Virus record (IMG/VR): IMGVR_UViG_3300037468_000183
Location: 32,001-96,000 of that record
DNA from: a virus
Strand: one strand, 5' to 3'
Length of the DNA stretch: 64,000 nucleotides
Shown here: piece by piece, positions 1 to 64,000 of the stretch
How the letters are laid out: each line of letters opens with the position of its first letter
Numbering within the stretch: position 1 is the stretch's first letter
Position numbers and translations under genes: made by a program
The notes under the pieces: model-generated
Seen by the model: only the letters and a program-made list of their open reading frames with translations
What the model was told of the DNA's origin: nothing
The model's database searches: none

Positions 1-1708
1 CGATGGTACGCTCCTGCCGGGTTTCCCGCCCGATGGCGCACATGCCGCGCGCTTCCCAACTGAGCCGGAATTGCAGGGCCGTCTCAGTGATACCATCTGG
101 TCATCGCCCGCGCTGGGCGATTTAGACCGCGACGGTTTTCTGGAAATCGTCATCGGCAGTGACGAGGGCAATCGACCACCGGGCTATAGCTGCCCCTATC
201 GCCTGCCTCCCAATTGGCGGCCCGACTACTGCGGCGGCGCGCTCTACGTGCTGGATCGCTTTGGCCGCTTTTTGCCGGGTTTCCCGAAATATGTTCTCGA
301 TATCATCGCGTCTTCGCCCGCGCTGGTGGATTTGGACGGCGACGACTGGCTGGACATTGTCGTGGGCACGGGGCCTTTTTATTCTGACAACTCCCCCAAC
401 TATCCCGCCAGCGGCTTCCGCGTGTATGTCTGGGATCATCTCGGCAATGATCTTCCGGGCTGGGAGGGCGGTAAGCTCGTCGGCGGCCCTACGCCAGCGT
501 CACCAAGCATTGGCGACCTGGACGGCGATGGCGAGCCCGAAATAGTCATCGCAACCTATGATCCAGAGCGTAAGCTGTACGCCTGGCATGTTGACGGTGC
601 GCTATTGCAGGGCTTCCCGATGGCGCCAACCTTCAATGGCGTAACTTATGCTAGTTTCGACACGCCTGCGAATTTCGTCTTGGCGGATTACAACGGCGAC
701 GGCAGGCAGGAAATCTTTTTCAGCACCGGCTGGCTGGTGACGGTCGTGGATGGTAACGGCAAGCAGCTTACCAGCACGGGTTATGGCAGTCCCCTACCAT
801 CCTACATGTCCAACGGCTCGCTGATCAATAATCCCGCCATTGGTGACCTGCGCCATGATGGGCAGTTGGCATTGATCGCCACTAACAGCCAGGTGACCGT
901 TTGGGATTTACCAGGTGCTGGCCGGGCAGCCGCCTGGCCGCTCTTTCGCAACAACGCACCACGCATGGGGAGTCTTGGCACAATCATACCTCTGCCCATC
1001 GTCGCCCATAGCGCACGTGGTCTCGTGGAACGCTTCTACCTGCATGTTTTACGGCGCGCACCGGACCAAGCGGGCATGGATACCTGGACCAATGCGTTGC
1101 TGGATCGCGCCATGAGCGGCGCTGATTTGGCACGCGCCTTTGTCCTCAGTTCTGAATTTGGCGACAGCAACACCACCAATGCTGATTTCCTAACCATCAT
1201 ATATCGCGCATTCTTCGACCGCGTGCCGGATGCTGGCGGTTACAACGTCTGGCTCAGCGCGCTCAACAACGGACTGCCGCGCGTCGAGATGCTGGACGGC
1301 TTTATCCGTTCGCGCGAATTTGCTGAGCTATGCGACAGCTACGGCATCCGCGCCAACACAACGCACCAGGACAAGCTGCGCAGTTTCGTGACGCGCCTCT
1401 ATCGCGAAGTCTTGGGACGCGCACCGGATGCCGCGGGGTTGGCGCTGTGGGCTATGGGCAACCATACGGGTGGAGAGATGGTGCGCGGTTTCGTGCTCAG
1501 CCAGGAGTTCGGCAAGCGCGCATTCAGCGATGAGCAATTCGTGACCATGCTGTATCGCGCACTCCTCAACCGCGTACCGGATAGCGGAGGCTATGACTAC
1601 TGGCTCGCCAATCTCCGCGGCGGCATGAGTCGCACGCGCGTGCTGGAAAACTTTATCGGTTCGGCGGAATTTACCGAACTATGCAAGAGCTACGGCATCG
1701 CGCCCTAA
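1..1708 (+). CDS. FG-GAP/VCBS-repeat beta-propeller protein with C-terminal DUF4214-like repeats (3' part; 5' part probably at 63672-64000)
   Basis: Frame is open from position 2 (DGTLLPGFPP...). Repeated SSPAxxDLDxDGxxEIV motifs; C-terminal LYxxxLxRxPDxxGxxxW...FxxSxEF repeats. Confidence 0.8.
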   Translation, partial: DGTLLPGFPPDGAHAARFPTEPELQGRLSDTIWSSPALGDLDRDGFLEIVIGSDEGNRPPGYSCPYRLPPNWRPDYCGGALYVLDRFGRFLPGFPKYVLDIIASSPALVDLDGDDWLDIVVGTGPFYSDNSPNYPASGFRVYVWDHLGNDLPGWEGGKLVGGPTPASPSIGDLDGDGEPEIVIATYDPERKLYAWHVDGALLQGFPMAPTFNGVTYASFDTPANFVLADYNGDGRQEIFFSTGWLVTVVDGNGKQLTSTGYGSPLPSYMSNGSLINNPAIGDLRHDGQLALIATNSQVTVWDLPGAGRAAAWPLFRNNAPRMGSLGTIIPLPIVAHSARGLVERFYLHVLRRAPDQAGMDTWTNALLDRAMSGADLARAFVLSSEFGDSNTTNADFLTIIYRAFFDRVPDAGGYNVWLSALNNGLPRVEMLDGFIRSREFAELCDSYGIRANTTHQDKLRSFVTRLYREVLGRAPDAAGLALWAMGNHTGGEMVRGFVLSQEFGKRAFSDEQFVTMLYRALLNRVPDSGGYDYWLANLRGGMSRTRVLENFIGSAEFTELCKSYGIAP

Positions 1709-1778
1709 TGGAAGGAGGGCCTATGCACTGAACCGAACTTGACGACGGGCAGGCTAATATCATGTTAGGGGGCAAATC

Positions 1779-1985
1779 GTGGGTACACTTCTGGAGCAAA
1801 TCGCGGCGATGGTCGCAACGTTGAACGAGGTCAAGACGTTGTGCGAGGGGATTGTCACAGCGTCAGCGGCACAGGAGACGGACTACAACGCGGCGGAGGC
1901 GGCACAACAGCAAGCCGGTGTTTCGTCGGCGGCGGTCGTGCTTCTGGCGCAACAGGTGATCGCGAAGATCGGGGCCGTCACGTAG
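1779..1985 (+). CDS. small Ala/Gln-rich helical protein
   Basis: GTG start after AGGGGG; ends just before a strong hairpin. Confidence 0.6.
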   Translation: MGTLLEQIAAMVATLNEVKTLCEGIVTASAAQETDYNAAEAAQQQAGVSSAAVVLLAQQVIAKIGAVT

Positions 1986-2002
1986 GACGGCATGCTTCAA
2001 GT

Positions 2003-2039
2003 AAGGACAGCTTTGACTGCCGTAGTCAAAGCTGTCCTT
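2003..2039. terminator. bidirectional hairpin between convergent arms
   Basis: 16-bp perfect inverted repeat AAGGACAGCTTTGACT/AGTCAAAGCTGTCCTT at the strand switch. Confidence 0.75.
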
Positions 2040-2052
2040 GCGAGCGACGAGT

Positions 2053-2517
2053 TTACTTGCTTCTGTAGTAGGCTCCGAACCACTCTAGCCAATGTGCAAA
2101 TGCCTGTTGCTGAGCTGTGCTAGGATAGGTACGTTGAGGCAGTTGAAACTTCAGAAACCAGGCAACTGCAAGTGCAATCGTAGCTGTCCATGCGTTGGCG
2201 ATTCCAACGTCTGCCGCCCAATCGCAACAGAAGTCGAAGTCAGTTGCGCAGACGTCGCTGAGGTCGAACGATTTCCGGAGCAATCGCAAGCTGCAGGTTC
2301 CGCCACCAGAGATGCTACCACCTGTGCCAACGGCAATCAGGCACTCCTCTTTTGACTCCCCGTCACCCACCATGACCTTGTATCGCGTTCCGTCACCGGG
2401 TTGTACGACCAACAACTTCGCGTTGCCAGAGAAACAAACTGTTTGCTGTGTCATTAGTTCAGACTCCCGAAGCGGATTGCCAGGCATCAGGATCGAGTAC
2501 GTGACGAAGTAGGCCAT
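2053..2517 (-). CDS. hypothetical protein (lower GC)
   Basis: ATG preceded by AGGAGG on the minus strand. Confidence 0.65.
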   Translation of the reverse strand: MAYFVTYSILMPGNPLRESELMTQQTVCFSGNAKLLVVQPGDGTRYKVMVGDGESKEECLIAVGTGGSISGGGTCSLRLLRKSFDLSDVCATDFDFCCDWAADVGIANAWTATIALAVAWFLKFQLPQRTYPSTAQQQAFAHWLEWFGAYYRSK

Positions 2518-2534
2518 TGTTCCTCCTGGGAAAA

Positions 2535-2550
2535 TGTTTCACGTGAAACA
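2535..2550. promoter_or_regulatory. parS: parS centromere site (chromosomal ParB consensus)
   Basis: Exact TGTTTCACGTGAAACA palindrome, intergenic. Confidence 0.85.
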
Positions 2551-2560
2551 TGCGCGGCGC

Positions 2561-3400
2561 TCAGTCCTCCGTCGCGTCGAGCGGCATCTGCACGGCGCGC
2601 TCCGACTCGTGCGGGAATAGCGGCGCTTGCAGTTGCGCCCGTCCGACACGCTCCCGCGTCAGTGCGATGTACTCAGCGGCAATGTCGATGCCGATAGCCC
2701 GGCGTCCCAACGTAACCGCCATTTTCAGCGTAGTGCCCGATCCGCACATAGGATCAAGCACCACGTCGCCGGGATTGCTCCAGGAGAGGATGTGATCGCG
2801 CGCCAGGGCTTCGGGGAAGATCGCAGGGTGATTTGCTGCGTCAGGATCAGAATAGCCGTTCGTTCCGTGTGATAGGATGTCCCATACGTTATCCTTCACG
2901 CGCATTCCGCCCCCGATTCTGACATTAAGAACTTCTTGGGTGCCTCTTATTTTTGATCCTACGACAAAACCACCATGCCCAGTCGATTTTACTTTTATCA
3001 GATTGGCGGTGGTAGGAGACTCCTTTGACATGATAAACATATACTCAAAAACTGATGCGTAACGGACAGTTTCAGGGAACTGGGGAGCACTCCGGCGATA
3101 GATCATCGTATCGTGAAGGTTGAAGCCCAGGCCCATGAACCCAAGCGCCTGCCGGAAGCTCGTGCCCGTCTCGCTGCCGTTGACCGTCGCATCGGCAACG
3201 ACCCACACGACCACGCCGCCCGGCTTGGTGACGCGCCACAGTTGCGCGGCGATGGCCTCGAAGTCGAAGGTGTAACCGCGGTATTCGCGAAGTCCGTCAT
3301 ACGGAGGAGAAGTCACTGTTAGATCAATCGAGCCGTCTGGAATGTGCGCCGCCATGACAGCAGCGCACTCTCCGGTATACAGCGTCACGTCATTGCTCAT
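2561..3400 (-). CDS. DNA N4-C/N6-A methyltransferase (beta-class motif order)
   Basis: TSPPY motif, then HPAIFP and VLDPMCGSGTT; likely start MSNDVTL at 3400. Confidence 0.9.
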   Translation of the reverse strand: MSNDVTLYTGECAAVMAAHIPDGSIDLTVTSPPYDGLREYRGYTFDFEAIAAQLWRVTKPGGVVVWVVADATVNGSETGTSFRQALGFMGLGFNLHDTMIYRRSAPQFPETVRYASVFEYMFIMSKESPTTANLIKVKSTGHGGFVVGSKIRGTQEVLNVRIGGGMRVKDNVWDILSHGTNGYSDPDAANHPAIFPEALARDHILSWSNPGDVVLDPMCGSGTTLKMAVTLGRRAIGIDIAAEYIALTRERVGRAQLQAPLFPHESERAVQMPLDATED

Positions 3401-3483
3401 AGTTGCTTCCCACCGGCTCGCAGGTCGCCACGTCCACGAGCAGATCATCGCCGCCATTCTCCGGGCGGATGTACAGCCGGTGT

Positions 3484-3549
3484 CCGTCCGCGTGGCCGCA
3501 GATGACGACGGCGGGATGACCTTCGTGCAGGATGCGGTCGCCGGGTAGG
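3484..3549. repeat. 66-bp direct repeat, copy A (copy B at 4287-4352)
   Basis: 62/66 identity by manual alignment. Confidence 0.9.
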
Positions 3550-3564
3550 GGACGTGGCTTGCGC

Positions 3565-4218
3565 TCATGGCAAATATGGCCTCTTGGGAAGCTCTGACCA
3601 ATAGTCGCAGTCGGCAAGCCTTACGGGGCTGAAATCCTCCGGGTAGATCAGCACCATCTGGCGCGCCGGTGAATACACGCCGGGCCATACGACGCCGTTG
3701 TGGACTACGAGAATCGTGCCCGCCTGCTTGGGAGCTTCAACGGTGAGATTCCATTCGACCTTTACGATATTGCCGCTGTCCTGCTGATCCTCGATGCGTT
3801 CAAAAAGCATGATGTTCCCCCCATCTGCCATGATTCCGTCAATGTCGTCGCGAAACTGATGGATGGTTTCGATGAGTCGCTGCGCTGCTGAGCCAATCCA
3901 GCGATCATGCTCAGCGTCGTATACCGTCAAACCACGCTCGGCCAGGGCATCCAACAAGGTCGCCCGCAAGACTATAAATTCTTCGTCGCTCATTTTTAGC
4001 AGTCCTCCTACCTGTATTACATCATTCGGTCGATCACTTGGATTGCTCGGCCAGCACCAGCGGCGCGCTGCGAGAGCGTCCAACTCATCTCTGAGCCGCT
4101 GCCTTTCTACCTGCAAATTGCGGATGCACATGCTCCACAAGTGTGTCACCGGCACTATCTCGCCGGTATCCGAGTTCGTGGTTTCATCTAACATCTCATT
4201 GCAGTATTCACATCTCAT
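3565..4218 (-). CDS. hypothetical phage protein
   Basis: 217-aa ORF in the operon, N-terminal CxxC. Confidence 0.7.
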   Translation of the reverse strand: MRCEYCNEMLDETTNSDTGEIVPVTHLWSMCIRNLQVERQRLRDELDALAARRWCWPSNPSDRPNDVIQVGGLLKMSDEEFIVLRATLLDALAERGLTVYDAEHDRWIGSAAQRLIETIHQFRDDIDGIMADGGNIMLFERIEDQQDSGNIVKVEWNLTVEAPKQAGTILVVHNGVVWPGVYSPARQMVLIYPEDFSPVRLADCDYWSELPKRPYLP

Positions 4219-4275
4219 TGTCGCATTCCTCCAGCAGTTTCAGCAGTTGCCCACGGCGCACCTGTTTGTCGATGC

Positions 4276-4560
4276 TCAGCCGGAGGCCGTCCGCATGGCC
4301 GCAGATGACGACGGCAGGATGGCCTTCGTGCAGGATGCGGTCGCCGGGCAGGCGGAGACGTGTATGGTTGCGTCGTCATGTCTCAGGTTGATGTGCATTT
4401 TCCAACGCTGATTACCGCTTGGGTATGCGACCTTGACATTGGAGCCGTCAACCTCGATTACGGTTCCGGCCTTGTCTGTCCAATCGTTGACGATGGCCGA
4501 CAGGTCAAACACGTCATCACCGACCTTGAAACCATGATCTATTGGGTAGACAAATAACAT
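4276..4560 (-). CDS. small SH3/KOW-like hypothetical protein
   Basis: FKVGDDV...GTVIEVDG pattern; GAGGAG RBS. Confidence 0.55.
   Translation of the reverse strand: MLFVYPIDHGFKVGDDVFDLSAIVNDWTDKAGTVIEVDGSNVKVAYPSGNQRWKMHINLRHDDATIHVSACPATASCTKAILPSSSAAMRTASG
4287..4352. repeat. 66-bp direct repeat, copy B
   Basis: Matches 3484-3549. Confidence 0.9.
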
Positions 4561-5075
4561 GTTGCTCTCCTCGCTTCCTCTATGATGCGCTCGCACTGCG
4601 CGATACGCTCGGTATGATCAAGACTCAGGCATGGCCGATAGTATGCCTTGCGCGCCTTGCGTGGTCGCGGCGCGGGCAATGTTTCACGTGAAACATGCGG
4701 CGCGTCCGTGACACGCTCGCCGGGGGCCAGGATCACGACCGCGGAGATGGGCGCGTTATGGCAGTCGCCGGCGATGTGGATGCCGTGGCAGGAGGGACAA
4801 GGCGTGACATAGGACAATGGCCCAGGATCAGGAAGATCGAACTTGCGCCTTACCATCCTGTGAGTTTCCCAACTCACTTTAGACCATTCTCCGTGCGCCA
4901 GGGCATAGAGAACATTGTGCGATACGCCCTTGTCTTCTGCCAAAGCGCGCCATGATCGCGAATGCTTATAAGCGACCTGGACGGCCATTCGCGTGAGGTC
5001 TAACTCGGACATGACAAAGTCTGTTTCTGGAAAGAAACAAGGACTGGCGGTATCGTGCAGGGCATCCTGTGACAT
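4539..5075 (-). CDS. HTH plus Zn-ribbon putative DNA-binding protein
   Basis: SWRALAEDKGVSHNVLYALAHG helix-turn-helix-like segment; CPSCHGIH; contains the parS-encoded VSRET. Confidence 0.6.
   Translation of the reverse strand: MSQDALHDTASPCFFPETDFVMSELDLTRMAVQVAYKHSRSWRALAEDKGVSHNVLYALAHGEWSKVSWETHRMVRRKFDLPDPGPLSYVTPCPSCHGIHIAGDCHNAPISAVVILAPGERVTDAPHVSRETLPAPRPRKARKAYYRPCLSLDHTERIAQCERIIEEARRATCYLSTQ
4680..4695. promoter_or_regulatory. parS: parS centromere site, second copy (intragenic)
   Basis: Exact TGTTTCACGTGAAACA; shares the 22-bp context AATGTTTCACGTGAAACATGCG with the first copy. Confidence 0.85.
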
Positions 5076-5079
5076 AGTT

Positions 5080-5817
5080 TTACTTTCCGGCGTTCCTGGA
5101 GTGACCGCCTCCGTATACCCAAACATGCCACTCCTTGAGCGGCACAGGAAGGAGCGCAACTTCCTCAAGCGTCATGATGGGAATAGCATTGGTGGCGTAC
5201 TTCCACTTATCCCATATCTCGATCTCCGCGTTATGCCGTAAGGTTTCGGCGTAGTTTGTCGCCCTGGTCGCAGCGGCCTTGTCGGCGCGTGACTGTGCTT
5301 CCTCTGGGGCGAGAGTCTTCGGTTTGTCAATCAAGTTGCGTCCGTTGCGCAGCAAGTCCTGGCGCGAATTGTAGCCGGCGTCCTCGACTATGTTGTGGCA
5401 CTTGCGGCAAAGCAGAGCGAGATTGTCCTCGTGATCCAAGCCACCATCGGCGCGCTTGATGACGTGATGCGGAGTCAGCATGTATTCGGTTCCGCATATC
5501 TCGCACTTTCCTTCGGCACGTCGGCGCACCTTTGCCTCAACACCACCGGGTAACAGCATTGTGGTTTTCATGTGCCTCTTCTCCTGTTCTGTTTTTGGCG
5601 GCATCATCTGACCGGCTATGAATTGCGTCATCTCGTTGACGGTTGCTGTTCGCTTGCGTTTCTCGTTGCGCAATGCGGCGATACTGCAAAGCAAGTTACC
5701 TGCTAGACTATCGAAGGATGCTAAATCGTGATCGTCAAAATCGTCAGGGGTTGCATGGCGCAACTTGTCAGCAGCGGAACGGAGTGCGGAAAACACGCAT
5801 GATGAGTTATCTTCCAC
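5080..5817 (-). CDS. HNH endonuclease-domain protein
   Basis: CEICG...HHVI.RADGG.D..DNL..LCRKCH; probable GTG start at 5817 after GAGGGA. Confidence 0.8.
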   Translation of the reverse strand: MEDNSSCVFSALRSAADKLRHATPDDFDDHDLASFDSLAGNLLCSIAALRNEKRKRTATVNEMTQFIAGQMMPPKTEQEKRHMKTTMLLPGGVEAKVRRRAEGKCEICGTEYMLTPHHVIKRADGGLDHEDNLALLCRKCHNIVEDAGYNSRQDLLRNGRNLIDKPKTLAPEEAQSRADKAAATRATNYAETLRHNAEIEIWDKWKYATNAIPIMTLEEVALLPVPLKEWHVWVYGGGHSRNAGK

Positions 5818-5947
5818 TTTGTCCCTCGGATAAACAAACGGGCCGCTCGGAGCGTTTCTTGTCGAGGGAAACGTGAGCGGCCCGCGGGAGTCCATCTCTG
5901 GACTATCCACCTATGTGATGCTCCCTACCGTTTCCCTCGACAGATAC

Positions 5948-5976
5948 ATTCTACCCTACATCTCCCGGAATGTCAA
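5948..5976 (-). promoter_or_regulatory. sigma70-type promoter
   Basis: TTGACA-17-TAGAAT on the minus strand. Confidence 0.75.
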
Positions 5977-6156
5977 CCGGGCCGCGCGGCGCAACGCTCG
6001 CGGTCGCGCTCAATGCTGCCTGCCAAACACAAGCGGCAGGTACAGCCGCATGACGGGTACCGCGTGCGTCGTGATTGGCGCGGCACCCATCACTCGATCC
6101 GGCACTGTATCCGGGCCGGTGTCCCATCGCACGTGCTCGCCCTCCTGGACGCCCTG

Positions 6157-6459
6157 TCACACGATTGACACGAGGTGCGCGCCCGATATGGCGATGGTGA
6201 TATCGAGCGTGTCACTTCCCTGCCACGTTATGTCATCGCCAACCACATTGACGACCATGCCGGGCCGCGTCCAGATGCGCACCGTGTCGCCGGACGTGCC
6301 CCTGAGCGTGTACATGAATGCCGTGCTCTGACCATCGGGCAGCACGTATGGGCCGCAGAAATATACCAGAGTGGCGCCTGAGCTTGGGCCCGCGTGGGCC
6401 GGCACGGATAGCGCCAACAGCATGACGATGCCAATGACAAGACCAAACTTCTGTTTCAT
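6157..6459 (-). CDS. small secreted protein
   Basis: Signal peptide MKQKFGLVIGIVMLLALSVPAHA; AGGAGG RBS. Confidence 0.7.
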   Translation of the reverse strand: MKQKFGLVIGIVMLLALSVPAHAGPSSGATLVYFCGPYVLPDGQSTAFMYTLRGTSGDTVRIWTRPGMVVNVVGDDITWQGSDTLDITIAISGAHLVSIV

Positions 6460-6460
6460 G

Positions 6461-6772
6461 TTATTCCTCCTTGAAGTCAACTTCACACGGCGCGCCGCGC
6501 GCAAAGGCACATGCCTCATCGAGCGAGTCGAAGCGACACAACGCGTAAAACGCGGCATCCCGACTCGACGGCATAGGCTCATGTATCCAGTGCCTATTCC
6601 GGCCGAGCACGTAATGATCGCCGCTGCGAATGGCCCAACGGTCGGGCGCGCCGTCGCCGTAAATGCAACGGTCGACTCGAATGCCGAGAATGTCGTGGAT
6701 GGCTTTGCCGTCGTTGTCGGGTCTGACGATCCACACCGAACAAATATCATAGCCGCCTATCCTGTCATCCAT
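6461..6772 (-). CDS. hypothetical phage protein
   Basis: Operon-packed ORF MDDRIGGYDIC... Confidence 0.6.
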   Translation of the reverse strand: MDDRIGGYDICSVWIVRPDNDGKAIHDILGIRVDRCIYGDGAPDRWAIRSGDHYVLGRNRHWIHEPMPSSRDAAFYALCRFDSLDEACAFARGAPCEVDFKEE

Positions 6773-6780
6773 ATCGCTCC

Positions 6781-7188
6781 TCATTCCTCGTTGCGCCTGC
6801 CGCGCATCACGTCCGCCGCGGCTTTCTTGACGCCCTCGGCCATCACGTCGAAAGCGTATTCGTCGGCCCACGTCAGCGCCTCGGCACTGTTCGCGAGCGT
6901 GACGGCCACGTCCGGCAATTCGGCCCTGAGACCAGCGTATGACCGGATGCGTCCGTAGCTCTGCCAGCGCGCCAGATCATCGAATTCGGCGCGGGCCGCG
7001 TCGTGCAGATTGGCGATCAGTTCGTCGGTTTGGCCGCTGAAGCCCTCGACATGGCGCGCCGCCTCGCAGGCTTCCTCAAGCAGCTTGCAGACTTGGCGCG
7101 CTGTCAGTTTCTCAGCAGTCAGTCCCTCTGTATAGCCGCGCGCGACCAGCGATTCAAAGATAGCTTCCTGTGCCTCATGCGTTTGCAT
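6781..7188 (-). CDS. MazG-like nucleotide pyrophosphohydrolase
   Basis: KLLEEACEAA...AELPDV matches the EExxE...ExxD all-alpha NTP-PPase pattern. Confidence 0.65.
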   Translation of the reverse strand: MQTHEAQEAIFESLVARGYTEGLTAEKLTARQVCKLLEEACEAARHVEGFSGQTDELIANLHDAARAEFDDLARWQSYGRIRSYAGLRAELPDVAVTLANSAEALTWADEYAFDVMAEGVKKAAADVMRGRRNEE

Positions 7189-7984
7189 CGCGCTTGTCCT
7201 CCTTGTCCTTGATCCAATACTCCCAAACGTCTCCGCGCTTCCTGCGGGCCAGCTTGCCTTTCTTCTCCATCCTCGTCAGACAGTTGGACGCCAGCGAGCC
7301 GGGAAGATCGAGCACGGCGTTGACTTCGCGGAACGTCATGGGTGTCTTTGCCGCGGTCAGCAACGACAACACCTTTTCAATGTGCTTCTGCTTGCGGCCG
7401 ACCGGGTTGGCCGGCACAGGCGAAGGCACGGCGTTACCCGTTGCCAGCCAGGTAGTGCGCGCCTTGCAGCGTTCGGGGCGGGCGATGCCAATGGCGACGA
7501 TGCGACCCTGATTGCGCAGCAGGCGCCACGCGCCCAGCAGCAACGACTTCTCGCTGTCCACGCCAACGCAACACTCGAAGAACATCGCTGGACGATCCAG
7601 GAGGAGCAGGTTTGCCAACAGCACATCAGCAATCGCTGCAATCTCCACGCGCCTTTGCTCGGCCACGGCTTGCGCGTCTGCCTCGTCAACCGCTGCACGG
7701 CAGACAACCGCCTCCCGCGCGATGTTGGCGCGCTGGCATTCTGCGTAGTACGGACAGGCAGGCCGTTTGGTCTTTGGGTCGTCACACTGGCCCATGCCGA
7801 CGATGCCCGCCTTTGGGTCTGCATGTGACGGCAACGCTTCCCGCCTCACAGCGTCAATCTCGGCCAGGGACAACACCCAGGCATTCGCGAATCCGGGCGC
7901 GCCGCTTGGGATGCGACGCACCGCTGACAGGCCCAAACCGGCGTTGGGCAAAGTGTCAGAGACGAAGGTTCTGCGAGATAGCAT
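7175..7984 (-). CDS. Cys-containing protein with C-terminal winged HTH
   Basis: PMTFREVNAVLDL...LTRMEKKGKL...R....EYW. Confidence 0.6.
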   Translation of the reverse strand: MLSRRTFVSDTLPNAGLGLSAVRRIPSGAPGFANAWVLSLAEIDAVRREALPSHADPKAGIVGMGQCDDPKTKRPACPYYAECQRANIAREAVVCRAAVDEADAQAVAEQRRVEIAAIADVLLANLLLLDRPAMFFECCVGVDSEKSLLLGAWRLLRNQGRIVAIGIARPERCKARTTWLATGNAVPSPVPANPVGRKQKHIEKVLSLLTAAKTPMTFREVNAVLDLPGSLASNCLTRMEKKGKLARRKRGDVWEYWIKDKEDKRDANA

Positions 7985-8089
7985 AGTACTCCTTTCTGTG
8001 GTGAGTCGTCAGGCCGTCCGGCGACAAGAGCGTCTGTCTGCGCTACTGCAAACGCGGACAGACGCTTGCGGGGCGGCTTGGCGTGGTGG

Positions 8090-8296
8090 TTATGCGTGCT
8101 TCTGACGCAGCCACCACGTAAAATCAGCATACGTGAGCGGCTTGGGACATATTTCCGAGTCGTTCGGCCTGGCCTGATTATCTCCAGGCCACATCTCTCG
8201 GCGTACACCATATCCAAGCAGGCAACGCACGCCGATACTGTTTGTATATTCCAGCGCGCGGCAGTTTTTGCACGTCTGTTTCTTGCGTGCGGTCAT
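8090..8296 (-). CDS. small Cys-rich phage protein
   Basis: TCKNCRAL...CLLGY...ICPKP. Confidence 0.55.
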   Translation of the reverse strand: MTARKKQTCKNCRALEYTNSIGVRCLLGYGVRREMWPGDNQARPNDSEICPKPLTYADFTWWLRQKHA

Positions 8297-8327
8297 GCGT
8301 CCTCCGCATTGCACCTGATAAGTGTGG

Positions 8328-8585
8328 CTATACGTGCCTCAGCCAATCGGCTTCTGCGCTCAGATATTCCGCATGGCGTTGCGCAACAATGTCACACTCG
8401 GCGTGATACGCGCCTTCCAGTGCTCGGATGGTCGCATATAACTCGGCGTCAAACGGCTTGCTGCTGTCGGCAAATGAGTCGAGCACCGCATAGAGCGTGG
8501 CGCGCGCTTCGAGCATCTTGCCCACGGCAGCATACTCCGCGTGTTGTGCGTCGAGTCGCACCAGGTCTCTGTCGCGTGTTATCAT
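8328..8585 (-). CDS. hypothetical protein
   Basis: GGAGGA RBS; overlapping start/stop with neighbour. Confidence 0.6.
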   Translation of the reverse strand: MITRDRDLVRLDAQHAEYAAVGKMLEARATLYAVLDSFADSSKPFDAELYATIRALEGAYHAECDIVAQRHAEYLSAEADWLRHV

Positions 8586-8902
8586 ACGTCCTCCTCCGGG
8601 TCGGGCGCGTCGTCGGCGTCGAGCGTCGGGCAGGTCTCGCGCAGCACGGCGTAGCTGTCCGTCTGCACGTAGGGCGGATTGCTGACAATCGCCAGGATGC
8701 TGTCCGGCGTGTGGTAGATGTCTGACGGCGGCGGCTTGCCACCGGGATAGCGCGCTTCGGCGGCCGCTTCGACAACCTTGAGATCATCTGACGGCATCTG
8801 GTTGCCCTTCGAAATATAGAGCCACCACAGCGCCCCTTCGACAAAGGCGCGCCGCAGATCGTCGGCTGGCAGCCGTCCCTCGATGTGATCGACCCAACTC
8901 AT
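8582..8902 (-). CDS. hypothetical protein
   Basis: ATGA coupling; AFVEGALWW motif typical of small phage ORFs. Confidence 0.6.
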   Translation of the reverse strand: MSWVDHIEGRLPADDLRRAFVEGALWWLYISKGNQMPSDDLKVVEAAAEARYPGGKPPPSDIYHTPDSILAIVSNPPYVQTDSYAVLRETCPTLDADDAPDPEEDV

Positions 8903-9189
8903 GCGTCCTCCCTCGCTGCGTTCTCCGCAGCATTCGGCGCGAGCGCCGTCCGAATCACGTCACGCGCTTGCATCACGTTGACCGGCAGATATACGTGGTA
9001 TTGGCTGCTCTGCTCCAGCAATCGCTGCACGTGCTCTAGCGCCGTGCGCAGGCGCGCGTTCTCGGCTTGCGCCTCATTTCGGACCAGTCGATACTGCTTC
9101 GTCAGGACAAGCACGTATTGCAGGCGCTCGCCGGTCGATTGCAGATAGTCGCGCAGGCGGTCGTTCTCGGCTTGCAGATCGTCTGTCAT
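8899..9189 (-). CDS. coiled-coil phage protein
   Basis: LQAENDRLR and AENARLR repeats. Confidence 0.6.
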   Translation of the reverse strand: MTDDLQAENDRLRDYLQSTGERLQYVLVLTKQYRLVRNEAQAENARLRTALEHVQRLLEQSSQYHVYLPVNVMQARDVIRTALAPNAAENAAREDA

Positions 9190-11072
9190 GTGCGGGCCTC
9201 CGGTTTGCGAACAAACCATACATCCTCGTTCAGAATCGCCGCGTGCGGATTCTTCTCATTGGCGAGTCGGCGGAAAAAACTCACCTTGTCGCATTTGAGC
9301 GACTTGTCCTCACCGAGCAGCCCCAATTGCGCGCCGTGATCGGTCGTCTTCCAGGCCGTGACGTGGAGCAGCGGATCGAAGCCAACTGATTCACACAGCG
9401 CCAACCACTGCTCCCCGAAGGGGACGCGCTGCTTGTTGCGCACGAAGTCGCCAGTGATCCAGGCCGCCACTGCGCCAGGCTTGAGCACGGCGTAGGTCTG
9501 GGCGACGATCTCGCGCGCGGCAGTCCAGAACGTGTCTGCCCGCAATGCGCCGACTTGCCCATCTGTGTCGCCGTAATTCGACTGAAACATAGCAGCGCAT
9601 CCAATGTTGGTAGGTGAAACGAATACATCCGGGCGCTTTGTCGTAAACTCACCTTTGGCGTATCGTTCGGCCTTACGTTGGCGGGCCGAATCATCATTGA
9701 TCCCTGTATTGACGCTCGCCTCATACGGCGGACTGCTCACCGTCGCATCGAAGCCGTTGCCCGCTGGCATGGCGCCGAGTTGGCCGGGGGTGGCGCCGTA
9801 GCGTGCGCCCAGGGCCTTGCGCTGCTCCCAGCCGGCCGTCCCGCGAACGAAGTTGCCGTCAGCGTCGCGCAGTCCGCTCGCGCCTTCGTCTCCGCCTGGC
9901 CCGCCGTCGATGCGCGTCTCGGAGTAGGGTGGACTCGAAACACACGCCGAATACCCCTGCATCGTCAACGCCTGCGAGTGCTGGCCGGGCTTGTTGCCGG
10001 TGAGCTTGTCCGTGTCGATGCCGTTGCCGCCGTGCACGGTGTTGGCGCTGTAGGGGGGCGAACCAACTGCCGCCGAGTAGTCGCCGGGTGGCATCTGCTC
10101 CAGTTGCCCCGGTGTTGCGCCATAGCCAGGACGACGCGCTGTGCCTTCGGCGGCCCGGCGCGCGTCTTCAGCGGCATCCAAGCGCACGCTCTGTCCATCG
10201 TGACCAGTCGTGCCCGCATACGGCGGACTCGCAATCGCGCCATCGTAGCGCAGCGCCGCGTCGAAGTCGCCGGGTGGCAGCGCGCCCAGTTGGCCGGGCG
10301 AGGTGCCGTAGGACGCCACTTGCATTGTTCTTCCGGGGCGCGCTTCGGCATTGAATGCTGCATCTGTGCTTTGTAAGCTCCCCTGAAACGGCGGCGACGA
10401 CACGACCGCATCCGCTTCCGCCACGATCTCCGCCAGCCGGCGCGAGTCGCCTTGCAGCACGCGCGCCGTGCCATAGCCGGGGAAGTGCGGCGCGTAGCGG
10501 GCGCGCCATGTCTCCAGGTTGCCGGGCTGATATTCGGCGCAAGGCACGGCGCGCTTGGCTTCCAACTGGCGCAGATGTGCCTGAGCTACAGTCAATTCGC
10601 TGGCGTAGTTCTCGCGCTCAGCATCCGTGATAGGGCGGGGTGGTTCCCAAGTGGCATCGGTTTCGTCATACCTGCCGGACGATTGGATGCCCGTTTTTAG
10701 GATGGCCTCCAGGTCGCGCACGTGTTGGCGCTGGCGGTCAAGCTCGGCTTGGTTCTTGGCGCACGCCGGGCACAGATGCAAAGTGTTGCAGGTGTAGCCG
10801 CGGCACAAGTCAACGAACTTCGGCTCCAATTCCATGCCCGTCCAGTGCAGGCCATACAACGCGGCGTGGAAGGCGCAGCCGCCGATGCCGCCGAACGGAT
10901 CAACAACTTTGTCACCAGGGGCCAGCCAACCTTCGGCCAGCATGTGGCGATAGATGCGCTCGGCCAGGCCGAAAGATATCTTTGCCGGATGCGCGTAGGC
11001 TTCAGCGGCCAACGGTGCGCTCTGCCACGAACCATCATAGCAGCCGAACCACTCAGTTTGCATTGGGGCCAT
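9186..11072 (-). CDS. DNA amino-methyltransferase-like protein with five tandem SPP(Y/F) modules
   Basis: HPAK, VVDPFGGIG, GMELEPKF, QGDSRRL, then 5x SPP(Y/F) and VLKPG. Confidence 0.85.
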   Translation of the reverse strand: MAPMQTEWFGCYDGSWQSAPLAAEAYAHPAKISFGLAERIYRHMLAEGWLAPGDKVVDPFGGIGGCAFHAALYGLHWTGMELEPKFVDLCRGYTCNTLHLCPACAKNQAELDRQRQHVRDLEAILKTGIQSSGRYDETDATWEPPRPITDAERENYASELTVAQAHLRQLEAKRAVPCAEYQPGNLETWRARYAPHFPGYGTARVLQGDSRRLAEIVAEADAVVSSPPFQGSLQSTDAAFNAEARPGRTMQVASYGTSPGQLGALPPGDFDAALRYDGAIASPPYAGTTGHDGQSVRLDAAEDARRAAEGTARRPGYGATPGQLEQMPPGDYSAAVGSPPYSANTVHGGNGIDTDKLTGNKPGQHSQALTMQGYSACVSSPPYSETRIDGGPGGDEGASGLRDADGNFVRGTAGWEQRKALGARYGATPGQLGAMPAGNGFDATVSSPPYEASVNTGINDDSARQRKAERYAKGEFTTKRPDVFVSPTNIGCAAMFQSNYGDTDGQVGALRADTFWTAAREIVAQTYAVLKPGAVAAWITGDFVRNKQRVPFGEQWLALCESVGFDPLLHVTAWKTTDHGAQLGLLGEDKSLKCDKVSFFRRLANEKNPHAAILNEDVWFVRKPEART

Positions 11073-11087
11073 GATCTTCCTCTCTCG

Positions 11088-11441
11088 TCAAGACTCTGAT
11101 AGATACGTCTCAATCTCAGCGGCGGCGTCCAGCCATTGCCAACACACCGCCACGCGATACCCCTGCACTCGCAGGGCGTCGATCCACCATTGCTGCGCCG
11201 CGCTGATGCGACCGCCTTTGGCCTTCATCTCGATGAACAGGCCATGATAGCCGTGACGGGCGCAAGGCAAAAACAAATCCGGCACTCCAGATTTTTCGCC
11301 TTCGGCCTTGAGTCGGGTCGCCGTGGCAATGTGTCGCCAGCCGCCGTTGGGTGTGTGGTGCAGCAGCGCCAACTCCGGCAGGCGCTGCTCGTTGTACGCC
11401 GTCCACTCGAATAGAGCGATCTGCTCTGAGGATTCGCTCAC
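11088..11441 (-). CDS. VRR-NUC domain nuclease / Holliday junction resolvase
   Basis: HHTPNGG...GVPDLFL...LFIEMKAKGGRIS..Q..W. Confidence 0.9.
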   Translation of the reverse strand: MSESSEQIALFEWTAYNEQRLPELALLHHTPNGGWRHIATATRLKAEGEKSGVPDLFLPCARHGYHGLFIEMKAKGGRISAAQQWWIDALRVQGYRVAVCWQWLDAAAEIETYLSES

Positions 11442-11662
11442 TCTGAAGGTTCAGTTGCGGAGATGTCACCAGCAATGAGCGGCAATTGCCGCTCATTGCT
11501 GGTGACAATCAACTCCACCTCGTCCTTGTTGCTTGACAACCACGACAACCTGCCGCGCTGATCAAGCACATTCTGTGTCAGCGTCATCTCAAACGTGATG
11601 GTCGCGTTTCCCGTCACCATGTCGATGCGGGCGGATTTGATGATTGACTTTGGAAATATCAT
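11438..11662 (-). CDS. hypothetical protein
   Basis: AGGAG RBS; C-terminal QLPLI. Confidence 0.65.
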   Translation of the reverse strand: MIFPKSIIKSARIDMVTGNATITFEMTLTQNVLDQRGRLSWLSSNKDEVELIVTSNERQLPLIAGDISATEPSE

Positions 11663-11928
11663 GTTGGCTCCTTGTTGCTCACGTTTTTGTCGTCTTCCAG
11701 AATCTACGCTTGCCGCACAGCCAGGTCATGTGCCTGCCGCTGTGGGCCGCGCTCCGCTCACAGATGCGAAATTTTCCCGCGACGGTTGTCGGAGATCCGC
11801 ACTTGCGCATACGTCCTCCTATCGTTTCCCAGATATCTTCTCTCGAATCCACACGAGAATGGTCGCGACAGTCACTATCACCAGAAACATGATGACGACA
11901 TAGCCGAGCATCCGGCCGTCATAGTAGC

Positions 11929-12240
11929 TCATGCCAGCACCTCGATGATGCGCGCCAGGGGCACGGTTTCGAATTGCATATGTCTCGCTATGGCCCACGA
12001 GCTTTGCATATGGCAGGTGGTGCGATTGACCTTGAGTATCACACCCTCCCATTCGTGGCGCGCCCATCCACCGATCTTGCCTTCGGCGCGCCGCATGTCC
12101 CAGAAGCGCACGCGCTGCCCGACCTGATACGCGCCTTCGTGCTCGCTCACTTTGCCTCCTGTGTTGCAAAAGTCGCAACCGTAAAGGTGATTGCCGCCAC
12201 CGCAGCCGTGCGGGCCGGGGTAGTGGCGGCAGATGTTCAT
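11929..12240 (-). CDS. Zn-binding plus SH3-like hypothetical protein
   Basis: CRHYPGPHGC, CDFC, YQVGQRVRF...GVILKVNRTT. Confidence 0.55.
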   Translation of the reverse strand: MNICRHYPGPHGCGGGNHLYGCDFCNTGGKVSEHEGAYQVGQRVRFWDMRRAEGKIGGWARHEWEGVILKVNRTTCHMQSSWAIARHMQFETVPLARIIEVLA

Positions 12241-13007
12241 ACGCCACAGATGCCGCTGCACTCGTCATTCCACAGCGACAGTTGCCCGCGCTCCTCGGCA
12301 TTCGAGAAGTCCACCAGCGCCAACGGTTGCTGCGATGGATGCAGAAACAAGTCATAAGGCGGGCGCACCTTGCGAATGGCATCGTCAACCTCGACGGCCT
12401 TGTGCCAGTCGCCGTTACCGGACGCCTTCATGTCGTGCCAGGCGCGGGTATCGTGAAACGGACAGAACACACAAGCGGACTTGGGGGGCGTCGGTAGATT
12501 GTGGCGCGCCAACCAAGCGGCGCAATCGTTGCGTGTCATGCGCTTTTCGATCAGCGGCCAGCGGTGGGTGATGTACTTCACGTCGCTGTCTCGCATACGC
12601 TGCACCTCATCAAGGCTGATGCCGATCCATTGCTCGACTGGGCGGCCTTCCCGGTTGGCTTGCAGCCAGCGGCGGATGGGTGCGATCTTCCAGCATTGGG
12701 TACATTGTCGGCGGAGTTGTCCGCCTCTATCGGTTGGCGTTGCCGTGAATGACGGGATGAAGATTTCCCCCCCCACCCGGTCGGTTACGATCCGGGGCGA
12801 CTTGTCTTGCACCGTCACCACCCGCACGCCATGTTCTTCCAGCCACGGCGTCCACTGCCGCGCGAACGCATACGTCCCGCTCATCTCGTGCGTCGTGTCG
12901 GCGTGGATCGCGACATCCGGCATTTCGATCTCGCCCAGGGCCGCCATTGCCGCCAACGTGAAGGACTGCCAGCCCCAACCGAGCGAGAGTGTCACAAGTG
13001 GTTTCAT
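12237..13007 (-). CDS. PAPS-reductase-like (PP-loop/adenine-nucleotide alpha-hydrolase) phage protein
   Basis: LSLGWGWQS, HADT, RQCT..WKI.PI, WIGISLDE..R, PPKSACVFCPFH, ECSGICGV. Confidence 0.8.
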   Translation of the reverse strand: MKPLVTLSLGWGWQSFTLAAMAALGEIEMPDVAIHADTTHEMSGTYAFARQWTPWLEEHGVRVVTVQDKSPRIVTDRVGGEIFIPSFTATPTDRGGQLRRQCTQCWKIAPIRRWLQANREGRPVEQWIGISLDEVQRMRDSDVKYITHRWPLIEKRMTRNDCAAWLARHNLPTPPKSACVFCPFHDTRAWHDMKASGNGDWHKAVEVDDAIRKVRPPYDLFLHPSQQPLALVDFSNAEERGQLSLWNDECSGICGV

Positions 13008-13126
13008 GTCATCTCCCTACCACGGCAAGCGCCGCGGTGCCAGCGGGTAGCTCGGAAACTCCCGCTCGAACATGATGCCGGCCAGGATGCCGGCGACGAA
13101 GGCGATAGCCGCGAGCAGCAAGAGTT

Positions 13127-13420
13127 TCATGGTTGCACCGCGATTTCTAGCGCCGCGCGTAGGCCGATGATCTCCGAGCGCAAGCGCTCGACCTCGGCCT
13201 GTGCCAATGCGCCTATCTGACACATGCGCACAAGGCCAGCATCTCCCCATGTTTCGACAACACCACCGCGTGTATACGCAAAACCTGCATCGATCATCAA
13301 GGCGCGCAGACTCTTGACCTCTGCGCGCAGGCGCTCGACTTCGGTCGCGAGTTCCTGCACTCCCTCGTCCGTCACGGTTGCGCCACCACGTATGATGGCT
13401 TCCAGTTCTTCGTTTGTCAT
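13127..13420 (-). CDS. coiled-coil phage protein
   Basis: EVERLR occurs twice; AGGAGG RBS. Confidence 0.65.
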   Translation of the reverse strand: MTNEELEAIIRGGATVTDEGVQELATEVERLRAEVKSLRALMIDAGFAYTRGGVVETWGDAGLVRMCQIGALAQAEVERLRSEIIGLRAALEIAVQP

Positions 13421-13424
13421 GGTG

Positions 13425-14456
13425 TTATTCCTCCTTCGTTGAGTCGTAAACATCGCCAAGCCGGAAGAACTCCGGCTGCATCACCTGATCGAAACCGCCT
13501 GTGCCGCCCATCGTGTTTTTGTCAATCTGCACGTGGACGGTTGGCGAATAGTTGCCATCTGCCATGCGTTCGCGGCGCAGCAGAATTACGACATTCGCCT
13601 TATTCGACTTGCTGGCGCTGCCACTCATGGCGTTACGATCCATCGTGCGCGCCGTTTCGTCCTTACCGGCCTTGCTCATCTGTGCCACCATCACGACAGG
13701 CAACTCAACGGCCTCGGCCAGTACCTTGAGTTGCTCGACGTTATCAGCCTCGCGCTCCCAGGTATTCGAGCCGTACATCTGCAATTGGCGCTTACTCGGT
13801 TGCGCCTTCTCCAGATAGTCGATAACCGCCACGTCACAGGCGCCCGCTGCGTGCAACTTGCGCAACTCGGCAACCGTGCGCTCCATCGTCCAGCCAGGTG
13901 TATGCAGATAGGTGATATCACCTTCCCAGGCGAGCAGGCGGGGCCGTACTTCGGCAACCATGCTCCGCTGAGCAGGCGACATAATTCCGCTCTTGAGCGT
14001 GCGCACTGGAATCGACGTATGCCGTGCCGTGCGTCGATCCAACATCAATGTCCAGTTGAGCTCGTAGTGCACGAAGACCACCTTGTGGCGGCGGCGCGCC
14101 CAATGCTCGGCTAGGCACTCAACGACAATCGTCTTGCCTTGTCCGTCCGGCGCAGTGATCGATACCAGCATACCGGCTTCGAGCGGATCAATGAAGGAGT
14201 TCCAGGAAGCCCAGGGCCAGTCAATCAAGCGGCGCTCGTTGAGCGGCAAAGCGGCTTGCGCGTCGCGCTTGGCGAGCAAGGCATCGTAGTAGTCAAATGA
14301 TGCTGGCCAAGTCAACGCAGCATTGTCATCACCACCGCCGAAACGTGCCAGGGTCGCGCTCAGCCAGGCGTGCAGGTCGGTGGCGGTTTCGTCGGCCAGA
14401 CAGCGGCGCAAGAGTTCCTTGCCCACTGCCTCGTATTGTGCGACATCGGGATCCAT
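13425..14456 (-). CDS. DnaB-like replicative helicase
   Basis: Walker A APDGQGKT, VIDYL, MVAQMS, IDKN. Confidence 0.85.
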   Translation of the reverse strand: MDPDVAQYEAVGKELLRRCLADETATDLHAWLSATLARFGGGDDNAALTWPASFDYYDALLAKRDAQAALPLNERRLIDWPWASWNSFIDPLEAGMLVSITAPDGQGKTIVVECLAEHWARRRHKVVFVHYELNWTLMLDRRTARHTSIPVRTLKSGIMSPAQRSMVAEVRPRLLAWEGDITYLHTPGWTMERTVAELRKLHAAGACDVAVIDYLEKAQPSKRQLQMYGSNTWEREADNVEQLKVLAEAVELPVVMVAQMSKAGKDETARTMDRNAMSGSASKSNKANVVILLRRERMADGNYSPTVHVQIDKNTMGGTGGFDQVMQPEFFRLGDVYDSTKEE

Positions 14457-14468
14457 CTTAGCTTGCTC

Positions 14469-15221
14469 CTACCATGTTGCATCCTCCGCCGTGCGTGGCG
14501 TCCGGCGTGCTTCGGCCTTTGTGTCCGCCCAGAAGTATATCCACTCTGCACCATCCGTAGACGGCATCCGTGTGATGACATGCTCGTTGGTCGGTGGACT
14601 GTGACCGTTGCCACTTGCCAGCATTACGGATTCAGCGCAGCGTGCCACATAGTTGACCACGTTCTGCTTGCCCTCGGCTTTGGCGGCCTTCCAGCCCGCT
14701 TGCCACGCCACGAGACCCACTCTGCCTATCGTTTCGAGATGGGCGTCAAGGTGGGGCTTCGTCATCATCAGGTTATCTGCTTCATAGGCGGCGCGCACGG
14801 TGGCGGCGTATGATTCGGATTGGATTGGATTCGGATTGGATTGGATTACGGGTGCATCTGATTTCGGATGATTTCCATTGATATCAGATGATATCATAGG
14901 CGGGTACTTGCTGCGCTTTGCCCGTATCTGCTGATGGTTCTCCCACGTGACGACTTGCAGATACGGCTTGTCAGCTACCATGTAGAGCCGAATCAGGTTT
15001 ACATCGGCCAGCACTCGCAAGGCACTGGCAACCCAACCCTCGGTGACAGTCGCAAGTTTGAGCGGAAAGCACTTCGCCCGGATGATCGCGGGGCGGGCGT
15101 CCATGCGCCCGTAGTCATCGCACTGTACGAGCAGGCGATACCAGAACACTTCTTGCTCAGGAGTCAGTTTGTCGAGATTGTCACTTGTGCAGATGCTATC
15201 CTTCAGGATGCGATTGGGCAT
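14469..15221 (-). CDS. phage replication initiator (N-terminal wHTH)
   Basis: MPNRILKDSICTSD...DDYGR...WENHQ family; SNPNP linker; adjacent to the helicase. Confidence 0.8.
   Translation of the reverse strand: MPNRILKDSICTSDNLDKLTPEQEVFWYRLLVQCDDYGRMDARPAIIRAKCFPLKLATVTEGWVASALRVLADVNLIRLYMVADKPYLQVVTWENHQQIRAKRSKYPPMISSDINGNHPKSDAPVIQSNPNPIQSESYAATVRAAYEADNLMMTKPHLDAHLETIGRVGLVAWQAGWKAAKAEGKQNVVNYVARCAESVMLASGNGHSPPTNEHVITRMPSTDGAEWIYFWADTKAEARRTPRTAEDATW
14812..14897. repeat. GGATT-based tandem repeats and TGATATCA x2 inside the initiator gene (candidate ori)
   Basis: GATTCGGATTGGATTG twice; TTGATATCAGATGATATCA. Confidence 0.5.
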
Positions 15222-15222
15222 G

Positions 15223-16098
15223 TTATACCACCTTCTGCCAGCCGAAGCGCTTGGCAATGCCGAACACTGTCGCCACGGTCACGGCTCCGGTGGGGTTGCC
15301 CGTCTCGTGGAAGCTGCGCCACTTGCGCTCGACTTCGCCAGGCGCGCCATCGGCCCACGTTTCGGCCAGCGGTAAGCCGGCGTCGCCAAAGTTTGCTTGG
15401 AGTCCCATGAGCACCTGCACCCATTCGTCGTAGTCGATGCCCCAGGGCGGGATGCGCTTGAGTGCGTCATAGACTTCGGTCTGCGTGGCGGGAGCGGCGA
15501 AATCCTTGTGCTCGACAACGCGTTTCTCACGGCGGCCTGTGTCGCTCCATTGCTGGATCAGATGCTTGACCGTTTCCAGCGTCAGGACGTTTTCGAGATA
15601 GGCAATCTCGCAACCGGTCGCGCCGTAGAAGAAGCGCACCGGGTCTTTGCATTGCCGGTCGGCCGTGCCGAACAGCCACAAGAGCGCCTGCACGGCTTGA
15701 CTGTAGTTCTTGGCCTGCATGATCGGCGTGTCGAGGAGGAAGACAGCGCGTGCTCGTGGCGCTTCGGGTGTGTGGCTGGTCGTGGTGTAGAGCAGACTGG
15801 CGTATTTGGCGATGAACTTATCGGCGCTGAGCGTCGCCAATGTGCTGCGACTGTCTTCGGTATCGAAGTCGAGTCCGATGTGTTGGCCGCAAACGTAATT
15901 CTCAGATGTGCGCCAGCCCTTTGCGTGCCAAGTCGTGAAAGCGTGCCCGGTGTAGATCGAGTCAGCTAAATCCATGCGGCTGACTTCTCGATTGACGAAA
16001 CCGGCGTTGAACGTGCTCCAGAACGTATCACCAGCCGGAATCTTGTGCGTCAGCTGGTGCCTGGATACGGCCACGCGGAATGAAGCGTCATTGCTCAT
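15223..16098 (-). CDS. primase-polymerase-like protein with PriCT-2 domain
   Basis: IGLDFD, YTTTSH...R.RAVF, YDEWVQVLMGL...W...KWRSF. Confidence 0.8.
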   Translation of the reverse strand: MSNDASFRVAVSRHQLTHKIPAGDTFWSTFNAGFVNREVSRMDLADSIYTGHAFTTWHAKGWRTSENYVCGQHIGLDFDTEDSRSTLATLSADKFIAKYASLLYTTTSHTPEAPRARAVFLLDTPIMQAKNYSQAVQALLWLFGTADRQCKDPVRFFYGATGCEIAYLENVLTLETVKHLIQQWSDTGRREKRVVEHKDFAAPATQTEVYDALKRIPPWGIDYDEWVQVLMGLQANFGDAGLPLAETWADGAPGEVERKWRSFHETGNPTGAVTVATVFGIAKRFGWQKVV

Positions 16099-16522
16099 GC
16101 TGCACCTTCCTACTGTTGCCGCGCCCCGGCATCCAGGGCGTTACCAGATCGTGCCACAGGTCGTGATGGTATTTGCAGAGCAGCGCGCCGAATTGCTCCC
16201 AGGCGGCCCACTGTGGCGCGACTTCGGGGTGGTCGTTGAATACTTGCGGCATCCAGTGGTGATTTGCTGCGCCATCCTTCCCGCCGCATATCACGCATGA
16301 TTGCCGATAGTCGTCTTGGATTGGCACATCGTCAAGCGTTTTGCCGACTGCGGCGGCCAGCGCGGTCGCTACCAGATGGCTGATGTAGCGCATTGGTTTC
16401 TCGGCCCATCCATCACAGGCGATGCAACGCCAGGCATACATCACTACGCCATCGGCACTGATGATGCGGCGGACATAGACGCGCTGCGTCTTGCCACACT
16501 GACGGCAGGCGGGCTTTGCCAT
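16088..16522 (-). CDS. Zn-finger/HNH-like protein
   Basis: CRQC, CIAC, CVICG...HHW.P...LCKYHH..WH. Confidence 0.65.
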   Translation of the reverse strand: MAKPACRQCGKTQRVYVRRIISADGVVMYAWRCIACDGWAEKPMRYISHLVATALAAAVGKTLDDVPIQDDYRQSCVICGGKDGAANHHWMPQVFNDHPEVAPQWAAWEQFGALLCKYHHDLWHDLVTPWMPGRGNSRKVQHEQ

Positions 16523-16523
16523 A

Positions 16524-16727
16524 TCATGCCTCGGTATCTTGCAAGATTCTCGCAGATAGTCTGTCGTTCTGCGCCTTGAAGCGTTCGATCTCCGCGCGGT
16601 CAACGCGGTAACCTTTCGGCAGGGGTATCAGCCGGATCATGCCGGCCTTGCCCCAGCGCGTGAGCGTGCGGGTATGCACACGAAGGATGGCGGCGGCTTC
16701 CTGTAGGGTGAGTAGTTCGTTTATCAT
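16524..16727 (-). CDS. excisionase/HTH_17-type DNA-binding protein (probably leaderless)
   Basis: LLTLQEAAAILRVHTRTLTRW...G.I...YRV; TTGACT-16-TATAAT ends 7 nt upstream of the ATG. Confidence 0.85.
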   Translation of the reverse strand: MINELLTLQEAAAILRVHTRTLTRWGKAGMIRLIPLPKGYRVDRAEIERFKAQNDRLSARILQDTEA

Positions 16728-16814
16728 GTCCATCATTATACATCATCGGCTAGAAAAGTCAATTCGTCGCAACGGTCAAGCGGGCCGCAGCGCACGCCAC
16801 GGCCCGGTCTGTGC

Positions 16815-17126
16815 TCAGCTATTATTCCGCGACAAGCTATCAAGCACGACGTGTAGCTGAGTGGTATACTCGTGCGCCTTTGCTGCCTCCGCATCGAGTT
16901 TTGCGGCGTAAGCTTTTGCCTGCGCGATTAGCCAGGCGTTGGCATCCGGCAACGTCCCGAATAGCTGATATGTGCCGATCTTCGTAACGCTCGGAAAATA
17001 CATATAACCAAGTAGCGGCTCGTAATCCGGCGCGACTGAGTAGGTCTTCGTCGTTTCCTTGACGATGCCGATACGGGCTAGATTCGCCTTGCCCCACTCG
17101 AATTTTGCCGCATACTTAATCTGCAT
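16815..17126 (-). CDS. hypothetical phage protein
   Basis: IVKETTKTY pattern; RBS present. Confidence 0.65.
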   Translation of the reverse strand: MQIKYAAKFEWGKANLARIGIVKETTKTYSVAPDYEPLLGYMYFPSVTKIGTYQLFGTLPDANAWLIAQAKAYAAKLDAEAAKAHEYTTQLHVVLDSLSRNNS

Positions 17127-17614
17127 AGTACCCTTCCATTCTGTGCGCGCCTTGCGACGCGCCCGATGTTCAGTCGATGATCTTCAGCAGTCCGACGCTC
17201 ACGCCCCACTGCACTTCGCGACAGGCGATGACCGTCGCCTCTGGATGCGCGAGGGCGTAGCGGCGGGCGGCATTCACGCCGTCACTGCCGGCCCATGTGA
17301 CGATCCTGCCGTCGATCAAGAGCAACTCGAAGGTTCTGTCAGGCATAGCAGAACGTCCTCCTCCTCGGCATCCTCGGCTAACCAGGATTCGATCTCCTCG
17401 ATGGTGAAGTTGCCTCGGATGGCCCGGCCGTAATTCTCGATGTCGCACGCCGCCGCGTCGCCATCAAACATCCAGTCGAATGACATCATGTCATAGGTCT
17501 TCACGGTATCCACTCCTTGTCTGTTTCGCCCACCCCGCCGCCAGTATCTCTACCCCTCTGTTCCACGGGTCAATTCCCGGTGTAGAAGCGGCGCGCACGG
17601 AGCAGGCGATTGTA

Positions 17615-18808
17615 TCACTTGCCGACGATCTCTTTGCCGGCAACCTTCGCCTCGGCGCGCTTCTCCAGCGCCACGCAGACGGCTTCCAGGTTCTCGGTCG
17701 TTACCTTCCGGAAGTTCTCGGCGTAGACCGCACGCAGAAGGTGCGGCATGTCGGCCTTGCCGTCCTTGCGATAGTACGGGAAGACCTGGACAAAGACCTC
17801 GCACCACTGCGCGAAGGCGTGGGCGGCCTTGCCTTCCATGTCCGCCATCTGGCCTCCGCCATGCGGCTTCGGGGCGGCGCTGCGCTCCACGGTGGCGCTC
17901 GTCATGGCGTGAAACTCCGCCTCCGCATCAGACAACGGCGGCTCGGTCGCGGGCGGTGGCTTGGACGCCGCGACGGGTGGCGGCTCCTCCTCGGCCAGGT
18001 CTTCGTCGTCGTCATCGTAGTCATCGTCATCGTCCGCGTCGTCAACGTGGCGGGCCGTCAGTTGCAACGGTTGGCCCGCGGCCAATGCCATCTGTTCCTC
18101 GGCCTCGACCTGCATCCGTGCCAACACCCACTCGGCGGCGGGCACGATCTTGACCAGGTCCTTGATGGTGCGATTGCGCCGGCCCGCAGCCTTATCCTCG
18201 TCCTTCCAGGCTGGCGTCGAGATGGATTGCTTGACGCGTAGCACGTTGAACAGGATGCCGTTGAGATGGCCGGCTTTGGTTTCGGCGTCCAGCAGACAGG
18301 CAGTGATGGAGACCAGATCATTAATGCTGTGTGTCTCCATCGTCACGAAGCCGACGAAGCCCGCCCGGATCAACTGCGGCACGATCATGCTCAGGCGCCC
18401 GACTTGCTTACAGCCGGGGTTGTCCTTCGCGCGCGTCTTGGTTCCGGTGTAGTACGGACACGGCCGTTCGCCATCGGCATAGTCGCCGTTGGCCGTGCGC
18501 CAGCGGTTCATTGTCTGACCGTCGCAACGATGCACCATACCGCCGTGGTCATATTCCTCAAACCACGTATTCCAATTCTGTTCCAGCGTCGCGAATGGCA
18601 GATAGGCCTCGATCAGCGCGGGCTTACCGCCGTATGCGGCATCGAAAGCGCGCTGCACATCCTGGCGTTCGCTCGTGAAACGCCAGTGATCCAGGTCGGG
18701 GCCGGGGCGCTTCGGGTCGGTCTTGGGGCCGCCCTTGCGGAGTTTGCCCAAGTCCGGGAACTTGGGCGTGATGTCCTGGCGTCTTGTCATGCCGACTATG
18801 GGTGACAT
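17615..18808 (-). CDS. Gp3-like (recombination directionality factor-like) phage recombination/replication protein
   Basis: FPDLGKLRKG...P.DLDHWRFT, HRCDG, CK.VGRL...P, T.S.N; acidic linker; GGAGGA RBS before 18808. Confidence 0.7.
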   Translation of the reverse strand: MSPIVGMTRRQDITPKFPDLGKLRKGGPKTDPKRPGPDLDHWRFTSERQDVQRAFDAAYGGKPALIEAYLPFATLEQNWNTWFEEYDHGGMVHRCDGQTMNRWRTANGDYADGERPCPYYTGTKTRAKDNPGCKQVGRLSMIVPQLIRAGFVGFVTMETHSINDLVSITACLLDAETKAGHLNGILFNVLRVKQSISTPAWKDEDKAAGRRNRTIKDLVKIVPAAEWVLARMQVEAEEQMALAAGQPLQLTARHVDDADDDDDYDDDDEDLAEEEPPPVAASKPPPATEPPLSDAEAEFHAMTSATVERSAAPKPHGGGQMADMEGKAAHAFAQWCEVFVQVFPYYRKDGKADMPHLLRAVYAENFRKVTTENLEAVCVALEKRAEAKVAGKEIVGK

Positions 18809-19476
18809 AAAAGTTCCTCCTCTGTATGCTCCTGTAACTTCTTGGCCTGCCACCTCGCGTTTGCCGCCGCGCTTTGCTTGGCCTTTCCATCCGGTGTAGC
18901 CAAGCGGACTTTGTGCGAGGCAGACATCTTGGCACGCGTCTCGGTGCTGTGTACGCGCCCCTTGATTGCAGCGCTGTGTTGGGCACGTGCCTCTGGATTG
19001 CTCATCTGAATTATTGCCGCGGCGCTTATCTTCTCGCGTGTCTCCGGGCTGACTACCTTGCCCCTCTGCGCCGCGCCTATCTTAGCGCGTGTTTCGGCAG
19101 TCTGCGTCCGCCCTCTCAGCATGGCGCGTATTTCGTCGCTATAGTGAACTCCCCTGCACGTCCTGGGGTGTGGAGCTATGTTATAACCATGCTCTCTGTC
19201 GTATGATCGTAACGTGTCCATCCAGTGTTGTTCGCGCTCGTCCAGCCGCGCCAAATCCTCGATGTGTTCCAGGACAATGATCTCGAAAGCCTCCCATCCG
19301 TACTTCGCAACGGCGCGATACAAAGGGTGCGGCTTCTTCCCGACCAAGCACCGATGTTGGTATATGCGCTCTCTGAGGCACTGCGCCTGACCCACGTACA
19401 CCTTGCCGCTTTCCACATGGAAGATGCCGTAGATGCCAGTAAACTTCCAGTCGCCCCAATACGCTTTCGGCATCAT
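18796..19476 (-). CDS. GIY-YIG homing endonuclease with NUMOD3-like repeats
   Basis: GIYGI...KVYVGQ...R...H...E..W...GYN; SxETRxKMS repeats. Confidence 0.9.
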   Translation of the reverse strand: MMPKAYWGDWKFTGIYGIFHVESGKVYVGQAQCLRERIYQHRCLVGKKPHPLYRAVAKYGWEAFEIIVLEHIEDLARLDEREQHWMDTLRSYDREHGYNIAPHPRTCRGVHYSDEIRAMLRGRTQTAETRAKIGAAQRGKVVSPETREKISAAAIIQMSNPEARAQHSAAIKGRVHSTETRAKMSASHKVRLATPDGKAKQSAAANARWQAKKLQEHTEEELLCHP

Positions 19477-19484
19477 GTTGCCTC

Positions 19485-19826
19485 CTATGTCTTGAGAATC
19501 GCGTCCTGCATATCTGCGGGCAATCCGGCGATGATGGTATCTTCCAGCGGATTGTACGGATGCGCTGCGGGTTGTTCGATGGTATCCTGGAGCAGTGCGG
19601 CACGCACATGAGCCGCCGCCCCGCCGTCCGGGAACGTCAGCGTTGAGCCATCCACGAAGCGCACGAGTACGCCGGTATGCGTCTCGTGCTTGACCGCCAC
19701 TGTGACCGCAAATCCATTGCGATCCTGCTCATACTGCGGCACGTCTTTTCGCCACTGAAAGTCAAGGTTGGCCCAGGCGATGGCGTCTAGGTTAATGACA
19801 TGGCCGCCCACGGCGATACTGTTCAT
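19485..19826 (-). CDS. hypothetical protein
   Basis: AGGAG RBS; VINLDAI. Confidence 0.65.
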   Translation of the reverse strand: MNSIAVGGHVINLDAIAWANLDFQWRKDVPQYEQDRNGFAVTVAVKHETHTGVLVRFVDGSTLTFPDGGAAAHVRAALLQDTIEQPAAHPYNPLEDTIIAGLPADMQDAILKT

Positions 19827-20065
19827 TGCTCACTCCTATAATGCTTCGGATCGTCCGACCAGTGGCGGTCGAAAGGATCGGCAAAGCCGAGTACGTCCAC
19901 TGCGTAGCCGTATGCGGAGCAGATGACCTCTGGCGCATAGGCATTGTAGCCGTCAATCGTGGCTTTCGGCTCGAAGTCGTAGACTGCGCCGCCTGTCATG
20001 GCAATAAAGACGCCCTCGGCAAACTTGGGATATTCGGCGCTGTCCTCCTGCGGGGTATCGTCCAT
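19823..20065 (-). CDS. hypothetical acidic protein
   Basis: AAGGAGG RBS. Confidence 0.6.
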   Translation of the reverse strand: MDDTPQEDSAEYPKFAEGVFIAMTGGAVYDFEPKATIDGYNAYAPEVICSAYGYAVDVLGFADPFDRHWSDDPKHYRSEQ

Positions 20066-20182
20066 GTCATCCTCCTTACCTGAGTCCCCAGGCCGCGCCG
20101 GGTGACGCGGACACGACATAATACATGAATGCGCCGAATGCCACGCCGACGAGGAGCAGCAGAGCGGCGTCGATAAGACGGT

Positions 20183-20407
20183 TCATGCTTCCAGCCTAAT
20201 CTGAATCGCGGACTTGATTACCGCGGGCAAGTTGCTCCAGGCGATCAACGGCAGTGAGCGTTGCACCTTTGCGGGTCGCCACTGTATCCAAATGGCGGTG
20301 TTCATACGGGACAAATCAGGATTCGCCGTCACCTGATCTTCGCTGAAGAAATTCGCGTTTCCAGCACGTGAGCCGAGATGCAATGCTATCCACTGTGCGA
20401 TATTCAT
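20183..20407 (-). CDS. hypothetical protein
   Basis: AAGGAGG RBS. Confidence 0.6.
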   Translation of the reverse strand: MNIAQWIALHLGSRAGNANFFSEDQVTANPDLSRMNTAIWIQWRPAKVQRSLPLIAWSNLPAVIKSAIQIRLEA

Positions 20408-20423
20408 ACCCCATCCTCCTTTT

Positions 20424-20498
20424 GCAGGTCTAGCGCGCCTTGCCCATACGCGACATGCGCAGGGTTGCAACCGCCCGGATGACCGGGGAGTAGCGCAC
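20424..20498 (-). ncRNA. candidate structured RNA motif A, copy 1
   Basis: Shares blocks with 20990-21072. Confidence 0.4.
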
Positions 20499-20574
20499 CA
20501 CGAGTTGACACGTGACCCCTAGACCTGCGCCCAAGCAATCATGCTCCGGCCGCCGATAAATGCGACTCGGTTGG

Positions 20575-20910
20575 TTATGATGGCGTATGCCGCCGCTTGT
20601 ATATGGCGTATGCTGCACGATTCAAGTGGCGTTTGCGCCACCCATCGTAGATGCCCCTGATCCAGAGGCCAAGACTCATACTTACATGAGATTGCTCCTG
20701 CCACAACTTGACTTTCAACGTCTCGCGCATCTGGTAATAACGGTCGTTTTGCGCCTTACCACCCAAAATCTCAAGCCATTTTGCTTCGCCTTCGGGTGTA
20801 CCAAATACGACAGTCTCACGCGCCAGCAGTACACGCTCCCACAACTCATCGAATTCTGCTTGTTCTTCGGGTGTAGGCTCTTGGCGCGTATCCTCTTTTT
20901 CGTCAAACAT
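20575..20910 (-). CDS. hypothetical protein (lower GC)
   Basis: AAGGAG RBS. Confidence 0.65.
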   Translation of the reverse strand: MFDEKEDTRQEPTPEEQAEFDELWERVLLARETVVFGTPEGEAKWLEILGGKAQNDRYYQMRETLKVKLWQEQSHVSMSLGLWIRGIYDGWRKRHLNRAAYAIYKRRHTPS

Positions 20911-20989
20911 AGGTTTGCTCCTTCGATGCCAGCCTTTTGAGATGTCCGGCTGGCAGGGCGTGATATGCTTGCCGACCCACAGCGTCTAG

Positions 20990-21072
20990 TCAGGTCTGGC
21001 CCACATTGCCCACGGCGGCATGGTGTCCGTCAGGGTTGCAACCGCCCCGCTCACGCGAGGGAGTAGTGGACT
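20990..21072 (-). ncRNA. candidate structured RNA motif A, copy 2
   Basis: CTACTCCC-hairpin-GGGCGGTTGCAACCCTG...TGGGCAA...AGACCTG. Confidence 0.4.
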
Positions 21073-21293
21073 TCTAGATGACGCATCGTCAGCTTGTCCC
21101 TGTCACCGGCGGCCGGTTGCCGGTTGGTTCTGTTTGCCTGACCACGTGGATCAGCGAGTGCGCTTACCAGCCGCCTGTATCATCATGCCATCGCACCTCC
21201 TGTCTGTCATCTCCCGCCCTGGCGTCAAGTGTGACACGCCGTGCAGTCACGCTCCGCTAGGGGATTGTCACGAGCAGGGCAGGATATTGGCCG

Positions 21294-23049
21294 CTATGCC
21301 TCTCCGCCGCACATCGCGACGATGCTCGTCAGGGCGTCAATGATCCGGCCCATGTCCCCCACGTTGCCCCAGGTGACATCATCCGGTGCGACCTCGCCCA
21401 TGTCGGCCAGATAATCCTGGACACGAGACAGGAGTTCGGTCGCCACGGCGGTGCGGGCGATGTAGGCATCAAGTGCGGCCTGTTTGGTGTACATGGTTGC
21501 GTATCCTTCCCTATGCGATTCTGATGCAGTCATGCTGCACCTTGATCTTGCCTGCGTCGCACAGTGCGGCGATGATCTGCTGATACATATCCAGCGTCAT
21601 GCCGAACTCAGACATGGCGGCGTAGATGATGCCGCTCGGTGCGCCAGTCGGCCCGGCGTGTTCGGCAGCGTCCAGGATGGCCGCACAAGTCAGCCGGAGG
21701 ACCTTGATGGCCCGATCTTTGTCGGTCATGGTTGCGACTCCTGAAGGGGATGCACGAACTCCATCCCTCCGATGTCGTGCCGCTTGCACTGTGCCAATCC
21801 CTCAGCAATCAGCTTGTCCAGAACGGTCGGGTTGACGAAACCGGATGAATAACGGCCATCGAATCTGCGAATCGGTTCCTCGGTCAAGATTTGCAAAATC
21901 CGTTCACGCTCGTCGGTCATGGTTGCGACTCCTTGACAATCGCTGTGAAATAGCTCGTCTTGGGCCAATTGGCCCAGTCATCGCGGCTCGTCACGGTGCC
22001 GGGAATGTCGGCCGCGCGGAGCGCCTGCTCAACGCTGTTGGCCCACATTTCGGCGGTCTTCCCGAAGGCGTAGAAGTAGCTGCGCTTCAGTTCGATCTCG
22101 CCGGTTTTCTTGCAGACGATTTGGTCAGCGAAAACCGGGGCAACGTCCTGGATGAAGGTCTTGATGCGTTCCTGATACGGTGTCATGGTTGCGTGTCCTT
22201 TCCTGCGTGCTGCGGCGGGCATGGCCCTTCCGACCGGCGAAGGTCGGCGCTCGATGCCCGCCGCGGTTGTTGCGTTAGCGATAATTACGAACGGCCTTCT
22301 TGGCCGCTAATACTGCTGCGTCCCAGGCGTCGTAATCGGCATCGCTGTAGTCATCATTCGTCGGGATGGCTGAGCGGAACTGCGGCGCAACGATGTCGCG
22401 CACGAACTCGCGCAGTTGCTTGTTTGGTACATCGCCGGTGACAATGATGTCAATATTCCCATCGCCCGACTCTGAAACCTTCGGGTCTAGCAGTTTCACC
22501 CCGTCTACGGGGTGATTCACGATTGTGAATTTGATGGTTGCCATGTCCTTATCTCCTGTGTTTATTGGCTCCTGACTGCACACGTCAACGCTGCGATGGC
22601 GTGGCGCTGGATGTGCAGTCAGCAGCCAACAAGCGCGGGGCCTGTTGCTGCGGTGGTGTTAGCTGACCTGCTCCCAGATGAAGTCTTCAAGCGCCTTCTT
22701 GAAGTCGTGGTTGGTCAAGTACTCTCGAATCAGTTCGGTATCGGCTGCGGCGTCCAGCTTGCCCGCCTTGCGCTGCTCGTCTGCGATCTGGTTGAAGATG
22801 GCCCTTGCTTCTGCGGTGGTCATGTCTGCGGTCTCCTGTGCCCCGGTCGCTGCCGGGGCGGTGTTAGCGACTCGTTGCAATCCGGTCGCTGATTTTCCAT
22901 GCCAGTTCCTTGTCTTCCTGCGTTGCGCTGCGGCGAGCGAGCACCGTGCGGATGGCCTCACGAATGGTGCTCAGTCCCCACTCCCGCATGTAGCGCACGC
23001 TGTTCTGGTCTTGCTCGTTCAGGATGCTGCGGGCTTCATTGAGTTTCAT
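21294..23049 (-). CDS. cluster of seven small early ORFs (21294-21494, 21511-21729, 21726-21920, 21917-22186, 22275-22544, 22659-22823, 22864-23049)
   Basis: Each has an SD-like RBS; several share GCAACC-ATG; the cluster lies downstream of the strong leftward promoter. Confidence 0.7.
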
Positions 23050-23322
23050 CCTGTCCTCCTCGTGTCCAGTCATCAGCATTGTGTCGAGGCTTTGAACTCG
23101 CACCCAGGTGGGTGGCTGCTTTACTGGTTGCCTCTGGTTTCTTCTTTTGTAGCTGTGCCCCTGCCAGTTTTCGATTCCCTCACGCTCGCTCCGGGTTTTG
23201 CTTCGGGTGATCTGCTGGGTTACTATCCCGCTTGGTTCACCCGCCTCCCCGTCTCGTCGTGGCGGTCTGCCTGGTCGTTCGGTCTCGGCTTTCAAGGTGC
23301 TTTCTACTTTCTAACTATCTAC

Positions 23323-23351
23323 ACTATAGCACGTTTATACACGTTTGTCAA
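23323..23351 (-). promoter_or_regulatory. strong leftward early promoter
   Basis: TTGACA-17-TATAGT with extended TG; AAACGTG direct repeat in the spacer. Confidence 0.85.
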
Positions 23352-23423
23352 TAGGTAAAAGGACGAGTTTTGGAAATGTGTTAAAATGTTAAGGTTCAAA
23401 CTCATAAATACGCTGCGATAAGT

Positions 23424-23452
23424 TTGACAATCTGTTATAATGGGCTTAGACT
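23424..23452 (+). promoter_or_regulatory. rightward promoter
   Basis: TTGACA-17-TAGACT plus an overlapping TGnTATAAT; AAGGAG RBS follows. Confidence 0.75.
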
Positions 23453-23473
23453 ATAAACAAAGGAGCAACAACA

Positions 23474-23683
23474 ATGAGCGAAAACGAATATCTTACCGTG
23501 GATCAGGCGGCGGAGCGTGCCAACCGCCACGCGCAGACGATCAGGAATTGGGTACGCTCAGGCAAACTACCTGCCTTTCGCCTGGGGCAATCGTATTTAA
23601 TCCGGCCCGAAGACCTCGACGCAATGTATCAGCCGGTGCAGGTCAAGCCGGTGACGACCGTCGAGCCGGAGGTGGCGCCATGA
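23474..23683 (+). CDS. excisionase/HTH_17-type DNA-binding protein
   Basis: YLTVDQAAER...TIRNWVRSGKLPAFRLG.SYLI...DL. Confidence 0.9.
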   Translation: MSENEYLTVDQAAERANRHAQTIRNWVRSGKLPAFRLGQSYLIRPEDLDAMYQPVQVKPVTTVEPEVAP

Positions 23684-23979
23684 CCTGGCCTGCATCGGGC
23701 TGGACAACGCCGCTTGGCGAAACGTCGCCGCTGATTCATGGCGTCGTTCTGGCATTGCTGGCGCTGACGATCTGGATGTACGGCCATTATTACGTCTGGC
23801 CGGTCGTCGTGCGCATCGGACAACGCGTGCCACGGCCAACGCCGCGTATGCGCACGGCTCAGGTCGCGCCACAGCCAGCGGCGGCCGATGAGGTGGACGT
23901 AATGGCGGCTGATACTGAAACCGTAGCTCAGACGACGCGGCGCGGCAAATACAACATGGGATTCGACTGGGAGCGTTAG
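23680..23979 (+). CDS. small membrane protein
   Basis: ATGA coupling; one hydrophobic helix. Confidence 0.65.
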   Translation: MTWPASGWTTPLGETSPLIHGVVLALLALTIWMYGHYYVWPVVVRIGQRVPRPTPRMRTAQVAPQPAAADEVDVMAADTETVAQTTRRGKYNMGFDWER

Positions 23980-23982
23980 GCC

Positions 23983-25485
23983 ATGAGCGGTGGAAGGTTC
24001 GCACTTGCACTGGTGGCTGGCGGGGTCGTGATTGCCGTCTGCGTGATCGCGCTGAACTTTTTCGATCCACCGGCGCAGAGCGTGCGCGCCACGAGCGCGG
24101 CGTTGACCATCGCTGAGCAGCAGGCGCTCGCGCCGACCTGGATGGACGTCAAGCGCGGACTGCTGACAAGTGCGGGCATGGGTGGTTCGGTGCTGATCGT
24201 CTCGCTGTGCCTGGGCCTCTCGTTCCTGGTGCTACGCGAGCCCTTGCTCCTCCGCCATCACAAAGGTATCTTCCCCGCGTTCTTCACCATCCTCGGACTG
24301 CGCGCCAGCGACCCGCCCGGCAACCCGGAGGCGCACGCTGAGTATGCGCGTGTGGCTGGCGTGCAACGTCCGCTCGGTCGTCCGGCGTTGCCGCGGCCCG
24401 ACGCACAACTGGCGCTGCCCGCGCCCGATGATCTCACTGTCGAGCTTGATCCCGTCGAGGTCTTGGCTCCCGAACTGGATTCGCATCCGCACAAACTCAT
24501 CATTGCCGAGAGTCGCTTCGGCAAAACCAACTTGGCGTGGGCCATCATCCGGCGCTATCAAGCGGCGCTGCCGGATTGCGAGTTCCTGGTGCTGTCGATG
24601 ATCGAAAGCAAGTGGCCCGATCTGCAAGTCGCATCCACCGGCGCGCAGATGTTGGCGGCGATGACCGCCGTCGAGCAGGAATTGATCCGGCGCGACAATC
24701 TGCTGAAGCAACTCCGAATCACGGACGTGCACGAGAGTGACGTGCTGAACGCGTTCGCCGTGGTCTTCGATGAGGTCGAGACGACTTTCGAACTGATGTC
24801 CGGCGCACAGCGCACCGAGTTTCGGCGGCTGGTAACGCGCTACGTCAACCAAGCCGGCAACGTCAAAGGCGCGTTGATCTCGCTGTCGCAAACCGGCTCA
24901 CGCGACATTCTGCCGAAGTCGATCCTGGCGAATGCAGATTTGTATATCGGGCGTTGTGGCACCTACGTGCCGGCGTCGTTCTCGATCCAGGAACCGGTGC
25001 TCGTGAACGCGCTCAGCCGGGCTGAGAAGGGCCAGTGGTATTCGTATCGTCATCGGGCCTGGTTCACGGCTCCGCTGGTCAAACCGCCACATGATGTGCG
25101 GCTGTGGAGTGGCTGGAAGCCGACGCTGGAACTCACCGCCGATGGCGAGGCGGATGGCATGGGTGCCAATGATGCACCGGACGGCGCAGCCCTACCCCTA
25201 CTCCCTACTGACGGGGAGGGGGGGGTGTGGCCCGATTTCGGAGTAGGGGTAGGCGTAGGCGACAGTAGGGGATATACATTTGCCATCGATGAGACCTTCA
25301 AGCGGCGCGTTCTGGAGGTTTGGGATGGTCTGGAGAAGCCGAACTATACTGCCGTCCAGAAGATTATGTTTCCCGATCAGGAAGACGGCGGGGCGCACTG
25401 GAAGGCCATCAAGGCGGTCATCATCGCGCGCCGTGAGGTAGAGCGCCAGCGGCATCGCAAGCAATACCTGGAGGCAACAGCATGA
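23983..25485 (+). CDS. membrane-anchored FtsK/TraB-like P-loop ATPase
   Basis: Two N-terminal TM segments, Pro-rich linker, PHKLIIAESRFGKT (Walker A), ELIRR, VVFDE (Walker B), LSQ, small C-terminal domain. Confidence 0.65.
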   Translation: MSGGRFALALVAGGVVIAVCVIALNFFDPPAQSVRATSAALTIAEQQALAPTWMDVKRGLLTSAGMGGSVLIVSLCLGLSFLVLREPLLLRHHKGIFPAFFTILGLRASDPPGNPEAHAEYARVAGVQRPLGRPALPRPDAQLALPAPDDLTVELDPVEVLAPELDSHPHKLIIAESRFGKTNLAWAIIRRYQAALPDCEFLVLSMIESKWPDLQVASTGAQMLAAMTAVEQELIRRDNLLKQLRITDVHESDVLNAFAVVFDEVETTFELMSGAQRTEFRRLVTRYVNQAGNVKGALISLSQTGSRDILPKSILANADLYIGRCGTYVPASFSIQEPVLVNALSRAEKGQWYSYRHRAWFTAPLVKPPHDVRLWSGWKPTLELTADGEADGMGANDAPDGAALPLLPTDGEGGVWPDFGVGVGVGDSRGYTFAIDETFKRRVLEVWDGLEKPNYTAVQKIMFPDQEDGGAHWKAIKAVIIARREVERQRHRKQYLEATA

Positions 25486-25594
25486 AAGCCTGGCTATGGT
25501 TCGGCCTGGGCATGTTGACGATGTGGGTGCTCAGCAATCCGGGCATGTTCAAAGCCTGGCTGCTCAGCGCCTTCGCGATTATGGGAGTACACTG
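25482..25594 (+). CDS. tiny hydrophobic membrane peptide
   Basis: GGAGG RBS; MKAWLWFGLGMLTMWVLSNPGMFKAWLL... Confidence 0.5.
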
Positions 25595-25596
25595 AC

Positions 25597-26079
25597 ATGG
25601 CAACCATCATCGTTGCCGCGCCGCAATGCACGCCGGCGCGCTACTGGCAGACGCGTGTCGAGGGCCAGCTTGCAGAGTATGGCGCAAAACAGGCCGGCCT
25701 GCGCGTCGATGCGGAGGAAGTCGGGAAGTCCTACATCCGCATCAAGGTTGACGTTTCGGACGACTACGCCAACTTTGCCGAGTATACGCTACTGCGTTTC
25801 GGCTATCAGCAGATGTCGAAGCCCATCAATCCCAAGAATCAAAAGTTGGCGAAACGCTATCTCGACTTGGCGGCGGCTGGCGCATCATGGCAGGAAGCCG
25901 GCTGCAAGACGAAAAACAAAGGCGCGGTCATCGGGGAGCTTGGCGTGAGTGCGCCGGTGCCATCCTGGAAATCTCAGGGCAAACTATGGAGTCAAGGCTA
26001 TAAGCCGGCGACCAAACGCCGCAAGGCGCGTCAGCACAAGGGTGCTTTGCGGACATGGCTGGAGGATTTGCTACCATGA
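25597..26079 (+). CDS. basic hypothetical protein
   Basis: GGGAG RBS; operon position. Confidence 0.65.
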   Translation: MATIIVAAPQCTPARYWQTRVEGQLAEYGAKQAGLRVDAEEVGKSYIRIKVDVSDDYANFAEYTLLRFGYQQMSKPINPKNQKLAKRYLDLAAAGASWQEAGCKTKNKGAVIGELGVSAPVPSWKSQGKLWSQGYKPATKRRKARQHKGALRTWLEDLLP

Positions 26080-26551
26080 CCCTGCCGCAACTGCTCGCCA
26101 TCGCCGCTGGCATCGCCAGCATCATCCTGGTGCTGATCGACAACGAGCGCATCGCGGCACGCTCACCGCCAACGGACGCCACGGAGGACACGCCCGAACC
26201 GCAGCCGGCCATCCGGCTGAACTCATGGGATGAGCAGGAGCGATACATTCGGAGGGAGAAACCATGACCGGAGCATATTGGCCCGCGGCGACTTGGCCCG
26301 CAGATGACAACACGGAGGAAGCCATGACCGGAACGACACCACCGAAACAGCCGAGCACGACACTTGTCGCGTACTGTCCAGAGTGCTTTGGGATGCGCAT
26401 GATCCTGTGTCGCGAGAACATTGTGAGCGACCGGCCGCAAGCGTATTGGTTCGCCTGCACGGACTGTGGGGTAGAAACGACTCATGCGCCAACGCTCAGC
26501 GCCGTCAGAGACATGGTGCGCTGGGTGCCGATTGACGCCACGCTGGACTAG
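26076..26551 (+). CDS. small TM protein (26076-26267) and Zn-ribbon protein (26264-26551)
   Basis: ATGA couplings; CPEC...CTDC. Confidence 0.55.
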
Positions 26552-26566
26552 GCTGGACGCACCGCA

Positions 26567-26606
26567 AATGGCAAGGCCGACTTCTTGCGGAGTCGGCCTT
26601 GTCATT
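26567..26606. terminator. bidirectional hairpin
   Basis: Long inverted repeat between convergent ORFs. Confidence 0.65.
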
Positions 26607-26625
26607 GTTGGGGCAGGTGGTGCGG

Positions 26626-26880
26626 CTATTCGTCGGTCTTCCGTGGTCTTCCTCCGAGCTTGCCATTGGCGGCGCTGCTTTTGGCCTTGCGCTCGCTGCG
26701 GATGCTGCCTAGTGCAGCGGCGGCGGCGGATGTCGCACCGTAACTTATCACCTCGGCAAACAGGGCCTTGATTGTCGCTTCGTCTTTTACGGCAAAGCAC
26801 TTGCTGGCCCAGGGCCAATATGCGTCATTGTATGCGGAGCACTTGGCGATCAGTTCATCAATGTTAAGGTCGGGTTTCAC
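26626..26880 (-). CDS. small protein with C-terminal AT-hook-like motif
   Basis: AAALGSIRSERKAKSSAANGKLGGRPRK. Confidence 0.6.
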   Translation of the reverse strand: MKPDLNIDELIAKCSAYNDAYWPWASKCFAVKDEATIKALFAEVISYGATSAAAAALGSIRSERKAKSSAANGKLGGRPRKTDE

Positions 26881-27244
26881 GACTTACCGCGCGATACCGG
26901 ACGCCGCGTCACGTTGCCGCTTGACACGTGACGCGCATCGGATGTATGATACTCGCGATGCAGGCACAGACGCCCGCCGTGTGCGCGGGGCGCGTCAGGG
27001 GATGGGGCGCTCCGCCACACGCCTGCAACGCATACCACCGGAAACGCGGCGCTTTGGGCAGCGTCGCGCGACCGGCGCACCTGGAGCAGATGACGTGCCT
27101 TGAGAAAGCCACAGCAACGTCACGGATGCGTTTTCCCTCCTTGTTCCGTGTCCGAAGGTCGAGTGTGCGCAGACCTGTCTGCTCCATTGTTCTCACGGAT
27201 TCCCTCAGTGCAGTGCTCTCCTGGTCTCGAGCCTAAATTGCTGC

Positions 27245-27273
27245 TTGACACGCACCATGTATCGTGCTATGCT
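27245..27273 (+). promoter_or_regulatory. sigma70-type promoter
   Basis: TTGACA-17-TATGCT with extended TG. Confidence 0.7.
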
Positions 27274-27299
27274 GAACATAATACCAATCCACAATATGG

Positions 27300-27797
27300 A
27301 TGAAGATGAATGCCACCGAGCTACGCGCGTTTATTGCAGATCGCTACAACGACGATGAGCTGCGCGCGTTGGCGTTTGATCTTGGCATTCCGTTTGAGGA
27401 TTTAGGCGCACCAGATAGCGGCAAAACCGCACGCGTGCAAGCTCTCATCGAGTGGTGTAATCGTCATGGCCGCTACGCAGAACTGGAAACCACCGCTCGC
27501 CGCGCGCGTACATCCGCCACGGCAGCCCGGCCCGCGCCCGCGATGAATGACTGGGGGCCAGCCGGCATTGATCGCATGGTGCGTCACATGGATGAGCTAC
27601 GCGAGGATGTGGCCGAGCTGGTGACGAAAGTCGAGCTCCAGAACCAGAGGCTCGCGATGCTGGAGAAGCACATTGATAGGATCATCGAGCATCCGCGGTC
27701 AGTATCCTGGCAGACGTGGGCCGTGGCCATCATCGGTCTCGGAATGGCCGTGGCGCTGGTCTACAGCGTCGGACAGTTCTTGCTAGGCGGGCACTAA
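27300..27797 (+). CDS. effector-associated domain (EAD7-like) plus coiled coil plus C-terminal TM protein
   Basis: LRAFIADRYNDDELRALAFDLGIPFEDL...K..RV.ALIEWC.RHGR..EL. Confidence 0.7.
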   Translation: MKMNATELRAFIADRYNDDELRALAFDLGIPFEDLGAPDSGKTARVQALIEWCNRHGRYAELETTARRARTSATAARPAPAMNDWGPAGIDRMVRHMDELREDVAELVTKVELQNQRLAMLEKHIDRIIEHPRSVSWQTWAVAIIGLGMAVALVYSVGQFLLGGH

Positions 27798-28237
27798 TGG
27801 CAGATTATCCGCGTGAGGGTGTCGTCATCCTGTACGCGCTGCTGACGGCGACGCAGATTTATCTCGCGTTGCTATGGGCGCTGGGCCGGCTGCGACCGCT
27901 CGGCGTCGTCTGGAATACGCTCACCTATCTCGTGCTGGCGCTGGCGTTTGGCTTGACGACGCTGGGCACGTTCAACCCACCGCTCGTCAACCTGGTCGAG
28001 CAGCGCTGGCTGTTGCGGGCCTGTTATACGGCATACCTCGTCTTGTGCGTCTTCGCCATCCTGACACATTGGTTTTCGCTGTTTCGGCAGACGATGCGGC
28101 GCGACGCGGAGGACGCCCGACGCATTGCTGAGGCACGGCAGATCGTGGCGGAGGATCGGCGGCGCATAGCGGAGGATGCGCGCACCGCTGAGCAGGATGC
28201 ACGCAAGCATCCAGCGGATTCTCCGCCAGCATCCTGA
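27797..28237 (+). CDS. 3-TM membrane protein with charged tail (holin candidate)
   Basis: TAATG coupling; three hydrophobic helices; AEDARR repeats. Confidence 0.6.
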   Translation: MADYPREGVVILYALLTATQIYLALLWALGRLRPLGVVWNTLTYLVLALAFGLTTLGTFNPPLVNLVEQRWLLRACYTAYLVLCVFAILTHWFSLFRQTMRRDAEDARRIAEARQIVAEDRRRIAEDARTAEQDARKHPADSPPAS

Positions 28238-28357
28238 TGTGTGGCAGATGGCGCGCTGAACCTCCATCAGCCTGGCAGCGCCACCGGGGTTTGACATTGG
28301 CTGCGGAAGGTCGAGCGCGCAGACCTGTCTGCCACACGACATAACGGAGGCGACATA

Positions 28358-28615
28358 ATGACAGCAACCGGCGACAAGACGGCCGTATACGAGATCCCGG
28401 AGGCGCGCGAGATCGAGCCGATCCCATCGCAGCAACAGGCTCCGCATCTCTACGATTGGGCGACTCTCGCGCTGGCGATTGCCGGTATCATCGCGATCCT
28501 GGGTATGTTCGTGCTCTCGTTGCTTGGCAAGCCTGTGCCCGAGGGCATCGGCACGCTCGGCGGTGTGGCGCTTGGCGCGCTCGCGGGCATGGTGGCAGTC
28601 AGTCGCAAGCCGTAG
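28358..28615 (+). CDS. 2-TM holin-like protein
   Basis: GGAGG RBS; TM-GKPVPEG-TM. Confidence 0.6.
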   Translation: MTATGDKTAVYEIPEAREIEPIPSQQQAPHLYDWATLALAIAGIIAILGMFVLSLLGKPVPEGIGTLGGVALGALAGMVAVSRKP

Positions 28616-28920
28616 GGTTTTGAGGCAGTCGGATGGTGAGGGCGGGAGTAAGCGTGCCTACCCGTATTCACGGACAGGCACAGCAGAAACGAGTCGGACG
28701 GAGCCGGGTTGGTCGTTTCGCATCCGTAGGTCAGACGTGTCCAGGCGCAGCTTTACCACTTCCTACGGGCCTACTCTCTTGCGAGACTGCGGCGGTTTGC
28801 GGATGATCTGGATGGGCGAAGGTCACGCCGTTACCCGAAGGCCCAGGATAGGCAATCCCTGGTGTTGTGCTGCATATGGCGCTTGAATCGCCTACAGCAT
28901 AGCATGACTAGAACGGCAGA

Positions 28921-29062
28921 GGATGACATTGAGCCGACACGTTACCGACAGTGAGCCGACATCTAGCCGACATTCCGATAGTAATGATAACCCGTCAAGA
29001 GGGATTGACAACGAACGATACAGCTTGCTGACATTCAGCCGACATTCAGCCGACATTCAGCC
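28921..29062. repeat. 11-bp-phased (AGCC)GACA repeat arrays
   Basis: GACA at 28925, 28936, 28947, 28958 and 28969; GACATTCAGCC x3 at 29030-29062. Confidence 0.85.
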
Positions 29063-29133
29063 AGCGGCAAAATCATAATGCGCAAAACTGGCCTATTGCG
29101 TTTTCGCGCATCCGGGTGTATGCTTGTGACGCC

Positions 29134-30489
29134 ATGAATCTAAGCGAGTTTCGTCCCGCACGAGTCAACGCAAATCGCCACACGGCGCGCGGCATCGGCG
29201 CGCTCGAAAAGAGCATCCAGTCAGACGGCTGGATCGGCGCGATGACCACCGCCGCCGATGGCGAGATGATCGCCGGCAGCGCCCGCATCGAGACGGCGGC
29301 GGGCGTGTTCGGCGTGGACGCGGAGCCGGTTGTCATCCACAGCGACGGCAAGCGGCCTATTGTTGTCATTCGCGATGACATCCCGAACGCGTCAACGAAG
29401 GTCGCGCAACGGCTGGCGCTGGCGGACAATCGCATTCACCAGCTTGACCTGGACTTCGACGTGCAGGTGCTCACCAGCTTCGATGCCGACGTGCTGGAAG
29501 GCTTGTGGACGGGCGACGAAATCAGCGACATGGGCCAGCAGTGGGCGGATGAGCAGAGCCGCAACGCCGAAGACCCCGGCGCGCAAGTGGACAAGGCGGA
29601 GGAACTGCAAGCCAAGTGGCACGTGCAACCCGGCGACCTGTGGGCGATGGGTGACCACCGTCTGCTGTGCGGAGATTGTCGGGAGCCTGCATCCTGGGTG
29701 CGCTTGCTTGCGGGCGTCAAGGCCAATGGCGTTTTCACATCCCCGCCTTATGCCGAGCAGCGCAAGGAGCAATACGGCGGGACACCAGCCGCCGAATACG
29801 TGGCATGGTGGGAAGCGGTGCAGGCCAACGTCAAGGCGCATCTCGCGCCCGATGGTTCGTTCTTCGTGAACATCAAGCCGCACTGCGCAGACGGCGAGCG
29901 TGTGCTGTACGTGTTTGATCTGGTGCTGGCGATGAAGCGGGAGTGGGGCTGGCGTTTCGTGGATGAGTTGTGTTGGACAAACCGGGGATTCCCTGGCGAG
30001 CCGCAAGACAGATTCCAGAACGCTTTTGAGCCGGTATATCACTTTTCGGATGGAAAAATCAAGTTTCGCCCAAAGGCCGTTTGGCATTCAAGCGATTCGG
30101 TTCCCGTACACAAGGCGGGGCAGAACTTCAGGCAATCCAATCGAGGAAACGGCTTTGAGAGTCCAGACGTAGAAAGCGGGATGGCCTACCCTCGCAATGT
30201 CCTGGATATCCCAAATGGCAATGGCGGAGATTCGCGACACGCTGCCGCCTTTCCAGTCGCGTTGCCTGACTTCTTCGTGCGCGCCTACTCGGACGCCGGC
30301 GACGTGTGGCTTGATCCGTTCTGCGGCAGTGGCACGACGATTGTCGCCGCGCACAACAACAAGCGGCGGGGATTCGGAATCGAGATGCTGCCGAAGTATT
30401 GCGCCGTGATCCTGGAACGCATCAGCGGCCTGGGGATTACGCCTGCACTGTTGAGCAATGGGGGAACTGTGGCCGATGGCGGGCGCTGA
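29134..30489 (+). CDS. ParB/Srx-like N-terminal domain fused to a DNA amino-methyltransferase
   Basis: SI..DGW...IAGSAR...ALADNR; GDLW.MGDHRLLCGD; TSPPY; LDPFCGSGTT; TTGCGT-17-TATGCT just upstream. Confidence 0.85.
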   Translation: MNLSEFRPARVNANRHTARGIGALEKSIQSDGWIGAMTTAADGEMIAGSARIETAAGVFGVDAEPVVIHSDGKRPIVVIRDDIPNASTKVAQRLALADNRIHQLDLDFDVQVLTSFDADVLEGLWTGDEISDMGQQWADEQSRNAEDPGAQVDKAEELQAKWHVQPGDLWAMGDHRLLCGDCREPASWVRLLAGVKANGVFTSPPYAEQRKEQYGGTPAAEYVAWWEAVQANVKAHLAPDGSFFVNIKPHCADGERVLYVFDLVLAMKREWGWRFVDELCWTNRGFPGEPQDRFQNAFEPVYHFSDGKIKFRPKAVWHSSDSVPVHKAGQNFRQSNRGNGFESPDVESGMAYPRNVLDIPNGNGGDSRHAAAFPVALPDFFVRAYSDAGDVWLDPFCGSGTTIVAAHNNKRRGFGIEMLPKYCAVILERISGLGITPALLSNGGTVADGGR

Positions 30490-30820
30490 AAACCTGAAGC
30501 CGTTTGTCAAAGGCGATCCGCGCATTAACCGCAAGGGCCGACCTCGCACCTTCGACGCGCTGCGCGAGCTTGCGCAACAGATCGCGCATGAGACCGTCAA
30601 GGACAAGAGCGGCGATCCCGTCGTCGTCGAGGGCCACGCCGCGACGGTGACCGAGATCATCCTGCGCAAGTGGGCGGCCAGCAATGATCCCCGCTTGCAG
30701 ATGGCGTTCGTGGAAGTCGCCTACGGCAAAGAGGCGCTCAAGGCCGAAATCAGCGGGGCCAATGGTGGCACGCTCGATATCCATGTGATCTACGATGCCA
30801 AGCCAGAACAGACGGGTTGA
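30476..30820 (+). CDS. terminase small subunit (DUF5681-like N-terminus)
   Basis: NLKPFVKGDPRINRKGRP...EISGANGG, directly before terL. Confidence 0.75.
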   Translation: MAGAENLKPFVKGDPRINRKGRPRTFDALRELAQQIAHETVKDKSGDPVVVEGHAATVTEIILRKWAASNDPRLQMAFVEVAYGKEALKAEISGANGGTLDIHVIYDAKPEQTG

Positions 30821-32039
30821 CGTGCATCTGCCGACGCCGCACCAGCGCCAGGCGGAGTTCATCGCGTCCGGCGTGCCGAGAAAATGTGTCCGGGCAGGCA
30901 GACGCGGCGGGAAAACGGTCGGCGTGTCTGTGCTGGCCGTCGAGCAATTCCTGGCCGGCAAGCGCATCCTATACGGCGCGCCGACGACTGAGCAGGTGGA
31001 TCGCTTCTGGACGACCGTCACGCGCGCGCTGGCCGAGCCGATCGCGCGCAAGGTCTTCTACAAAAACGAGACCGAGCACGTCATCGAGCGCCTGGGCACG
31101 GAGCAGCGCATCCGGGCCAAAACGTGCTGGAACAGCAATACCCTGCGTGGCGATTACGCCGACGTTTTGATCCTGGACGAATGGCAACTCATGGACGAAG
31201 CCGCCTGGGATGAGGTCGGCGCGCCGATGCTGCTCGATAACAACGGTGACGCGATCTTCATTTACACGCCGCCCAGCCTGCATTCTCGTAGCGTCTCGAA
31301 GGCGCGTGATCCGCAACATGCGGCGAAGATGTTCAAGCGGGCGCAAGGGGACACGTCCGGCAGATGGCAGACGTTCCACTTCACGAGTCGCGAGAATCCG
31401 CACATCTCGACGGCGGCGCTGGACGAAATCGCGCACGACATGACGGCCGTAGCCTATCGCATGGAGATCATGGCCGAAGATGTGGACGAAGCGCCTGGCG
31501 CACTCTGGAAGCGCGAGCACCTCGACAGCGGGCGAGTGCTCCAAGCGCCCGAACTCAAGCGCGTCTTCGTGGGTGTCGATCCTTCCGGCAGCGTCGGCGG
31601 CGATGCGACTGGCATTGTGACGGTGGGTGGCGTCGGCAATCAGCTTTTTGTGCTGGCCGATGACACGCTCAACGGCACGCCGCTAGAATGGGCGAAAGCT
31701 GCCGTGACTGCCTACTATCGCCACGGCGCTAACGGCATCGTGGCAGAGGCCAACTTTGGCGGTGACATGGTGCTCCAGACGATTCGCACGGTAGACGCCA
31801 ATGTACCGGTCAAGCTGGTCACGGCTTCCCGCTCGAAGCAAGTGCGCGCCGAGCCGGTAGCAGCGGTCTTCGAGCAACAGCGCGGCCATCTCGTCGGCAC
31901 GTTTCCGGCGCTGGAAGACGAGCTTGTGCTGTGGACGCCCGGCGATGCGTCACCGAATCGACTCGACGCTATGGTCTGGGCGGCGACCGATTTGCTGAGC
32001 AGACGACATTATGACAAACCTGGCGCAGTGGGGTACTGA
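30795..32039 (+). CDS. terL: terminase large subunit
   Basis: AGRRGGKT, LRG, ILDE, VGVDP, EANFGG, K..RAEP, LDA.VWA. Confidence 0.95.
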   Translation: MPSQNRRVDVHLPTPHQRQAEFIASGVPRKCVRAGRRGGKTVGVSVLAVEQFLAGKRILYGAPTTEQVDRFWTTVTRALAEPIARKVFYKNETEHVIERLGTEQRIRAKTCWNSNTLRGDYADVLILDEWQLMDEAAWDEVGAPMLLDNNGDAIFIYTPPSLHSRSVSKARDPQHAAKMFKRAQGDTSGRWQTFHFTSRENPHISTAALDEIAHDMTAVAYRMEIMAEDVDEAPGALWKREHLDSGRVLQAPELKRVFVGVDPSGSVGGDATGIVTVGGVGNQLFVLADDTLNGTPLEWAKAAVTAYYRHGANGIVAEANFGGDMVLQTIRTVDANVPVKLVTASRSKQVRAEPVAAVFEQQRGHLVGTFPALEDELVLWTPGDASPNRLDAMVWAATDLLSRRHYDKPGAVGY

Positions 32040-33544
32040 TGGCTGATGACGTGCGGCTGAGTTTCCTGTCATGGTTGGCGCAGCAGGACACCGAGCGCGA
32101 GCAGGGTTATCGCTTGTATCGCGAGTATTATGATGGCGACCACGATACGCAACTCACCGACCGGATGCGCAAGTACTTGCAAGTCAAATCGCACGTCGAG
32201 TTTCGCGCGAATTATTGTCCCATCGTCGTGGACGCGCTGGCGGAGCGTCTGAACATCACTGGCATAACGGCCGAGGATCAATCGGCGGTGCTGTGGGGCT
32301 GGTGGACAGCGGGCCGCCTCGATGGCTTGCAGGTGGTCTTGCACACGGCGGCGCCACGCGACGGGGACGCTTATGTGCTCGTGGAATGGGACGCCGAAAC
32401 CCTGACACCCAAGTTCTTCTTCGAGCCGGCTTTCGACGGCGGCGATGGCGTGCAGGTGGTTTATGACGACGCGACCAACACGCCAAGCATGGCCATCAAG
32501 CGTTGGCGCGCCAAGTCGGGGCCGGGGGCGGGCTATCTGCGGCGCATCAACGTCTACTACCCGGATCGCGTCGAAAAGTATGTGTCAAGCGACAAAGACC
32601 AGAGCGGCCAGTGGCAGAAATTCAAGGAGGACAACGAAGCTTGGCCGATGCCGTGGCTGCGCGCGGACGGGCGGCCGATGGGCATTCCGATTGTCCACTA
32701 CAAGAACCGCGATCAAGGCACGAACTATGGGCAGTCCGAACTCAAGGACGTGCTGCCGCTCCAGAACGCGCTGAACAAAGCTGTCATCGACCTGCTGGCC
32801 GCGGCGGATACCACCGCCTTCCGCATTTATTGGATGCTTGGCGACGATCCGTCTGCCGTGTCCGTGTCACCCGGCTCATGGGTCTACAGCACCAAGCCGC
32901 CATCGGGCGACGACGCGGCCAGCCTAGGCTATTTCCCCGGCGAAGACCTTGCCAATCTGATCGGCCTCAAAGACTCGCTCGCGATTGAGATTGCGCGAGT
33001 ATCCAGGACGCCGGTAAGCTACTTCCAGGTAAGCGGCCAACGGCCAGCCGAGGGCACGCTCAAACAGGAGGAGAGCGGTCTCGTCGGACGGGCACGTGCG
33101 CGCATGGTGTCATTCGGCAATGCCTGGGAGGACGCCTTCGGCATTGCGCGCAAGATGTGGAATGAATGGGGCGACGGCGATCCGCTCGATGAAGCCGTGC
33201 CGATCACGATTGTTTGGAAGGATCCGGAAACGCGCAACGACAAGGCGCTGTTGGAAACGCTCAAAATCAAGGCTGATCTGGGCGTGCCGAAACAGCAGCT
33301 TTGGACAGAGATGGGCTACAGCGCCGACGAAATCGAGCATATGCAGGAGATGGTAGACGAGGAACAGTCCAGCCAGGCTGACCTGGGCGAGACGTTGCTG
33401 AACGCCTTCGAGAAAGCGCCACGCATGGCGGCGACGGGCCAGATGCCGCCACAGATGCCGGCGCAGGCGACCGAGATTGCGCAGGCCGAGCCGGAAGATG
33501 AGATGGACGGTGATGGCGGCGGGGTGCCGAGTGATGCCCGATAA
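32039..33544 (+). CDS. portal protein (SPP1 gp6-like)
   Basis: YYDGDH, NYC.IVVD..AERL, GDAY, G.SEL...LQ; position after terL. Confidence 0.9.
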   Translation: MADDVRLSFLSWLAQQDTEREQGYRLYREYYDGDHDTQLTDRMRKYLQVKSHVEFRANYCPIVVDALAERLNITGITAEDQSAVLWGWWTAGRLDGLQVVLHTAAPRDGDAYVLVEWDAETLTPKFFFEPAFDGGDGVQVVYDDATNTPSMAIKRWRAKSGPGAGYLRRINVYYPDRVEKYVSSDKDQSGQWQKFKEDNEAWPMPWLRADGRPMGIPIVHYKNRDQGTNYGQSELKDVLPLQNALNKAVIDLLAAADTTAFRIYWMLGDDPSAVSVSPGSWVYSTKPPSGDDAASLGYFPGEDLANLIGLKDSLAIEIARVSRTPVSYFQVSGQRPAEGTLKQEESGLVGRARARMVSFGNAWEDAFGIARKMWNEWGDGDPLDEAVPITIVWKDPETRNDKALLETLKIKADLGVPKQQLWTEMGYSADEIEHMQEMVDEEQSSQADLGETLLNAFEKAPRMAATGQMPPQMPAQATEIAQAEPEDEMDGDGGGVPSDAR

Positions 33545-35222
33545 CGTCACGCTTCTCCAGGGCGACTGCCGCGACGTGCTGCGCGAGATGGCGCGTCAGA
33601 ACGGCACAGGGCCGCGCTTCACGGCGCTTGTGACCGATCCGCCTGCGGGGATTTCGTTCATGGGAAAAGAGTGGGACAACCCCAATGGCGTTTCCCGCAC
33701 TGGTTCAGGCATCGGGCAGGAAGGCAAGGATGCCGATTATGACCGCTACGGCAAGGGTGCGATGCCCTACGGCTACAGCGGATCGAATGCCGGACGCAAT
33801 ATCACAGACCGAGAAGCCTTCATCGCAACCATGACCGAGATCGCCGCCCTCGCGCTCGACCTGTGTCTGCCCGGCGCTCATGCGCTCGTGTGGGCGCTGC
33901 CACGCACGTCGCACTGGACGGCGACGGCCTGGGAGAATGGCGGGTGGGAAGTCAGGGACAGGATTCGGTACGCATCCTCGAAGGACGCCAAAGTTGCCGC
34001 ATTTCTGGCATCGTTGACGGATGAGCAGCGCAAGGCGTTGGAGGTCATCTCTGACGATTCGGGAGTATCACATTGCTTCGGTTCTGGCTTCCCCAAGTCG
34101 CTCGACGTGAGCAAGGCACTCGACAAGGCCGCGGGCATGGAGCGGGAAGTGGTAGCGGGCCGAGGATGGCATCATTCAACGGGGCGCGGGAATGGGATGG
34201 CGGGAAATGCCGATGAATCATGGCCTAAGCCATACGAGGCGGGAGATGCGGCACGAGGCGAACCTATCACCGCCCCTGCGACCGCCCTGGCGCGCGAGTG
34301 GGCGGGCTACGGCTCGGCACTCAAGCCTGCCATCGAAGACTGGTGGCTGCTGCGCAAGCCGCTCGACGGGACGATCGCTGGCAATGCGGCAAAGCACGGC
34401 TGCGGGGCGTTGAATGTGGACGGATGCAGGGTGGAACTAGACGATGCTGCGAAGTCCATGCTTGGAAAGGCGAAACAGCGCACGAATAAGCCGAGCGGCA
34501 AAGGATTGCATCACGATCCTGATTCAACGGTTGAGCGCGAACGATTACAAGCCGAAATTGACACATTCAAAGCAAGCGGTCGCTTCCCCGCGCATCTCAT
34601 CACAGACGGCAGCGAGGAGGTGACGGCGTGCTTTCCGTCACCGCATGGAGCTGGCTTCAAGAGGAATCCATATGCGGACGGCAAGGGAGAAACCGGCATT
34701 TATGGCGCTTATGGCGGCGAAGGTGTTGGCGGTGCGAGAATAGGCGACACCGGCTCTGCGGCCCGCTTCTTCGCCGTCTGCCCGCCGGATGCCGATGCGC
34801 CACGGCTCGCGTACATCCCGAAGGCGAGCCGGCGCGAGCGCGAGGCGGGGTGCGATGGGTTGGAGTTTCATGGACGAAATGAGGTATACGGCGACGGATT
34901 CAACACGGCAACAAAGTGTGATCCGTCAATGCACACCACAGAAAGCGTAGAGGCGCGTCCGCAAGTGCGTAACGGACATCCCACGGTCAAGCCGCTTGCA
35001 CTTTGCAGATATCTGCTCACCCTGCTGCGCCAGCCGACCGTCAACCTCGTGCTTGATCCATTCATGGGTTCCGGTTCGACGGGCGTGGCGTGCGTGCAGC
35101 TTGGCATCCCGTTTGTGGGGATCGAACGCGATCCTGAGTATTTCGAGATCGCACGAAGGCGCATCGCACACGCGCAGGAGCAGATGGCGGCGCAACCGCT
35201 CGCGCAACTGGAACTGCTGTAA
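33534..35222 (+). CDS. DNA methyltransferase (DPPA variant)
   Basis: VTDPPAGISFMGKEWD, GSGFPKS, HPTVKP, LDPFMGSGST. Confidence 0.9.
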   Translation: MPDNVTLLQGDCRDVLREMARQNGTGPRFTALVTDPPAGISFMGKEWDNPNGVSRTGSGIGQEGKDADYDRYGKGAMPYGYSGSNAGRNITDREAFIATMTEIAALALDLCLPGAHALVWALPRTSHWTATAWENGGWEVRDRIRYASSKDAKVAAFLASLTDEQRKALEVISDDSGVSHCFGSGFPKSLDVSKALDKAAGMEREVVAGRGWHHSTGRGNGMAGNADESWPKPYEAGDAARGEPITAPATALAREWAGYGSALKPAIEDWWLLRKPLDGTIAGNAAKHGCGALNVDGCRVELDDAAKSMLGKAKQRTNKPSGKGLHHDPDSTVERERLQAEIDTFKASGRFPAHLITDGSEEVTACFPSPHGAGFKRNPYADGKGETGIYGAYGGEGVGGARIGDTGSAARFFAVCPPDADAPRLAYIPKASRREREAGCDGLEFHGRNEVYGDGFNTATKCDPSMHTTESVEARPQVRNGHPTVKPLALCRYLLTLLRQPTVNLVLDPFMGSGSTGVACVQLGIPFVGIERDPEYFEIARRRIAHAQEQMAAQPLAQLELL

Positions 35223-36265
35223 TGCCAACGCCTGATATCCTGGCCGTCTCAGCGCAATTCGAGGCGCAACTGGACGCCGGTTTCACGTCAGCGGCCACGA
35301 CCATGACGGCGCAGTACGACCAGGTGCTACGCGGCATGGACGCGACGGTACAGGCGCTACACAAAGAATACGCCGCTCGTACCGCAGCAGGCGAAACCAT
35401 CAAGCCGTACATGATTGCGCAGGATGCGCGTTACCGGGAGCTAATGGCCCAAGTGCAGACGCAACTCGCGAGGCTGAGCAACAGCGGCGCGCCAGCCATC
35501 GAAGATTTGCAACGCGCCGGCATCGTGACCGGCATGGACACGGCGGAAGCGCAAGTCAATGCGCTGGTGCCGCCGGGAGTATCGATCCCGTTCAACCGTC
35601 TGCCTGTGGGCGCGCTGGAGAGCATGGTGGGCTTTCTGCAAGATGGCAGCCCGCTGAAGGCGCTCTTGGATGACATCGCCAAAGATGCGACGCGCGCCAT
35701 TGGCGATTTGCTGGTGCGAGCAATTGCCGAGGGCTGGAATCCCAAGAAGACGGCGGCGGCTATCAAGCAGGCGGTCGGAGTGCCACTGACGCGGGCGTTG
35801 CGCATTGCACGCACGGAGCAACTGCGGGCGTGGCGCAAATCCAGTATCCAGGGCTATCGCGATCAAGGCGCGCTGATCATCGGCTACCGTCGCCATGCGC
35901 AACAGGATACGCGCACGTGCTTTGCGTGTCTCATGCAAGACGGCCAAATGTATAGGCTAGAAGAAGATTTTACTGATCATGTGCAAGGAAGATGTGCAGT
36001 TTTGCCGATTTCACGCTCCTGGAAGGACTTGGGCTTTCCCGACATCCCGGACACCAACGCCCAATGGCAACCGGGCAAAGATTGGTTCTTGGAGCAGTCG
36101 GCTGCGGCACAGAAGGAGATTCTCGGCGCAGCGCGCTTCGGCGCCTGGAAGCGCGGCGAAGTGGGGCTAGAGGACATGCAGACGTTGCACAAGTCGGCCA
36201 AATGGGGCGACTCGTGGCAGGTGGCATCACTCAAACAGGCGAAAGCCAACGCAGGTGCGCCATGA
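35222..36265 (+). CDS. minor head protein (MuF/SPP1 gp7-like)
   Basis: RALRIARTE, D.RTC..C, H..GRC. Confidence 0.85.
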   Translation: MPTPDILAVSAQFEAQLDAGFTSAATTMTAQYDQVLRGMDATVQALHKEYAARTAAGETIKPYMIAQDARYRELMAQVQTQLARLSNSGAPAIEDLQRAGIVTGMDTAEAQVNALVPPGVSIPFNRLPVGALESMVGFLQDGSPLKALLDDIAKDATRAIGDLLVRAIAEGWNPKKTAAAIKQAVGVPLTRALRIARTEQLRAWRKSSIQGYRDQGALIIGYRRHAQQDTRTCFACLMQDGQMYRLEEDFTDHVQGRCAVLPISRSWKDLGFPDIPDTNAQWQPGKDWFLEQSAAAQKEILGAARFGAWKRGEVGLEDMQTLHKSAKWGDSWQVASLKQAKANAGAP

Positions 36266-36465
36266 GCTACGGGCCAGCGGCAACAGCCAAAGTGACGACC
36301 GAACTCTACGCGGAGTGCCAAGTCTGCCATACGCAATGGCAGGTGTGGGGCGATCCGCCGACGAACACGAAGGGCTGTGCGTTCTGTGACGCACCAGCGG
36401 CTGCAATTATCACACATTCGGAAGCTATCAAGGTCGGTTCGACAACTGTCAGACAGACAGGCTAA
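36262..36465 (+). CDS. small Zn-ribbon protein
   Basis: CQVC...CAFC; ATGA coupling. Confidence 0.55.
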   Translation: MSYGPAATAKVTTELYAECQVCHTQWQVWGDPPTNTKGCAFCDAPAAAIITHSEAIKVGSTTVRQTG

Positions 36466-36513
36466 CATTTCACATAACGCGACGCGGCGGTAAAACGCGG
36501 GGGAGACAAGATC

Positions 36514-37209
36514 ATGGCAGCGACAGACGAAACCAGCACAGTAAGCGCACCAGTGGCGCAAGCGGCATTGCCGGCGAGCGAGAAACCGGGCACAGTAGAC
36601 GCACCAGCCAGCGGCAAAACGGCTGAGGAAGGCCGGACATTCACGCAGCAGGAAATCGACCGCATCGTGGCCGAGCGCCTGACGCGGCAGAAAGAAAAGT
36701 ATGCCGACTACGAGGCGCTGAAGGACAAGGCCACCAAATGGGCGTCCTACGAGGAAGCGCAGAAGACCGAGACGCAGAAACAGCAGGAACTATTCGCCAA
36801 GATGCAGTTGGAGCGTGATACCGCACTCCAGGTCGCCAATGACCGGCTGATTCGGGCGGCGTTTCTCGCAGACGCCGCAAGACTCGGCGTGCTGTATCCG
36901 GGCGATGTGTACGCGCTGGCCGATCTGTCTGGGGTAACGATTGACGAACGGGGCATGGTGCAAGGCGCAACGGAAGCCGTCAAAGCCGTGGTCGAAGCGG
37001 GCCGGGTGCCATTGCAGGCACAGGCTGGCGCTGGCATTGCGCCGAAACCACAGCCGGGCAAGCTCGACGGTGGGGCTGGCACGGGCCACAAACGCACGGA
37101 TGCGACGGCGACGCTGAGCGATGAGGAGTTAGCAATCGCACAACGGCTCGGCATCAGCCCTGAAAAGTACCTGGCTCGCCGCAAGGAAGTGCAAGCGACG
37201 CGCCAATAG
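36514..37209 (+). CDS. capsid scaffolding protein
   Basis: TFTQQEIDRIVAERL.R...YADYE.LK.KA. Confidence 0.85.
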   Translation: MAATDETSTVSAPVAQAALPASEKPGTVDAPASGKTAEEGRTFTQQEIDRIVAERLTRQKEKYADYEALKDKATKWASYEEAQKTETQKQQELFAKMQLERDTALQVANDRLIRAAFLADAARLGVLYPGDVYALADLSGVTIDERGMVQGATEAVKAVVEAGRVPLQAQAGAGIAPKPQPGKLDGGAGTGHKRTDATATLSDEELAIAQRLGISPEKYLARRKEVQATRQ

Positions 37210-37217
37210 GTTGGCAG

Positions 37218-37901
37218 ATGATCATCTATGCGTTGACCGATCCCGATAGCGGAGAGATTCGCTACATAGGCAAGACGGGGCAGTCGCCCAAGTATCGCTT
37301 GACGCAACATCTCAAGCGGGCGCGGGATGGTAAGCCAGGGCATCTATGTTGTTGGTTGCGGATGTTGCTGCGCGAGGATCAGCGACCGGGTATCTGCGTT
37401 CTTGAAGAGCTTGCCGCCGATGCGGATTGGCAAGTATCCGAAAGAGCTTGGATCGAGCGCGGTCGGGTCGCGGGTTGGCCGTTGACGAACATGACGGCTG
37501 GCGGGGAAGGTCTTCTTGATCCGTCACCGGAGTTACGGCAGCAACGCGCTGAGCGGATGCGCGGCAATCACATTGCTGATGGCAATCGCAACGCAGCGGG
37601 CGCACGGTCTGAGGCTTTTCGGCATAGAATGGCCGAGTCAGCCAGAGTGACCAAGAATCACAGCGGCCACGCACTTTCGGCTGAGACGCGCAAGGTGATC
37701 AGCGAGAAGTTGATGGGACACGAGACCGTCAAGGGCGAAGACAATGGTCAAGCCAGACTAACGGTAGAGCGGGTGCGCGAGATTCGTATGCGCTACGCCG
37801 CTGGCGGGATCAGTCATCGTACTTTGGCGCAAGAGTATGGCGTGCGCCATGAAACGATTCGCAAGGTTGTGAATCGCGAGACTTGGCAACACGTTATGTG
37901 A
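37218..37901 (+). CDS. GIY-YIG homing endonuclease with NUMOD-like and HTH C-terminus
   Basis: IYAL.DP...IRYIGKT...RL..H...E..WI...LTN...GGEG; GEDNGQARLT. Confidence 0.85.
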   Translation: MIIYALTDPDSGEIRYIGKTGQSPKYRLTQHLKRARDGKPGHLCCWLRMLLREDQRPGICVLEELAADADWQVSERAWIERGRVAGWPLTNMTAGGEGLLDPSPELRQQRAERMRGNHIADGNRNAAGARSEAFRHRMAESARVTKNHSGHALSAETRKVISEKLMGHETVKGEDNGQARLTVERVREIRMRYAAGGISHRTLAQEYGVRHETIRKVVNRETWQHVM

Positions 37902-37913
37902 GGAGCAAATATC

Positions 37914-38375
37914 ATGGCGACTAGGGGCTTTGAATTCGGGTACATGCTCGACGGGAGCATGGCGACACCCGTCATTCGCGACTTCATCCTGAGCACGGCG
38001 GCGGCGCACAAGGCCGGCGACCTGATGGTGCTGGACTCGGATGGCGATCTGACGCAGGCGGCGACCAACGCCACGGAAGTAACGGCGGTGTGTCAAGAGA
38101 CCGTCGCTGCCGCGGCGATCACGGCGAGCACGACAAAAGCCAAATGCGCGATCATCACGCGCAACCAGGTTTGGCGCTGTTCGACGGATAACGATCACTG
38201 GAATGCCTCGTGGGTCATCGGCTACACCAAGACCGGCAACCTTGTGGACTGCAACACCATCGACCACAACGTGCCGACCAGTGGCGGCATGATCCTGGTG
38301 GACACCGGCACGGATGACGAGGGCAAGGCAATGGGTTATGTCATCTTTGCCGATACCACGTTCGGCAACGCATAG
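37914..38375 (+). CDS. putative capsid decoration/cement protein, paralog 1
   Basis: Position before the MCP; paralogous to the next ORF. Confidence 0.7.
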   Translation: MATRGFEFGYMLDGSMATPVIRDFILSTAAAHKAGDLMVLDSDGDLTQAATNATEVTAVCQETVAAAAITASTTKAKCAIITRNQVWRCSTDNDHWNASWVIGYTKTGNLVDCNTIDHNVPTSGGMILVDTGTDDEGKAMGYVIFADTTFGNA

Positions 38376-38384
38376 GAGGCGAAC

Positions 38385-38840
38385 ATGGCTACTGCTGGAT
38401 TCGAGTTCGCCTACTCTCTGGACGGCAGCCACGCGACGCCGGTTATCCGGGATCTCCCGGTACACGGCACCGGGGCCTATGCCATCGGCGACCTGGTGGT
38501 CGTTAACGGTTCTGCGGGCGGCGAGGTGGTGCGCGTCACTAGCACGACCGCGGAAGTAACCGGCGTGATGCAGGAGACGCGGGCGTCCGGGTCGGATGCC
38601 GCGCTAATGAAGGTCGCGCTCATCATGCGGGAACAGGTCTGGCGTTGCTCGATGGACGCGGCGACCACGGCGTTCGTCGTCGGCTACACCAAGAGCATCG
38701 ACACGACGGATCACAACACCATCAGCGCGAGCGATTCGACTGGCGGCAAGATGATCCTGGTGGACAAGTCTGAACTCGATGGCGACGGCAACGTTCTGGC
38801 CTACGTGGTGTTTTCGGATACCACGTTCGGCAATACATAG
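38385..38840 (+). CDS. putative capsid decoration/cement protein, paralog 2
   Basis: Shares GFEF.Y.LDGS.ATPVIRD, QVWRCS and DTTFGN with paralog 1. Confidence 0.7.
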   Translation: MATAGFEFAYSLDGSHATPVIRDLPVHGTGAYAIGDLVVVNGSAGGEVVRVTSTTAEVTGVMQETRASGSDAALMKVALIMREQVWRCSMDAATTAFVVGYTKSIDTTDHNTISASDSTGGKMILVDKSELDGDGNVLAYVVFSDTTFGNT

Positions 38841-38852
38841 GACAGGTGACAC

Positions 38853-39761
38853 ATGGCAATCTCCGAACAATGGGCGCAGTTGCTCGAACCGGGCCTGCGC
38901 GAAGTTTTCTATCACACGGTGGAGCCGTTGGCGACCGCCAGCCGCATTCCACTGCTGTTCGACGTTGGCGGTAGCACGAAGGCCGCTGAGTCATTCCTGA
39001 GCGCCGGCGCGATGGGCAACTGGAAGACCTTCAAGGGCGCTATCGAGTATGACGACATCGACCAGGGCTACAAGACCACCCTGACGCACGAGGAATACGT
39101 GCAGGGCTTCAAGATCGAGCGCAAGCTGGTCGAAGACGACCAGTACGGGCTGTTCATGGATCGCCCGGCTGAGCTGGCAATGTCGGCCATGCGCACGCGC
39201 GAGAACCATGCGGCGAGCGTGTTCTCCAACGCCTTCACGGGCGGGGCCACTGCGGGCGGCGATGCCGTGGCGCTGTGCTCGGACTCGCATCCCAATTCGC
39301 CAGCCAACGCCGGCTCGACGCAGGACAACAACGGCTTGCTCTCGCTGAGCTACGCCAACGTCGAAGCCGTGCGCCAACTGATGCGCGCTTGGAAGGACGA
39401 CCGCGGCAATCTGATTCCCGTCAATCCCGATACGCTGCTGGTGCCGGCTGAGTTGGAGAAGACGGCCTTCGAGATCGTGCGCACGGCGAACGTGCCGGAC
39501 ACGACCGACTACAAGGCCAACTTCGTCGCCGGCTTCATCCGCCAAACCATCGTCTGGGACTATCTGACGGATGCGAATGCCTGGTTCGTCATCGACTCGA
39601 TGCGCATGAAGCAGGCGCTCAAGTGGATCGACCGGGTACCGCTGGAGTTCGCGCTCGATCCGACCAGCAATTTCCGGCTGGAGTCGCGCTGGCGCGGGTA
39701 CATGCGCTACAGCTACGGCTTCAAAGATTGGCGCTGGATTTACGGGAACAACCCGTCATAA
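38853..39761 (+). CDS. major capsid protein (Mu gpT-like)
   Basis: LLEPGL, GGD..ALCSDSHP, P..LLVP..LE..A, YLTD.NAWF, RYSYGF.DWR. Confidence 0.9.
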   Translation: MAISEQWAQLLEPGLREVFYHTVEPLATASRIPLLFDVGGSTKAAESFLSAGAMGNWKTFKGAIEYDDIDQGYKTTLTHEEYVQGFKIERKLVEDDQYGLFMDRPAELAMSAMRTRENHAASVFSNAFTGGATAGGDAVALCSDSHPNSPANAGSTQDNNGLLSLSYANVEAVRQLMRAWKDDRGNLIPVNPDTLLVPAELEKTAFEIVRTANVPDTTDYKANFVAGFIRQTIVWDYLTDANAWFVIDSMRMKQALKWIDRVPLEFALDPTSNFRLESRWRGYMRYSYGFKDWRWIYGNNPS

Positions 39762-39785
39762 GGCTACAGCCTGAGGAGGGTTGAC

Positions 39786-40535
39786 ATGGCACAATCAAAT
39801 CTGAGCGGCCCGCTCAACATCGACGGCGCGCTGGTGGTTGGCGGCGCGGCGACGATTGCGGGCGGCATCACTTTCAGCGGTGGCACGATCAACGCGGAGA
39901 ACGCGTTGGACGTGACGGGCGGCACCATCACCGTGGCAGATGTGACGGCGACGGGCGTGGTGTCTGCCGGAAACTTCACCTCGTTGGGCACGGCGGGCAT
40001 TCACAACGCTGTGACCGTCCACAGCCTCGTCAACGAAGGTGCGTATTCCGGCTTCGGTACAGTCGGCATCCATGAAGCGTTGTCTGTCCACAGCCTGGTT
40101 GACGAAGGCGCACTGACGGCGCTCGGCACGACCGGACTGCAAGCGACGACCGTCTTCGGGGCACTGAACGTCATCGGCACGGCGGGCGTACACGCCGCGG
40201 TGTCGGTGCATTCGCTGGCCTCGGAAGGCGCGATCACCGCCACGACGATCTCCGGCACCGACCTGAGCATGGTTGGCACGGCGGGCGTGCATGGCGAATT
40301 GACGGCGCACAGCATCGTGGACGAAGGCGCGTTGACGACGCTCGGCACGCTGGGCGTGCATGGCACGGCATTCGGTTTCGGCACGCAGATTTTCGGCCAA
40401 GCCGCGACGATTCCGGTGGCGGGCGGCTTCATCGGCAACATCCGCTGGAATACCGCACCGGTGGTGACAGGGCCTATCGGGTGGGTCTGCACTGCGCCAG
40501 GCACCTGGTCAGCGTTCGGGACGATTGCCGCATAA
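39786..40535 (+). CDS. His-repeat beta-helical fibre (head-fibre candidate)
   Basis: GTxG(I/V)H...VHSL.(N/D/S)EGA repeats; C-terminal GWVCT..GTW..FG. Confidence 0.65.
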   Translation: MAQSNLSGPLNIDGALVVGGAATIAGGITFSGGTINAENALDVTGGTITVADVTATGVVSAGNFTSLGTAGIHNAVTVHSLVNEGAYSGFGTVGIHEALSVHSLVDEGALTALGTTGLQATTVFGALNVIGTAGVHAAVSVHSLASEGAITATTISGTDLSMVGTAGVHGELTAHSIVDEGALTTLGTLGVHGTAFGFGTQIFGQAATIPVAGGFIGNIRWNTAPVVTGPIGWVCTAPGTWSAFGTIAA

Positions 40536-40544
40536 GGGGGGCCA

Positions 40545-40886
40545 ATGTTGACACAGATTGGTCTTCCACCGCTGACGACGAACACAACGGGTTCGGTCGT
40601 GAGCGTCACGCCGGTCGAGGCCGAGTTGCTGGCGATTTACGTCTCCAGCAACAGCCTGGGCACCGTGACGCTCGCGACCACCAGTCCCGCGCCTATGACG
40701 ATTATGACGCTGGACACGGTAGGTACGGCGTGGTTCTATCCACGCGTACCCCTCAACACGGCGGGCACTGCCGCGGGAACGATCCTGCTTTCCGGCGCTT
40801 ACGACATCATGCCCCTGACGGGCTACGTGCAGGTCAGCACGAACGCGGCGGGCACGGTCAATGTGACGCTGGTAGTGGAGATGTGA
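40545..40886 (+). CDS. virion-associated hypothetical protein
   Basis: Thr-rich, beta-like composition; structural operon. Confidence 0.65.
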   Translation: MLTQIGLPPLTTNTTGSVVSVTPVEAELLAIYVSSNSLGTVTLATTSPAPMTIMTLDTVGTAWFYPRVPLNTAGTAAGTILLSGAYDIMPLTGYVQVSTNAAGTVNVTLVVEM

Positions 40887-40891
40887 TAGAC

Positions 40892-40919
40892 GAGGGGCGG
40901 ACATGTCCGCCCCTCTTTT
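40892..40919 (+). terminator. intrinsic terminator
   Basis: GAGGGGCGGACATGTCCGCCCCTC palindrome followed by TTTT. Confidence 0.75.
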
Positions 40920-40934
40920 ACAGGAGACAAAATC

Positions 40935-41528
40935 ATGGCAGACGAAGACACAACCTGGAAAGAGACGGTCGAACAGGCCAACTCACAAAATCTCAAGCGT
41001 TTCGTTGACGAGTGGGCGGAGGTCTCGCACAACAAGGCGAGCCAGCAAGCAGGCCTCCAAGACTCGGTCAACAGCCTATTCCTGAAATGGGCGATGGACG
41101 CGCAGGGCATCACCAATCGCGCGGCAAACGACGGTGCGAACGTCAGCGCAACCCTCAACAGCGCGATGGCGTTGGCGTCGGCGCGCGGCAATGATGCTGC
41201 CGGGGCAATGCAGAACCTGATTCTTGCCGCGGCCCTGGGGCAGCAGGTGAGCATCAACAAGATGGCCGCCGAGACTGCGAGCGCGGATATTGTCGCCAAG
41301 AAAGCCGTGGACGCGGCAACGGCGGCCATGACCGGCACCAGTGCGCCGGCGCAAGGCACGTCCGGTTTCGCGCAAGGCTCGATCCAGGGCACGGGCGGCG
41401 TTGCGACATCGGCTATCATGGCGCAGATCACCAAGCTCGGTGAGGTCAATACCGCAGTGCTGGCTTCGTTGGCAGTACTGGCCGAGAAAGTCGCGGCGCT
41501 GGAAGTGGCAACCAAACCGGCTGCGTAG
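40935..41528 (+). CDS. Ala/Gln/Asn-rich helical protein
   Basis: AGGAG RBS; flanked by hairpins. Confidence 0.7.
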   Translation: MADEDTTWKETVEQANSQNLKRFVDEWAEVSHNKASQQAGLQDSVNSLFLKWAMDAQGITNRAANDGANVSATLNSAMALASARGNDAAGAMQNLILAAALGQQVSINKMAAETASADIVAKKAVDAATAAMTGTSAPAQGTSGFAQGSIQGTGGVATSAIMAQITKLGEVNTAVLASLAVLAEKVAALEVATKPAA

Positions 41529-41551
41529 TAAGCGGAGTAAGCGGAGTAAGT

Positions 41552-41584
41552 TTGCCGCCTGTCTGACGCATTGACAGGCGGCAA
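41552..41584 (+). terminator. hairpin (terminator or processing site)
   Basis: 12-bp inverted repeat, preceded by GTAAGCGGA repeats. Confidence 0.55.
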
Positions 41585-41599
41585 GAGGAAGTAGCGCCA

Positions 41600-41992
41600 A
41601 TGTCATTCACCTACGGGCGAGCATTGACCACGGATCGCGACCGGCTGCGCTTCTACATCGGGGACGTGACCAGCGGCAGCGGGCCATTGCCGGGCAGCGT
41701 CAACTTCACGGACGAAGAGCTTGACGGGCTGTTGACTACCGAGGGCGCATGGCAGCGCGCCGAAGCCGCGGCTTTCGAGCGCCTGGCGGCGGCATGGATG
41801 GGGCATCCATCATTCTCGGCAGATGGCCTGCAACTGTCACGCTCGGATATCGCAAAAGGTTATGCCGAGAAAGCCGCGGCTTTGCGCAAAAAGTATGGCT
41901 CATCCACGGCGACGAATGTCAGCCGCGTCGGATCGCACGCGGTTACGCGCGTCGATGGTTACTCGGACGATGTGACCAGTTGGGAGACCTGA
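41600..41992 (+). CDS. head-tail connector (gp15-like)
   Basis: FTY...DRLRFYIGD...FTDEELD.LL. Confidence 0.75.
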   Translation: MSFTYGRALTTDRDRLRFYIGDVTSGSGPLPGSVNFTDEELDGLLTTEGAWQRAEAAAFERLAAAWMGHPSFSADGLQLSRSDIAKGYAEKAAALRKKYGSSTATNVSRVGSHAVTRVDGYSDDVTSWET

Positions 41993-43095
41993 TGCTGCAC
42001 GTGTGGGAGCCAGTGCTCGACGGTAATGAGACGGCCTACGTCATGGCGGCCTTGACCGCCCGGAGGTTATCGGCGGATGCACACGTATCGCAGTTTGAAG
42101 CGGCGTTTGCGGAGTTGGCTGGCTGCGCATGGGGTGTTGCGGTATCGAGTGGGACTACGGCGTTACATCTGATGCTCGCGGCGCTCGGCATCGGGCCGGG
42201 TGATGAGGTCATTCTACCCGCGCTAACTTTTGTCGCCACAGCGAACGCCGTGCGCTACTGCGGCGCCACGCCGGTACTGGCGGACATTGATCCTGACACA
42301 TGGTGCATCGATCCTGAGCAAGTGCTCCAATGCAGCGGGCCGCGCACGAAAGCCGTGCTCGCCGTGCATCTCTACGGGCAGCCGGCTGACATGCTCCAAT
42401 TGCAAACGTTGTGCGACGCGACGGGTTGGCTCTTGCTCGAAGACGCTGCCGAAGCGCCTGGGGCACGGCTGGCCGGACAACCCGTTGGCGGATTCGGCGC
42501 AGCAGCGGCGTTCTCGTTCTACGCTAACAAGACCATCACCACCGGCGAAGGCGGCATGGTGACGACTTCCGACGACCGGCTTGTCGAACGCCTGCGTCTG
42601 CTGCGCGGCCAGGGGCAGGATCCAAAACGGCGCTACTGGCATACTGAGGTCGGCTACAACTATCGCATGAGCGAACTGCAAGGCGCATTGGGACTGGCGC
42701 AAGTCGAACAGATCGACAAGCGGCTCTACGAAGCGCGCCTTCTCGCGCGCACGTATCGGGCCTATCCGCAGACGACCTGGCGCTGGCAGCACAGCTATCG
42801 CCGCGCCGAACCGTCCTTCTGGGCCAATGTCGCGCTGTTGCCGGAGGGCGTCAACCGCGATGCCGTGGCACAGGAATTGTTGGCGCAGGGTATCGAGACG
42901 CGCCCGGCCTTCTACCCGTTGCACCTGTTGCCGGCGTATCAGGGCTACGGCGCGCCGGGTGACTATCCGGTGGCGGAGCGCGTCGGCAGGCAGGGCCTCG
43001 TGCTGCCGAGTCACAGCCTGGTCACGGATGTGGATGCGTGGCGCGTATGCGAGACGTTGGAGCGCGTGTGTCAGGCGCAGGCGGTGCTGGTATGA
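41992..43095 (+). CDS. DegT/DnrJ/EryC1/StrS PLP aminotransferase (perosamine synthase-like)
   Basis: SSGTTALHL, TFVATANA, VHLYGQP, EDAAEA, SFYANKTITTGEGG, GYNYRM. Confidence 0.95.
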   Translation: MLHVWEPVLDGNETAYVMAALTARRLSADAHVSQFEAAFAELAGCAWGVAVSSGTTALHLMLAALGIGPGDEVILPALTFVATANAVRYCGATPVLADIDPDTWCIDPEQVLQCSGPRTKAVLAVHLYGQPADMLQLQTLCDATGWLLLEDAAEAPGARLAGQPVGGFGAAAAFSFYANKTITTGEGGMVTTSDDRLVERLRLLRGQGQDPKRRYWHTEVGYNYRMSELQGALGLAQVEQIDKRLYEARLLARTYRAYPQTTWRWQHSYRRAEPSFWANVALLPEGVNRDAVAQELLAQGIETRPAFYPLHLLPAYQGYGAPGDYPVAERVGRQGLVLPSHSLVTDVDAWRVCETLERVCQAQAVLV

Positions 43096-44135
43096 TTGAC
43101 TTGCGCCTGGGCGACTGCTTGGAGCTTATGCCGACGCTGCCGGATAACAGCGTTGACCTGGTGCTTACCGATCCGCCCTACTACAAGGTCAAGACGGAGC
43201 CGTGGGACAGGCAATGGGACACCGCAGCGGGCTTCCTGGCGTGGCTTGACAAGTTGCTGGCAGAGTTTCAACGGGTGCTCAAGCCCAACGGATCGCTATA
43301 CCTGTTTGCCGCGCCGAAGATGGCGGCGAGAGTGGAAGTGCTGATAGGCGAGCGGTTCAACGTGCTGAACTCGATAACGTGGATCAAAGAGAATGGTTGG
43401 CATCAGCATCAGCACGAAGAAGATTTACGGTCATGGTTCCCGCAAACGGAACGCCTGATCTTTGCTGAGCACTACGGGGCCGACAACATCGCGAAAGGCG
43501 AAGCGGGCTACGTTGCCAAGTGCGACGAATTGCGGGGCTTCATCTTCGAGCCGTTGCGGGCGTATCTGGACGGGGAGCGGATACGGGCGGGGCTTTCGGT
43601 GCAGGACGTTGCGGAAGCGTGGCGCGTCAAGACCGGCAACGCAGAGCGTACCGGCATGGCTGGACACTGGTTTTCGACGGTGCAATGGACGCCACCCACA
43701 GCAGATAATTACGGATGGCTGCGTGAGACGTTCGCCCGCCTCAACCACGGCGGCGACTACCTGCGGCGGGAGTACGAAGACCTGCGGCGGGAGTACGAAG
43801 ACCTGCGGCGCGAGTACGAAGACCTGCGGCGGCCATTCGCCGTCACCGCCGCTGTGCCGTATACCGATGTCTGGACGTTTCCGACCGTGGCGCACTATCC
43901 CGGCAAGCATCCTTGCGAAAAGCCGCTGCCGCTGCTGAAGCATATCATCACAGCGAGCAGCAAGCCGGGGGCGGTGGTGCTGGATGCCTGCATGGGCCAC
44001 GGCAACACCGGCATTGCGGCGCGCGACCTGGGGCGGCGGTTCATCGGCATGGAACAACATGCGCCGTACTTCGCGCGGGCACAAGCCCGTCTCGCAACGA
44101 CGCAATTGCAAATGCCACTGGAGGCGACAGCATGA
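43092..44135 (+). CDS. DNA adenine methyltransferase (DPPY)
   Basis: LTDPPYYKVK, HPCEKP, VLDACMGHG; 21-bp LRREYED repeats at 43761-43830. Confidence 0.9.
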   Translation: MIDLRLGDCLELMPTLPDNSVDLVLTDPPYYKVKTEPWDRQWDTAAGFLAWLDKLLAEFQRVLKPNGSLYLFAAPKMAARVEVLIGERFNVLNSITWIKENGWHQHQHEEDLRSWFPQTERLIFAEHYGADNIAKGEAGYVAKCDELRGFIFEPLRAYLDGERIRAGLSVQDVAEAWRVKTGNAERTGMAGHWFSTVQWTPPTADNYGWLRETFARLNHGGDYLRREYEDLRREYEDLRREYEDLRRPFAVTAAVPYTDVWTFPTVAHYPGKHPCEKPLPLLKHIITASSKPGAVVLDACMGHGNTGIAARDLGRRFIGMEQHAPYFARAQARLATTQLQMPLEATA

Positions 44136-44764
44136 AAGACGCGCTGCTGCTCCAGGTCGGCATCGGCGCTGAGTTTGCGGCCATGCTCGACGCCAGCCAT
44201 GCGCGGCATGTGGCGTATTGCGCCGCGCACGGCTTTGACTTCCTAGACATAACGGAGCCGGTCGCGCCGACGCCTCCGATGTGGCAGCGGTATTTCTGCA
44301 TCGCCTGGGCCTTCACGGCGGGTTATCAGTTCGTGGCGGCGTTGGATGCCGATGCGCTGATAGCCAACACCCGCATTGATCTGCGCTCGGCCAGCACCAA
44401 GCCGCTGGCGATGAAGTGGGCGCAAGCGCCAGGCGGTGAACCACCCGGCTACAATGCCGGTGCGATATTCGCCAGGGCCGCGAGTGCTCCGCTATTCGAT
44501 GAGATGACGCTGCGTGCGCCAGGGCCGGGCGTCAAGCAAGATGGGCCGTGGTGGTTGTTGCAAGACGGCGAACAACGCATTCTGAACGAACTGCTCAGAC
44601 AGGAGCGCTGGGCCATGCAAACCGAGCCGCTAGGCATGTTCTGGAATTGCGTGCTCGGTATCGAAGATGTGCCACAGCCGGTTGTCGTGGCGTGGCACGG
44701 CATCGAAGACACCGGCGAGCGCCTGCGGCTGCTGCGCCAATGGTTGCAGAGGAATAGCGCATGA
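44132..44764 (+). CDS. GT-A glycosyltransferase (GT34-like)
   Basis: YC..HG.DF, LDADAL (DxD), YNAGAIF, EQ..LN, WN. Confidence 0.75.
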   Translation: MKDALLLQVGIGAEFAAMLDASHARHVAYCAAHGFDFLDITEPVAPTPPMWQRYFCIAWAFTAGYQFVAALDADALIANTRIDLRSASTKPLAMKWAQAPGGEPPGYNAGAIFARAASAPLFDEMTLRAPGPGVKQDGPWWLLQDGEQRILNELLRQERWAMQTEPLGMFWNCVLGIEDVPQPVVVAWHGIEDTGERLRLLRQWLQRNSA

Positions 44765-45429
44765 CCCTGCCGGCATTTGGCGATAGGCACATCACGGCGT
44801 ATACGCTGCTGACGATTGAGCAATTAGCGCCTGATTCCGTCAACAAGCGGGCGCTGCTCAAATATCTGGGGGCCGGATTGCGTGCTAACACGCCCTGCAC
44901 TGAGTTGCGCACGATCCTGCGGACATTGGCACACCAACGCCAACCGCGGAGTTACCTGGAAATCGGCGTGCGGCGGGGGTGGAGCTTGGCGCAAGTGGTC
45001 GCTGAGTGTCCACAGGTAGACGTGACGGCGTGCGACTCCTGGGTAGTGGGTTACGGCGGGGTCGCTAATCCCGGTGCGCAGTTCGTGCGTGACGAATTGG
45101 CAAAGGTCGCTCCGCAATGGCAGGGCCAGCTAACCTTTCTCGAAGGCTCGTCGCGCGACTTTCTGCCTGAGCTGGTGCGCCAGGGGTGTCGTTACGATCT
45201 GATTACGATTGACGGCGACCACACGGTAGCAGGCACACGCGCCGACTTGCGCGATGGTCTGGCGCTGCTGACCTGGGGTGGGGCGTTGGTGATGGATGAC
45301 CTGATAGATCATGCCGATGGCGGCGGTTCGCTGCTGCAAACGTGGCGCGCTGTGCAGGCGGAATTTCCCGGCTTCGTGTGGCACGAGTTGGCGGGCCTGG
45401 TTCCGGTGGGGGTGGCGGAGCACGCATGA
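44761..45429 (+). CDS. class I SAM-dependent O-methyltransferase (Methyltransf_24-like)
   Basis: YLEIGVRRGWS, G.S, DLITIDGDH, GG.LVMDD. Confidence 0.85.
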   Translation: MTLPAFGDRHITAYTLLTIEQLAPDSVNKRALLKYLGAGLRANTPCTELRTILRTLAHQRQPRSYLEIGVRRGWSLAQVVAECPQVDVTACDSWVVGYGGVANPGAQFVRDELAKVAPQWQGQLTFLEGSSRDFLPELVRQGCRYDLITIDGDHTVAGTRADLRDGLALLTWGGALVMDDLIDHADGGGSLLQTWRAVQAEFPGFVWHELAGLVPVGVAEHA

Positions 45430-46148
45430 AGACGTATCCACAAGTTTGCATGTTGTCCCTGTGGAGAAACGACGCGGCCCGCGACCTGGAATTTCGGGCA
45501 CGTCACCTGCTCAGCAAGTCTTTTCCCGCGCTACGTTGGGTATGGGTGGTTGGAGACTCCGACGACGACACCTATCAGCGGCTGCTGGCCATCATCAACG
45601 CAGTCAGGCCGTGGCGGCATGTCGATCTGATTCGCCACACGACCGGCATACCCGGCAATGATCCGCCGCAACGTCGCGAGCGCCTCTCGGCATCGGCCAA
45701 CTTCGGCTTGTCGCTGCTGAGCGCCGAAGATGATTATTTTCTGATGCACGAATCAGACTTGCGCAGTCCGCCGAATCTGGTTGAGCGTTTTCTGGATCAC
45801 GCCGCGGCGGGGCGCTGTCCGGTGGCGGGCTGGCCGATTCTGCCGATTAGCCAGACGCAGGCGTTGTTTTACGACATCTGGGCCTATCGCAAAGACGGCA
45901 GCATGTTTACGAATGCGCCGCCCTACCACGTGTGCTATAATGCCGCTACGCCATTCGAGGTTGACAGCTTCGGCTCGTGCTGGCTGGCGGATGCGGAGGA
46001 CATGCGGCAGGTGGGCATTCGCTTCGCGGAGTTGGCAGTGTTGGACATTTGCGCACAGTTGCGGGAGCTAGGTCGGCACCTGTGGGTCGATCCCAAGCTG
46101 ACGATTGTCCAGCCCGCGGCATTATGGGAGTGCCATCCGGTAACATGA
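45426..46148 (+). CDS. GT-A glycosyltransferase (Anp1/CAP59-like)
   Basis: VGDSDDDT, MHESDL, FYDIWAYRKDG, EVDSFGSC. Confidence 0.7.
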   Translation: MKTYPQVCMLSLWRNDAARDLEFRARHLLSKSFPALRWVWVVGDSDDDTYQRLLAIINAVRPWRHVDLIRHTTGIPGNDPPQRRERLSASANFGLSLLSAEDDYFLMHESDLRSPPNLVERFLDHAAAGRCPVAGWPILPISQTQALFYDIWAYRKDGSMFTNAPPYHVCYNAATPFEVDSFGSCWLADAEDMRQVGIRFAELAVLDICAQLRELGRHLWVDPKLTIVQPAALWECHPVT

Positions 46149-46283
46149 GAAGTTTGCGGGCGCGTTCTATCCTGGTATTAGATCGCACGCCCGGCGAGTT
46201 GTACACGCTCCTGGGCCACTGTCGCAGCGGTGTGTATTGGAGCAACGAGCTTGCACGAGTGCGGGCGGAAAGGGCTAAACAGG

Positions 46284-46760
46284 ATGCCGATATTCGAGCC
46301 AGTGGTGATCCTGAAACCGGAAATGGTACAGATCGCGGAGAGCGCCAGGGTGGACAGCTTCGTGAAAATCGAAGGCGGCCAGGGCGTAACGATTGGCGAG
46401 TATACGCACATTGCCTCGTTCTGCCATGTCAACGTGGGCGGCGGCAAGGTGACCATCGGTAAGCATGTCGGGCTGGCCAGCGGCGCAAAGGTGTTGGGTG
46501 GCAGCGCCTCGCCACGCGGACTGTCCATGTCTGCGGCTAGTCCGCCTGAGATGCAGGTGATTACACATCGGCATACGGTGATCGGGGACTACTGTCTGAT
46601 CGGTACGAATGCGATTGTTCGGGAAGGGGTGCAGATGGGCGAGGGGTCAGTACTGGCCGCCGGTAGTGTCGCGACGCACGACATCCCGCCGTGGACGATT
46701 GCGGCAGGTGAACCGGCTAAAGTCATCAAGCCGCGAGAGCACGACGCCGCGACCAGGTAG
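46284..46760 (+). CDS. left-handed beta-helix (hexapeptide) acyltransferase
   Basis: VTIGEYTHI, IGDYCLIGTNAIV..GV..GEGSV.AAGSV.T.DIPP..I.AG.PAK. Confidence 0.9.
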   Translation: MPIFEPVVILKPEMVQIAESARVDSFVKIEGGQGVTIGEYTHIASFCHVNVGGGKVTIGKHVGLASGAKVLGGSASPRGLSMSAASPPEMQVITHRHTVIGDYCLIGTNAIVREGVQMGEGSVLAAGSVATHDIPPWTIAAGEPAKVIKPREHDAATR

Positions 46761-46776
46761 GGTGGTAGAGGACGCA

Positions 46777-47171
46777 ATGCCCAACGATCTCGGCACACTC
46801 GAACTCGATCCGAACGTCGTCTTGCGCGGCGCAGTGCTGCATATCCGGCTGGTCAACGTGCGCGCCTTGCGCATCCGGTTGCTGCTCACGGCTTGGCTGC
46901 TGTGTCTGATCGGCATTCTGCTGGATTGCTACATCGTATTTGACAAAGAGGACGCGGAGGAGGGCGCATGAGGCTACTGCTATTCCGAATCGACCTACAG
47001 CCGCAGTTTCAAGGGCTGGACTGGGAAGCCGTGCGCTTCGAGCATTGTACCGCCGAAGCTCAGAACGCAGTGCGCGCTGTGGGGATGGGGCAGTACTGGG
47101 AGATGGACGATTACGTTGACGGCGCGTATACCGACATTCGATCCGATGACCAGCACAAGACGGGTGCCTAG
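46777..47171 (+). CDS. two small ORFs (46777-46971 with one TM helix; 46968-47171)
   Basis: RBS and ATGA coupling. Confidence 0.55.
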
Positions 47172-47174
47172 TCG

Positions 47175-47555
47175 ATGACCAGCTTTATCAGCGCCGCAGA
47201 ACTGACACAGATGCGCGCCGACGCCGCACGCACGTTGCTGGACGCAACCTGCACGCTGTTGACGCCGACTGCAAATGTCAATGGCATTGGCGAGACAACG
47301 TTGACTTGGGGCACAGTTGGCGTTGCGGTGCCGTGTCGTCTGCGGCCGGCTGGTCTCCAGGCGCAGATGGTGCAGCTTGGCGGCCAGCCGCAAACGTCCG
47401 CTGACTGGCAATTGACGCTGCCGTTTGGCACGGTCACGGTTGCGCCAGGTGACCGCGTGGTGATCGACGGCGCAACCTTCGAGGTCAAACAAAGCATCGA
47501 GGAAGAAACGTGGCGCACGGCTGTGCGGGTGAACATGCTCCGCATTGAGGTTTGA
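47175..47555 (+). CDS. head closure/adaptor (gp16-like)
   Basis: VPCRL...LPFGT....GDRV.IDG.TFEV. Confidence 0.8.
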   Translation: MTSFISAAELTQMRADAARTLLDATCTLLTPTANVNGIGETTLTWGTVGVAVPCRLRPAGLQAQMVQLGGQPQTSADWQLTLPFGTVTVAPGDRVVIDGATFEVKQSIEEETWRTAVRVNMLRIEV

Positions 47556-47937
47556 CGTGTCTATCGTGACAACGGTGGTTTTCGACAACTTGCCAGCGCT
47601 GAACAAGCAGGCGACAGCGATGGCGGTGCAGGCGGTGAAGAAAGCCGCTTTCGATATCGAGGAGCACGCGAAGACGATTGTGCCTGTGGATACCGGCTTC
47701 CTGAAGAACTCGATTGCGACACAGGTCGGGGCCGATGGGTTGCACAGTCCACGGGGGTCATCTTCGCATCAGCACTCACCAGCAAACGACTTGACGGCCT
47801 ACGTTGGGGCACACGCGGAGTATGCGGCGAATGTCGAGTACGGTCTCGGCCAACGACCGCAGCCGTACTTGCGGCCCGCAGTCGAGCGGGTGCGACCGGC
47901 GTTTATCGAGGCGATGAAGCAGATCGCGAAGATGTGA
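47545..47937 (+). CDS. HK97 gp10-like neck protein
   Basis: AK..VPVDTG.LKNSI...YA.NVEYG...QPYLRPA. Confidence 0.9.
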   Translation: MRFDVSIVTTVVFDNLPALNKQATAMAVQAVKKAAFDIEEHAKTIVPVDTGFLKNSIATQVGADGLHSPRGSSSHQHSPANDLTAYVGAHAEYAANVEYGLGQRPQPYLRPAVERVRPAFIEAMKQIAKM

Positions 47938-47981
47938 TAGGGGCGATGTAGCACTAGCAATAGAAAGAGAGAACGCAACAA

Positions 47982-49211
47982 ATGCGGATACTTTTTCAGG
48001 CAAATGCGCCGTGGTGCGCAACGGGATATGGTGTGCAAGGCAAGCACCTCGTGCCGCGCCTTCAGGCGCTCGGCCACGATCTGGCGTACTTCGCCTTCTA
48101 CGGGCTACAGAATGGCGTGCTGAACATTTCCGGCGTGCCAATCTACCCGATGGGGACACAGCCCTGGGGCCAAGATGTCGTCAGCGCGCATATGGCGCAC
48201 TTCAAGGCCGATCTGCTTATCTCGCTGCTCGACGTGTGGGTGCTCGACGGCTACGGCGCGAAGGCCAAAGAGGGCGGCTGGCTGTGGTGTCCCTGGACGC
48301 CGGTGGATTGCGAGCCGGTGCCACCGCTGGTACTCAAGCGGCTCGAAGGTGCGCACACGGTCATTCCATACGCCCGGCACGGCGAAGCGGAGTTTCGCAA
48401 GGCCGGCATACTCAACACGCGCTATATCCCGCATGGCGTGGTGACTGAGACCTTCAAGCCAATGGATCAACACGACTGCCGTCAGGCGCTAGGTCTGCCG
48501 CAAAACGTGTTCATCATCGGCATGGTCGCAGCGAACAAGGGCTTTCCGGCGCGCAAGTGTTTTGCGGAGCAGTTGACGGCCTTCGCAGAATTCAAGAAGA
48601 AGGTGCCAGATGCCATCTTCTATCTGCACACGATCCGGGGCCAGGAGCATGGCGGCATCAATTTTGCCGAATTACTGTGGCGACTCGGTTTGACCGAGGG
48701 CAAGGACGTGATCTTCAGCGACCAGTACACGTACATTCTCGGCTGGCCCGAAGAACGCATGGCGCAGCTTTACAATTGCTTCGATGTGCTATCACTGGCA
48801 TCGATGGGCGAGGGCTTCGGCATCCCGCTAATCGAGGCGCAAGCCTGCGGGATTCCGGTGGTTTCCTGCGACAATACCGCCATGACCGAGTTGACTTTTG
48901 CGGGCGTGTGCATCCCGAAGGCGCAGCAATATCCCTGGTGGACGCCGTTGGCTTCCTGGCAGATGATTCCGCAGATCGGCGCGATTCTGGACGCCTATGT
49001 CGATCTGTACGAACAACTCACGCGCACGCCGGGGCGTCGTCAAGAGTTGGCACAGGTCGCCCGCGCGGGCGCGTTGGCTTACGATTGGGATCGCGTCGTG
49101 GCTGACTTCTGGAAGCCATTCCTGGAAGGTCTTCAGGCTGAGAAAGACGCCAAGCGCGTCGCGCCGGACGGGGCCGCGGAGGTGCGGGAGTATGAAGAAC
49201 AACGTTCTTGA
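47982..49211 (+). CDS. GT-B glycosyltransferase (GT4-like)
   Basis: TGYG, IPHGV, S.GEGFGIPLIEAQACG.PV. Confidence 0.9.
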   Translation: MRILFQANAPWCATGYGVQGKHLVPRLQALGHDLAYFAFYGLQNGVLNISGVPIYPMGTQPWGQDVVSAHMAHFKADLLISLLDVWVLDGYGAKAKEGGWLWCPWTPVDCEPVPPLVLKRLEGAHTVIPYARHGEAEFRKAGILNTRYIPHGVVTETFKPMDQHDCRQALGLPQNVFIIGMVAANKGFPARKCFAEQLTAFAEFKKKVPDAIFYLHTIRGQEHGGINFAELLWRLGLTEGKDVIFSDQYTYILGWPEERMAQLYNCFDVLSLASMGEGFGIPLIEAQACGIPVVSCDNTAMTELTFAGVCIPKAQQYPWWTPLASWQMIPQIGAILDAYVDLYEQLTRTPGRRQELAQVARAGALAYDWDRVVADFWKPFLEGLQAEKDAKRVAPDGAAEVREYEEQRS

Positions 49212-49438
49212 GGTATGAGGCTGTGCAACTATACGAGGCAACTAACGGCTACGTCGGACAAGATTATGTGCGCCTGTACGTTTGGGCAAAGAGCCAGGAG
49301 CGGGCCACGGAACTTGCACTTCAGAAGTTCAAGAACGGCAGAGACAAAATCGTTCTCGAATTGCTTTTCTCCGCTGACACGTCCGAGTTTTGCACTGACG
49401 TTAGCGATACCGGATGGGACAGGAGCCTTGAGGCATGA
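49208..49438 (+). CDS. small hypothetical protein (lower GC)
   Basis: Fills the gap between the GT4 and tail terminator genes. Confidence 0.5.
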   Translation: MRYEAVQLYEATNGYVGQDYVRLYVWAKSQERATELALQKFKNGRDKIVLELLFSADTSEFCTDVSDTGWDRSLEA

Positions 49439-49833
49439 GCGAGAACGCGTTTGAGACGGCGCTGCGCACACAACTCGCCAGCGGGACGGCGCTCATCAAT
49501 CTGCTTGGCGGCACGGCCATCTACAACGGCCAGCCGCCTGCCGGCATCGCGCGACCATGGGTGACCTTCTCGCTGGCATCGGGTATGGAGGACAATCAGA
49601 CTCCGTATGATACGCAGCGGCTGGTCTACCTGGTCAAGGCTGTGGCAGACTCACTGCTGACGGCGGGCTTGATTGCCAACGAGATTCAAAGTCGATTACA
49701 TCACCAAGAGACCGCGATTGGCAGCGGTGTGTTTTGGGCGACGCGGGAAACCGTGGTGCGGTATCAGGAAATCGACCCGGTGGGCCACGTAATCGGCCAC
49801 GCCGGGGGCGAGTACGCGTTTAGGCGCGGTTGA
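49435..49833 (+). CDS. tail terminator (DUF3168-like)
   Basis: L..LLG..IY....P....PWVTF; synteny. Confidence 0.75.
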   Translation: MSENAFETALRTQLASGTALINLLGGTAIYNGQPPAGIARPWVTFSLASGMEDNQTPYDTQRLVYLVKAVADSLLTAGLIANEIQSRLHHQETAIGSGVFWATRETVVRYQEIDPVGHVIGHAGGEYAFRRG

Positions 49834-49873
49834 CGGATGGACATTGACGCTATGAGCAGCTAGGAGGTTTTAC

Positions 49874-50284
49874 ATGGCACGTTACACAGGCAGAGATTTG
49901 GCCGTCTGCTGGAATTACGTGGGCGGTTCGGTATTCCTGGAGGATGACTTTCGGTCGCTGGACGTGACCGAGGGCGTGCAGGACGCCAATAGCACGGCAG
50001 GCAACGATACCTATGCCGGGCATCTGGCAACCTACATCGATGCGTCGGCATCCTTCGAGATGGTGGGCACGGCTGGCAGCGGTACCGTGCACTGGTCGAA
50101 GCTCGCGCCACGCAGCGCCGGGACGCTGGTATGGCATCCCGAAGGCACGGCGCAGGGCAAGCCGAAACACACGGCGGCCGCGTACATCAGCAAGCGCGAC
50201 CGTTCGTATCCGTACGCGGATGTGGTGACCGTAAGCCTGGGGTTTCAGTTCGACGGCGCGATCACGGACGGGGAAGTGGCTTGA
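49874..50284 (+). CDS. tail tube protein
   Basis: Synteny; PEGT..GKP; FQ..G.IT.G terminus. Confidence 0.8.
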   Translation: MARYTGRDLAVCWNYVGGSVFLEDDFRSLDVTEGVQDANSTAGNDTYAGHLATYIDASASFEMVGTAGSGTVHWSKLAPRSAGTLVWHPEGTAQGKPKHTAAAYISKRDRSYPYADVVTVSLGFQFDGAITDGEVA

Positions 50285-50343
50285 CGCTCTGGGGCGTGGG
50301 TCACGACTCGCGCCCCAACGTCAGCAGGAAAGGAAAACACAGG

Positions 50344-50649
50344 ATGCCTAAAGTTGATTTGCCGGGTGATAAGAGCGCGATCTTGGCGCTACGCATGAGC
50401 GAATTCCGTCAGTTGTGGTCAAGCGGTGCCGTGCAGAAATTGCAGGGCATGAACGCTGTGGGCGCTGACCTGAGCGAGATTTATCCCTTGCTGGCGATTG
50501 CCGTGCGTGAATGGGACTGCACGGATGAGGCCGGCAAACCGCTTGACCCGCATAACGTTGCCAGCTATGACGAGTTGCCGCCAAGCGTCTTCATGGTGCT
50601 GATGCGAGAACTCGGCCAGCTCGTGAGCGGCGTCGAAGTAAAAAACTGA
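50344..50649 (+). CDS. tail assembly chaperone (gpG-like)
   Basis: VREWDCTDE.G.PL; ends GTA AAA AAC TGA. Confidence 0.8.
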   Translation: MPKVDLPGDKSAILALRMSEFRQLWSSGAVQKLQGMNAVGADLSEIYPLLAIAVREWDCTDEAGKPLDPHNVASYDELPPSVFMVLMRELGQLVSGVEVKN

Positions 50650-50822
50650 GCAAGGAGGTCTTCCTGTCCTTGCGAGGCGGGAAGCCTCCACCCTACGAAA
50701 TGACGCGGGCGCAGGTGTGTGAGCGCATGGGCTGGACGTTTGCCTACTATGATTCGCTCGATTGGGATGACGTGCTCGGCCTGTTGCAGGTTTGGGATGG
50801 GCTGGACAAGGCGCGCCGCTAG
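50640..50822 (+). other. -1 programmed frameshift (A AAA AAC) and gpGT-like extension
   Basis: The -1 frame reads LSKEVF...CERMGWTFAYYDSL...ARR* up to the tape measure gene. Confidence 0.8.
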
Positions 50823-50829
50823 GTGATTT

Positions 50830-53800
50830 ATGGCTGAAACCATTGCCGAACTACTGGTAAAAGTTGGCGCTGATATTTCCGGGATGCAGCAGGGCTTCTC
50901 GGATGCTGAGACGAAGTTGACCAACTTCGGCAACACCGCGACGACCGCGGGCACGAACCTGGTCAAGCTCGGCGCGCCATTGGTGGCATTGGGTGGAGCC
51001 GTGGCGGTCGTGGCCGGCGACTTTGAAACGTCCATGAACATCCTGAACGTCGCGGCGGGCGGAAGTAACACGACGCTGGAGGATTTGCGCAAGACGGCCG
51101 TCAAGGCGGGCGCAGATGTGAACCTGGTTGGCGTGAGTGCTTCTGACGTTGCCACGGCCATGAGCAACTTTACAAAAGCTGGCGTGCCGCTCAATACCAT
51201 GCTTGGCAGCATGGAGGGCTATCTGAATGGCACCGCACAGATGGGCGGCACACTCAGGGCGGCGATTGATCTGGCTGCGGCCAGTGAACTGGACTTGGAG
51301 GAAGCCAGCCGTCTGGTGATTACGACACTGGCAACCTTCGGCACGGGCGCAGGCAGCGCCAGCGATGCAATGGATTTGATGGTGCGTGCGGCGGATGCAT
51401 CCGTATTGAGCGTCAACGATATCAAAGAGGCGCTTATCAATGTCGGCCCAACGATGTCCGGTTTTGGCGTACCGTTGGGCGAAGTCGTGACGGCGCTGGC
51501 ATTGCTCTCGACACGCGGCATCACCGGGGCCGAGGCGGGTACGGCGCTCCAGTCGATGATGCTGAATCTGATGCGCACTACGCCAGATGTGACGAAGACG
51601 CTGAACGCGCTGAACGTCTCGCTGTACGATCAGGACGGCGCATTGAAACCGCTGCCGACGATCATCGGTGATTTGCAGCGGGCAATGGCCGGTATGACTG
51701 AGGAGCAGCGCAACGCGACCATTATCACGTTGGCAGGCACTTACGGCCAAAAGGCCATGAATACGCTGTTGACAGAGGGCACGCCCGGTTGGGACGCTAT
51801 GACAATAGCCATTGGCAGTGCTGCGACGATGCAAGGGACGGCAGAAGCGCGTACGAAGGGTTTCAATGCGTCAATGGAGCAGCTAAAATCCTCTGTCGAG
51901 ACCTTCATGATCAATGCTGGCACGCCGCTGATTCAAAACATCTTGACACCACTGATTCAGAAATTCACCGATATCATAGGCGGGCTGGCGCTGATGGATC
52001 CGCAATGGGTGAGTATCGCTGTGGTCATCGGCGTGGTGCTGGTGGCGCTCGGCGGCCTGCTGCTAGTTGCCGGACAGTTTGCCATCGCAATCGCGGCGCT
52101 GGGGCCGGTGTTGGCAGTGATCGGCGCGGCACTAGGCGCGATCTCATTGCCGGTGCTGGCGATAGGTGTCGCATTGGCGGCGCTGGTTCTGGCGTGGAAT
52201 GGCAATTGGTTCGGCATTCGTGACACGTTGACGGCGGTCTGGGATGATAAACTCAAGCCGGTATTCGAGGCGATCAAGGCGTGGTTGGAAGTCAACATTC
52301 CTGCGGCGATTGCGGTCGTAGTGGGCTTCTGGACTAATACGCTGCTTCCCGCGATCAAAGACGTTGGCGATTTCTTTACGTTGATTTTGATACCGATTTT
52401 CGCAACGATTGTTACATGGTTAGCGACGACCATCGGTGCGGCCATTACGACGCTCGCCGGCTTCTGGAATGACACGCTCCTCCCGGCAATCAAAGCCGTC
52501 TGGACGTTCATCAACGACACGCTAATCCCGATTTTTGTAACCATCGTCACCTGGCTCGGCACGACCATCGGCGGCGCAATCTCGACGTTAGCCGGCTTCT
52601 GGAATGACACGCTGCTCCCGGCAATCAAGGCGGTCTACGACTTCATCAACGACACCCTAATCCCGATTTTTGTGACCGTCGTGGATTGGCTGGCGACGAC
52701 CATCGGCGCCGCTCTCTCCACACTGGCGGGCTTCTGGACAGATACGCTGCTGCCGGCTATTACATCCGTCTACGACTTCATCAATGTTACGTTAATCCCG
52801 ATCTTTGAGACGATTCTCACATGGCTGGAGACCACTCTCACAGGCGCTATTACGACATTGGCAGGCTTCTGGAACGACACTCTGCTACCCGCCATTACGG
52901 CCGTCTGGACGTTCATCGATACCTACATCATTCCAATTTTCAATGCGATTGCCGATGTTATCAACGCTGCGCTGACATTGGCGTTGACCGCCCTGCAAGG
53001 ACTTTGGGAGAACGTGTTGCTGCCGGCGCTCAAAGCCGTTTACGATTTCATCAACGACTACATCCTGATCATTTTTGGCACCATAGCGAGCACCATCAGC
53101 GGGGCTATTACCACCGCACTAAACGACCTAACGGGCCTATGGAATGATACGCTGTTACCGGCGTTGAAGGCCGTCTACAACTTCATCAACGATACGCTCA
53201 TTGGTATTTTCGGCAGTGTGGCGGACAAGATGAGCGGCGGTGTTACCACCGCGCTTAATGACCTTTCCGGCTTGTGGAATGACACGCTGCTCCCGGCGTT
53301 GAAGGCCGTCTACAATTTCATCAACGACACGCTCGGCGGTGTCTTCGGGACTCTGGCGGATAATCTGAGCGGTGGTGTGACGACCGCGACCAATGACCTT
53401 TCGGGTCTGTGGAATAACACCTTGCTGCCGGCGTTGAAGGGCGTCAAGACTTATGTCGAAACTGAACTTCCAACTGTCTTTGATACGTTGGCAAGCAACT
53501 TCTCGACGGGCATCGGCGCCGCAGTGACGTCACTGACGAACCTGTGGAATCTCGATCTGCTACCGGCGTTGCAGGGTATTTGGGGCTTCATCAAGTATTC
53601 TGTTCTCGGTGTGTTTAGCGACTTGACCACCGCAGTCGGCACGACACTGAGCGGGCCGCTGACGACGATCAAGGATTTGTGGGCGGCGCTGAAACTGTCA
53701 ATTGATGGTATTCCGCAAATTCTCACGGATATCGCCACGTGGTTCGGCACGTTGGCGACCAAGATTTCAGGACTCACGCTGCCGTCATGGTTGACGCCCG

Positions 53801-54117
53801 GCTCACCAACGCCGTTTGAGACGGCGCTGCGCGGCATCCTGAGCGCTTTGCAGGATGTGTCCAACGGGCCGTGGCAGTGGTTCCTGGACTTCGTAGATTT
53901 CGTGACAGGCGGCAATGGTGGAGGTGGCAAGGGGCCGACGACGAATATCAATGTCACCGTAGCCGCGGGCGCGGTGGTGGTCTATGGCAATGCCGGCACT
54001 GGCACCGGTGACGAAATCGGGTTGGGCATCGCGCGGGCGCTCGCGGCGTTGATCAAAGCGGAAGGGACTGCTGGGGCGGCGGCGTCGGGTTCGTATATTC
54101 CGCCGTGGGCTTTCTGA
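50830..54117 (+). CDS. tail tape measure protein
   Basis: TP901-like N-terminal domain (GI.GAEAGTAL), TM region, ~40-aa W(N/T)DTLLPA repeats. Confidence 0.95.
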   Translation: MAETIAELLVKVGADISGMQQGFSDAETKLTNFGNTATTAGTNLVKLGAPLVALGGAVAVVAGDFETSMNILNVAAGGSNTTLEDLRKTAVKAGADVNLVGVSASDVATAMSNFTKAGVPLNTMLGSMEGYLNGTAQMGGTLRAAIDLAAASELDLEEASRLVITTLATFGTGAGSASDAMDLMVRAADASVLSVNDIKEALINVGPTMSGFGVPLGEVVTALALLSTRGITGAEAGTALQSMMLNLMRTTPDVTKTLNALNVSLYDQDGALKPLPTIIGDLQRAMAGMTEEQRNATIITLAGTYGQKAMNTLLTEGTPGWDAMTIAIGSAATMQGTAEARTKGFNASMEQLKSSVETFMINAGTPLIQNILTPLIQKFTDIIGGLALMDPQWVSIAVVIGVVLVALGGLLLVAGQFAIAIAALGPVLAVIGAALGAISLPVLAIGVALAALVLAWNGNWFGIRDTLTAVWDDKLKPVFEAIKAWLEVNIPAAIAVVVGFWTNTLLPAIKDVGDFFTLILIPIFATIVTWLATTIGAAITTLAGFWNDTLLPAIKAVWTFINDTLIPIFVTIVTWLGTTIGGAISTLAGFWNDTLLPAIKAVYDFINDTLIPIFVTVVDWLATTIGAALSTLAGFWTDTLLPAITSVYDFINVTLIPIFETILTWLETTLTGAITTLAGFWNDTLLPAITAVWTFIDTYIIPIFNAIADVINAALTLALTALQGLWENVLLPALKAVYDFINDYILIIFGTIASTISGAITTALNDLTGLWNDTLLPALKAVYNFINDTLIGIFGSVADKMSGGVTTALNDLSGLWNDTLLPALKAVYNFINDTLGGVFGTLADNLSGGVTTATNDLSGLWNNTLLPALKGVKTYVETELPTVFDTLASNFSTGIGAAVTSLTNLWNLDLLPALQGIWGFIKYSVLGVFSDLTTAVGTTLSGPLTTIKDLWAALKLSIDGIPQILTDIATWFGTLATKISGLTLPSWLTPGSPTPFETALRGILSALQDVSNGPWQWFLDFVDFVTGGNGGGGKGPTTNINVTVAAGAVVVYGNAGTGTGDEIGLGIARALAALIKAEGTAGAAASGSYIPPWAF

Positions 54118-54127
54118 GGATTAGAGC

Positions 54128-54463
54128 ATGGCCGAGACGTTCGGGACGATCCCATTCACGGTTTTGCAGGCAGGCATGGGCCGCGTGCAGACGGCTAATG
54201 TGGCGTTTGCGCATATTCCTGGCGGCAATGTGACGTATGTCGATTACGGCGGCCAGCAACCACTGAGCCTGCCGTACAATCTGCTACTCAGCGAAGCCAA
54301 CTATCGCACGCTGGAGGGCACGGTCGGCGGCACGGCGGCGCTGGTAACAACGGTAGACGGCTCGATCAATACAGCGGTGCTGCTGAGCCTCAGCCGCGCG
54401 TCGCGCATTCCCGTTTCCGGCACCGTCTTTGTGACCGCAGCCTTTGTGGTGGTGACGCCCTAA
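54128..54463 (+). CDS. distal tail protein candidate
   Basis: Synteny; HIPGG motif. Confidence 0.6.
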   Translation: MAETFGTIPFTVLQAGMGRVQTANVAFAHIPGGNVTYVDYGGQQPLSLPYNLLLSEANYRTLEGTVGGTAALVTTVDGSINTAVLLSLSRASRIPVSGTVFVTAAFVVVTP

Positions 54464-55614
54464 TGTCCGTCATCTATCGGCAGCCGTATCTGCTCGTGAC
54501 GGTCAACGGCACACCGTTGACGAACGTCCTGAGCGCGGCAGTGCAGGCCAGTCTCACGGCGCGCATCGCCTCGGCCACGGTCGAGGTGACCAGCTTGCCG
54601 GTCGGCTTGTTGCCCTGGGACGCGGTTGTTATCACGATGGGCGCGACACAAGCCACGGCTGCCGTGCGCTTCACCGGTTATTTCGTCTCGCAGTCCGGCG
54701 TGCTATACCCGAAAGGCGCGACGCTCAGTTGCTCCGGCAAGTTGATTCTGGCCGAGCAGTACGAGAATGCCGTACAGATCGACCTATCCAGTGCCGGTGT
54801 GGGCGCGACAGACGAAGTGCTCATCAGCACGGTGCTGTACTATTGCGGCTTGTCCGGCGCGTGGACGCCAGCCGATGCGCCAACGGCTATGACCGGCATC
54901 GGCGGCACCGGCAAGACGCTCGGCACGGTTGCCAAAGACCGGGCCTTCTCATGGTTCGCAGGTGCGTCCGGCATCGCCTTCATCGACATGCTGGATGGCG
55001 TCTGCCTGGGCTATCGCACCTATGACACATTCGACGGCACGATCCGGCGCACGCAGATCACGACAATTCCCGCTGTCTCTGCGGTCGCGACCTTCACCGA
55101 GCATGTGGACATCAGCGCGGCGACCGAATCCACGACGATCCTGGGCGCCAGCAACAAAGTTGTGGTTACCGGATTTCCGGGGATGCAGAGTAACGCGCCG
55201 ACGACCTACACGGCGACGGCGGGCAATCCGTTCTTGCTCTGGGACATCACCAGCAATCTCGGCTCGGCCACCATCGAGAAGCAGAACATTGCGAGTGCCG
55301 GAAATGGTTTGAGTTGCGAGGAAGTGGCGCTGTGGCTGTTGGCTGAGCGCAATCGCTACAAAGAGTCCATCGCGCTGACAACGCCGCGCGATGACGTAAT
55401 AGAGCCCGGCGACACGCTTGCCGTCGCCGCGCCCACGCGCCTGGGCCTGACGTTGCGCCGCATGTGGGTCGAGAGCGTAAGCGTCAGCATCGATAACGCG
55501 GGTGCGTTCAGTCAAGCCTTCACCTGTCTCGCTGCGGTGCCGGTGACGCTGCTGATGGAGAACGGCGATTTCGTGTTGACTGAGGATGGACTTTACATCC
55601 TGGAGAGTGAGTGA
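54463..55614 (+). CDS. baseplate hub/tail tip protein
   Basis: Synteny; IEPGDT; C-terminal LLMENGDFVLTEDG. Confidence 0.7.
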   Translation: MSVIYRQPYLLVTVNGTPLTNVLSAAVQASLTARIASATVEVTSLPVGLLPWDAVVITMGATQATAAVRFTGYFVSQSGVLYPKGATLSCSGKLILAEQYENAVQIDLSSAGVGATDEVLISTVLYYCGLSGAWTPADAPTAMTGIGGTGKTLGTVAKDRAFSWFAGASGIAFIDMLDGVCLGYRTYDTFDGTIRRTQITTIPAVSAVATFTEHVDISAATESTTILGASNKVVVTGFPGMQSNAPTTYTATAGNPFLLWDITSNLGSATIEKQNIASAGNGLSCEEVALWLLAERNRYKESIALTTPRDDVIEPGDTLAVAAPTRLGLTLRRMWVESVSVSIDNAGAFSQAFTCLAAVPVTLLMENGDFVLTEDGLYILESE

Positions 55615-56246
55615 TGGCGAATGCCAAATTAACCGCGCTGCCGGCTGACACGTCGCTTGCCAGCACGGACATTCTATATGTCGTGATCGATCCGCTGACT
55701 ACTCCGGTCAGCAAACAAGCGACGATTGCGACGGTAGTGAGTGCGGCGGGCGCGATTGCCGTGACGACTGTCACCGCGAGCGGACTGTTGACAGGCGGCA
55801 ATATCACAACCGCAGGCACCATCGGCGCGGCGGCGATTACGTCAAGTGCGTTACTGACAGGGGCCAACATTACCACCGCAGGCACGATTGGGGCCGCGGC
55901 GATCACTTCCAGCGCCTTGCTGACGGGTGCCAATATCTCGACGGCTGGCACGGTTGGGGCCGGCGCGATTACGTCCAGCGCCTTGTTGACAGCAGCCAAC
56001 ATCTCGACGGCCGGCACCATCGGCGCGGCCAGTCTGACGGCCAGCGGTAACATTGCGCTTACAGGCGGCACGCTGACGCTCGGCACCATCGTAGTCGCCA
56101 GAGGCACCAATTCGCCCGCGCTCGGCACCTGGAATGCGGGGGATATCCTGTTCAACAGCATCCCAGCGGTGGGCACGGTCACGGGCTGGATTTGCACGGT
56201 CGGTGGCACGGCGGGCGGCACCTGGCTGGGGTTCGGTACACTATGA
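55614..56246 (+). CDS. tail fibre with 23-aa repeats
   Basis: MANAKLTALP N-terminus; ITSSALLTGANI(T/S)TAGTIGAAA repeats; GWICT..G...GTW..FG. Confidence 0.75.
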   Translation: MANAKLTALPADTSLASTDILYVVIDPLTTPVSKQATIATVVSAAGAIAVTTVTASGLLTGGNITTAGTIGAAAITSSALLTGANITTAGTIGAAAITSSALLTGANISTAGTVGAGAITSSALLTAANISTAGTIGAASLTASGNIALTGGTLTLGTIVVARGTNSPALGTWNAGDILFNSIPAVGTVTGWICTVGGTAGGTWLGFGTL

Positions 56247-56821
56247 TTCCGCAACCACCTGTCCCGATCCCGACTCCGCAGAAGTACGATCCGACAGCAG
56301 ACACGCTCACCTATACCCTGTTGCTGTGGTCACACATCAATAAGTTGCGGGGCAAATTCGGCCTGCATCACACAACGCACGAGCCGAGCGGGATGGATGC
56401 GATTCAGATGCCGCTCGGTGGGCTGGTGGACGTGGCGCTAGGGTCTACAATCGCAGATGGCGCGGCGTTGGTCTACAATCTGGCGGGCACGGCTTGGGGT
56501 GCAGGCACAGCCGCGACGACTAGCTTCGGTCAAGCCTTCTTCATGGCCGCAGGCACCATCATACCTGGCGGAGCGCCGGGGCCTACGAATTTAAGCGCGG
56601 CGTCTCTGACGATCACGCGCGTGCTGGTGCAGGCAGATGCTGAGGTGGTCGGTGACGTGACGGCGGGCGGCGGGTTTTCATTTGGCTCAGGCGGTGGTTC
56701 AGACGATAGCGTTGGCTTGACTTACGAGTGGCCGAGCGGGGGCAGCCTGGCTATCCAGGTAACTTCAGTTGGGACGCCAGCGCCATCGTATCTGACCGCC
56801 GATGTGTACTTCACGAGGTAG
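56243..56821 (+). CDS. minor tail protein
   Basis: HHTTHE..G.D.I and L..L.DV motifs. Confidence 0.65.
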   Translation: MIPQPPVPIPTPQKYDPTADTLTYTLLLWSHINKLRGKFGLHHTTHEPSGMDAIQMPLGGLVDVALGSTIADGAALVYNLAGTAWGAGTAATTSFGQAFFMAAGTIIPGGAPGPTNLSAASLTITRVLVQADAEVVGDVTAGGGFSFGSGGGSDDSVGLTYEWPSGGSLAIQVTSVGTPAPSYLTADVYFTR

Positions 56822-56823
56822 CG

Positions 56824-57903
56824 ATGCCGTGGCAGATTGATGACGTAGACGCAACGCTTTCGTATGCCATTTATGGCGGCTTTGATTCCAGCGGCAATCC
56901 GCATATTGGCTATAACGCCAACGGAACTCTGAAGCACGCCTGGCGAGTTAGCGGAGTGTGGTATACGGAAACGCTTGGGACGACGCCTATGTATCTTGGC
57001 GGTTCTGATTTTGGCTTTGCGATTCGCGACGATGTGATGCACGCAGTGTGGCTGTGGTATGACGGGCTTCGTGTGCCTGGCGGGCCTAACACCAACTGTC
57101 GCATTACGCACGTGACGGCAACAGTGGGCGGGAGTTGGACAACGACAACGCATAACATGCCGGACTACGGCGCGTATGCGGGCACGTGTCAGGTGGCGAT
57201 TGACTCTACTGGTGCGTACCACGTTTTTTGGGTGGGTTGGTACAGCGATCTGCCAGGGCGCGCGATTTACGTTCCTGGGTCGAGTTGGACACCGAGCATT
57301 GTCTATGAGAACGCTCGGCAGGTAGGATACGCGCGCCCGCACGCCTTTTTTTGTGATTCGAATGACGATTTACACGCGGTTTGGTGGGCGAAAGGTGCAA
57401 TTGGCGATACTGAGCACGCATATTACTGGGGCGGTGGCAGTGTGCAAGATGTGATCGCAGTTCCCACGGAAGAAGCGTACTGGAATAGCGCGGAACCTGG
57501 CCCGGTGGCTGCTAATGCCGATGGCGATGTTAAGATTGTGAACCTTATTTATGTCGGGGATGCAGGAATCGCGACGGGGCAATTTGTGAACGGCCCTGGC
57601 GGAGCTATTGAAAGTTGGAGTGCGGAAAGCTACGCCGACCTGCTGCCGGTTGATGATGTGTGGTGGGCGGTTGACGCGCCTTACTATGCAGCTACGCTTA
57701 CGTTCAAGACGCGCAGCGTAGGCGGAGTCTGGAGCCGTCAGACGGTAACGAACATGGCGGGCGAGAATGGCTATTGGGGCTGCGCGTTGTTGCGGTCGCC
57801 TACAGGTTGGCCGGGCATCGCTTACGGTGATGACAGCGGGCTGCATTTCGCCGGGCGGCTGCCGGCTATGGATGGCCGCTGGACGATGATGGCGTTGCTG
57901 TGA
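56824..57903 (+). CDS. beta-propeller protein (receptor-binding candidate)
   Basis: DS.G..H(I/V) blade repeats; Trp-rich. Confidence 0.7.
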   Translation: MPWQIDDVDATLSYAIYGGFDSSGNPHIGYNANGTLKHAWRVSGVWYTETLGTTPMYLGGSDFGFAIRDDVMHAVWLWYDGLRVPGGPNTNCRITHVTATVGGSWTTTTHNMPDYGAYAGTCQVAIDSTGAYHVFWVGWYSDLPGRAIYVPGSSWTPSIVYENARQVGYARPHAFFCDSNDDLHAVWWAKGAIGDTEHAYYWGGGSVQDVIAVPTEEAYWNSAEPGPVAANADGDVKIVNLIYVGDAGIATGQFVNGPGGAIESWSAESYADLLPVDDVWWAVDAPYYAATLTFKTRSVGGVWSRQTVTNMAGENGYWGCALLRSPTGWPGIAYGDDSGLHFAGRLPAMDGRWTMMALL

Positions 57904-57937
57904 CGGACGCGGACGCGCGGGGTGCGGGAGGTGTAAC

Positions 57938-58999
57938 ATCGCAACAATAGTTGCAGACAGTAGCGGGAATTGGAGCGCGACAGGCACCTGGACGGGCGAC
58001 ACCAAACCCGGCGTCGGTGACACGGCGCAGACCGGCGCGTACACCGTCACCATTGATGAGAATGTGACCTGCACGCAGATCGAAGCCACGTCGAGCGGGC
58101 ATTTCGAGGTCACGACGGGCGGCATCACGATCAATGCGAATTTCGTCATGGCGTCCAGCTATGCGACCAACGGCGGCCTGCGCTGCACACACACCACCGG
58201 CACGGTCACGCTAAACGGCACGATCTCAGGTACGTCCGGCACTGTGGCAGTCGGCAATGGCGCAGCGGGCACGCTTACGGTGGTTGGCGCAACGGTCACC
58301 GCGCCGCCAACCAGTTCTTCCATAGGCATCAACAACGCCTCGACGGGCACCGTAAATGTCACCGCCGACGTTTACGGCGGCTCAAATAATAGCTCTCTTG
58401 GACTCAGATGCGCCGGCAACGGCAATGTCAACATCACCGGCAACGCCTTTGGCGGCGGCGGTTTTATTGCAATTGGCGTACAACAGCATGGCACCGGTAC
58501 CGTGGCGATCAGCGGCAATGCTACGGCAGGCGCGGGCATCGGCGCGTGCGGCTGCCAAAATTTCGACAACACGGGCACCCTCACAGTTGGCGGCACGGCA
58601 ACGGGCAGCGCGACGAGCGGAGCTTACGATACTTTCGGTGCATATAACTATGGCACCGGCACTCTCACAGTCGATCAAGCTGTAGCCGGCGCGCACAAAG
58701 ATTCACCCGGTCTCTACGGCACCGAGAGCGGCGGCACGACGACCTACAAGCGCATCGGCTCGCAGGCCAACGGCAATAGCGCGCTTGGCGGCTTCTGCAA
58801 GATGGTGGTTGACGCGGACTACAATGTGATTGTCGTCAAAGACAGCGCGGGCAATGACGTGAGCATGAGCAACGACTATCCGGCAGTAACCGATGTCAAG
58901 GACGGCGTGATCTACAATCGCACGACGCTGGAAGGCACATTGGCGGCAGGTGGTCGGCCGGTGCGCATCGTGCCCCTCATAGGAGCGTTAGGCAAATGA
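57938..58999 (+). CDS. Gly/Thr-rich beta-helix tail protein, apparent ATC start
   Basis: GGAGGT-5nt-ATC GCA ACA ATA...SGNWS..TW; C-terminal YP..DV..GV.Y. Confidence 0.7.
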   Translation: MATIVADSSGNWSATGTWTGDTKPGVGDTAQTGAYTVTIDENVTCTQIEATSSGHFEVTTGGITINANFVMASSYATNGGLRCTHTTGTVTLNGTISGTSGTVAVGNGAAGTLTVVGATVTAPPTSSSIGINNASTGTVNVTADVYGGSNNSSLGLRCAGNGNVNITGNAFGGGGFIAIGVQQHGTGTVAISGNATAGAGIGACGCQNFDNTGTLTVGGTATGSATSGAYDTFGAYNYGTGTLTVDQAVAGAHKDSPGLYGTESGGTTTYKRIGSQANGNSALGGFCKMVVDADYNVIVVKDSAGNDVSMSNDYPAVTDVKDGVIYNRTTLEGTLAAGGRPVRIVPLIGALGK

Positions 59000-61221
59000 C
59001 AGTCAAGAGCGCGCAGACATGGGCCGGGGTCGTGGCGGCATTGGGCGCAGCGGGCGGGACAGTGCCGCTGACAGGTGGCACGGCGACGCTGTATGTCAAT
59101 GGCACGGCTAACGCTGCGGCAGTGACGCTCGGCACGGTATACCCCTATTCCTGGTCGGTGACGTTGCCTGCATTGACAGCCGGCCAAGCCGTCAGCATGT
59201 ATGTTGCGGGGACGGTTGAAACGACCTGGACAGCCGCCGTGGTGCGTGAGGATATGGCCGATACGGTTTATGTCAGCGATCTGGCAACGGCGGCGGAACT
59301 GGCGAAGGTGCCTAAGTCCGACTCTAACGTAACCTGGAACGCGACCGCCCTGGCGTCGATCAACGCCGAAGTGGATACCGCACTGAACACGGCGATTCCG
59401 GGCAGCCCGACCGCTGACAGCATCAACGAGCGCGTAAAGGCCATTGACGATCTGACGCAGGCGAGCGGCGGCGGCGACTTGGCCGCGCTGCTTACGCGCA
59501 TCGGCACGCCGGCCAACATCGACAGCGGCGGCGCCACCATTGCCGACAACCTCAAGAAGATCGCGGACGATAACGGCGGCGCTTCGTTCGACGCCACGGT
59601 GAGCAGCCTCAACAAGCTGTCAACGGCAGTCGTTACCGGCGTGGCGGCGACGCTGCAAGCCACCGCCAACACAGAGACCACCGGCACGCTGATCAGCGGC
59701 ACGTATGCCAGCACCTACCTGAGCAATGGCACCTCCTGGGTGACCGCGCCTGTCACGCCTGCCGTGGCCGAAGCGGGCAGTACCTTGTCGCCGTTCGGGT
59801 TGAATGTCAACCTGCTGTACACGGCCGGCGCAAGTCAGACCATCAACAGCGTCTCGATCCGGGGCAACTTCGCCGCGGGGCCGGGGCGTTACGTCAACGT
59901 CTACGCCTACAACTACATCACGACGACTTGGGACATGCTGAGTGATGTAGGCACGCGGCTCAATAACAGCACGACATTGACTACCTACTCCTACACGCTG
60001 CTGTCATCGCATCAGAAAACGGACGTGGGCGGCGACGGCGTGGGCGCGATCCGCATCGGTTTCAAGTCGCCGTCTGTGAACACCGGCGACCGGCTCAACG
60101 TCGATCTGTCCCTGGTCAACGTGGCGACCGCGGGCGCATCCGTGGCCGACATTGCCGACGCGGTGTATGCCAAACTCGCGACTTCGGTCTACGGGCGGCA
60201 AGTTTGGATCGACACGGTAGACGGTACGGACGGCTACGTCATCGGCGTCAATGGCCTGGATCATACGCCGGTCAAGACCATCGCCTGTGCCTATCAGTTG
60301 TGCGATGACCTGGGGCTGAAGACCATCGCCTTTAAATCGGGCAGCAACGTCACAGCGGTCACGCTGACGCGTTCGGCGCAGGGCTGGCGCTTCTACGGGC
60401 CGGGCAAGATCGCACTGAACGGGCAGAGCATCGCCGATGCAAAGTTCGAGGAATGTTATTCCGTCTACGGAACGAGCACCGGCGACGATGCTGATTTCTA
60501 TCGTTGCCAGATCGGCAGCGGCGGGTTGACGCTAGATCACGCCTACATCACGGCGTGCCGCATCAAAGGCGCAATCACGCTGATTGCCAACGCCGATCCG
60601 ATTATCTTCCACGACTGCATCGACGCGACCGGCTCGGGGGCCGACTTCGAGCTGATCTTCGTCGCCAACGCCACGGCCATCGTGCGCAACTTCCAGGGCG
60701 CGTTGACGCTCAAGGACATGGCGGGCACTAACAGCATCGTGATTGACGGGGCCTGTCGTGTGACGATTGACGCCAGCAGCACGGCGGGCGCGATCACGCT
60801 GCGCGGCTTTGCGGACTTGCCGAGCGGCGCGACCGGCAACACCTTCGGCGCGACCGGCACCATCGTGCAGACGGCGCGCTTTGCCACGGATAACACGATA
60901 TCCGCCAACGTCGCCAGCATCAGCGGCGACAGCACGGCGGCGGATCGGCTCGAAGCCATCCTGGACGCCACGCCGACTGGAACCGTGGTAGACGACAACG
61001 ACCCCGACCCGCTCGCGACGGCGTTCGAGACCAACCTGGCTGAGGCGAGCGACAACCACTATAACGGCGCGTTCCTGGTGTTCTACTCCGGCGCGCTGCT
61101 CGGCCAGTCGCGCAAAATCAGTGATTACGACGGCACGACGAAAGTCGTCACCGTCGCGAATGCTTTTACCGAAGCGCCCGGTGCGGGCGATCTCTTTATG
61201 ATCCTGGGTAGGAGCGAATAG
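58996..61221 (+). CDS. large mosaic tail fibre/spike protein
   Basis: INAEVDTAL...P...SINER repeats, beta-helix region, C-terminal D.HYNG..L.F.SGAL.GQ.R.I.DY.G.TK. Confidence 0.75.
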   Translation: MTVKSAQTWAGVVAALGAAGGTVPLTGGTATLYVNGTANAAAVTLGTVYPYSWSVTLPALTAGQAVSMYVAGTVETTWTAAVVREDMADTVYVSDLATAAELAKVPKSDSNVTWNATALASINAEVDTALNTAIPGSPTADSINERVKAIDDLTQASGGGDLAALLTRIGTPANIDSGGATIADNLKKIADDNGGASFDATVSSLNKLSTAVVTGVAATLQATANTETTGTLISGTYASTYLSNGTSWVTAPVTPAVAEAGSTLSPFGLNVNLLYTAGASQTINSVSIRGNFAAGPGRYVNVYAYNYITTTWDMLSDVGTRLNNSTTLTTYSYTLLSSHQKTDVGGDGVGAIRIGFKSPSVNTGDRLNVDLSLVNVATAGASVADIADAVYAKLATSVYGRQVWIDTVDGTDGYVIGVNGLDHTPVKTIACAYQLCDDLGLKTIAFKSGSNVTAVTLTRSAQGWRFYGPGKIALNGQSIADAKFEECYSVYGTSTGDDADFYRCQIGSGGLTLDHAYITACRIKGAITLIANADPIIFHDCIDATGSGADFELIFVANATAIVRNFQGALTLKDMAGTNSIVIDGACRVTIDASSTAGAITLRGFADLPSGATGNTFGATGTIVQTARFATDNTISANVASISGDSTAADRLEAILDATPTGTVVDDNDPDPLATAFETNLAEASDNHYNGAFLVFYSGALLGQSRKISDYDGTTKVVTVANAFTEAPGAGDLFMILGRSE

Positions 61222-61223
61222 AC

Positions 61224-61676
61224 ATGGCAAGCAGAATTTATAATGAGGCGCTGCGCGCAATCGCAGCCGGGGAAATCGACCTGAACGCCGCCGACATCCG
61301 GGCGAAACTGCTGATGACAGACACGACCGCAGACACGCAGAACGATGCGGTGGTTGTGGTTGCGGACATCACGACGCTGGATTTGTGCGACGCAGGCAGC
61401 TACGCCGACATCGACATGGCATCGTTGGCGGTTAACAAAGACGACCCCAACGACCGGGCGGAGTTTGCCGCGGCAACGCTGGTATTCAGCGGCTTGACAA
61501 CTGTCGCCACGCGCGATTATCAGGGCGTGCTGCTCTACGTTTGGGTGGACGGCAACCCGGCCAATGACAAGGTGATCGCGTTCATCGACTTCACGGCGGA
61601 CATACCGAAAGCGGCGACGCAGGTCACGGTGCCATGGGACGCCGAGGGTATCATCCAATTCGCGCAAGCCGCCTGA
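61224..61676 (+). CDS. minor tail protein
   Basis: G.ID...DI...L...FAA...F...W...GI family pattern. Confidence 0.7.
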   Translation: MASRIYNEALRAIAAGEIDLNAADIRAKLLMTDTTADTQNDAVVVVADITTLDLCDAGSYADIDMASLAVNKDDPNDRAEFAAATLVFSGLTTVATRDYQGVLLYVWVDGNPANDKVIAFIDFTADIPKAATQVTVPWDAEGIIQFAQAA

Positions 61677-61687
61677 CGGAGTAGTCC

Positions 61688-62701
61688 ATGCCGCTCTGGT
61701 GGTGGTGGTACGGTAAGCCCGCGGCTAATGAGCAGTCGGCGGCGGTAACGCCGCTGGCTGTGACGGTCTCGCTGCCTGCTGTCACTGCCACATATGCGGC
61801 TACGCTTACGGCCAGTGTTGCGCCGTTGGCGGTCACGGCCACCCTGCCAGCAGTCACGGCCACTTACGCCAGCGCATTGACGGCGGCGGTCGTGCCTGTT
61901 GCAGTCACGGTCACGCTGCCTGCCGTTACAACGACCTTCCTGAGCGTGCAGGTTGCGAGCGTCGCACCGCTGGCTGTGACGGTCACGCTGCCCGCCGTTA
62001 CCGCCACGTATGCGAGCGTGCTAACTGCTGCGGTTGCGCCGGTCGCGGTTGCTGTAACGCTGCCGGCTGTCACCGCAACCTACGTCAGCGCGTTAACGGC
62101 CAGCGGCGCTCCCGTAGCGGTGACGGTCACGCTGCCAGCAGTCACGGCCACATACGCGGCGGCGCTCAGTGCGGCGGTTGCGCCGCTTACTGTGGCGGTG
62201 GCCCTACCCGCTGTCACGGCCAGCTATGTCAGCGCCTTGACAGCGGCGTTGGCGCCGCTGGTCGTCTACGTCAGTCTGCCAGCGGTCACGGCAAGCAGCG
62301 GTATCGTCCACATCGCCACGGTCGCGCCCGTTGTCGTGCAGGTCACCCTGCCGGCAGTTACGGCGACCTATCTGGCACTGCATAGCGCGGCAGTCGTGCC
62401 GCTGCAAGTGCGGATGACGCTGGTCAGCGTGACGGCGGTCGGCATCATACCCGCGCTGTACACGGCCGCCGTGACACCGCTGCAAGTGCTGATCACGCTG
62501 ATCGCAGTGACGGCGCGCATCGGCCCACCGCCAGCCTGTCGCATTTTCGACGTGCTGGCGGAAGGTCGCATTTACGAGATGGCGGCGGAGGATCGGGTGT
62601 TTAGTATGGCGGCTGAAGATCGGGTATTCGCGGTAGCAGCGGAGGATCGGATATTCGACGTGGCAGCGGAGGATCGCATCTACGAGGTGGAATGTGGGTG
62701 A
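61688..62701 (+). CDS. Ala/Val/Thr repeat fibre-like protein
   Basis: About 11 repeats of 24 aa, A.V.P(L/V)AVTVTLPAVTATY; C-terminal AAEDR(V/I)F repeats. Confidence 0.75.
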   Translation: MPLWWWWYGKPAANEQSAAVTPLAVTVSLPAVTATYAATLTASVAPLAVTATLPAVTATYASALTAAVVPVAVTVTLPAVTTTFLSVQVASVAPLAVTVTLPAVTATYASVLTAAVAPVAVAVTLPAVTATYVSALTASGAPVAVTVTLPAVTATYAAALSAAVAPLTVAVALPAVTASYVSALTAALAPLVVYVSLPAVTASSGIVHIATVAPVVVQVTLPAVTATYLALHSAAVVPLQVRMTLVSVTAVGIIPALYTAAVTPLQVLITLIAVTARIGPPPACRIFDVLAEGRIYEMAAEDRVFSMAAEDRVFAVAAEDRIFDVAAEDRIYEVECG

Positions 62702-62987
62702 TAGCAAGGTTTTTACGAAAGACCCGGAAGCCATTCTTGACTACGGCATTGACTGGCACGCCAACGACTGGCTTGGCGTGGATACCATTGCGACGGGTGC
62801 GACCGGCTCGACATGGACGGTGCCGAGCGGTATCACGAAAGTCTCGGACAGCAAGACGACGACAACGACCACCATCTGGCTGTCAGGGGGCACGGCGGGT
62901 GAGACCTATGCCGTTAAGAATCACATCATCACGGCAGGCGGGCGCGCGGAGGACTGCACGCTGTCGATTGTGTGTGAGTCGAAGTAG
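62694..62987 (+). CDS. fibre-tail adaptor-like protein
   Basis: KDPEAILDY.IDW..WL..DTI...WLSGG..G..Y...N.I.T..GR. Confidence 0.75.
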   Translation: MGDSKVFTKDPEAILDYGIDWHANDWLGVDTIATGATGSTWTVPSGITKVSDSKTTTTTTIWLSGGTAGETYAVKNHIITAGGRAEDCTLSIVCESK

Positions 62988-63006
62988 GCGCTCACAAGGG
63001 GTTGCT

Positions 63007-63645
63007 ATGATCGGTAAATGGATAACTGGCACAGGCGGTCTGAATCTCGAAATCGTGCCTTACGAGACGCGCCCGGATGCCGCGCGTTGGCAGGGCGGGC
63101 CGGTGTATCGCGTCAAGGACATATTCTCGACGCGCAACGGCTCATGGGAAACCAGTACCGATTTTGGCGGCATCGACCAATGGGCGAAGGATGCGTACTG
63201 GTCGGGTGCCAAGTTCGACGGGGCAGGCGGCGACCACAACTTTTTCATCCTGGCGCTGGATGAAGCGGGCCAGCCGATCCCCGGTAAGGGCCTGCTGTTC
63301 TGGCAAGGCGCAATGACCGCTGATTTCACTCCGAGCGACCCGCGCACGGCGAAACATGACGGCTCTGAGAATATCCCGGTATTCGGCTCGTATGCGCCGG
63401 ATCGCGACGAGCATGGTTCGTGGAGCGGCGCGGTACTGGGTAAGAGCGATGTGCTGATGGGCGTCGGGATGCCGTGGAATCATCACGTCTCGACGTTCCT
63501 GGTGCTACAAGCGGTTGCTGATTCCCAGCCCCCGCCACGACCGCCCGAACCTCTACCGGATGCCGACTTCCAGAAGACCGTATTGGCGCATCTCGACGCC
63601 ATTTATTTGCGGCTCGATGACATGGCGAAGCACTTGGGCGCATGA
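63007..63645 (+). CDS. hypothetical protein with GGDHN...G.G.P.NHHVS domain (lysis candidate)
   Basis: AAGGGG RBS; located after the tail genes. Confidence 0.6.
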   Translation: MIGKWITGTGGLNLEIVPYETRPDAARWQGGPVYRVKDIFSTRNGSWETSTDFGGIDQWAKDAYWSGAKFDGAGGDHNFFILALDEAGQPIPGKGLLFWQGAMTADFTPSDPRTAKHDGSENIPVFGSYAPDRDEHGSWSGAVLGKSDVLMGVGMPWNHHVSTFLVLQAVADSQPPPRPPEPLPDADFQKTVLAHLDAIYLRLDDMAKHLGA

Positions 63646-63671
63646 AAACATGTGAGGGGCGCGCTAAAATA

Positions 63672-64000
63672 ATGGTCAAACTCGTGACGGTCATCCTAGT
63701 GGCCTCTTTGCTGGCTGGCTGTATCGCGCCGCCATATACCAGCGTTGGCAACTATCGCGCCACGTTGCCGCTGCAAATCCCCCGGCAAATGCCTGCTATG
63801 CCACGTGCGCCGCAGACGGCGACCTGGACATACGCGCTGCCTGCGAAGGCGTGTCCCTGGTCAGCCACGGACAGCAATTGCCATTATAGTTCGCCCGCGC
63901 TCGCTGATCTCAATCATACTGGTACACTGGATATTATTGTCGCGACAAATAACGGCCATGTCGTGGCAATCGATCATGCCGGTAAGCTGCTTTGGGATGT
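63672..64000 (+). CDS. lipoprotein, FG-GAP repeat protein, 5' part
   Basis: Lipobox LLAGC at residue 17; SSPALADLN..G.LDIIV; frame runs off the window end. Confidence 0.8.
   Translation, partial: MVKLVTVILVASLLAGCIAPPYTSVGNYRATLPLQIPRQMPAMPRAPQTATWTYALPAKACPWSATDSNCHYSSPALADLNHTGTLDIIVATNNGHVVAIDHAGKLLWD

Follow-up and report, generated by a model that had tools for sequence, protein, structure and literature searches.

Two mosaic siphophages, which differ in their head modules and are joined head to tail in a single viral record, each carry a pair of exact copies of the bacterial chromosomal centromere site parS; the sites occur far beyond chance expectation, are conserved as DNA, and occupy the same two positions in both phages and in three distant relatives. 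We propose, with a probability of roughly 55% and on the basis of sequence comparisons, that they are working loading sites for the ParB protein of the host (a CTP clamp of the Spo0J type), which would tie a non-integrated phage genome to host segregation. Recruitment of host ParB seems the most economical reading because the sites are non-random and selected and because no integrase, ParA or HTH-containing ParB is encoded; phages lacking a canonical ParB, ParA and an integration enzyme would borrow the partition machinery of the host.

The stretch of DNA that was analysed, from here on called the window, is 64,000 nucleotides long and corresponds to positions 32001-96000 of the IMG/VR record IMGVR_UViG_3300037468_000183 (G000, 104,080 bp in full). 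The initial annotation had reported two exact parS sites in it (sites A and B, Table 1), and both were borne out: they are the only matches to TGTTTCACGTGAAACA in the window at up to two mismatches, the number of matches expected from shuffling being 0.03, with at least two matches in 0 of 100 shuffles. Beyond the window the full record holds two further exact copies of TGTTTCACGTGAAACA, at 98089 and 99388, which makes four in total, and copies with one to three mismatches were not found anywhere in its 104,080 bp. All four, two of them within the window, conform to the 16-bp palindrome TGTTNCACGTGAAACA, the consensus of chromosomal parS (PMC7022226). The paired sites are 2.1 kb apart in the first phage unit and 1.3 kb apart in the second. 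Exact contigs from the sequencing runs of three studies span both site A and site B, and one from run X1 covers 1297-3460, which comprises the end of the DUF4214/FG-GAP gene, site A and the methyltransferase (MTase) gene. Parts of the window that no contig covered in some runs were left out of the interpretation. The 22-bp context common to sites A and B (AA, the site, TGCG), to which attention had been drawn earlier, is real, but it looks incidental, since at site A it belongs to the spacer that follows the MTase stop and at site B to coding sequence.

Table 1. Features of the window discussed in the text (window coordinates)
Feature	Position	Strand	Remarks
DUF4214/FG-GAP protein gene, 3' part (801 aa whole)	1..1708	+	last gene of the rightward (late) arm
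154-aa ORF, no assigned function	2053..2517	-	last gene of the leftward arm
parS site A	2535-2550	.	exact 16-bp chromosomal-type parS, TGTTTCACGTGAAACA
N6/N4 DNA methyltransferase	2561..3400	-	PF01555 E 2.5e-35, phrog_67 E 8e-55
ORF hosting site B, small, regulator-like	4539..5168	-	no Pfam or PHROG family
parS site B	4680-4695	.	exact TGTTTCACGTGAAACA within coding sequence
HNH endonuclease beside site-B ORF	5080..5910	-	PF01844 E 5e-10
ParB-N-like domain fused to N6/N4 MTase	29116..30489	+	PF01555 residues 205-432; phrog_620

The window had been described as coming from "a phage", a wording that needs correction, as the record consists of two different phage genomes with distinct head modules. 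In one unit Terminase_4 is accompanied by an HK97-type portal and an HK97 capsid, in the other Terminase_6C by an SPP1-type portal and a Mu-gpT-like capsid. Since homologous sequence bounds it on both sides, the region from 34.0 to 98.0 kb of the record is taken as one whole genome unit (~64 kb); the second unit is incomplete in the record, and gene absences there cover the recovered part only. The CheckV estimate of "95% complete, 104 kb" was set aside because the record holds more than one genome. The phages, from freshwater sediment, have a GC content of ~60%, and the units share patches of 86-94% identity, from which a recent exchange between them appears possible; between the two units the DUF4214/FG-GAP protein is conserved at 90% identity. 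In both units the parS pair is in the same place, one site between the MTase stop or remnant and the arm junction and the other in the small ORF, right after the last late gene (virion structure genes). The retention of the pair at one and the same junction in two phages whose head modules are unrelated was counted in favour of the host-ParB reading.

Site A is located in the 43 bp that separate the MTase stop (2561) from the RBS/ATG (2517) of the 154-aa ORF, 10 nt away from the stop codon and directly adjoining the RBS, at the junction where the two transcription arms converge. Its equivalent in the second unit (98089-98104 of the record) adjoins a terminator hairpin and an MTase 3'-end remnant, just the last ~45 codons of the MTase gene being retained. 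In the related metagenomic contig L128, AGTTTCACGTGAAACA is found at position 3362, likewise within the spacer between MTase stop and RBS; L128 retains the MTase C-terminus with parS after it and, downstream of the site, a homologue of the 154-aa ORF with the same MAYFVTY start. In variant contigs that co-occur with the record homology starts exactly at 2535, and mosaic breakpoints lie at 2535 and 4677. The exact position of these breakpoints was counted for the host-ParB reading.

The same breakpoints could also be taken to mean that the sites are without function, being leftovers of captured host DNA, short conserved islands spread when co-infecting phages recombine, or weak hairpins that act as terminators. 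The 86-94% identical patches, with the recent exchange that they allow for, fit this explanation, as do the surroundings of site A, with TTTT after it in two phages and a real terminator hairpin bordering on it in a third; we nevertheless regard it as very improbable, because the flanking genes are those of phages, not of a host, a terminator scan calls neither site A nor site B, and site B is inside an ORF. As terminators or promoters the sites were rejected, there being no call in the scan.

Further evidence against an absence of function comes from site B, which is in frame, on the minus strand, and encodes (H)VSRET. The true start of the ORF is probably M32 (~5075), and its product has a helical HTH-like N-terminal domain, a Zn-ribbon-like core (CxxC...C/H) and a variable C-terminus; Pfam searches with the family gave HTH and Zn-ribbon hints, all of them sub-threshold. 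The AlphaFold model (mean pLDDT 60.6) was used solely for its confident helical domain (pLDDT ~90 over residues 50-115) and its low-confidence linker, to which the parS-encoded residues 158-163 belong (pLDDT <50). Among 21 metagenomic homologues, with the surrounding DNA read at eight JGI loci, the relatives L128, L129 and L130 (39-48% amino acid identity) have retained the in-ORF parS, exact each time and always with the codons GTT TCA CGT GAA ACA TTG; in the second unit the equivalent site is at 99388-99403 of the record. Ahead of them stands H, N or D, with a codon that ends in T every time. These codons are rare, the probability of the choice being ~9e-5 per lineage from the record's own codon usage, and insertions of 6-30 amino acids displace the site, which is intact in every case. 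Identical rare codons behind a varying residue with a T-ending codon point to selection acting on the parS DNA and not on the protein. The codon analysis has thus largely refuted the absence of function: the site stays exact amid diverged codons, and insertions shift it but never break it. Conservation in relatives also favours the earlier reading of the sites as host-type centromeres put to use by the phage. Relatives of the site-B ORF were found neither in IMG/VR, which also gave none of its 269-aa neighbour, nor among GTDB genomes.

A different arrangement is found in the related contigs L131-L133, which have in common with the record the ORF (45% identity), a Gp3-like gene (60%) and g69. 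They encode a tyrosine integrase at a distance of 1.3 kb from the homologous ORF and lack parS, the in-ORF site included, within their 3.8-5.6 kb of sequence. The comparison, which covers this one contig group, would fit a swap of integration for partition. A related lineage with an integrase and without the in-ORF parS came out of the look at relatives that the initial annotation had suggested.

The claim that integrase, ParA and HTH-ParB are missing was upheld when the full record was searched in six frames with HMMs and with tblastn. Neither a tyrosine or serine integrase nor a transposase or protelomerase was detected (profiles PF00589, PF00239, PF07508, rve and protelomerase), ParA was absent by AAA_31 and CbiA, PF02195 gave no canonical ParB above cut-off, and tblastn of bacterial ParB against the record gave no match. 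The record therefore has several host-type parS sites on a replicon on which parB and parA were not found by HMM and tblastn; what it does have are fusions of a ParB-N-like domain to an MTase. The one in the window is assigned over residues 6-157 to phrog_620, "ParB-like partition protein" (E 1.4e-9), and gave no Pfam match to ParB_N or HTH even at E up to 10. The earlier description of a ParB-like domain fused to an MTase and devoid of an HTH accordingly stands by PHROGs, but the ParB-like part of it does not at Pfam thresholds; by these sequence matches the protein is not a canonical ParB. In the second unit a similar fusion, g132, occupies the position of the HNH endonuclease, and a PDB sequence search with g132 gave MTases only. 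The presence of such fusions in both phages was counted against the host-ParB reading.

These fusions, or else the HTH/Zn-ribbon protein of the site-B ORF, are the candidate binders if a phage protein uses the palindromes as operators, that is, as a methylation target, a regulatory site or a boundary. ParB-like N-domains are recognised by PHROGs in both fusions (E 6e-6 for g132), g132 has weak HTH-like signals (residues 112-156) and is encoded 0.9 kb from a parS site, and an MTase gene or remnant always precedes site A. We consider such operators quite unlikely, since the sequence is identical to the near-universal chromosomal parS, which is read by the HTH of canonical ParB, since the record gave no PF02195 above cut-off and nothing with bacterial ParB in tblastn, and since the first unit keeps both sites although it has an HNH endonuclease instead of a g132 homologue. 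Fusions of a ParB fold to an MTase are moreover common in phages, non-canonical and without the HTH of ParB (PMC12704722).

If the sites are read by host ParB, its dimers would nucleate at both of them and then close into clamps, which would build one partition complex where the transcription arms converge. The complex would link the non-integrated phage genome to the origin-segregation system of the host, and the genome would be carried to the daughter cells in a non-lytic state, be it a plasmid-like prophage, a carrier state or dormancy. That ParB binds, that ParA or SMC becomes engaged and that a non-lytic episomal state exists is what we infer from the sites and their setting.

It is also conceivable, though rather unlikely, that the binding of host ParB to the sites is of use in the lytic cycle and that there is no episomal prophage state. 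Replicating phage copies might titrate ParB off the host origin and so disturb segregation, SMC loading or replication control, or SMC or ParB might be brought in to arrange phage DNA during its replication or to position it. Neither a repressor nor another lysogeny marker was recognised in the record (an XRE screen gave nothing over cut-off, the best HTH_3 hit scoring 11.5 bits), which means that the lifestyle of the phages may be purely lytic, and they encode their own replication initiator, a DnaB-type helicase and a primase domain. In an IMG/VR scan at least two exact parS copies were present in 26 of 119 parS-bearing stretches, and a ParB gene was nearby in 1 of the 119, a single-site locus. 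The phi29-like contigs L014 and L021 were recovered with 3-4 exact parS each, and further viral contigs in which parS is clustered have a lytic look, among them phi29-like podophages and contigs with the cluster between terS and terL. Phage phi29, the one proven case, is virulent (PMC2731898). Against a lytic role speaks that two sites per genome are a weak ParB sink and that no benefit to a phage from ParB titration has been demonstrated; the position of the sites, collinear with integration and partition cassettes, and the integrase-bearing relative without the in-ORF site both fit maintenance better.

The borrowing of host parS is already known from phi29 and its host protein Spo0J, and the "centromere piracy" suggested as possible in the initial annotation is therefore not a new idea. 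Phage phi29 has five host-type parS used through host Spo0J (Meijer et al., 2005, via PMC2731898). Like the phages described here, the virulent Bacillus phages phi29 and Nf have several chromosomal parS and no phage ParA, ParB or integrase, the reader being the host ParB homologue, and their genomes are entrapped in spores in a Spo0J-dependent manner; phi29, however, is a podophage of ~19 kb with protein-primed replication that infects a sporulating Firmicute, and its sites act together with Spo0A boxes in the trapping (PMC2731898). In the present siphophages, which are unrelated to phi29 and have no known tie to sporulation, the arm junction holds exactly two sites, one of which is in coding sequence. 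A single chromosomal parS reportedly stabilised an unstable plasmid in the hands of Lin and Grossman in 1998, dependent on Spo0J/Soj.

In cluster A actinophages an integration cassette or parABS directly follows the virion genes (PMC7157519), and the collinearity of the parS sites with these cassettes is an analogy. As in RedRock, there is no integrase, and centromere-like sites come right after the virion genes, where relatives have a cassette for integration; RedRock-type phages, however, have their own ParA and ParB and a parS made of arrays of 8-bp direct repeats, whereas here the host palindrome is found and parA and parB are not (PMC7157519). By likeness to RedRock, a low-copy extrachromosomal prophage would be the expected outcome. 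A more specific version of this idea, which we put forward only tentatively, is that the bare pair of host centromeres has taken the place of the integration or parABS cassette, giving a plasmid-like prophage without partition genes that is segregated entirely by the chromosomal ParABS system of the host. Lysogeny in non-sporulating bacteria would thus be reached by a minimal, cis-only route, perhaps used by many other parS-bearing viral contigs, and convergent transcription would sweep sliding ParB clamps toward the centromere, not away from it.

An element that brings only a cis site and owes its stable inheritance to the ParAB of another replicon is known from SGI1, which hijacks the parABS of IncC plasmids; SGI1, however, belongs to the integrative mobilisable islands and not to the phages, and it exploits a helper plasmid instead of the chromosome (PMC10954446). 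With bacterial chromosomal ParABS the phages share the identical parS sequence (PMC7022226). Chromosomal parS sites, however, cluster in the vicinity of oriC, next to parAB, and the genes there are co-oriented so as to point away, whereas here they are orphans on a virus and both arms are transcribed toward them, opposite to the ori-proximal chromosomal layout, which makes arm zipping of the SMC type less plausible.

With the codon signature in the ORF these phages contribute unusually clean evidence that the DNA is under selection, and they also bring an integrase-bearing relative for comparison. If host ParB does load at the sites, borrowing of the chromosomal centromere would be recurrent and independent of phage lineage, not a peculiarity of phi29 or of sporulation. 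In lifestyle prediction "no integrase, no parAB" would then cease to mean lytic, vectors could be given a cis-only stabiliser, and there would be a point of contact between phages and the segregation and SMC loading of the host chromosome.

Clues to the host are few. The protein atlas gave "Viruses" only, tRNA genes were not found, the portal is just 27% identical to actinophage portals, and the Gp3-like gene had no match among cultured phages. The sole GTDB match is a 4.9-kb contig of a related phage binned in a Phycisphaerae MAG; it was set aside as host evidence because the GC content of the contig is 0.60 versus 0.49 at the parB region of the MAG. This MAG itself has the exact parS 16-mer and a copy with one mismatch 120-180 bp upstream of parB, the link between phage and host being weak.

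The 16-bp palindrome TGTTTCACGTGAAACA, the chromosomal parS bound by ParB (Spo0J), occurs twice in the window as an exact copy, once in a spacer between two minus-strand genes for a methyltransferase and a 154-aa protein (site A) and once inside an open reading frame (site B). A search allowing up to 2 mismatches found no further match elsewhere in the window. By chance 0.03 matches are expected, and two or more were obtained in 0 of 100 dinucleotide-preserving shuffles; match search and shuffles thus bear out the two exact sites of the initial annotation. The whole 104,080-bp IMG/VR record, of which the window is bases 32001-96000, contains two additional exact copies (at 98089 and 99388) and none with 1-3 mismatches. 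The 22-bp context said to be shared by sites A and B is real, but it is small and has a different cause in each case: at A it belongs to the spacer after a stop codon, at B it is part of a coding region. In the neighbourhood of the parS sites, and in the intervals separating them, a segment of ~80-140 bp is present 4-5 times (identity 86-95%); its product is a small domain with the motif DRILHEGHPAVVICGHADG.

Coordinates of parS sites and associated features in the window, the whole record and fetched metagenomic loci (L)
Feature	Location	Strand	Remarks
parS site A	window 2535-2550		in 43-bp spacer from N6/N4 methyltransferase stop (2561) to RBS and ATG (2517) of 154-aa ORF
parS site B	window 4680-4695		in frame within minus-strand ORF 4539-5168; encodes H-VSRET
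Repeated segment	window 3410-3548, 4271-4352; record 98372-98510, 98525-98662, 99233-99373
N6/N4 methyltransferases	window 2561-3400, 9186-11072, 29116-30489, 33477-35222; record 2323-3279, 100301-101641
Gene g132	record 100301-101641 (outside window); L007:6301-7641	minus	446 aa, ParB-like N-domain (PHROGs)
Late module 1	record 1-33.7 kb		full: Terminase_4, TerL, HK97-type portal, S78 protease, HK97 capsid
Late module 2	record 55-98 kb		Terminase_6C, SPP1-type portal, Mu-F-like protein, Mu-gpT-like capsid, tape measure
Related lineage with integrase	L131:221-1018, with L132 and L133		tyrosine integrase beside ORF, MT-A70 methyltransferase; no parS on 3.8-5.6 kb
parS arrays	L029:2657-3444, L068:10535-11462		five exact parS each, within ~0.8-0.9 kb, adjoining large-terminase gene

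The DNA had been read as that of one phage, which it is not. Because the two late modules differ, the gene content is periodic and the record matches itself at an offset of ~64 kb (30.3-39.8 kb versus 94.6-104.1 kb, in patches 86-94% identical), the record is composed of a complete phage unit (~34.0-98.0 kb, ~64 kb) and part of a different mosaic phage, head to tail; the CheckV figure of "95% complete" is therefore meaningless or misleading. Common to both gene sets are only tail-tip genes (29-58%), an 801-aa DUF4214/FG-GAP protein (90%) and two leftward early genes (~87%). The two are joined through regions of 86-90% identity, as a cointegrate or else as an assembly chimera that arose via a shared 3.4-kb region. 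In Logan contigs of the probable source run both variants are found side by side at different depths, and an exact contig spans window 1297-3460 and thereby connects the late-arm end with site A and the methyltransferase gene. The parS pair is kept at the same two positions by two different phages.

The ORF containing site B has 21 homologues in metagenomes, and eight JGI loci were fetched. The conservation in relatives that the initial annotation had proposed to check is there: the exact 16-mer lies inside the ORF in L128, L129 and L130 (ORF identity 39-48%), and L128 has a second site, AGTTTCACGTGAAACA, 2.2 kb downstream of the first. Like site A, this second site is located between, directly after it, the stop of a methyltransferase gene (same C-terminus) and the RBS of a gene starting MAYFVTY, so that the layout is that of site A. 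The codons GTT TCA CGT GAA ACA TTG are identical in all five sequences and those for VSRET all end in A or T, the GC3 of the genomes being ~0.75; from the record's own codon usage the probability of this choice for VSRET is ~9e-5 per lineage. The preceding residue is H, N or D, and its codon ends in every case in T, the first base of parS. Codons adjoining the motif show ordinary synonymous change, and insertions of 6 or 30 residues change its distance from the conserved core but leave it intact. In an AlphaFold model the parS-encoded residues lie in a linker of low confidence, which connects a helical HTH-like domain, modelled confidently, to the C-terminus. The object that is kept is the DNA, not the peptide, and these phages provide unusually clear evidence that selection acts on the DNA; that the sites are without function we hold to be extremely improbable. 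Since the homology of variant contigs from sediment runs begins exactly at 2535 and 4677, each parS site is a conserved island where mosaic segments meet. Runs belonging to three studies yielded exact contigs that cover both.

Six-frame HMM searches of the whole record revealed no tyrosine integrase, no resolvase/large serine recombinase, no rve transposase, no protelomerase and no ParA of the AAA_31 or CbiA type; with a bacterial ParB as tblastn query there was no match, and the best ParB_N score was only 14.6 bits, in a methyltransferase outside the window. These searches thus recognised no integrase, ParA or canonical ParB in the record, in line with the initial annotation. No repressor was recognised in the phages. 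The leftward arm encodes a replication initiator, a DnaB-type helicase, a PriCT_2 primase domain, a resolvase, a GIY-YIG endonuclease and a Gp3-like protein (window 17615-18853, minus strand) of the recombination-directionality-factor family (PF18897, E 8e-23), though the record is without an integrase of any kind. The rightward arm starts (window 23474-25485) with a Xis/MerR-like HTH protein (phrog_66, E 5e-9), and the protein encoded next, of 500 aa, resembles FtsK/SpoIIIE only weakly (E 3e-4).

The ParB-like domain expected near 29134 as a fusion to a methyltransferase was confirmed with PHROGs (window 29116-30489), which also found one in g132, whose gene belongs to the second, incomplete phage and is 0.9 kb away from that phage's parS site B. 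The sites could be recognised by a phage protein such as these fusions; residues 112-156 of g132 give weak HTH-like signals, and the protein contains an N6/N4 methyltransferase motif region. In the complete unit g132 has no homologue, its position being occupied by an HNH gene, and ParB-fold/N6N4-methyltransferase fusions are frequent in phages and non-canonical as ParBs (PMC12704722); we regard such recognition as quite improbable. At least six N6/N4-type methyltransferase genes or fusions are present in the record, a methylation load unusually heavy for phages of this size.

Since the same parS is in use across most bacterial phyla (PMC7022226, citing Livny 2007), that of these phages is likely to be host-type, and we expect with good confidence that host ParB binds it in some way. 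Most economically, host ParB would nucleate at the two sites and assemble the phage DNA into a partition complex. The purpose that we favour is to segregate a phage genome that has not integrated, while the phage is in a non-lytic state (probability about 0.55); the strict version, a plasmid prophage, is doubtful. Use in the lytic phase, be it titration of ParB or recruitment of SMC or to a position, appears unlikely. Transcription of both arms runs towards the sites, which would keep sliding clamps close to the centromere and would argue against arm-zipping by SMC of the chromosomal type.

The principle of a host-type parS on a phage has already been established by phi29, which has five such sites and whose genome is delivered into the spore with the aid of host Spo0J (PMC2731898). 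A search of IMG/VR for the exact 16-mer retrieved at least 119 stretches; among the matches listed, 26 of 119 contain at least two exact copies a few kb apart or less and only 1 of 119, a single-site locus, has a ParB gene detectable by tblastn. Four contigs of phi29-like podophages (L014, L021, L028 and L113, with Phi29_MCP, Gp16 ATPase and a GC of ~0.4) contain 3-4 exact parS each and are the metagenomic counterpart of the published case. On L029, where the five sites lie between the small- and large-terminase genes (terS, terL), and on L068 a ParB gene was not found. In view of phi29 and these other viral stretches the present case is a further instance of orphan host-type parS rather than a new principle; it differs from phi29 in the phage lineage, which is new, and in its layout: there are exactly two sites, of which one is coding, and they are placed where the two arms converge, a position equivalent to that of an integrase.

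L131, L132 and L133 are fragments of one related lineage, which has in common with the record the ORF (45%), the Gp3-like protein (60% over 261 aa, on L132) and gene g69. The integrase on L131 is 1.3 kb from the ORF, and parS with up to 2 mismatches was absent from the three contigs. This one lineage, in which the gene order is different, shows that the wider group has temperate members and fits a swap of integration for a cis-only centromere. Cluster A actinophages have either an integration cassette or parABS (PMC7157519) at the position at which these phages have their parS pair, immediately behind the final gene of the virion arm.

Several studies have the phage in their metagenomes, which are from sediment and freshwater sediment. 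The sole GTDB match is a 4.9-kb contig with a tail gene 64% identical, binned into a Phycisphaerae MAG. In the DNA 120-180 bp upstream of its parB, this MAG carries the 16-mer both exactly and in a copy with one mismatch. We rejected this MAG as host because the GC of the contig is 0.60 versus 0.49 at the parB region (L137/L139); the phage-like contig (L136, JBFZBE010000014.1) is probably mis-binned.

Follow-up and report, generated by a model that had tools for sequence, protein, structure and literature searches.

We analysed an early operon, built around the gene for a membrane-anchored FtsK-type ATPase, in a tailed phage. The phage is uncultured and comes from sediment; runs X1–X4 are from sediment samples that contain it. 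Throughout, the window means the whole 64-kb stretch of DNA analysed, which is part of a 104-kb record. The operon spans positions 23474 to 26551 and contains seven tightly coupled genes. The first-pass annotation had described this layout, and our ORF check bears it out. All seven reading frames are present on the plus strand, together with a promoter-like site and a closing hairpin. The features are as follows.

23424–23452, plus strand: sigma-70-like promoter (TTGACA-17-TAGACT, a consensus match only) in an AT-rich divergent intergenic control region
23474–23683, plus strand: 69-aa HTH_17 protein (excisionase/MerR-type HTH), first gene of the operon, with an AAGGAG Shine-Dalgarno sequence upstream
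23680–23979, plus strand: 99-aa single-transmembrane protein, its ATGA overlap with the HTH gene indicating translational coupling
23983–25485, plus strand: 500-aa predicted FtsK/SpoIIIE-family ATPase, membrane-anchored
25186–25270, no strand assigned: clt-like word array, within the ATPase gene where it codes for the linker
25482–25595, plus strand: 37-aa hydrophobic two-helix hairpin peptide, ATGA-coupled to the ATPase stop
25597–26079, plus strand: 160-aa soluble protein matching no known family, with invariant C11, W98 and C103 and a basic tail
26055–26267, plus strand: 70-aa single-transmembrane protein (ORF)
26264–26551, plus strand: 95-aa protein with two CxxC pairs, zinc-ribbon-like by weak matches only
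26567–26606, no strand assigned: hairpin with 16-nt arms and an 8-nt loop, between converging genes (a minus-strand ORF lies opposite)

The hairpin is a probable two-way terminator.

The 500-aa protein has transmembrane helices at residues 6–24 and 61–90, separated by an outside loop. A disordered linker follows, then the core (148–375), a second linker (381–430) and a three-helix HTH-like domain (434–500). Two N-terminal transmembrane helices are found in all 46 family members, and PF01580 is matched by 41 of the 46 aligned relatives. The wider family comprises 112 clusters. Taken on its own, the window ATPase has no Pfam match; it matches PHROG 1358 (FtsK/SpoIIIE-like) at 3e-4. Model and alignment both contain a single ATPase domain. 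In fold comparisons, the core was nearest to TcpA (Z 20.1, rmsd 2.5 Å, 212 residues aligned), with FtsK and EccC both at 17.7. Similarly, Foldseek with the ATPase model gave 7.5e-8 for TcpA and 2.4e-6 for FtsK. Alignment of the family profile by hhalign gave 98.4% (6e-15) for TcpA and 97.3% (2.7e-11) for pIJ101 Tra. Note that the pIJ101 Tra alignment concerns the ATPase core only, with 148 columns at 16% identity. These alignments and models indicate that the protein is a diverged FtsK/SpoIIIE-family ATPase, in the FtsK/TraB/TcpA class of membrane translocases. It had been described as TraB-like. The class is right, but TcpA is nearer than pIJ101 Tra by both profile and fold.

Using tblastn, the window ATPase matched nothing among deposited phages and plasmids. 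The relative P0020 also matched no deposited phage; among plasmids it found only Tcp-type FtsK proteins, from Clostridium and Bacillus plasmids, and no Streptomyces ones. There was no match in a PDB sequence search, and scanning species-representative genomes twice turned up no genuine member of the family.

The P-loop motifs named by the first-pass annotation (AESRFGKT, VVFDE and LSQ) are all present. The lysine of Walker A (K181) and the glutamate of Walker B (E264) are invariant, and the sensor reads LSQTG. The same annotation called Walker A non-canonical. This is true only in part: AESRFGKT fits [AG]x4GK[ST], but it departs from the family form, GxTGSGKS/T, in the window as well as in its nearest relatives, P0001, P0002 and L073. 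The main departure from the family lies in the arginine-finger motif. Here the consensus is MGRKxG, whereas these same four sequences read (A/V)GNVKG; in the window, QAGNVKG stands where the family has a conserved GR. The arginine of the GR(K/S)xG motif, which aligns with R620 of PaFtsK, is presumably the arginine finger. From the alignment, a lysine two residues after the lost arginine might substitute. Given the missing arginine and the AESRFGKT Walker A, the motor may work slowly or differently. The gene is under purifying selection, with dN/dS around 0.1 (0.10 against L072 and 0.15 against L073).

The C-terminal tail was modelled as three helices (pLDDT 84.7). Almost every fold close to it is a tri-helical DNA-binding domain, but Z scores are 6.0 or lower, which is the noise range. 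The best Foldseek E value for the tail model was 1.9, and Pfam matched none of six family C-terminal tails. A small C-terminal domain had been noted earlier, with a winged HTH suggested as the fold to look for. A DNA-binding-type domain is indeed predicted, but it is all-helical and HTH-like, with no predicted wing.

The DNA encoding the linker before this tail contains an array of short words. Three copies of CCCTAC(T) are followed by a spacer with a G8 run, and then by four copies of the inverted word, (A)GTAGG(G). A perfect 14-bp inverted repeat (25191–25204 and 25240–25253) lies within the array. If such arrays are defined as at least three copies of a 5-mer, then at least three inverted copies, within 120 bp, this is the sole one in the 64-kb window; shuffles gave 0.05 per sequence. 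Comparable arrays occupy the same gene position in L001, L005, L058 and L074, and each is again the sole one. The heptamer AGTAGGG occurs six times in the 104-kb record, with four copies inside the array. In a 47%-identical relative the same words are retained in other reading frames. Hence, as the comparison of GTAGG between the window and L001 illustrates, the encoded peptide differs. When the arrays were folded as RNA, z-scores were weak for the most part (-0.04 to -2.5). A site that acts as DNA is therefore favoured over an RNA hairpin, and we rejected the hairpin as a feature common to the arrays. Variation in G-run length was also sought and rejected; none occurs in contigs of three DNA runs, although contigs hide rare variants.

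Comparison of relatives separates the motor from the tail. In L073 and L074, the ATPase core is 79–83% identical to that of the window; the tail is different and so is the word, GGTACA/TGTACC. Conversely, the core of L001 is only 40% identical, while the tail is 80% identical and the word is the same. Relatives with a swapped tail have other words at the same spot in the gene. We conclude from these comparisons that the word array co-varies with the C-terminal tail. Note that tail and array are adjacent in the gene, so joint inheritance would be expected even without binding.

The layout of the array matches that of clt in Streptomyces TraB/TraA plasmids, and we regard it as a candidate docking site. 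Published clt sites consist of 5–9-bp repeats, both direct and inverted, that lie at or next to the 3′ end of tra genes and are bound by the translocase (PMC3583192, PMC4447253). The likeness goes further. Plasmids and AICEs with TraB/TraA (Tra, KilA) and clt, such as pSVH1, pIJ101, pJV1 and pWTY27, rely on one FtsK-type ATPase, which has a membrane anchor at its N-terminus and a DNA-reading domain at its C-terminus; in the phage protein, the three-helix tail is a candidate for the latter. TraA of pWTY27 has two transmembrane helices, as does the phage ATPase (PMC4447253, PMC3583192). In both settings, repeats lie in or near the 3′ end of the translocase gene, the phage array being unique in the window and fixed in gene position among relatives. 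Both also lack a relaxase and type IV secretion genes, for the phage record as far as the Mob_Pre, Relaxase and AAA_10 profiles cover them, and have genes for small membrane proteins alongside. There are differences. The phage tail has no predicted wing; the phage array precedes the tail, in DNA that encodes the linker; the phage operon has no homologue of Spd, KilB or GntR-type TraR; and the carrier is a tailed phage from sediment.

TcpA, the conjugation coupling protein of the Tcp plasmids of Clostridium perfringens (PDB 6o1x; TcpA/ConQ type of Firmicutes), has the nearest solved fold and is the nearest plasmid-borne sequence. It too has two N-terminal transmembrane helices and one FtsK-like domain. 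However, TcpA works with a relaxase, TcpM, and a VirB4-like ATPase. Searches of the 104-kb phage record with the Mob_Pre, Relaxase and AAA_10 profiles found neither type of protein. Nor are docking repeats known within the gene for TcpA. Among phages, Cluster J mycobacteriophages encode an FtsK motor (Omega gp203) with a divergent, fast-changing, gamma-like DNA-binding tail (PMC3706429). Unlike the ATPase described here, these proteins have no membrane domain and are ~60% identical to host FtsK (PMC3706429). No docking array is described for them.

Pfam assigned no family to any operon protein other than the HTH protein. This last was called Xis-like in the first-pass annotation, and its excisionase-type matches agree (Pfam HTH_17, 1.2e-14; TIGR01764, 4.8e-12). 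Its C-terminal end is also present upstream of the ATPase in L072. Among the small proteins, recurrence in relatives is limited to three. Upstream of the ATPase, L072 and L001 have a homologue of the 99-aa transmembrane protein in the matching position (z 4.5 against shuffles); the 37-aa peptide is conserved in L073 and L074; and L001 and L058 conserve the 160-aa protein directly after their ATPase. A structure-atlas search with the 160-aa protein gave TM scores that were all below 0.5; the N-terminal half is ferredoxin-like. No counterpart of the 70-aa transmembrane protein was found in relatives, and a homologue of the 95-aa protein occurs in L003 at another place than the operon. The zinc ribbon proposed for the 95-aa protein has its two CxxC pairs, but zinc-ribbon matches are weak only. 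The small membrane proteins had also been considered Spd-like, a claim that did not survive. Using tblastn against pIJ101, we obtained E values of 0.03 or worse, over hydrophobic stretches only; with no Pfam family either, Spd homology was rejected. Metatranscriptome contigs of a related variant show 90–95% likeness over parts of the ATPase and partner genes, which is not proof of transcription in this phage.

Taken together, we favour, with moderate confidence, a sequence-addressed membrane DNA pump that would work like Streptomyces TraB with clt. The two transmembrane helices would anchor the protein, leaving the FtsK-type ATPase in the cytoplasm, presumably as a hexameric ring. The C-terminal three-helix HTH domain would read the head-to-head 5–7-bp words in its own gene (25186–25270), and so mark the phage genome as cargo. 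The ring could then move double-stranded phage DNA through a membrane or septum. Three small proteins probably serve as accessory parts (the 99-aa transmembrane protein, the 37-aa peptide and the 160-aa one), and the HTH_17 protein is a likely regulator. Binding of words by the tail, the hexamer, and transport of DNA with its direction and purpose are what we infer. The most likely use would be virion-free passage of phage DNA into an adjacent cell or compartment; cell-to-cell spread of the DNA is a plausible hypothesis. The first-pass annotation had imagined both virion and cell-to-cell routes in one element. There is a precedent in the Streptomyces plasmid-phage pZL12, which is described as combining a virion cycle with tra-dependent conjugal transfer (Zhong et al. 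2010, cited in PMC4487206 and PMC3583192). The comparison is with that description only, in which pZL12, unlike the phage record, is an actinomycete plasmid with ParAB.

Alternatively, the pump could serve superinfection exclusion: placed in the membrane of an infected or lysogenic cell, it would recognise the array on incoming DNA of same-type phages and expel that DNA or stall its entry. The operon has its own promoter in an early or immunity-side control region, and the family occurs in temperate, integrase-bearing phages. Furthermore, word and tail differ among related phages while the motor is kept, a pattern that conflict between such phages could yield. Against this, DNA that comes in end first offers a poor target when its only site is internal. 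PADLOC also has no model matching any operon protein but the HTH protein; the ATPase, the 160-aa partner and the membrane proteins all go without a match. We know of no exclusion protein in the FtsK-like pump class, and consider this explanation unlikely.

A pump resembling FtsK or SpoIIIE might instead act in segregation. Phage DNA, whether replicating or episomal, would be cleared or moved across septa as they close, during division or in formation of a spore or resting cell, so that daughters inherit the phage. The FtsK-family fold and membrane anchor would suit this role, as would the record itself, in which no integrase and no ParB were found. However, the first-pass link between the module and absence of integrase fails in relatives: of five phage contigs related to this one, four encode an integrase or else a large serine recombinase. 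In addition, the counts of AGTAGGG describe one loading site rather than genome-wide polar words. We consider segregation quite unlikely. Hints to the filamentous Chloroflexota host supposed in the first-pass annotation are weak, and consist of EAD7 and CyanoTRADDas_TM neighbours and the taxa of structure-atlas matches.

It is also conceivable, if improbable, that the array is no docking site for a pump. It could be an RNA-level feature, where a hairpin and slippery G8–9 run yield a tail-less isoform, a joint for swapping tails, or a replication origin. For an origin within linker-coding DNA, the lambda origin in gene O can be compared. Four loci retain the G8–9 run although any glycine codon would serve, the L005 array folds well as RNA (z -4.6), and some contigs of run X1 change from window-type to L001-type sequence, or the reverse, precisely at the array, with loose ends at 25189 and 25230. 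Conversely, L073 and L074 give RNA folding z-scores close to zero, the arms in the window are not in one nested register, and arrays in L005 and L003 have no G run. The contigs show no G-run length variants, though rare ones would be hidden, and the replication genes are on the other genome arm from the operon.

Finally, export of a small protein, such as the conserved 160-aa partner encoded downstream, would agree with the proximity of EccC/EssC domains in the fold search (Z 17–18), but is very improbable for a protein that has one ATPase domain rather than the three tandem FtsK-like domains of type VII EssC/EccC, and that combines it with a tail of the DNA-binding type and an array of DNA words in its gene, in an operon whose other proteins, the HTH protein apart, have no Pfam family.

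The sequence-addressed pump leads us to a broader suggestion, which we make tentatively and think rather doubtful. Tailed phages of multicellular or filamentous bacteria other than actinomycetes may have a second, virion-free route, in which a self-encoded pump reads an exchangeable label, formed by word array and HTH tail, and passes naked double-stranded DNA to neighbours. The motor is conserved, and at least four natural exchanges of the label, a 5–7-bp word array plus a tail of ~70 residues, make specificity testable. Even if the role is exclusion or segregation, a putative docking site placed in the linker-coding sequence of the gene for the pump itself makes a compact design, and we met no description of one in the papers searched. 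If the pump does move DNA between cells, infection of a filament or biofilm could spread without particles, receptors or lysis. Ways of measuring phage host range, burst size and gene flow in sediments would then have to change.

Three gene junctions of the operon are ATGA overlaps. All seven plus-strand ORFs predicted by the first-pass annotation were found, and the first, described there as an Xis-like HTH, is of the HTH_17/excisionase type (Pfam 1.2e-14; TIGR01764). The proposed promoter and closing hairpin were also located, and an AAGGAG ribosome site is present at the operon start. The main features, in window coordinates, are as follows.

23424-23452, promoter site (TTGACA-17-TAGACT), in the AT-rich divergent control region before the operon
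23474-26551, plus strand, seven-gene operon
23983-25485, plus strand, gene for the 500-aa ATPase
25186-25270, word array within the ATPase gene
26567-26606, hairpin with 16-bp arms at the operon end, facing a converging minus-strand ORF

The window comprises bases 32001-96000 of a 104,080-bp IMG/VR virus record. To the left of the module, the minus strand encodes a DnaB-like helicase, a primase, and a Gp3-like protein. To the right are genes for a methyltransferase, TerS, TerL (Terminase_6C), and an SPP1-type portal. Hence, the module lies between the early and late arms, an arrangement shared by related contigs. Metagenomes of sediment and freshwater sediment, from several studies, contain the stretch itself or near-identical variants of it. 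Parts of the ATPase and 160-aa partner genes (window 23400-26600) are matched at 90-95% likeness by sediment metatranscriptome contigs (run X13). These represent a related variant, with DNA carry-over a possible source. Note that the whole record resembles a tandem of two related, diverged phage genomes, amounting to about 1.6 units. Record positions 30289-33711 and 94612-98041 are 86% identical, and 38789-39773 and 103095-104080 are 87% identical. There are also two differing late modules (P27-type TerS and TerL at record positions 43-2065 versus Terminase_6C at window 30795). Either two phages stand in tandem here or the assembly has joined them. Its strongest k-mer cluster is at window 28925-29070. 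Here, all five copies of AGCCGACA, together with degenerate copies, form two 11-bp-phased arrays. These flank a promoter-like site directly upstream of the methyltransferase/TerS/TerL operon and could be a site for a regulator or for packaging.

As a single query, the ATPase matched no Pfam or NCBIfam model and gave a weak PHROG FtsK/SpoIIIE-like match. Searching with a profile of five close relatives yielded 112 cluster representatives (E<1e-3), mostly of 440-550 aa. PF01580 was matched by 41 of 46 aligned members, and all 46 begin with a pair of hydrophobic helices separated by about 35 residues. In the AlphaFold model, the core has a pLDDT of about 85. The best structural match is TcpA of plasmid pCW3 (Foldseek 7.5e-8; VIA Z 20.1, rmsd 2.5 A over 212 residues), followed by FtsK and EccC domains (VIA Z about 17.7). 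Profile comparison, in which only the core aligned, gave TcpA at 98.4% and pIJ101 Tra at 97.3%. Hence, the FtsK/TraB class first assigned was right, but TcpA, rather than TraB, is the nearest member. All true family members found were in contigs of uncultured viruses or metagenomes; none was found among the deposited phages, plasmids, and 185,579 species genomes searched.

The window ATPase retains K181, E264, and the SQ sensor. In this protein, its near relatives P0001 and P0002, and that of locus L073, Walker A is AESRFGKT, versus GxTGSGKS/T in the family. The same four proteins have QAGNVKG in place of the family motif MGRKxG, the arginine of which we take to align with the FtsK arginine finger. 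Compared with its relatives, the window protein may have a different ATPase cycle. For the ATPase gene, dN/dS is 0.10 against L072 (311 codons) and 0.15 against L073 (136 codons). Judged from sequence, the gene is under strong purifying selection and the protein is in use.

The small proteins are conserved unevenly. Downstream of the ATPase, relatives encode the 160-aa protein (L001, 56% identity; L058, 29%, E 6e-8) or the 37-aa peptide (L073 and L074). The 99-aa TM protein is encoded upstream in L072, with a weaker counterpart in L001. The 70-aa TM protein has no counterpart in relatives, and the sole zinc-ribbon homologue, in L003, is away from the ATPase. Contrary to the initial proposal of Spd proteins, none of the small proteins resembles those of pIJ101. 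In two distant family members (L058 7663-7998; L004 about 1380-1580), the place of the 99-aa TM protein, directly upstream of the ATPase, is taken by a small protein bearing the motif FT.D.DED.AAR.FE.RFG.PP.

Modelled alone, the ATPase tail (residues 426-500) forms three helices (pLDDT 84.7). There was no significant Foldseek match for this model. Its best VIA rows were Myb, LuxR, sigma-4, small-terminase, and transposase HTH domains, at Z of 6.0 or below, a range rated as possibly chance. No wing is predicted in the model, and we call the tail HTH-like rather than a winged helix.

A k-mer scan and repeat search identified an array in the part of the ATPase gene coding for the disordered linker before this tail. 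The first half contains CCCTAC, CCCTACT, and CCCTACTG; the second contains AGTAGGG, GTAGGC, GTAGGC, and GACAGTAGGG. The spacer contains a G8 run. Under a strict definition (three or more copies of a 5-mer and then three or more inverted ones, within 120 bp), this is the sole such cluster in the 64-kb window (shuffles, 0.05 per sequence). In L001, L005, L058, and L074, the sole strict cluster likewise occupies this position within the ATPase gene, and L003 has an interleaved version. In L004, the only head-to-head word cluster (CGTGT/ACACG, 193-264) is outside the ATPase gene; it lies close to the end of the contig, in sequence rich in repeats. Across lineages, the layout is constant while the word varies.

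Array words in the ATPase genes of the window and related loci
Window, L001: CCTAC
L073, L074: GGTACA
L005: GGTGC
L003: ACAACC
L058: CGGTT

Compared with the window, L001 has the same word, with 40% identity in the core and 80% in the tail. Conversely, L073 and L074 share 79-83% of the core and have a different tail and word. By this comparison, the word travels with the tail, not the motor. Furthermore, GTAGG words are retained in both the window and L001 but fall in different reading frames (GVGVGVGDSR versus GVGRRPVGSR). Because frames differ, the word varies under a fixed layout, and the word tracks the tail, these patterns suggest that selection acts on the DNA and not on the encoded peptide. 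Note that the tail adjoins the array, so joint inheritance is no independent proof of binding. A common RNA hairpin is an unlikely role since folding was mostly no better than for shuffles (z -0.04 to -2.5; L005, z -4.6). The spacer has a run of 8-9 G in four loci (window 25217-25226, L001 11233-11242, L073 about 391-399, L074 about 250-257), coding Gly-Gly in each. This could be a slippage site from which a tail-less pump arises; the metagenome contigs examined showed no variation in run length.

Published clt sites consist of short direct and inverted repeats, in or adjoining the tra gene 3' end: four 7-bp TGACACC repeats in pWTY27, with 16 bp of the site within traA and two TM helices in TraA; nine 9-bp repeats in pJV1; three 5-bp repeats and an inverted repeat in pIJ101; and 8-bp repeats, read by the TraB tail, in pSVH1 (PMC3583192, PMC4447253). 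The phage module follows the same logic. FtsK-like genes are known in phages, such as Cluster J mycobacteriophages, but those proteins lack a membrane anchor (PMC3706429), in contrast to the two N-terminal hydrophobic helices here. PMC4487206 and PMC3583192 cite pZL12 as a Streptomyces plasmid-phage with tra-dependent transfer.

The module had been expected to accompany integrase absence. The 104-kb record has no Phage_integrase, Resolvase, ParB_N, AAA_10, Mob_Pre, or Relaxase match. It does encode a 412-aa Gp3-like (phiC31 RDF-type) protein at window 17615-18853, with no serine or tyrosine recombinase match in the record. Among five related viral contigs with the module, three have tyrosine integrases and one, the complete, terminally repeated L001 genome, encodes a 553-aa serine recombinase. 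Hence, the module is not tied to integrase loss, and one of the outcomes that the first-pass annotation named as refuting its proposal, homologues in integrase-bearing phages, is seen. We do not count these integrases against the mechanism because AICEs also pair an integrase with TraB.

Downstream (window 27300-28615) are genes for a membrane-tethered EAD7 protein (Pfam 3e-16), a multi-TM protein, and a CyanoTRADDas_TM-like 2-TM protein (2.9e-4). In L003, this block is 70-78% identical at the protein level, with a different position and orientation relative to the ATPase. Multicellular bacteria are enriched in both the EAD7 and the CyanoTRADDas_TM domain, and the labels of Atlas neighbours are Uroviricota, Cyanobacteriota, and Chloroflexota. 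Together, these are weak hints to the host.

We favour a TraB/clt-like, sequence-addressed DNA pump, because of the logic shared with published clt systems, and judge the chances of this to be about even. Exclusion of incoming like phage is improbable; among defence models, no operon protein except the HTH found a match. Septal segregation of phage DNA is slightly less probable, and an array with some other role (slippage, recombination joint, or origin) a little less again. Protein export is very improbable. For the sequence-addressed pump, the leading use would be virion-free passage to neighbouring cells which, overall, we consider possible though rather unlikely. New here are a TcpA-like family that is distinct and restricted to uncultured phages, the embedding of the array in linker-coding sequence, and a documented exchange, in nature, of word together with tail.
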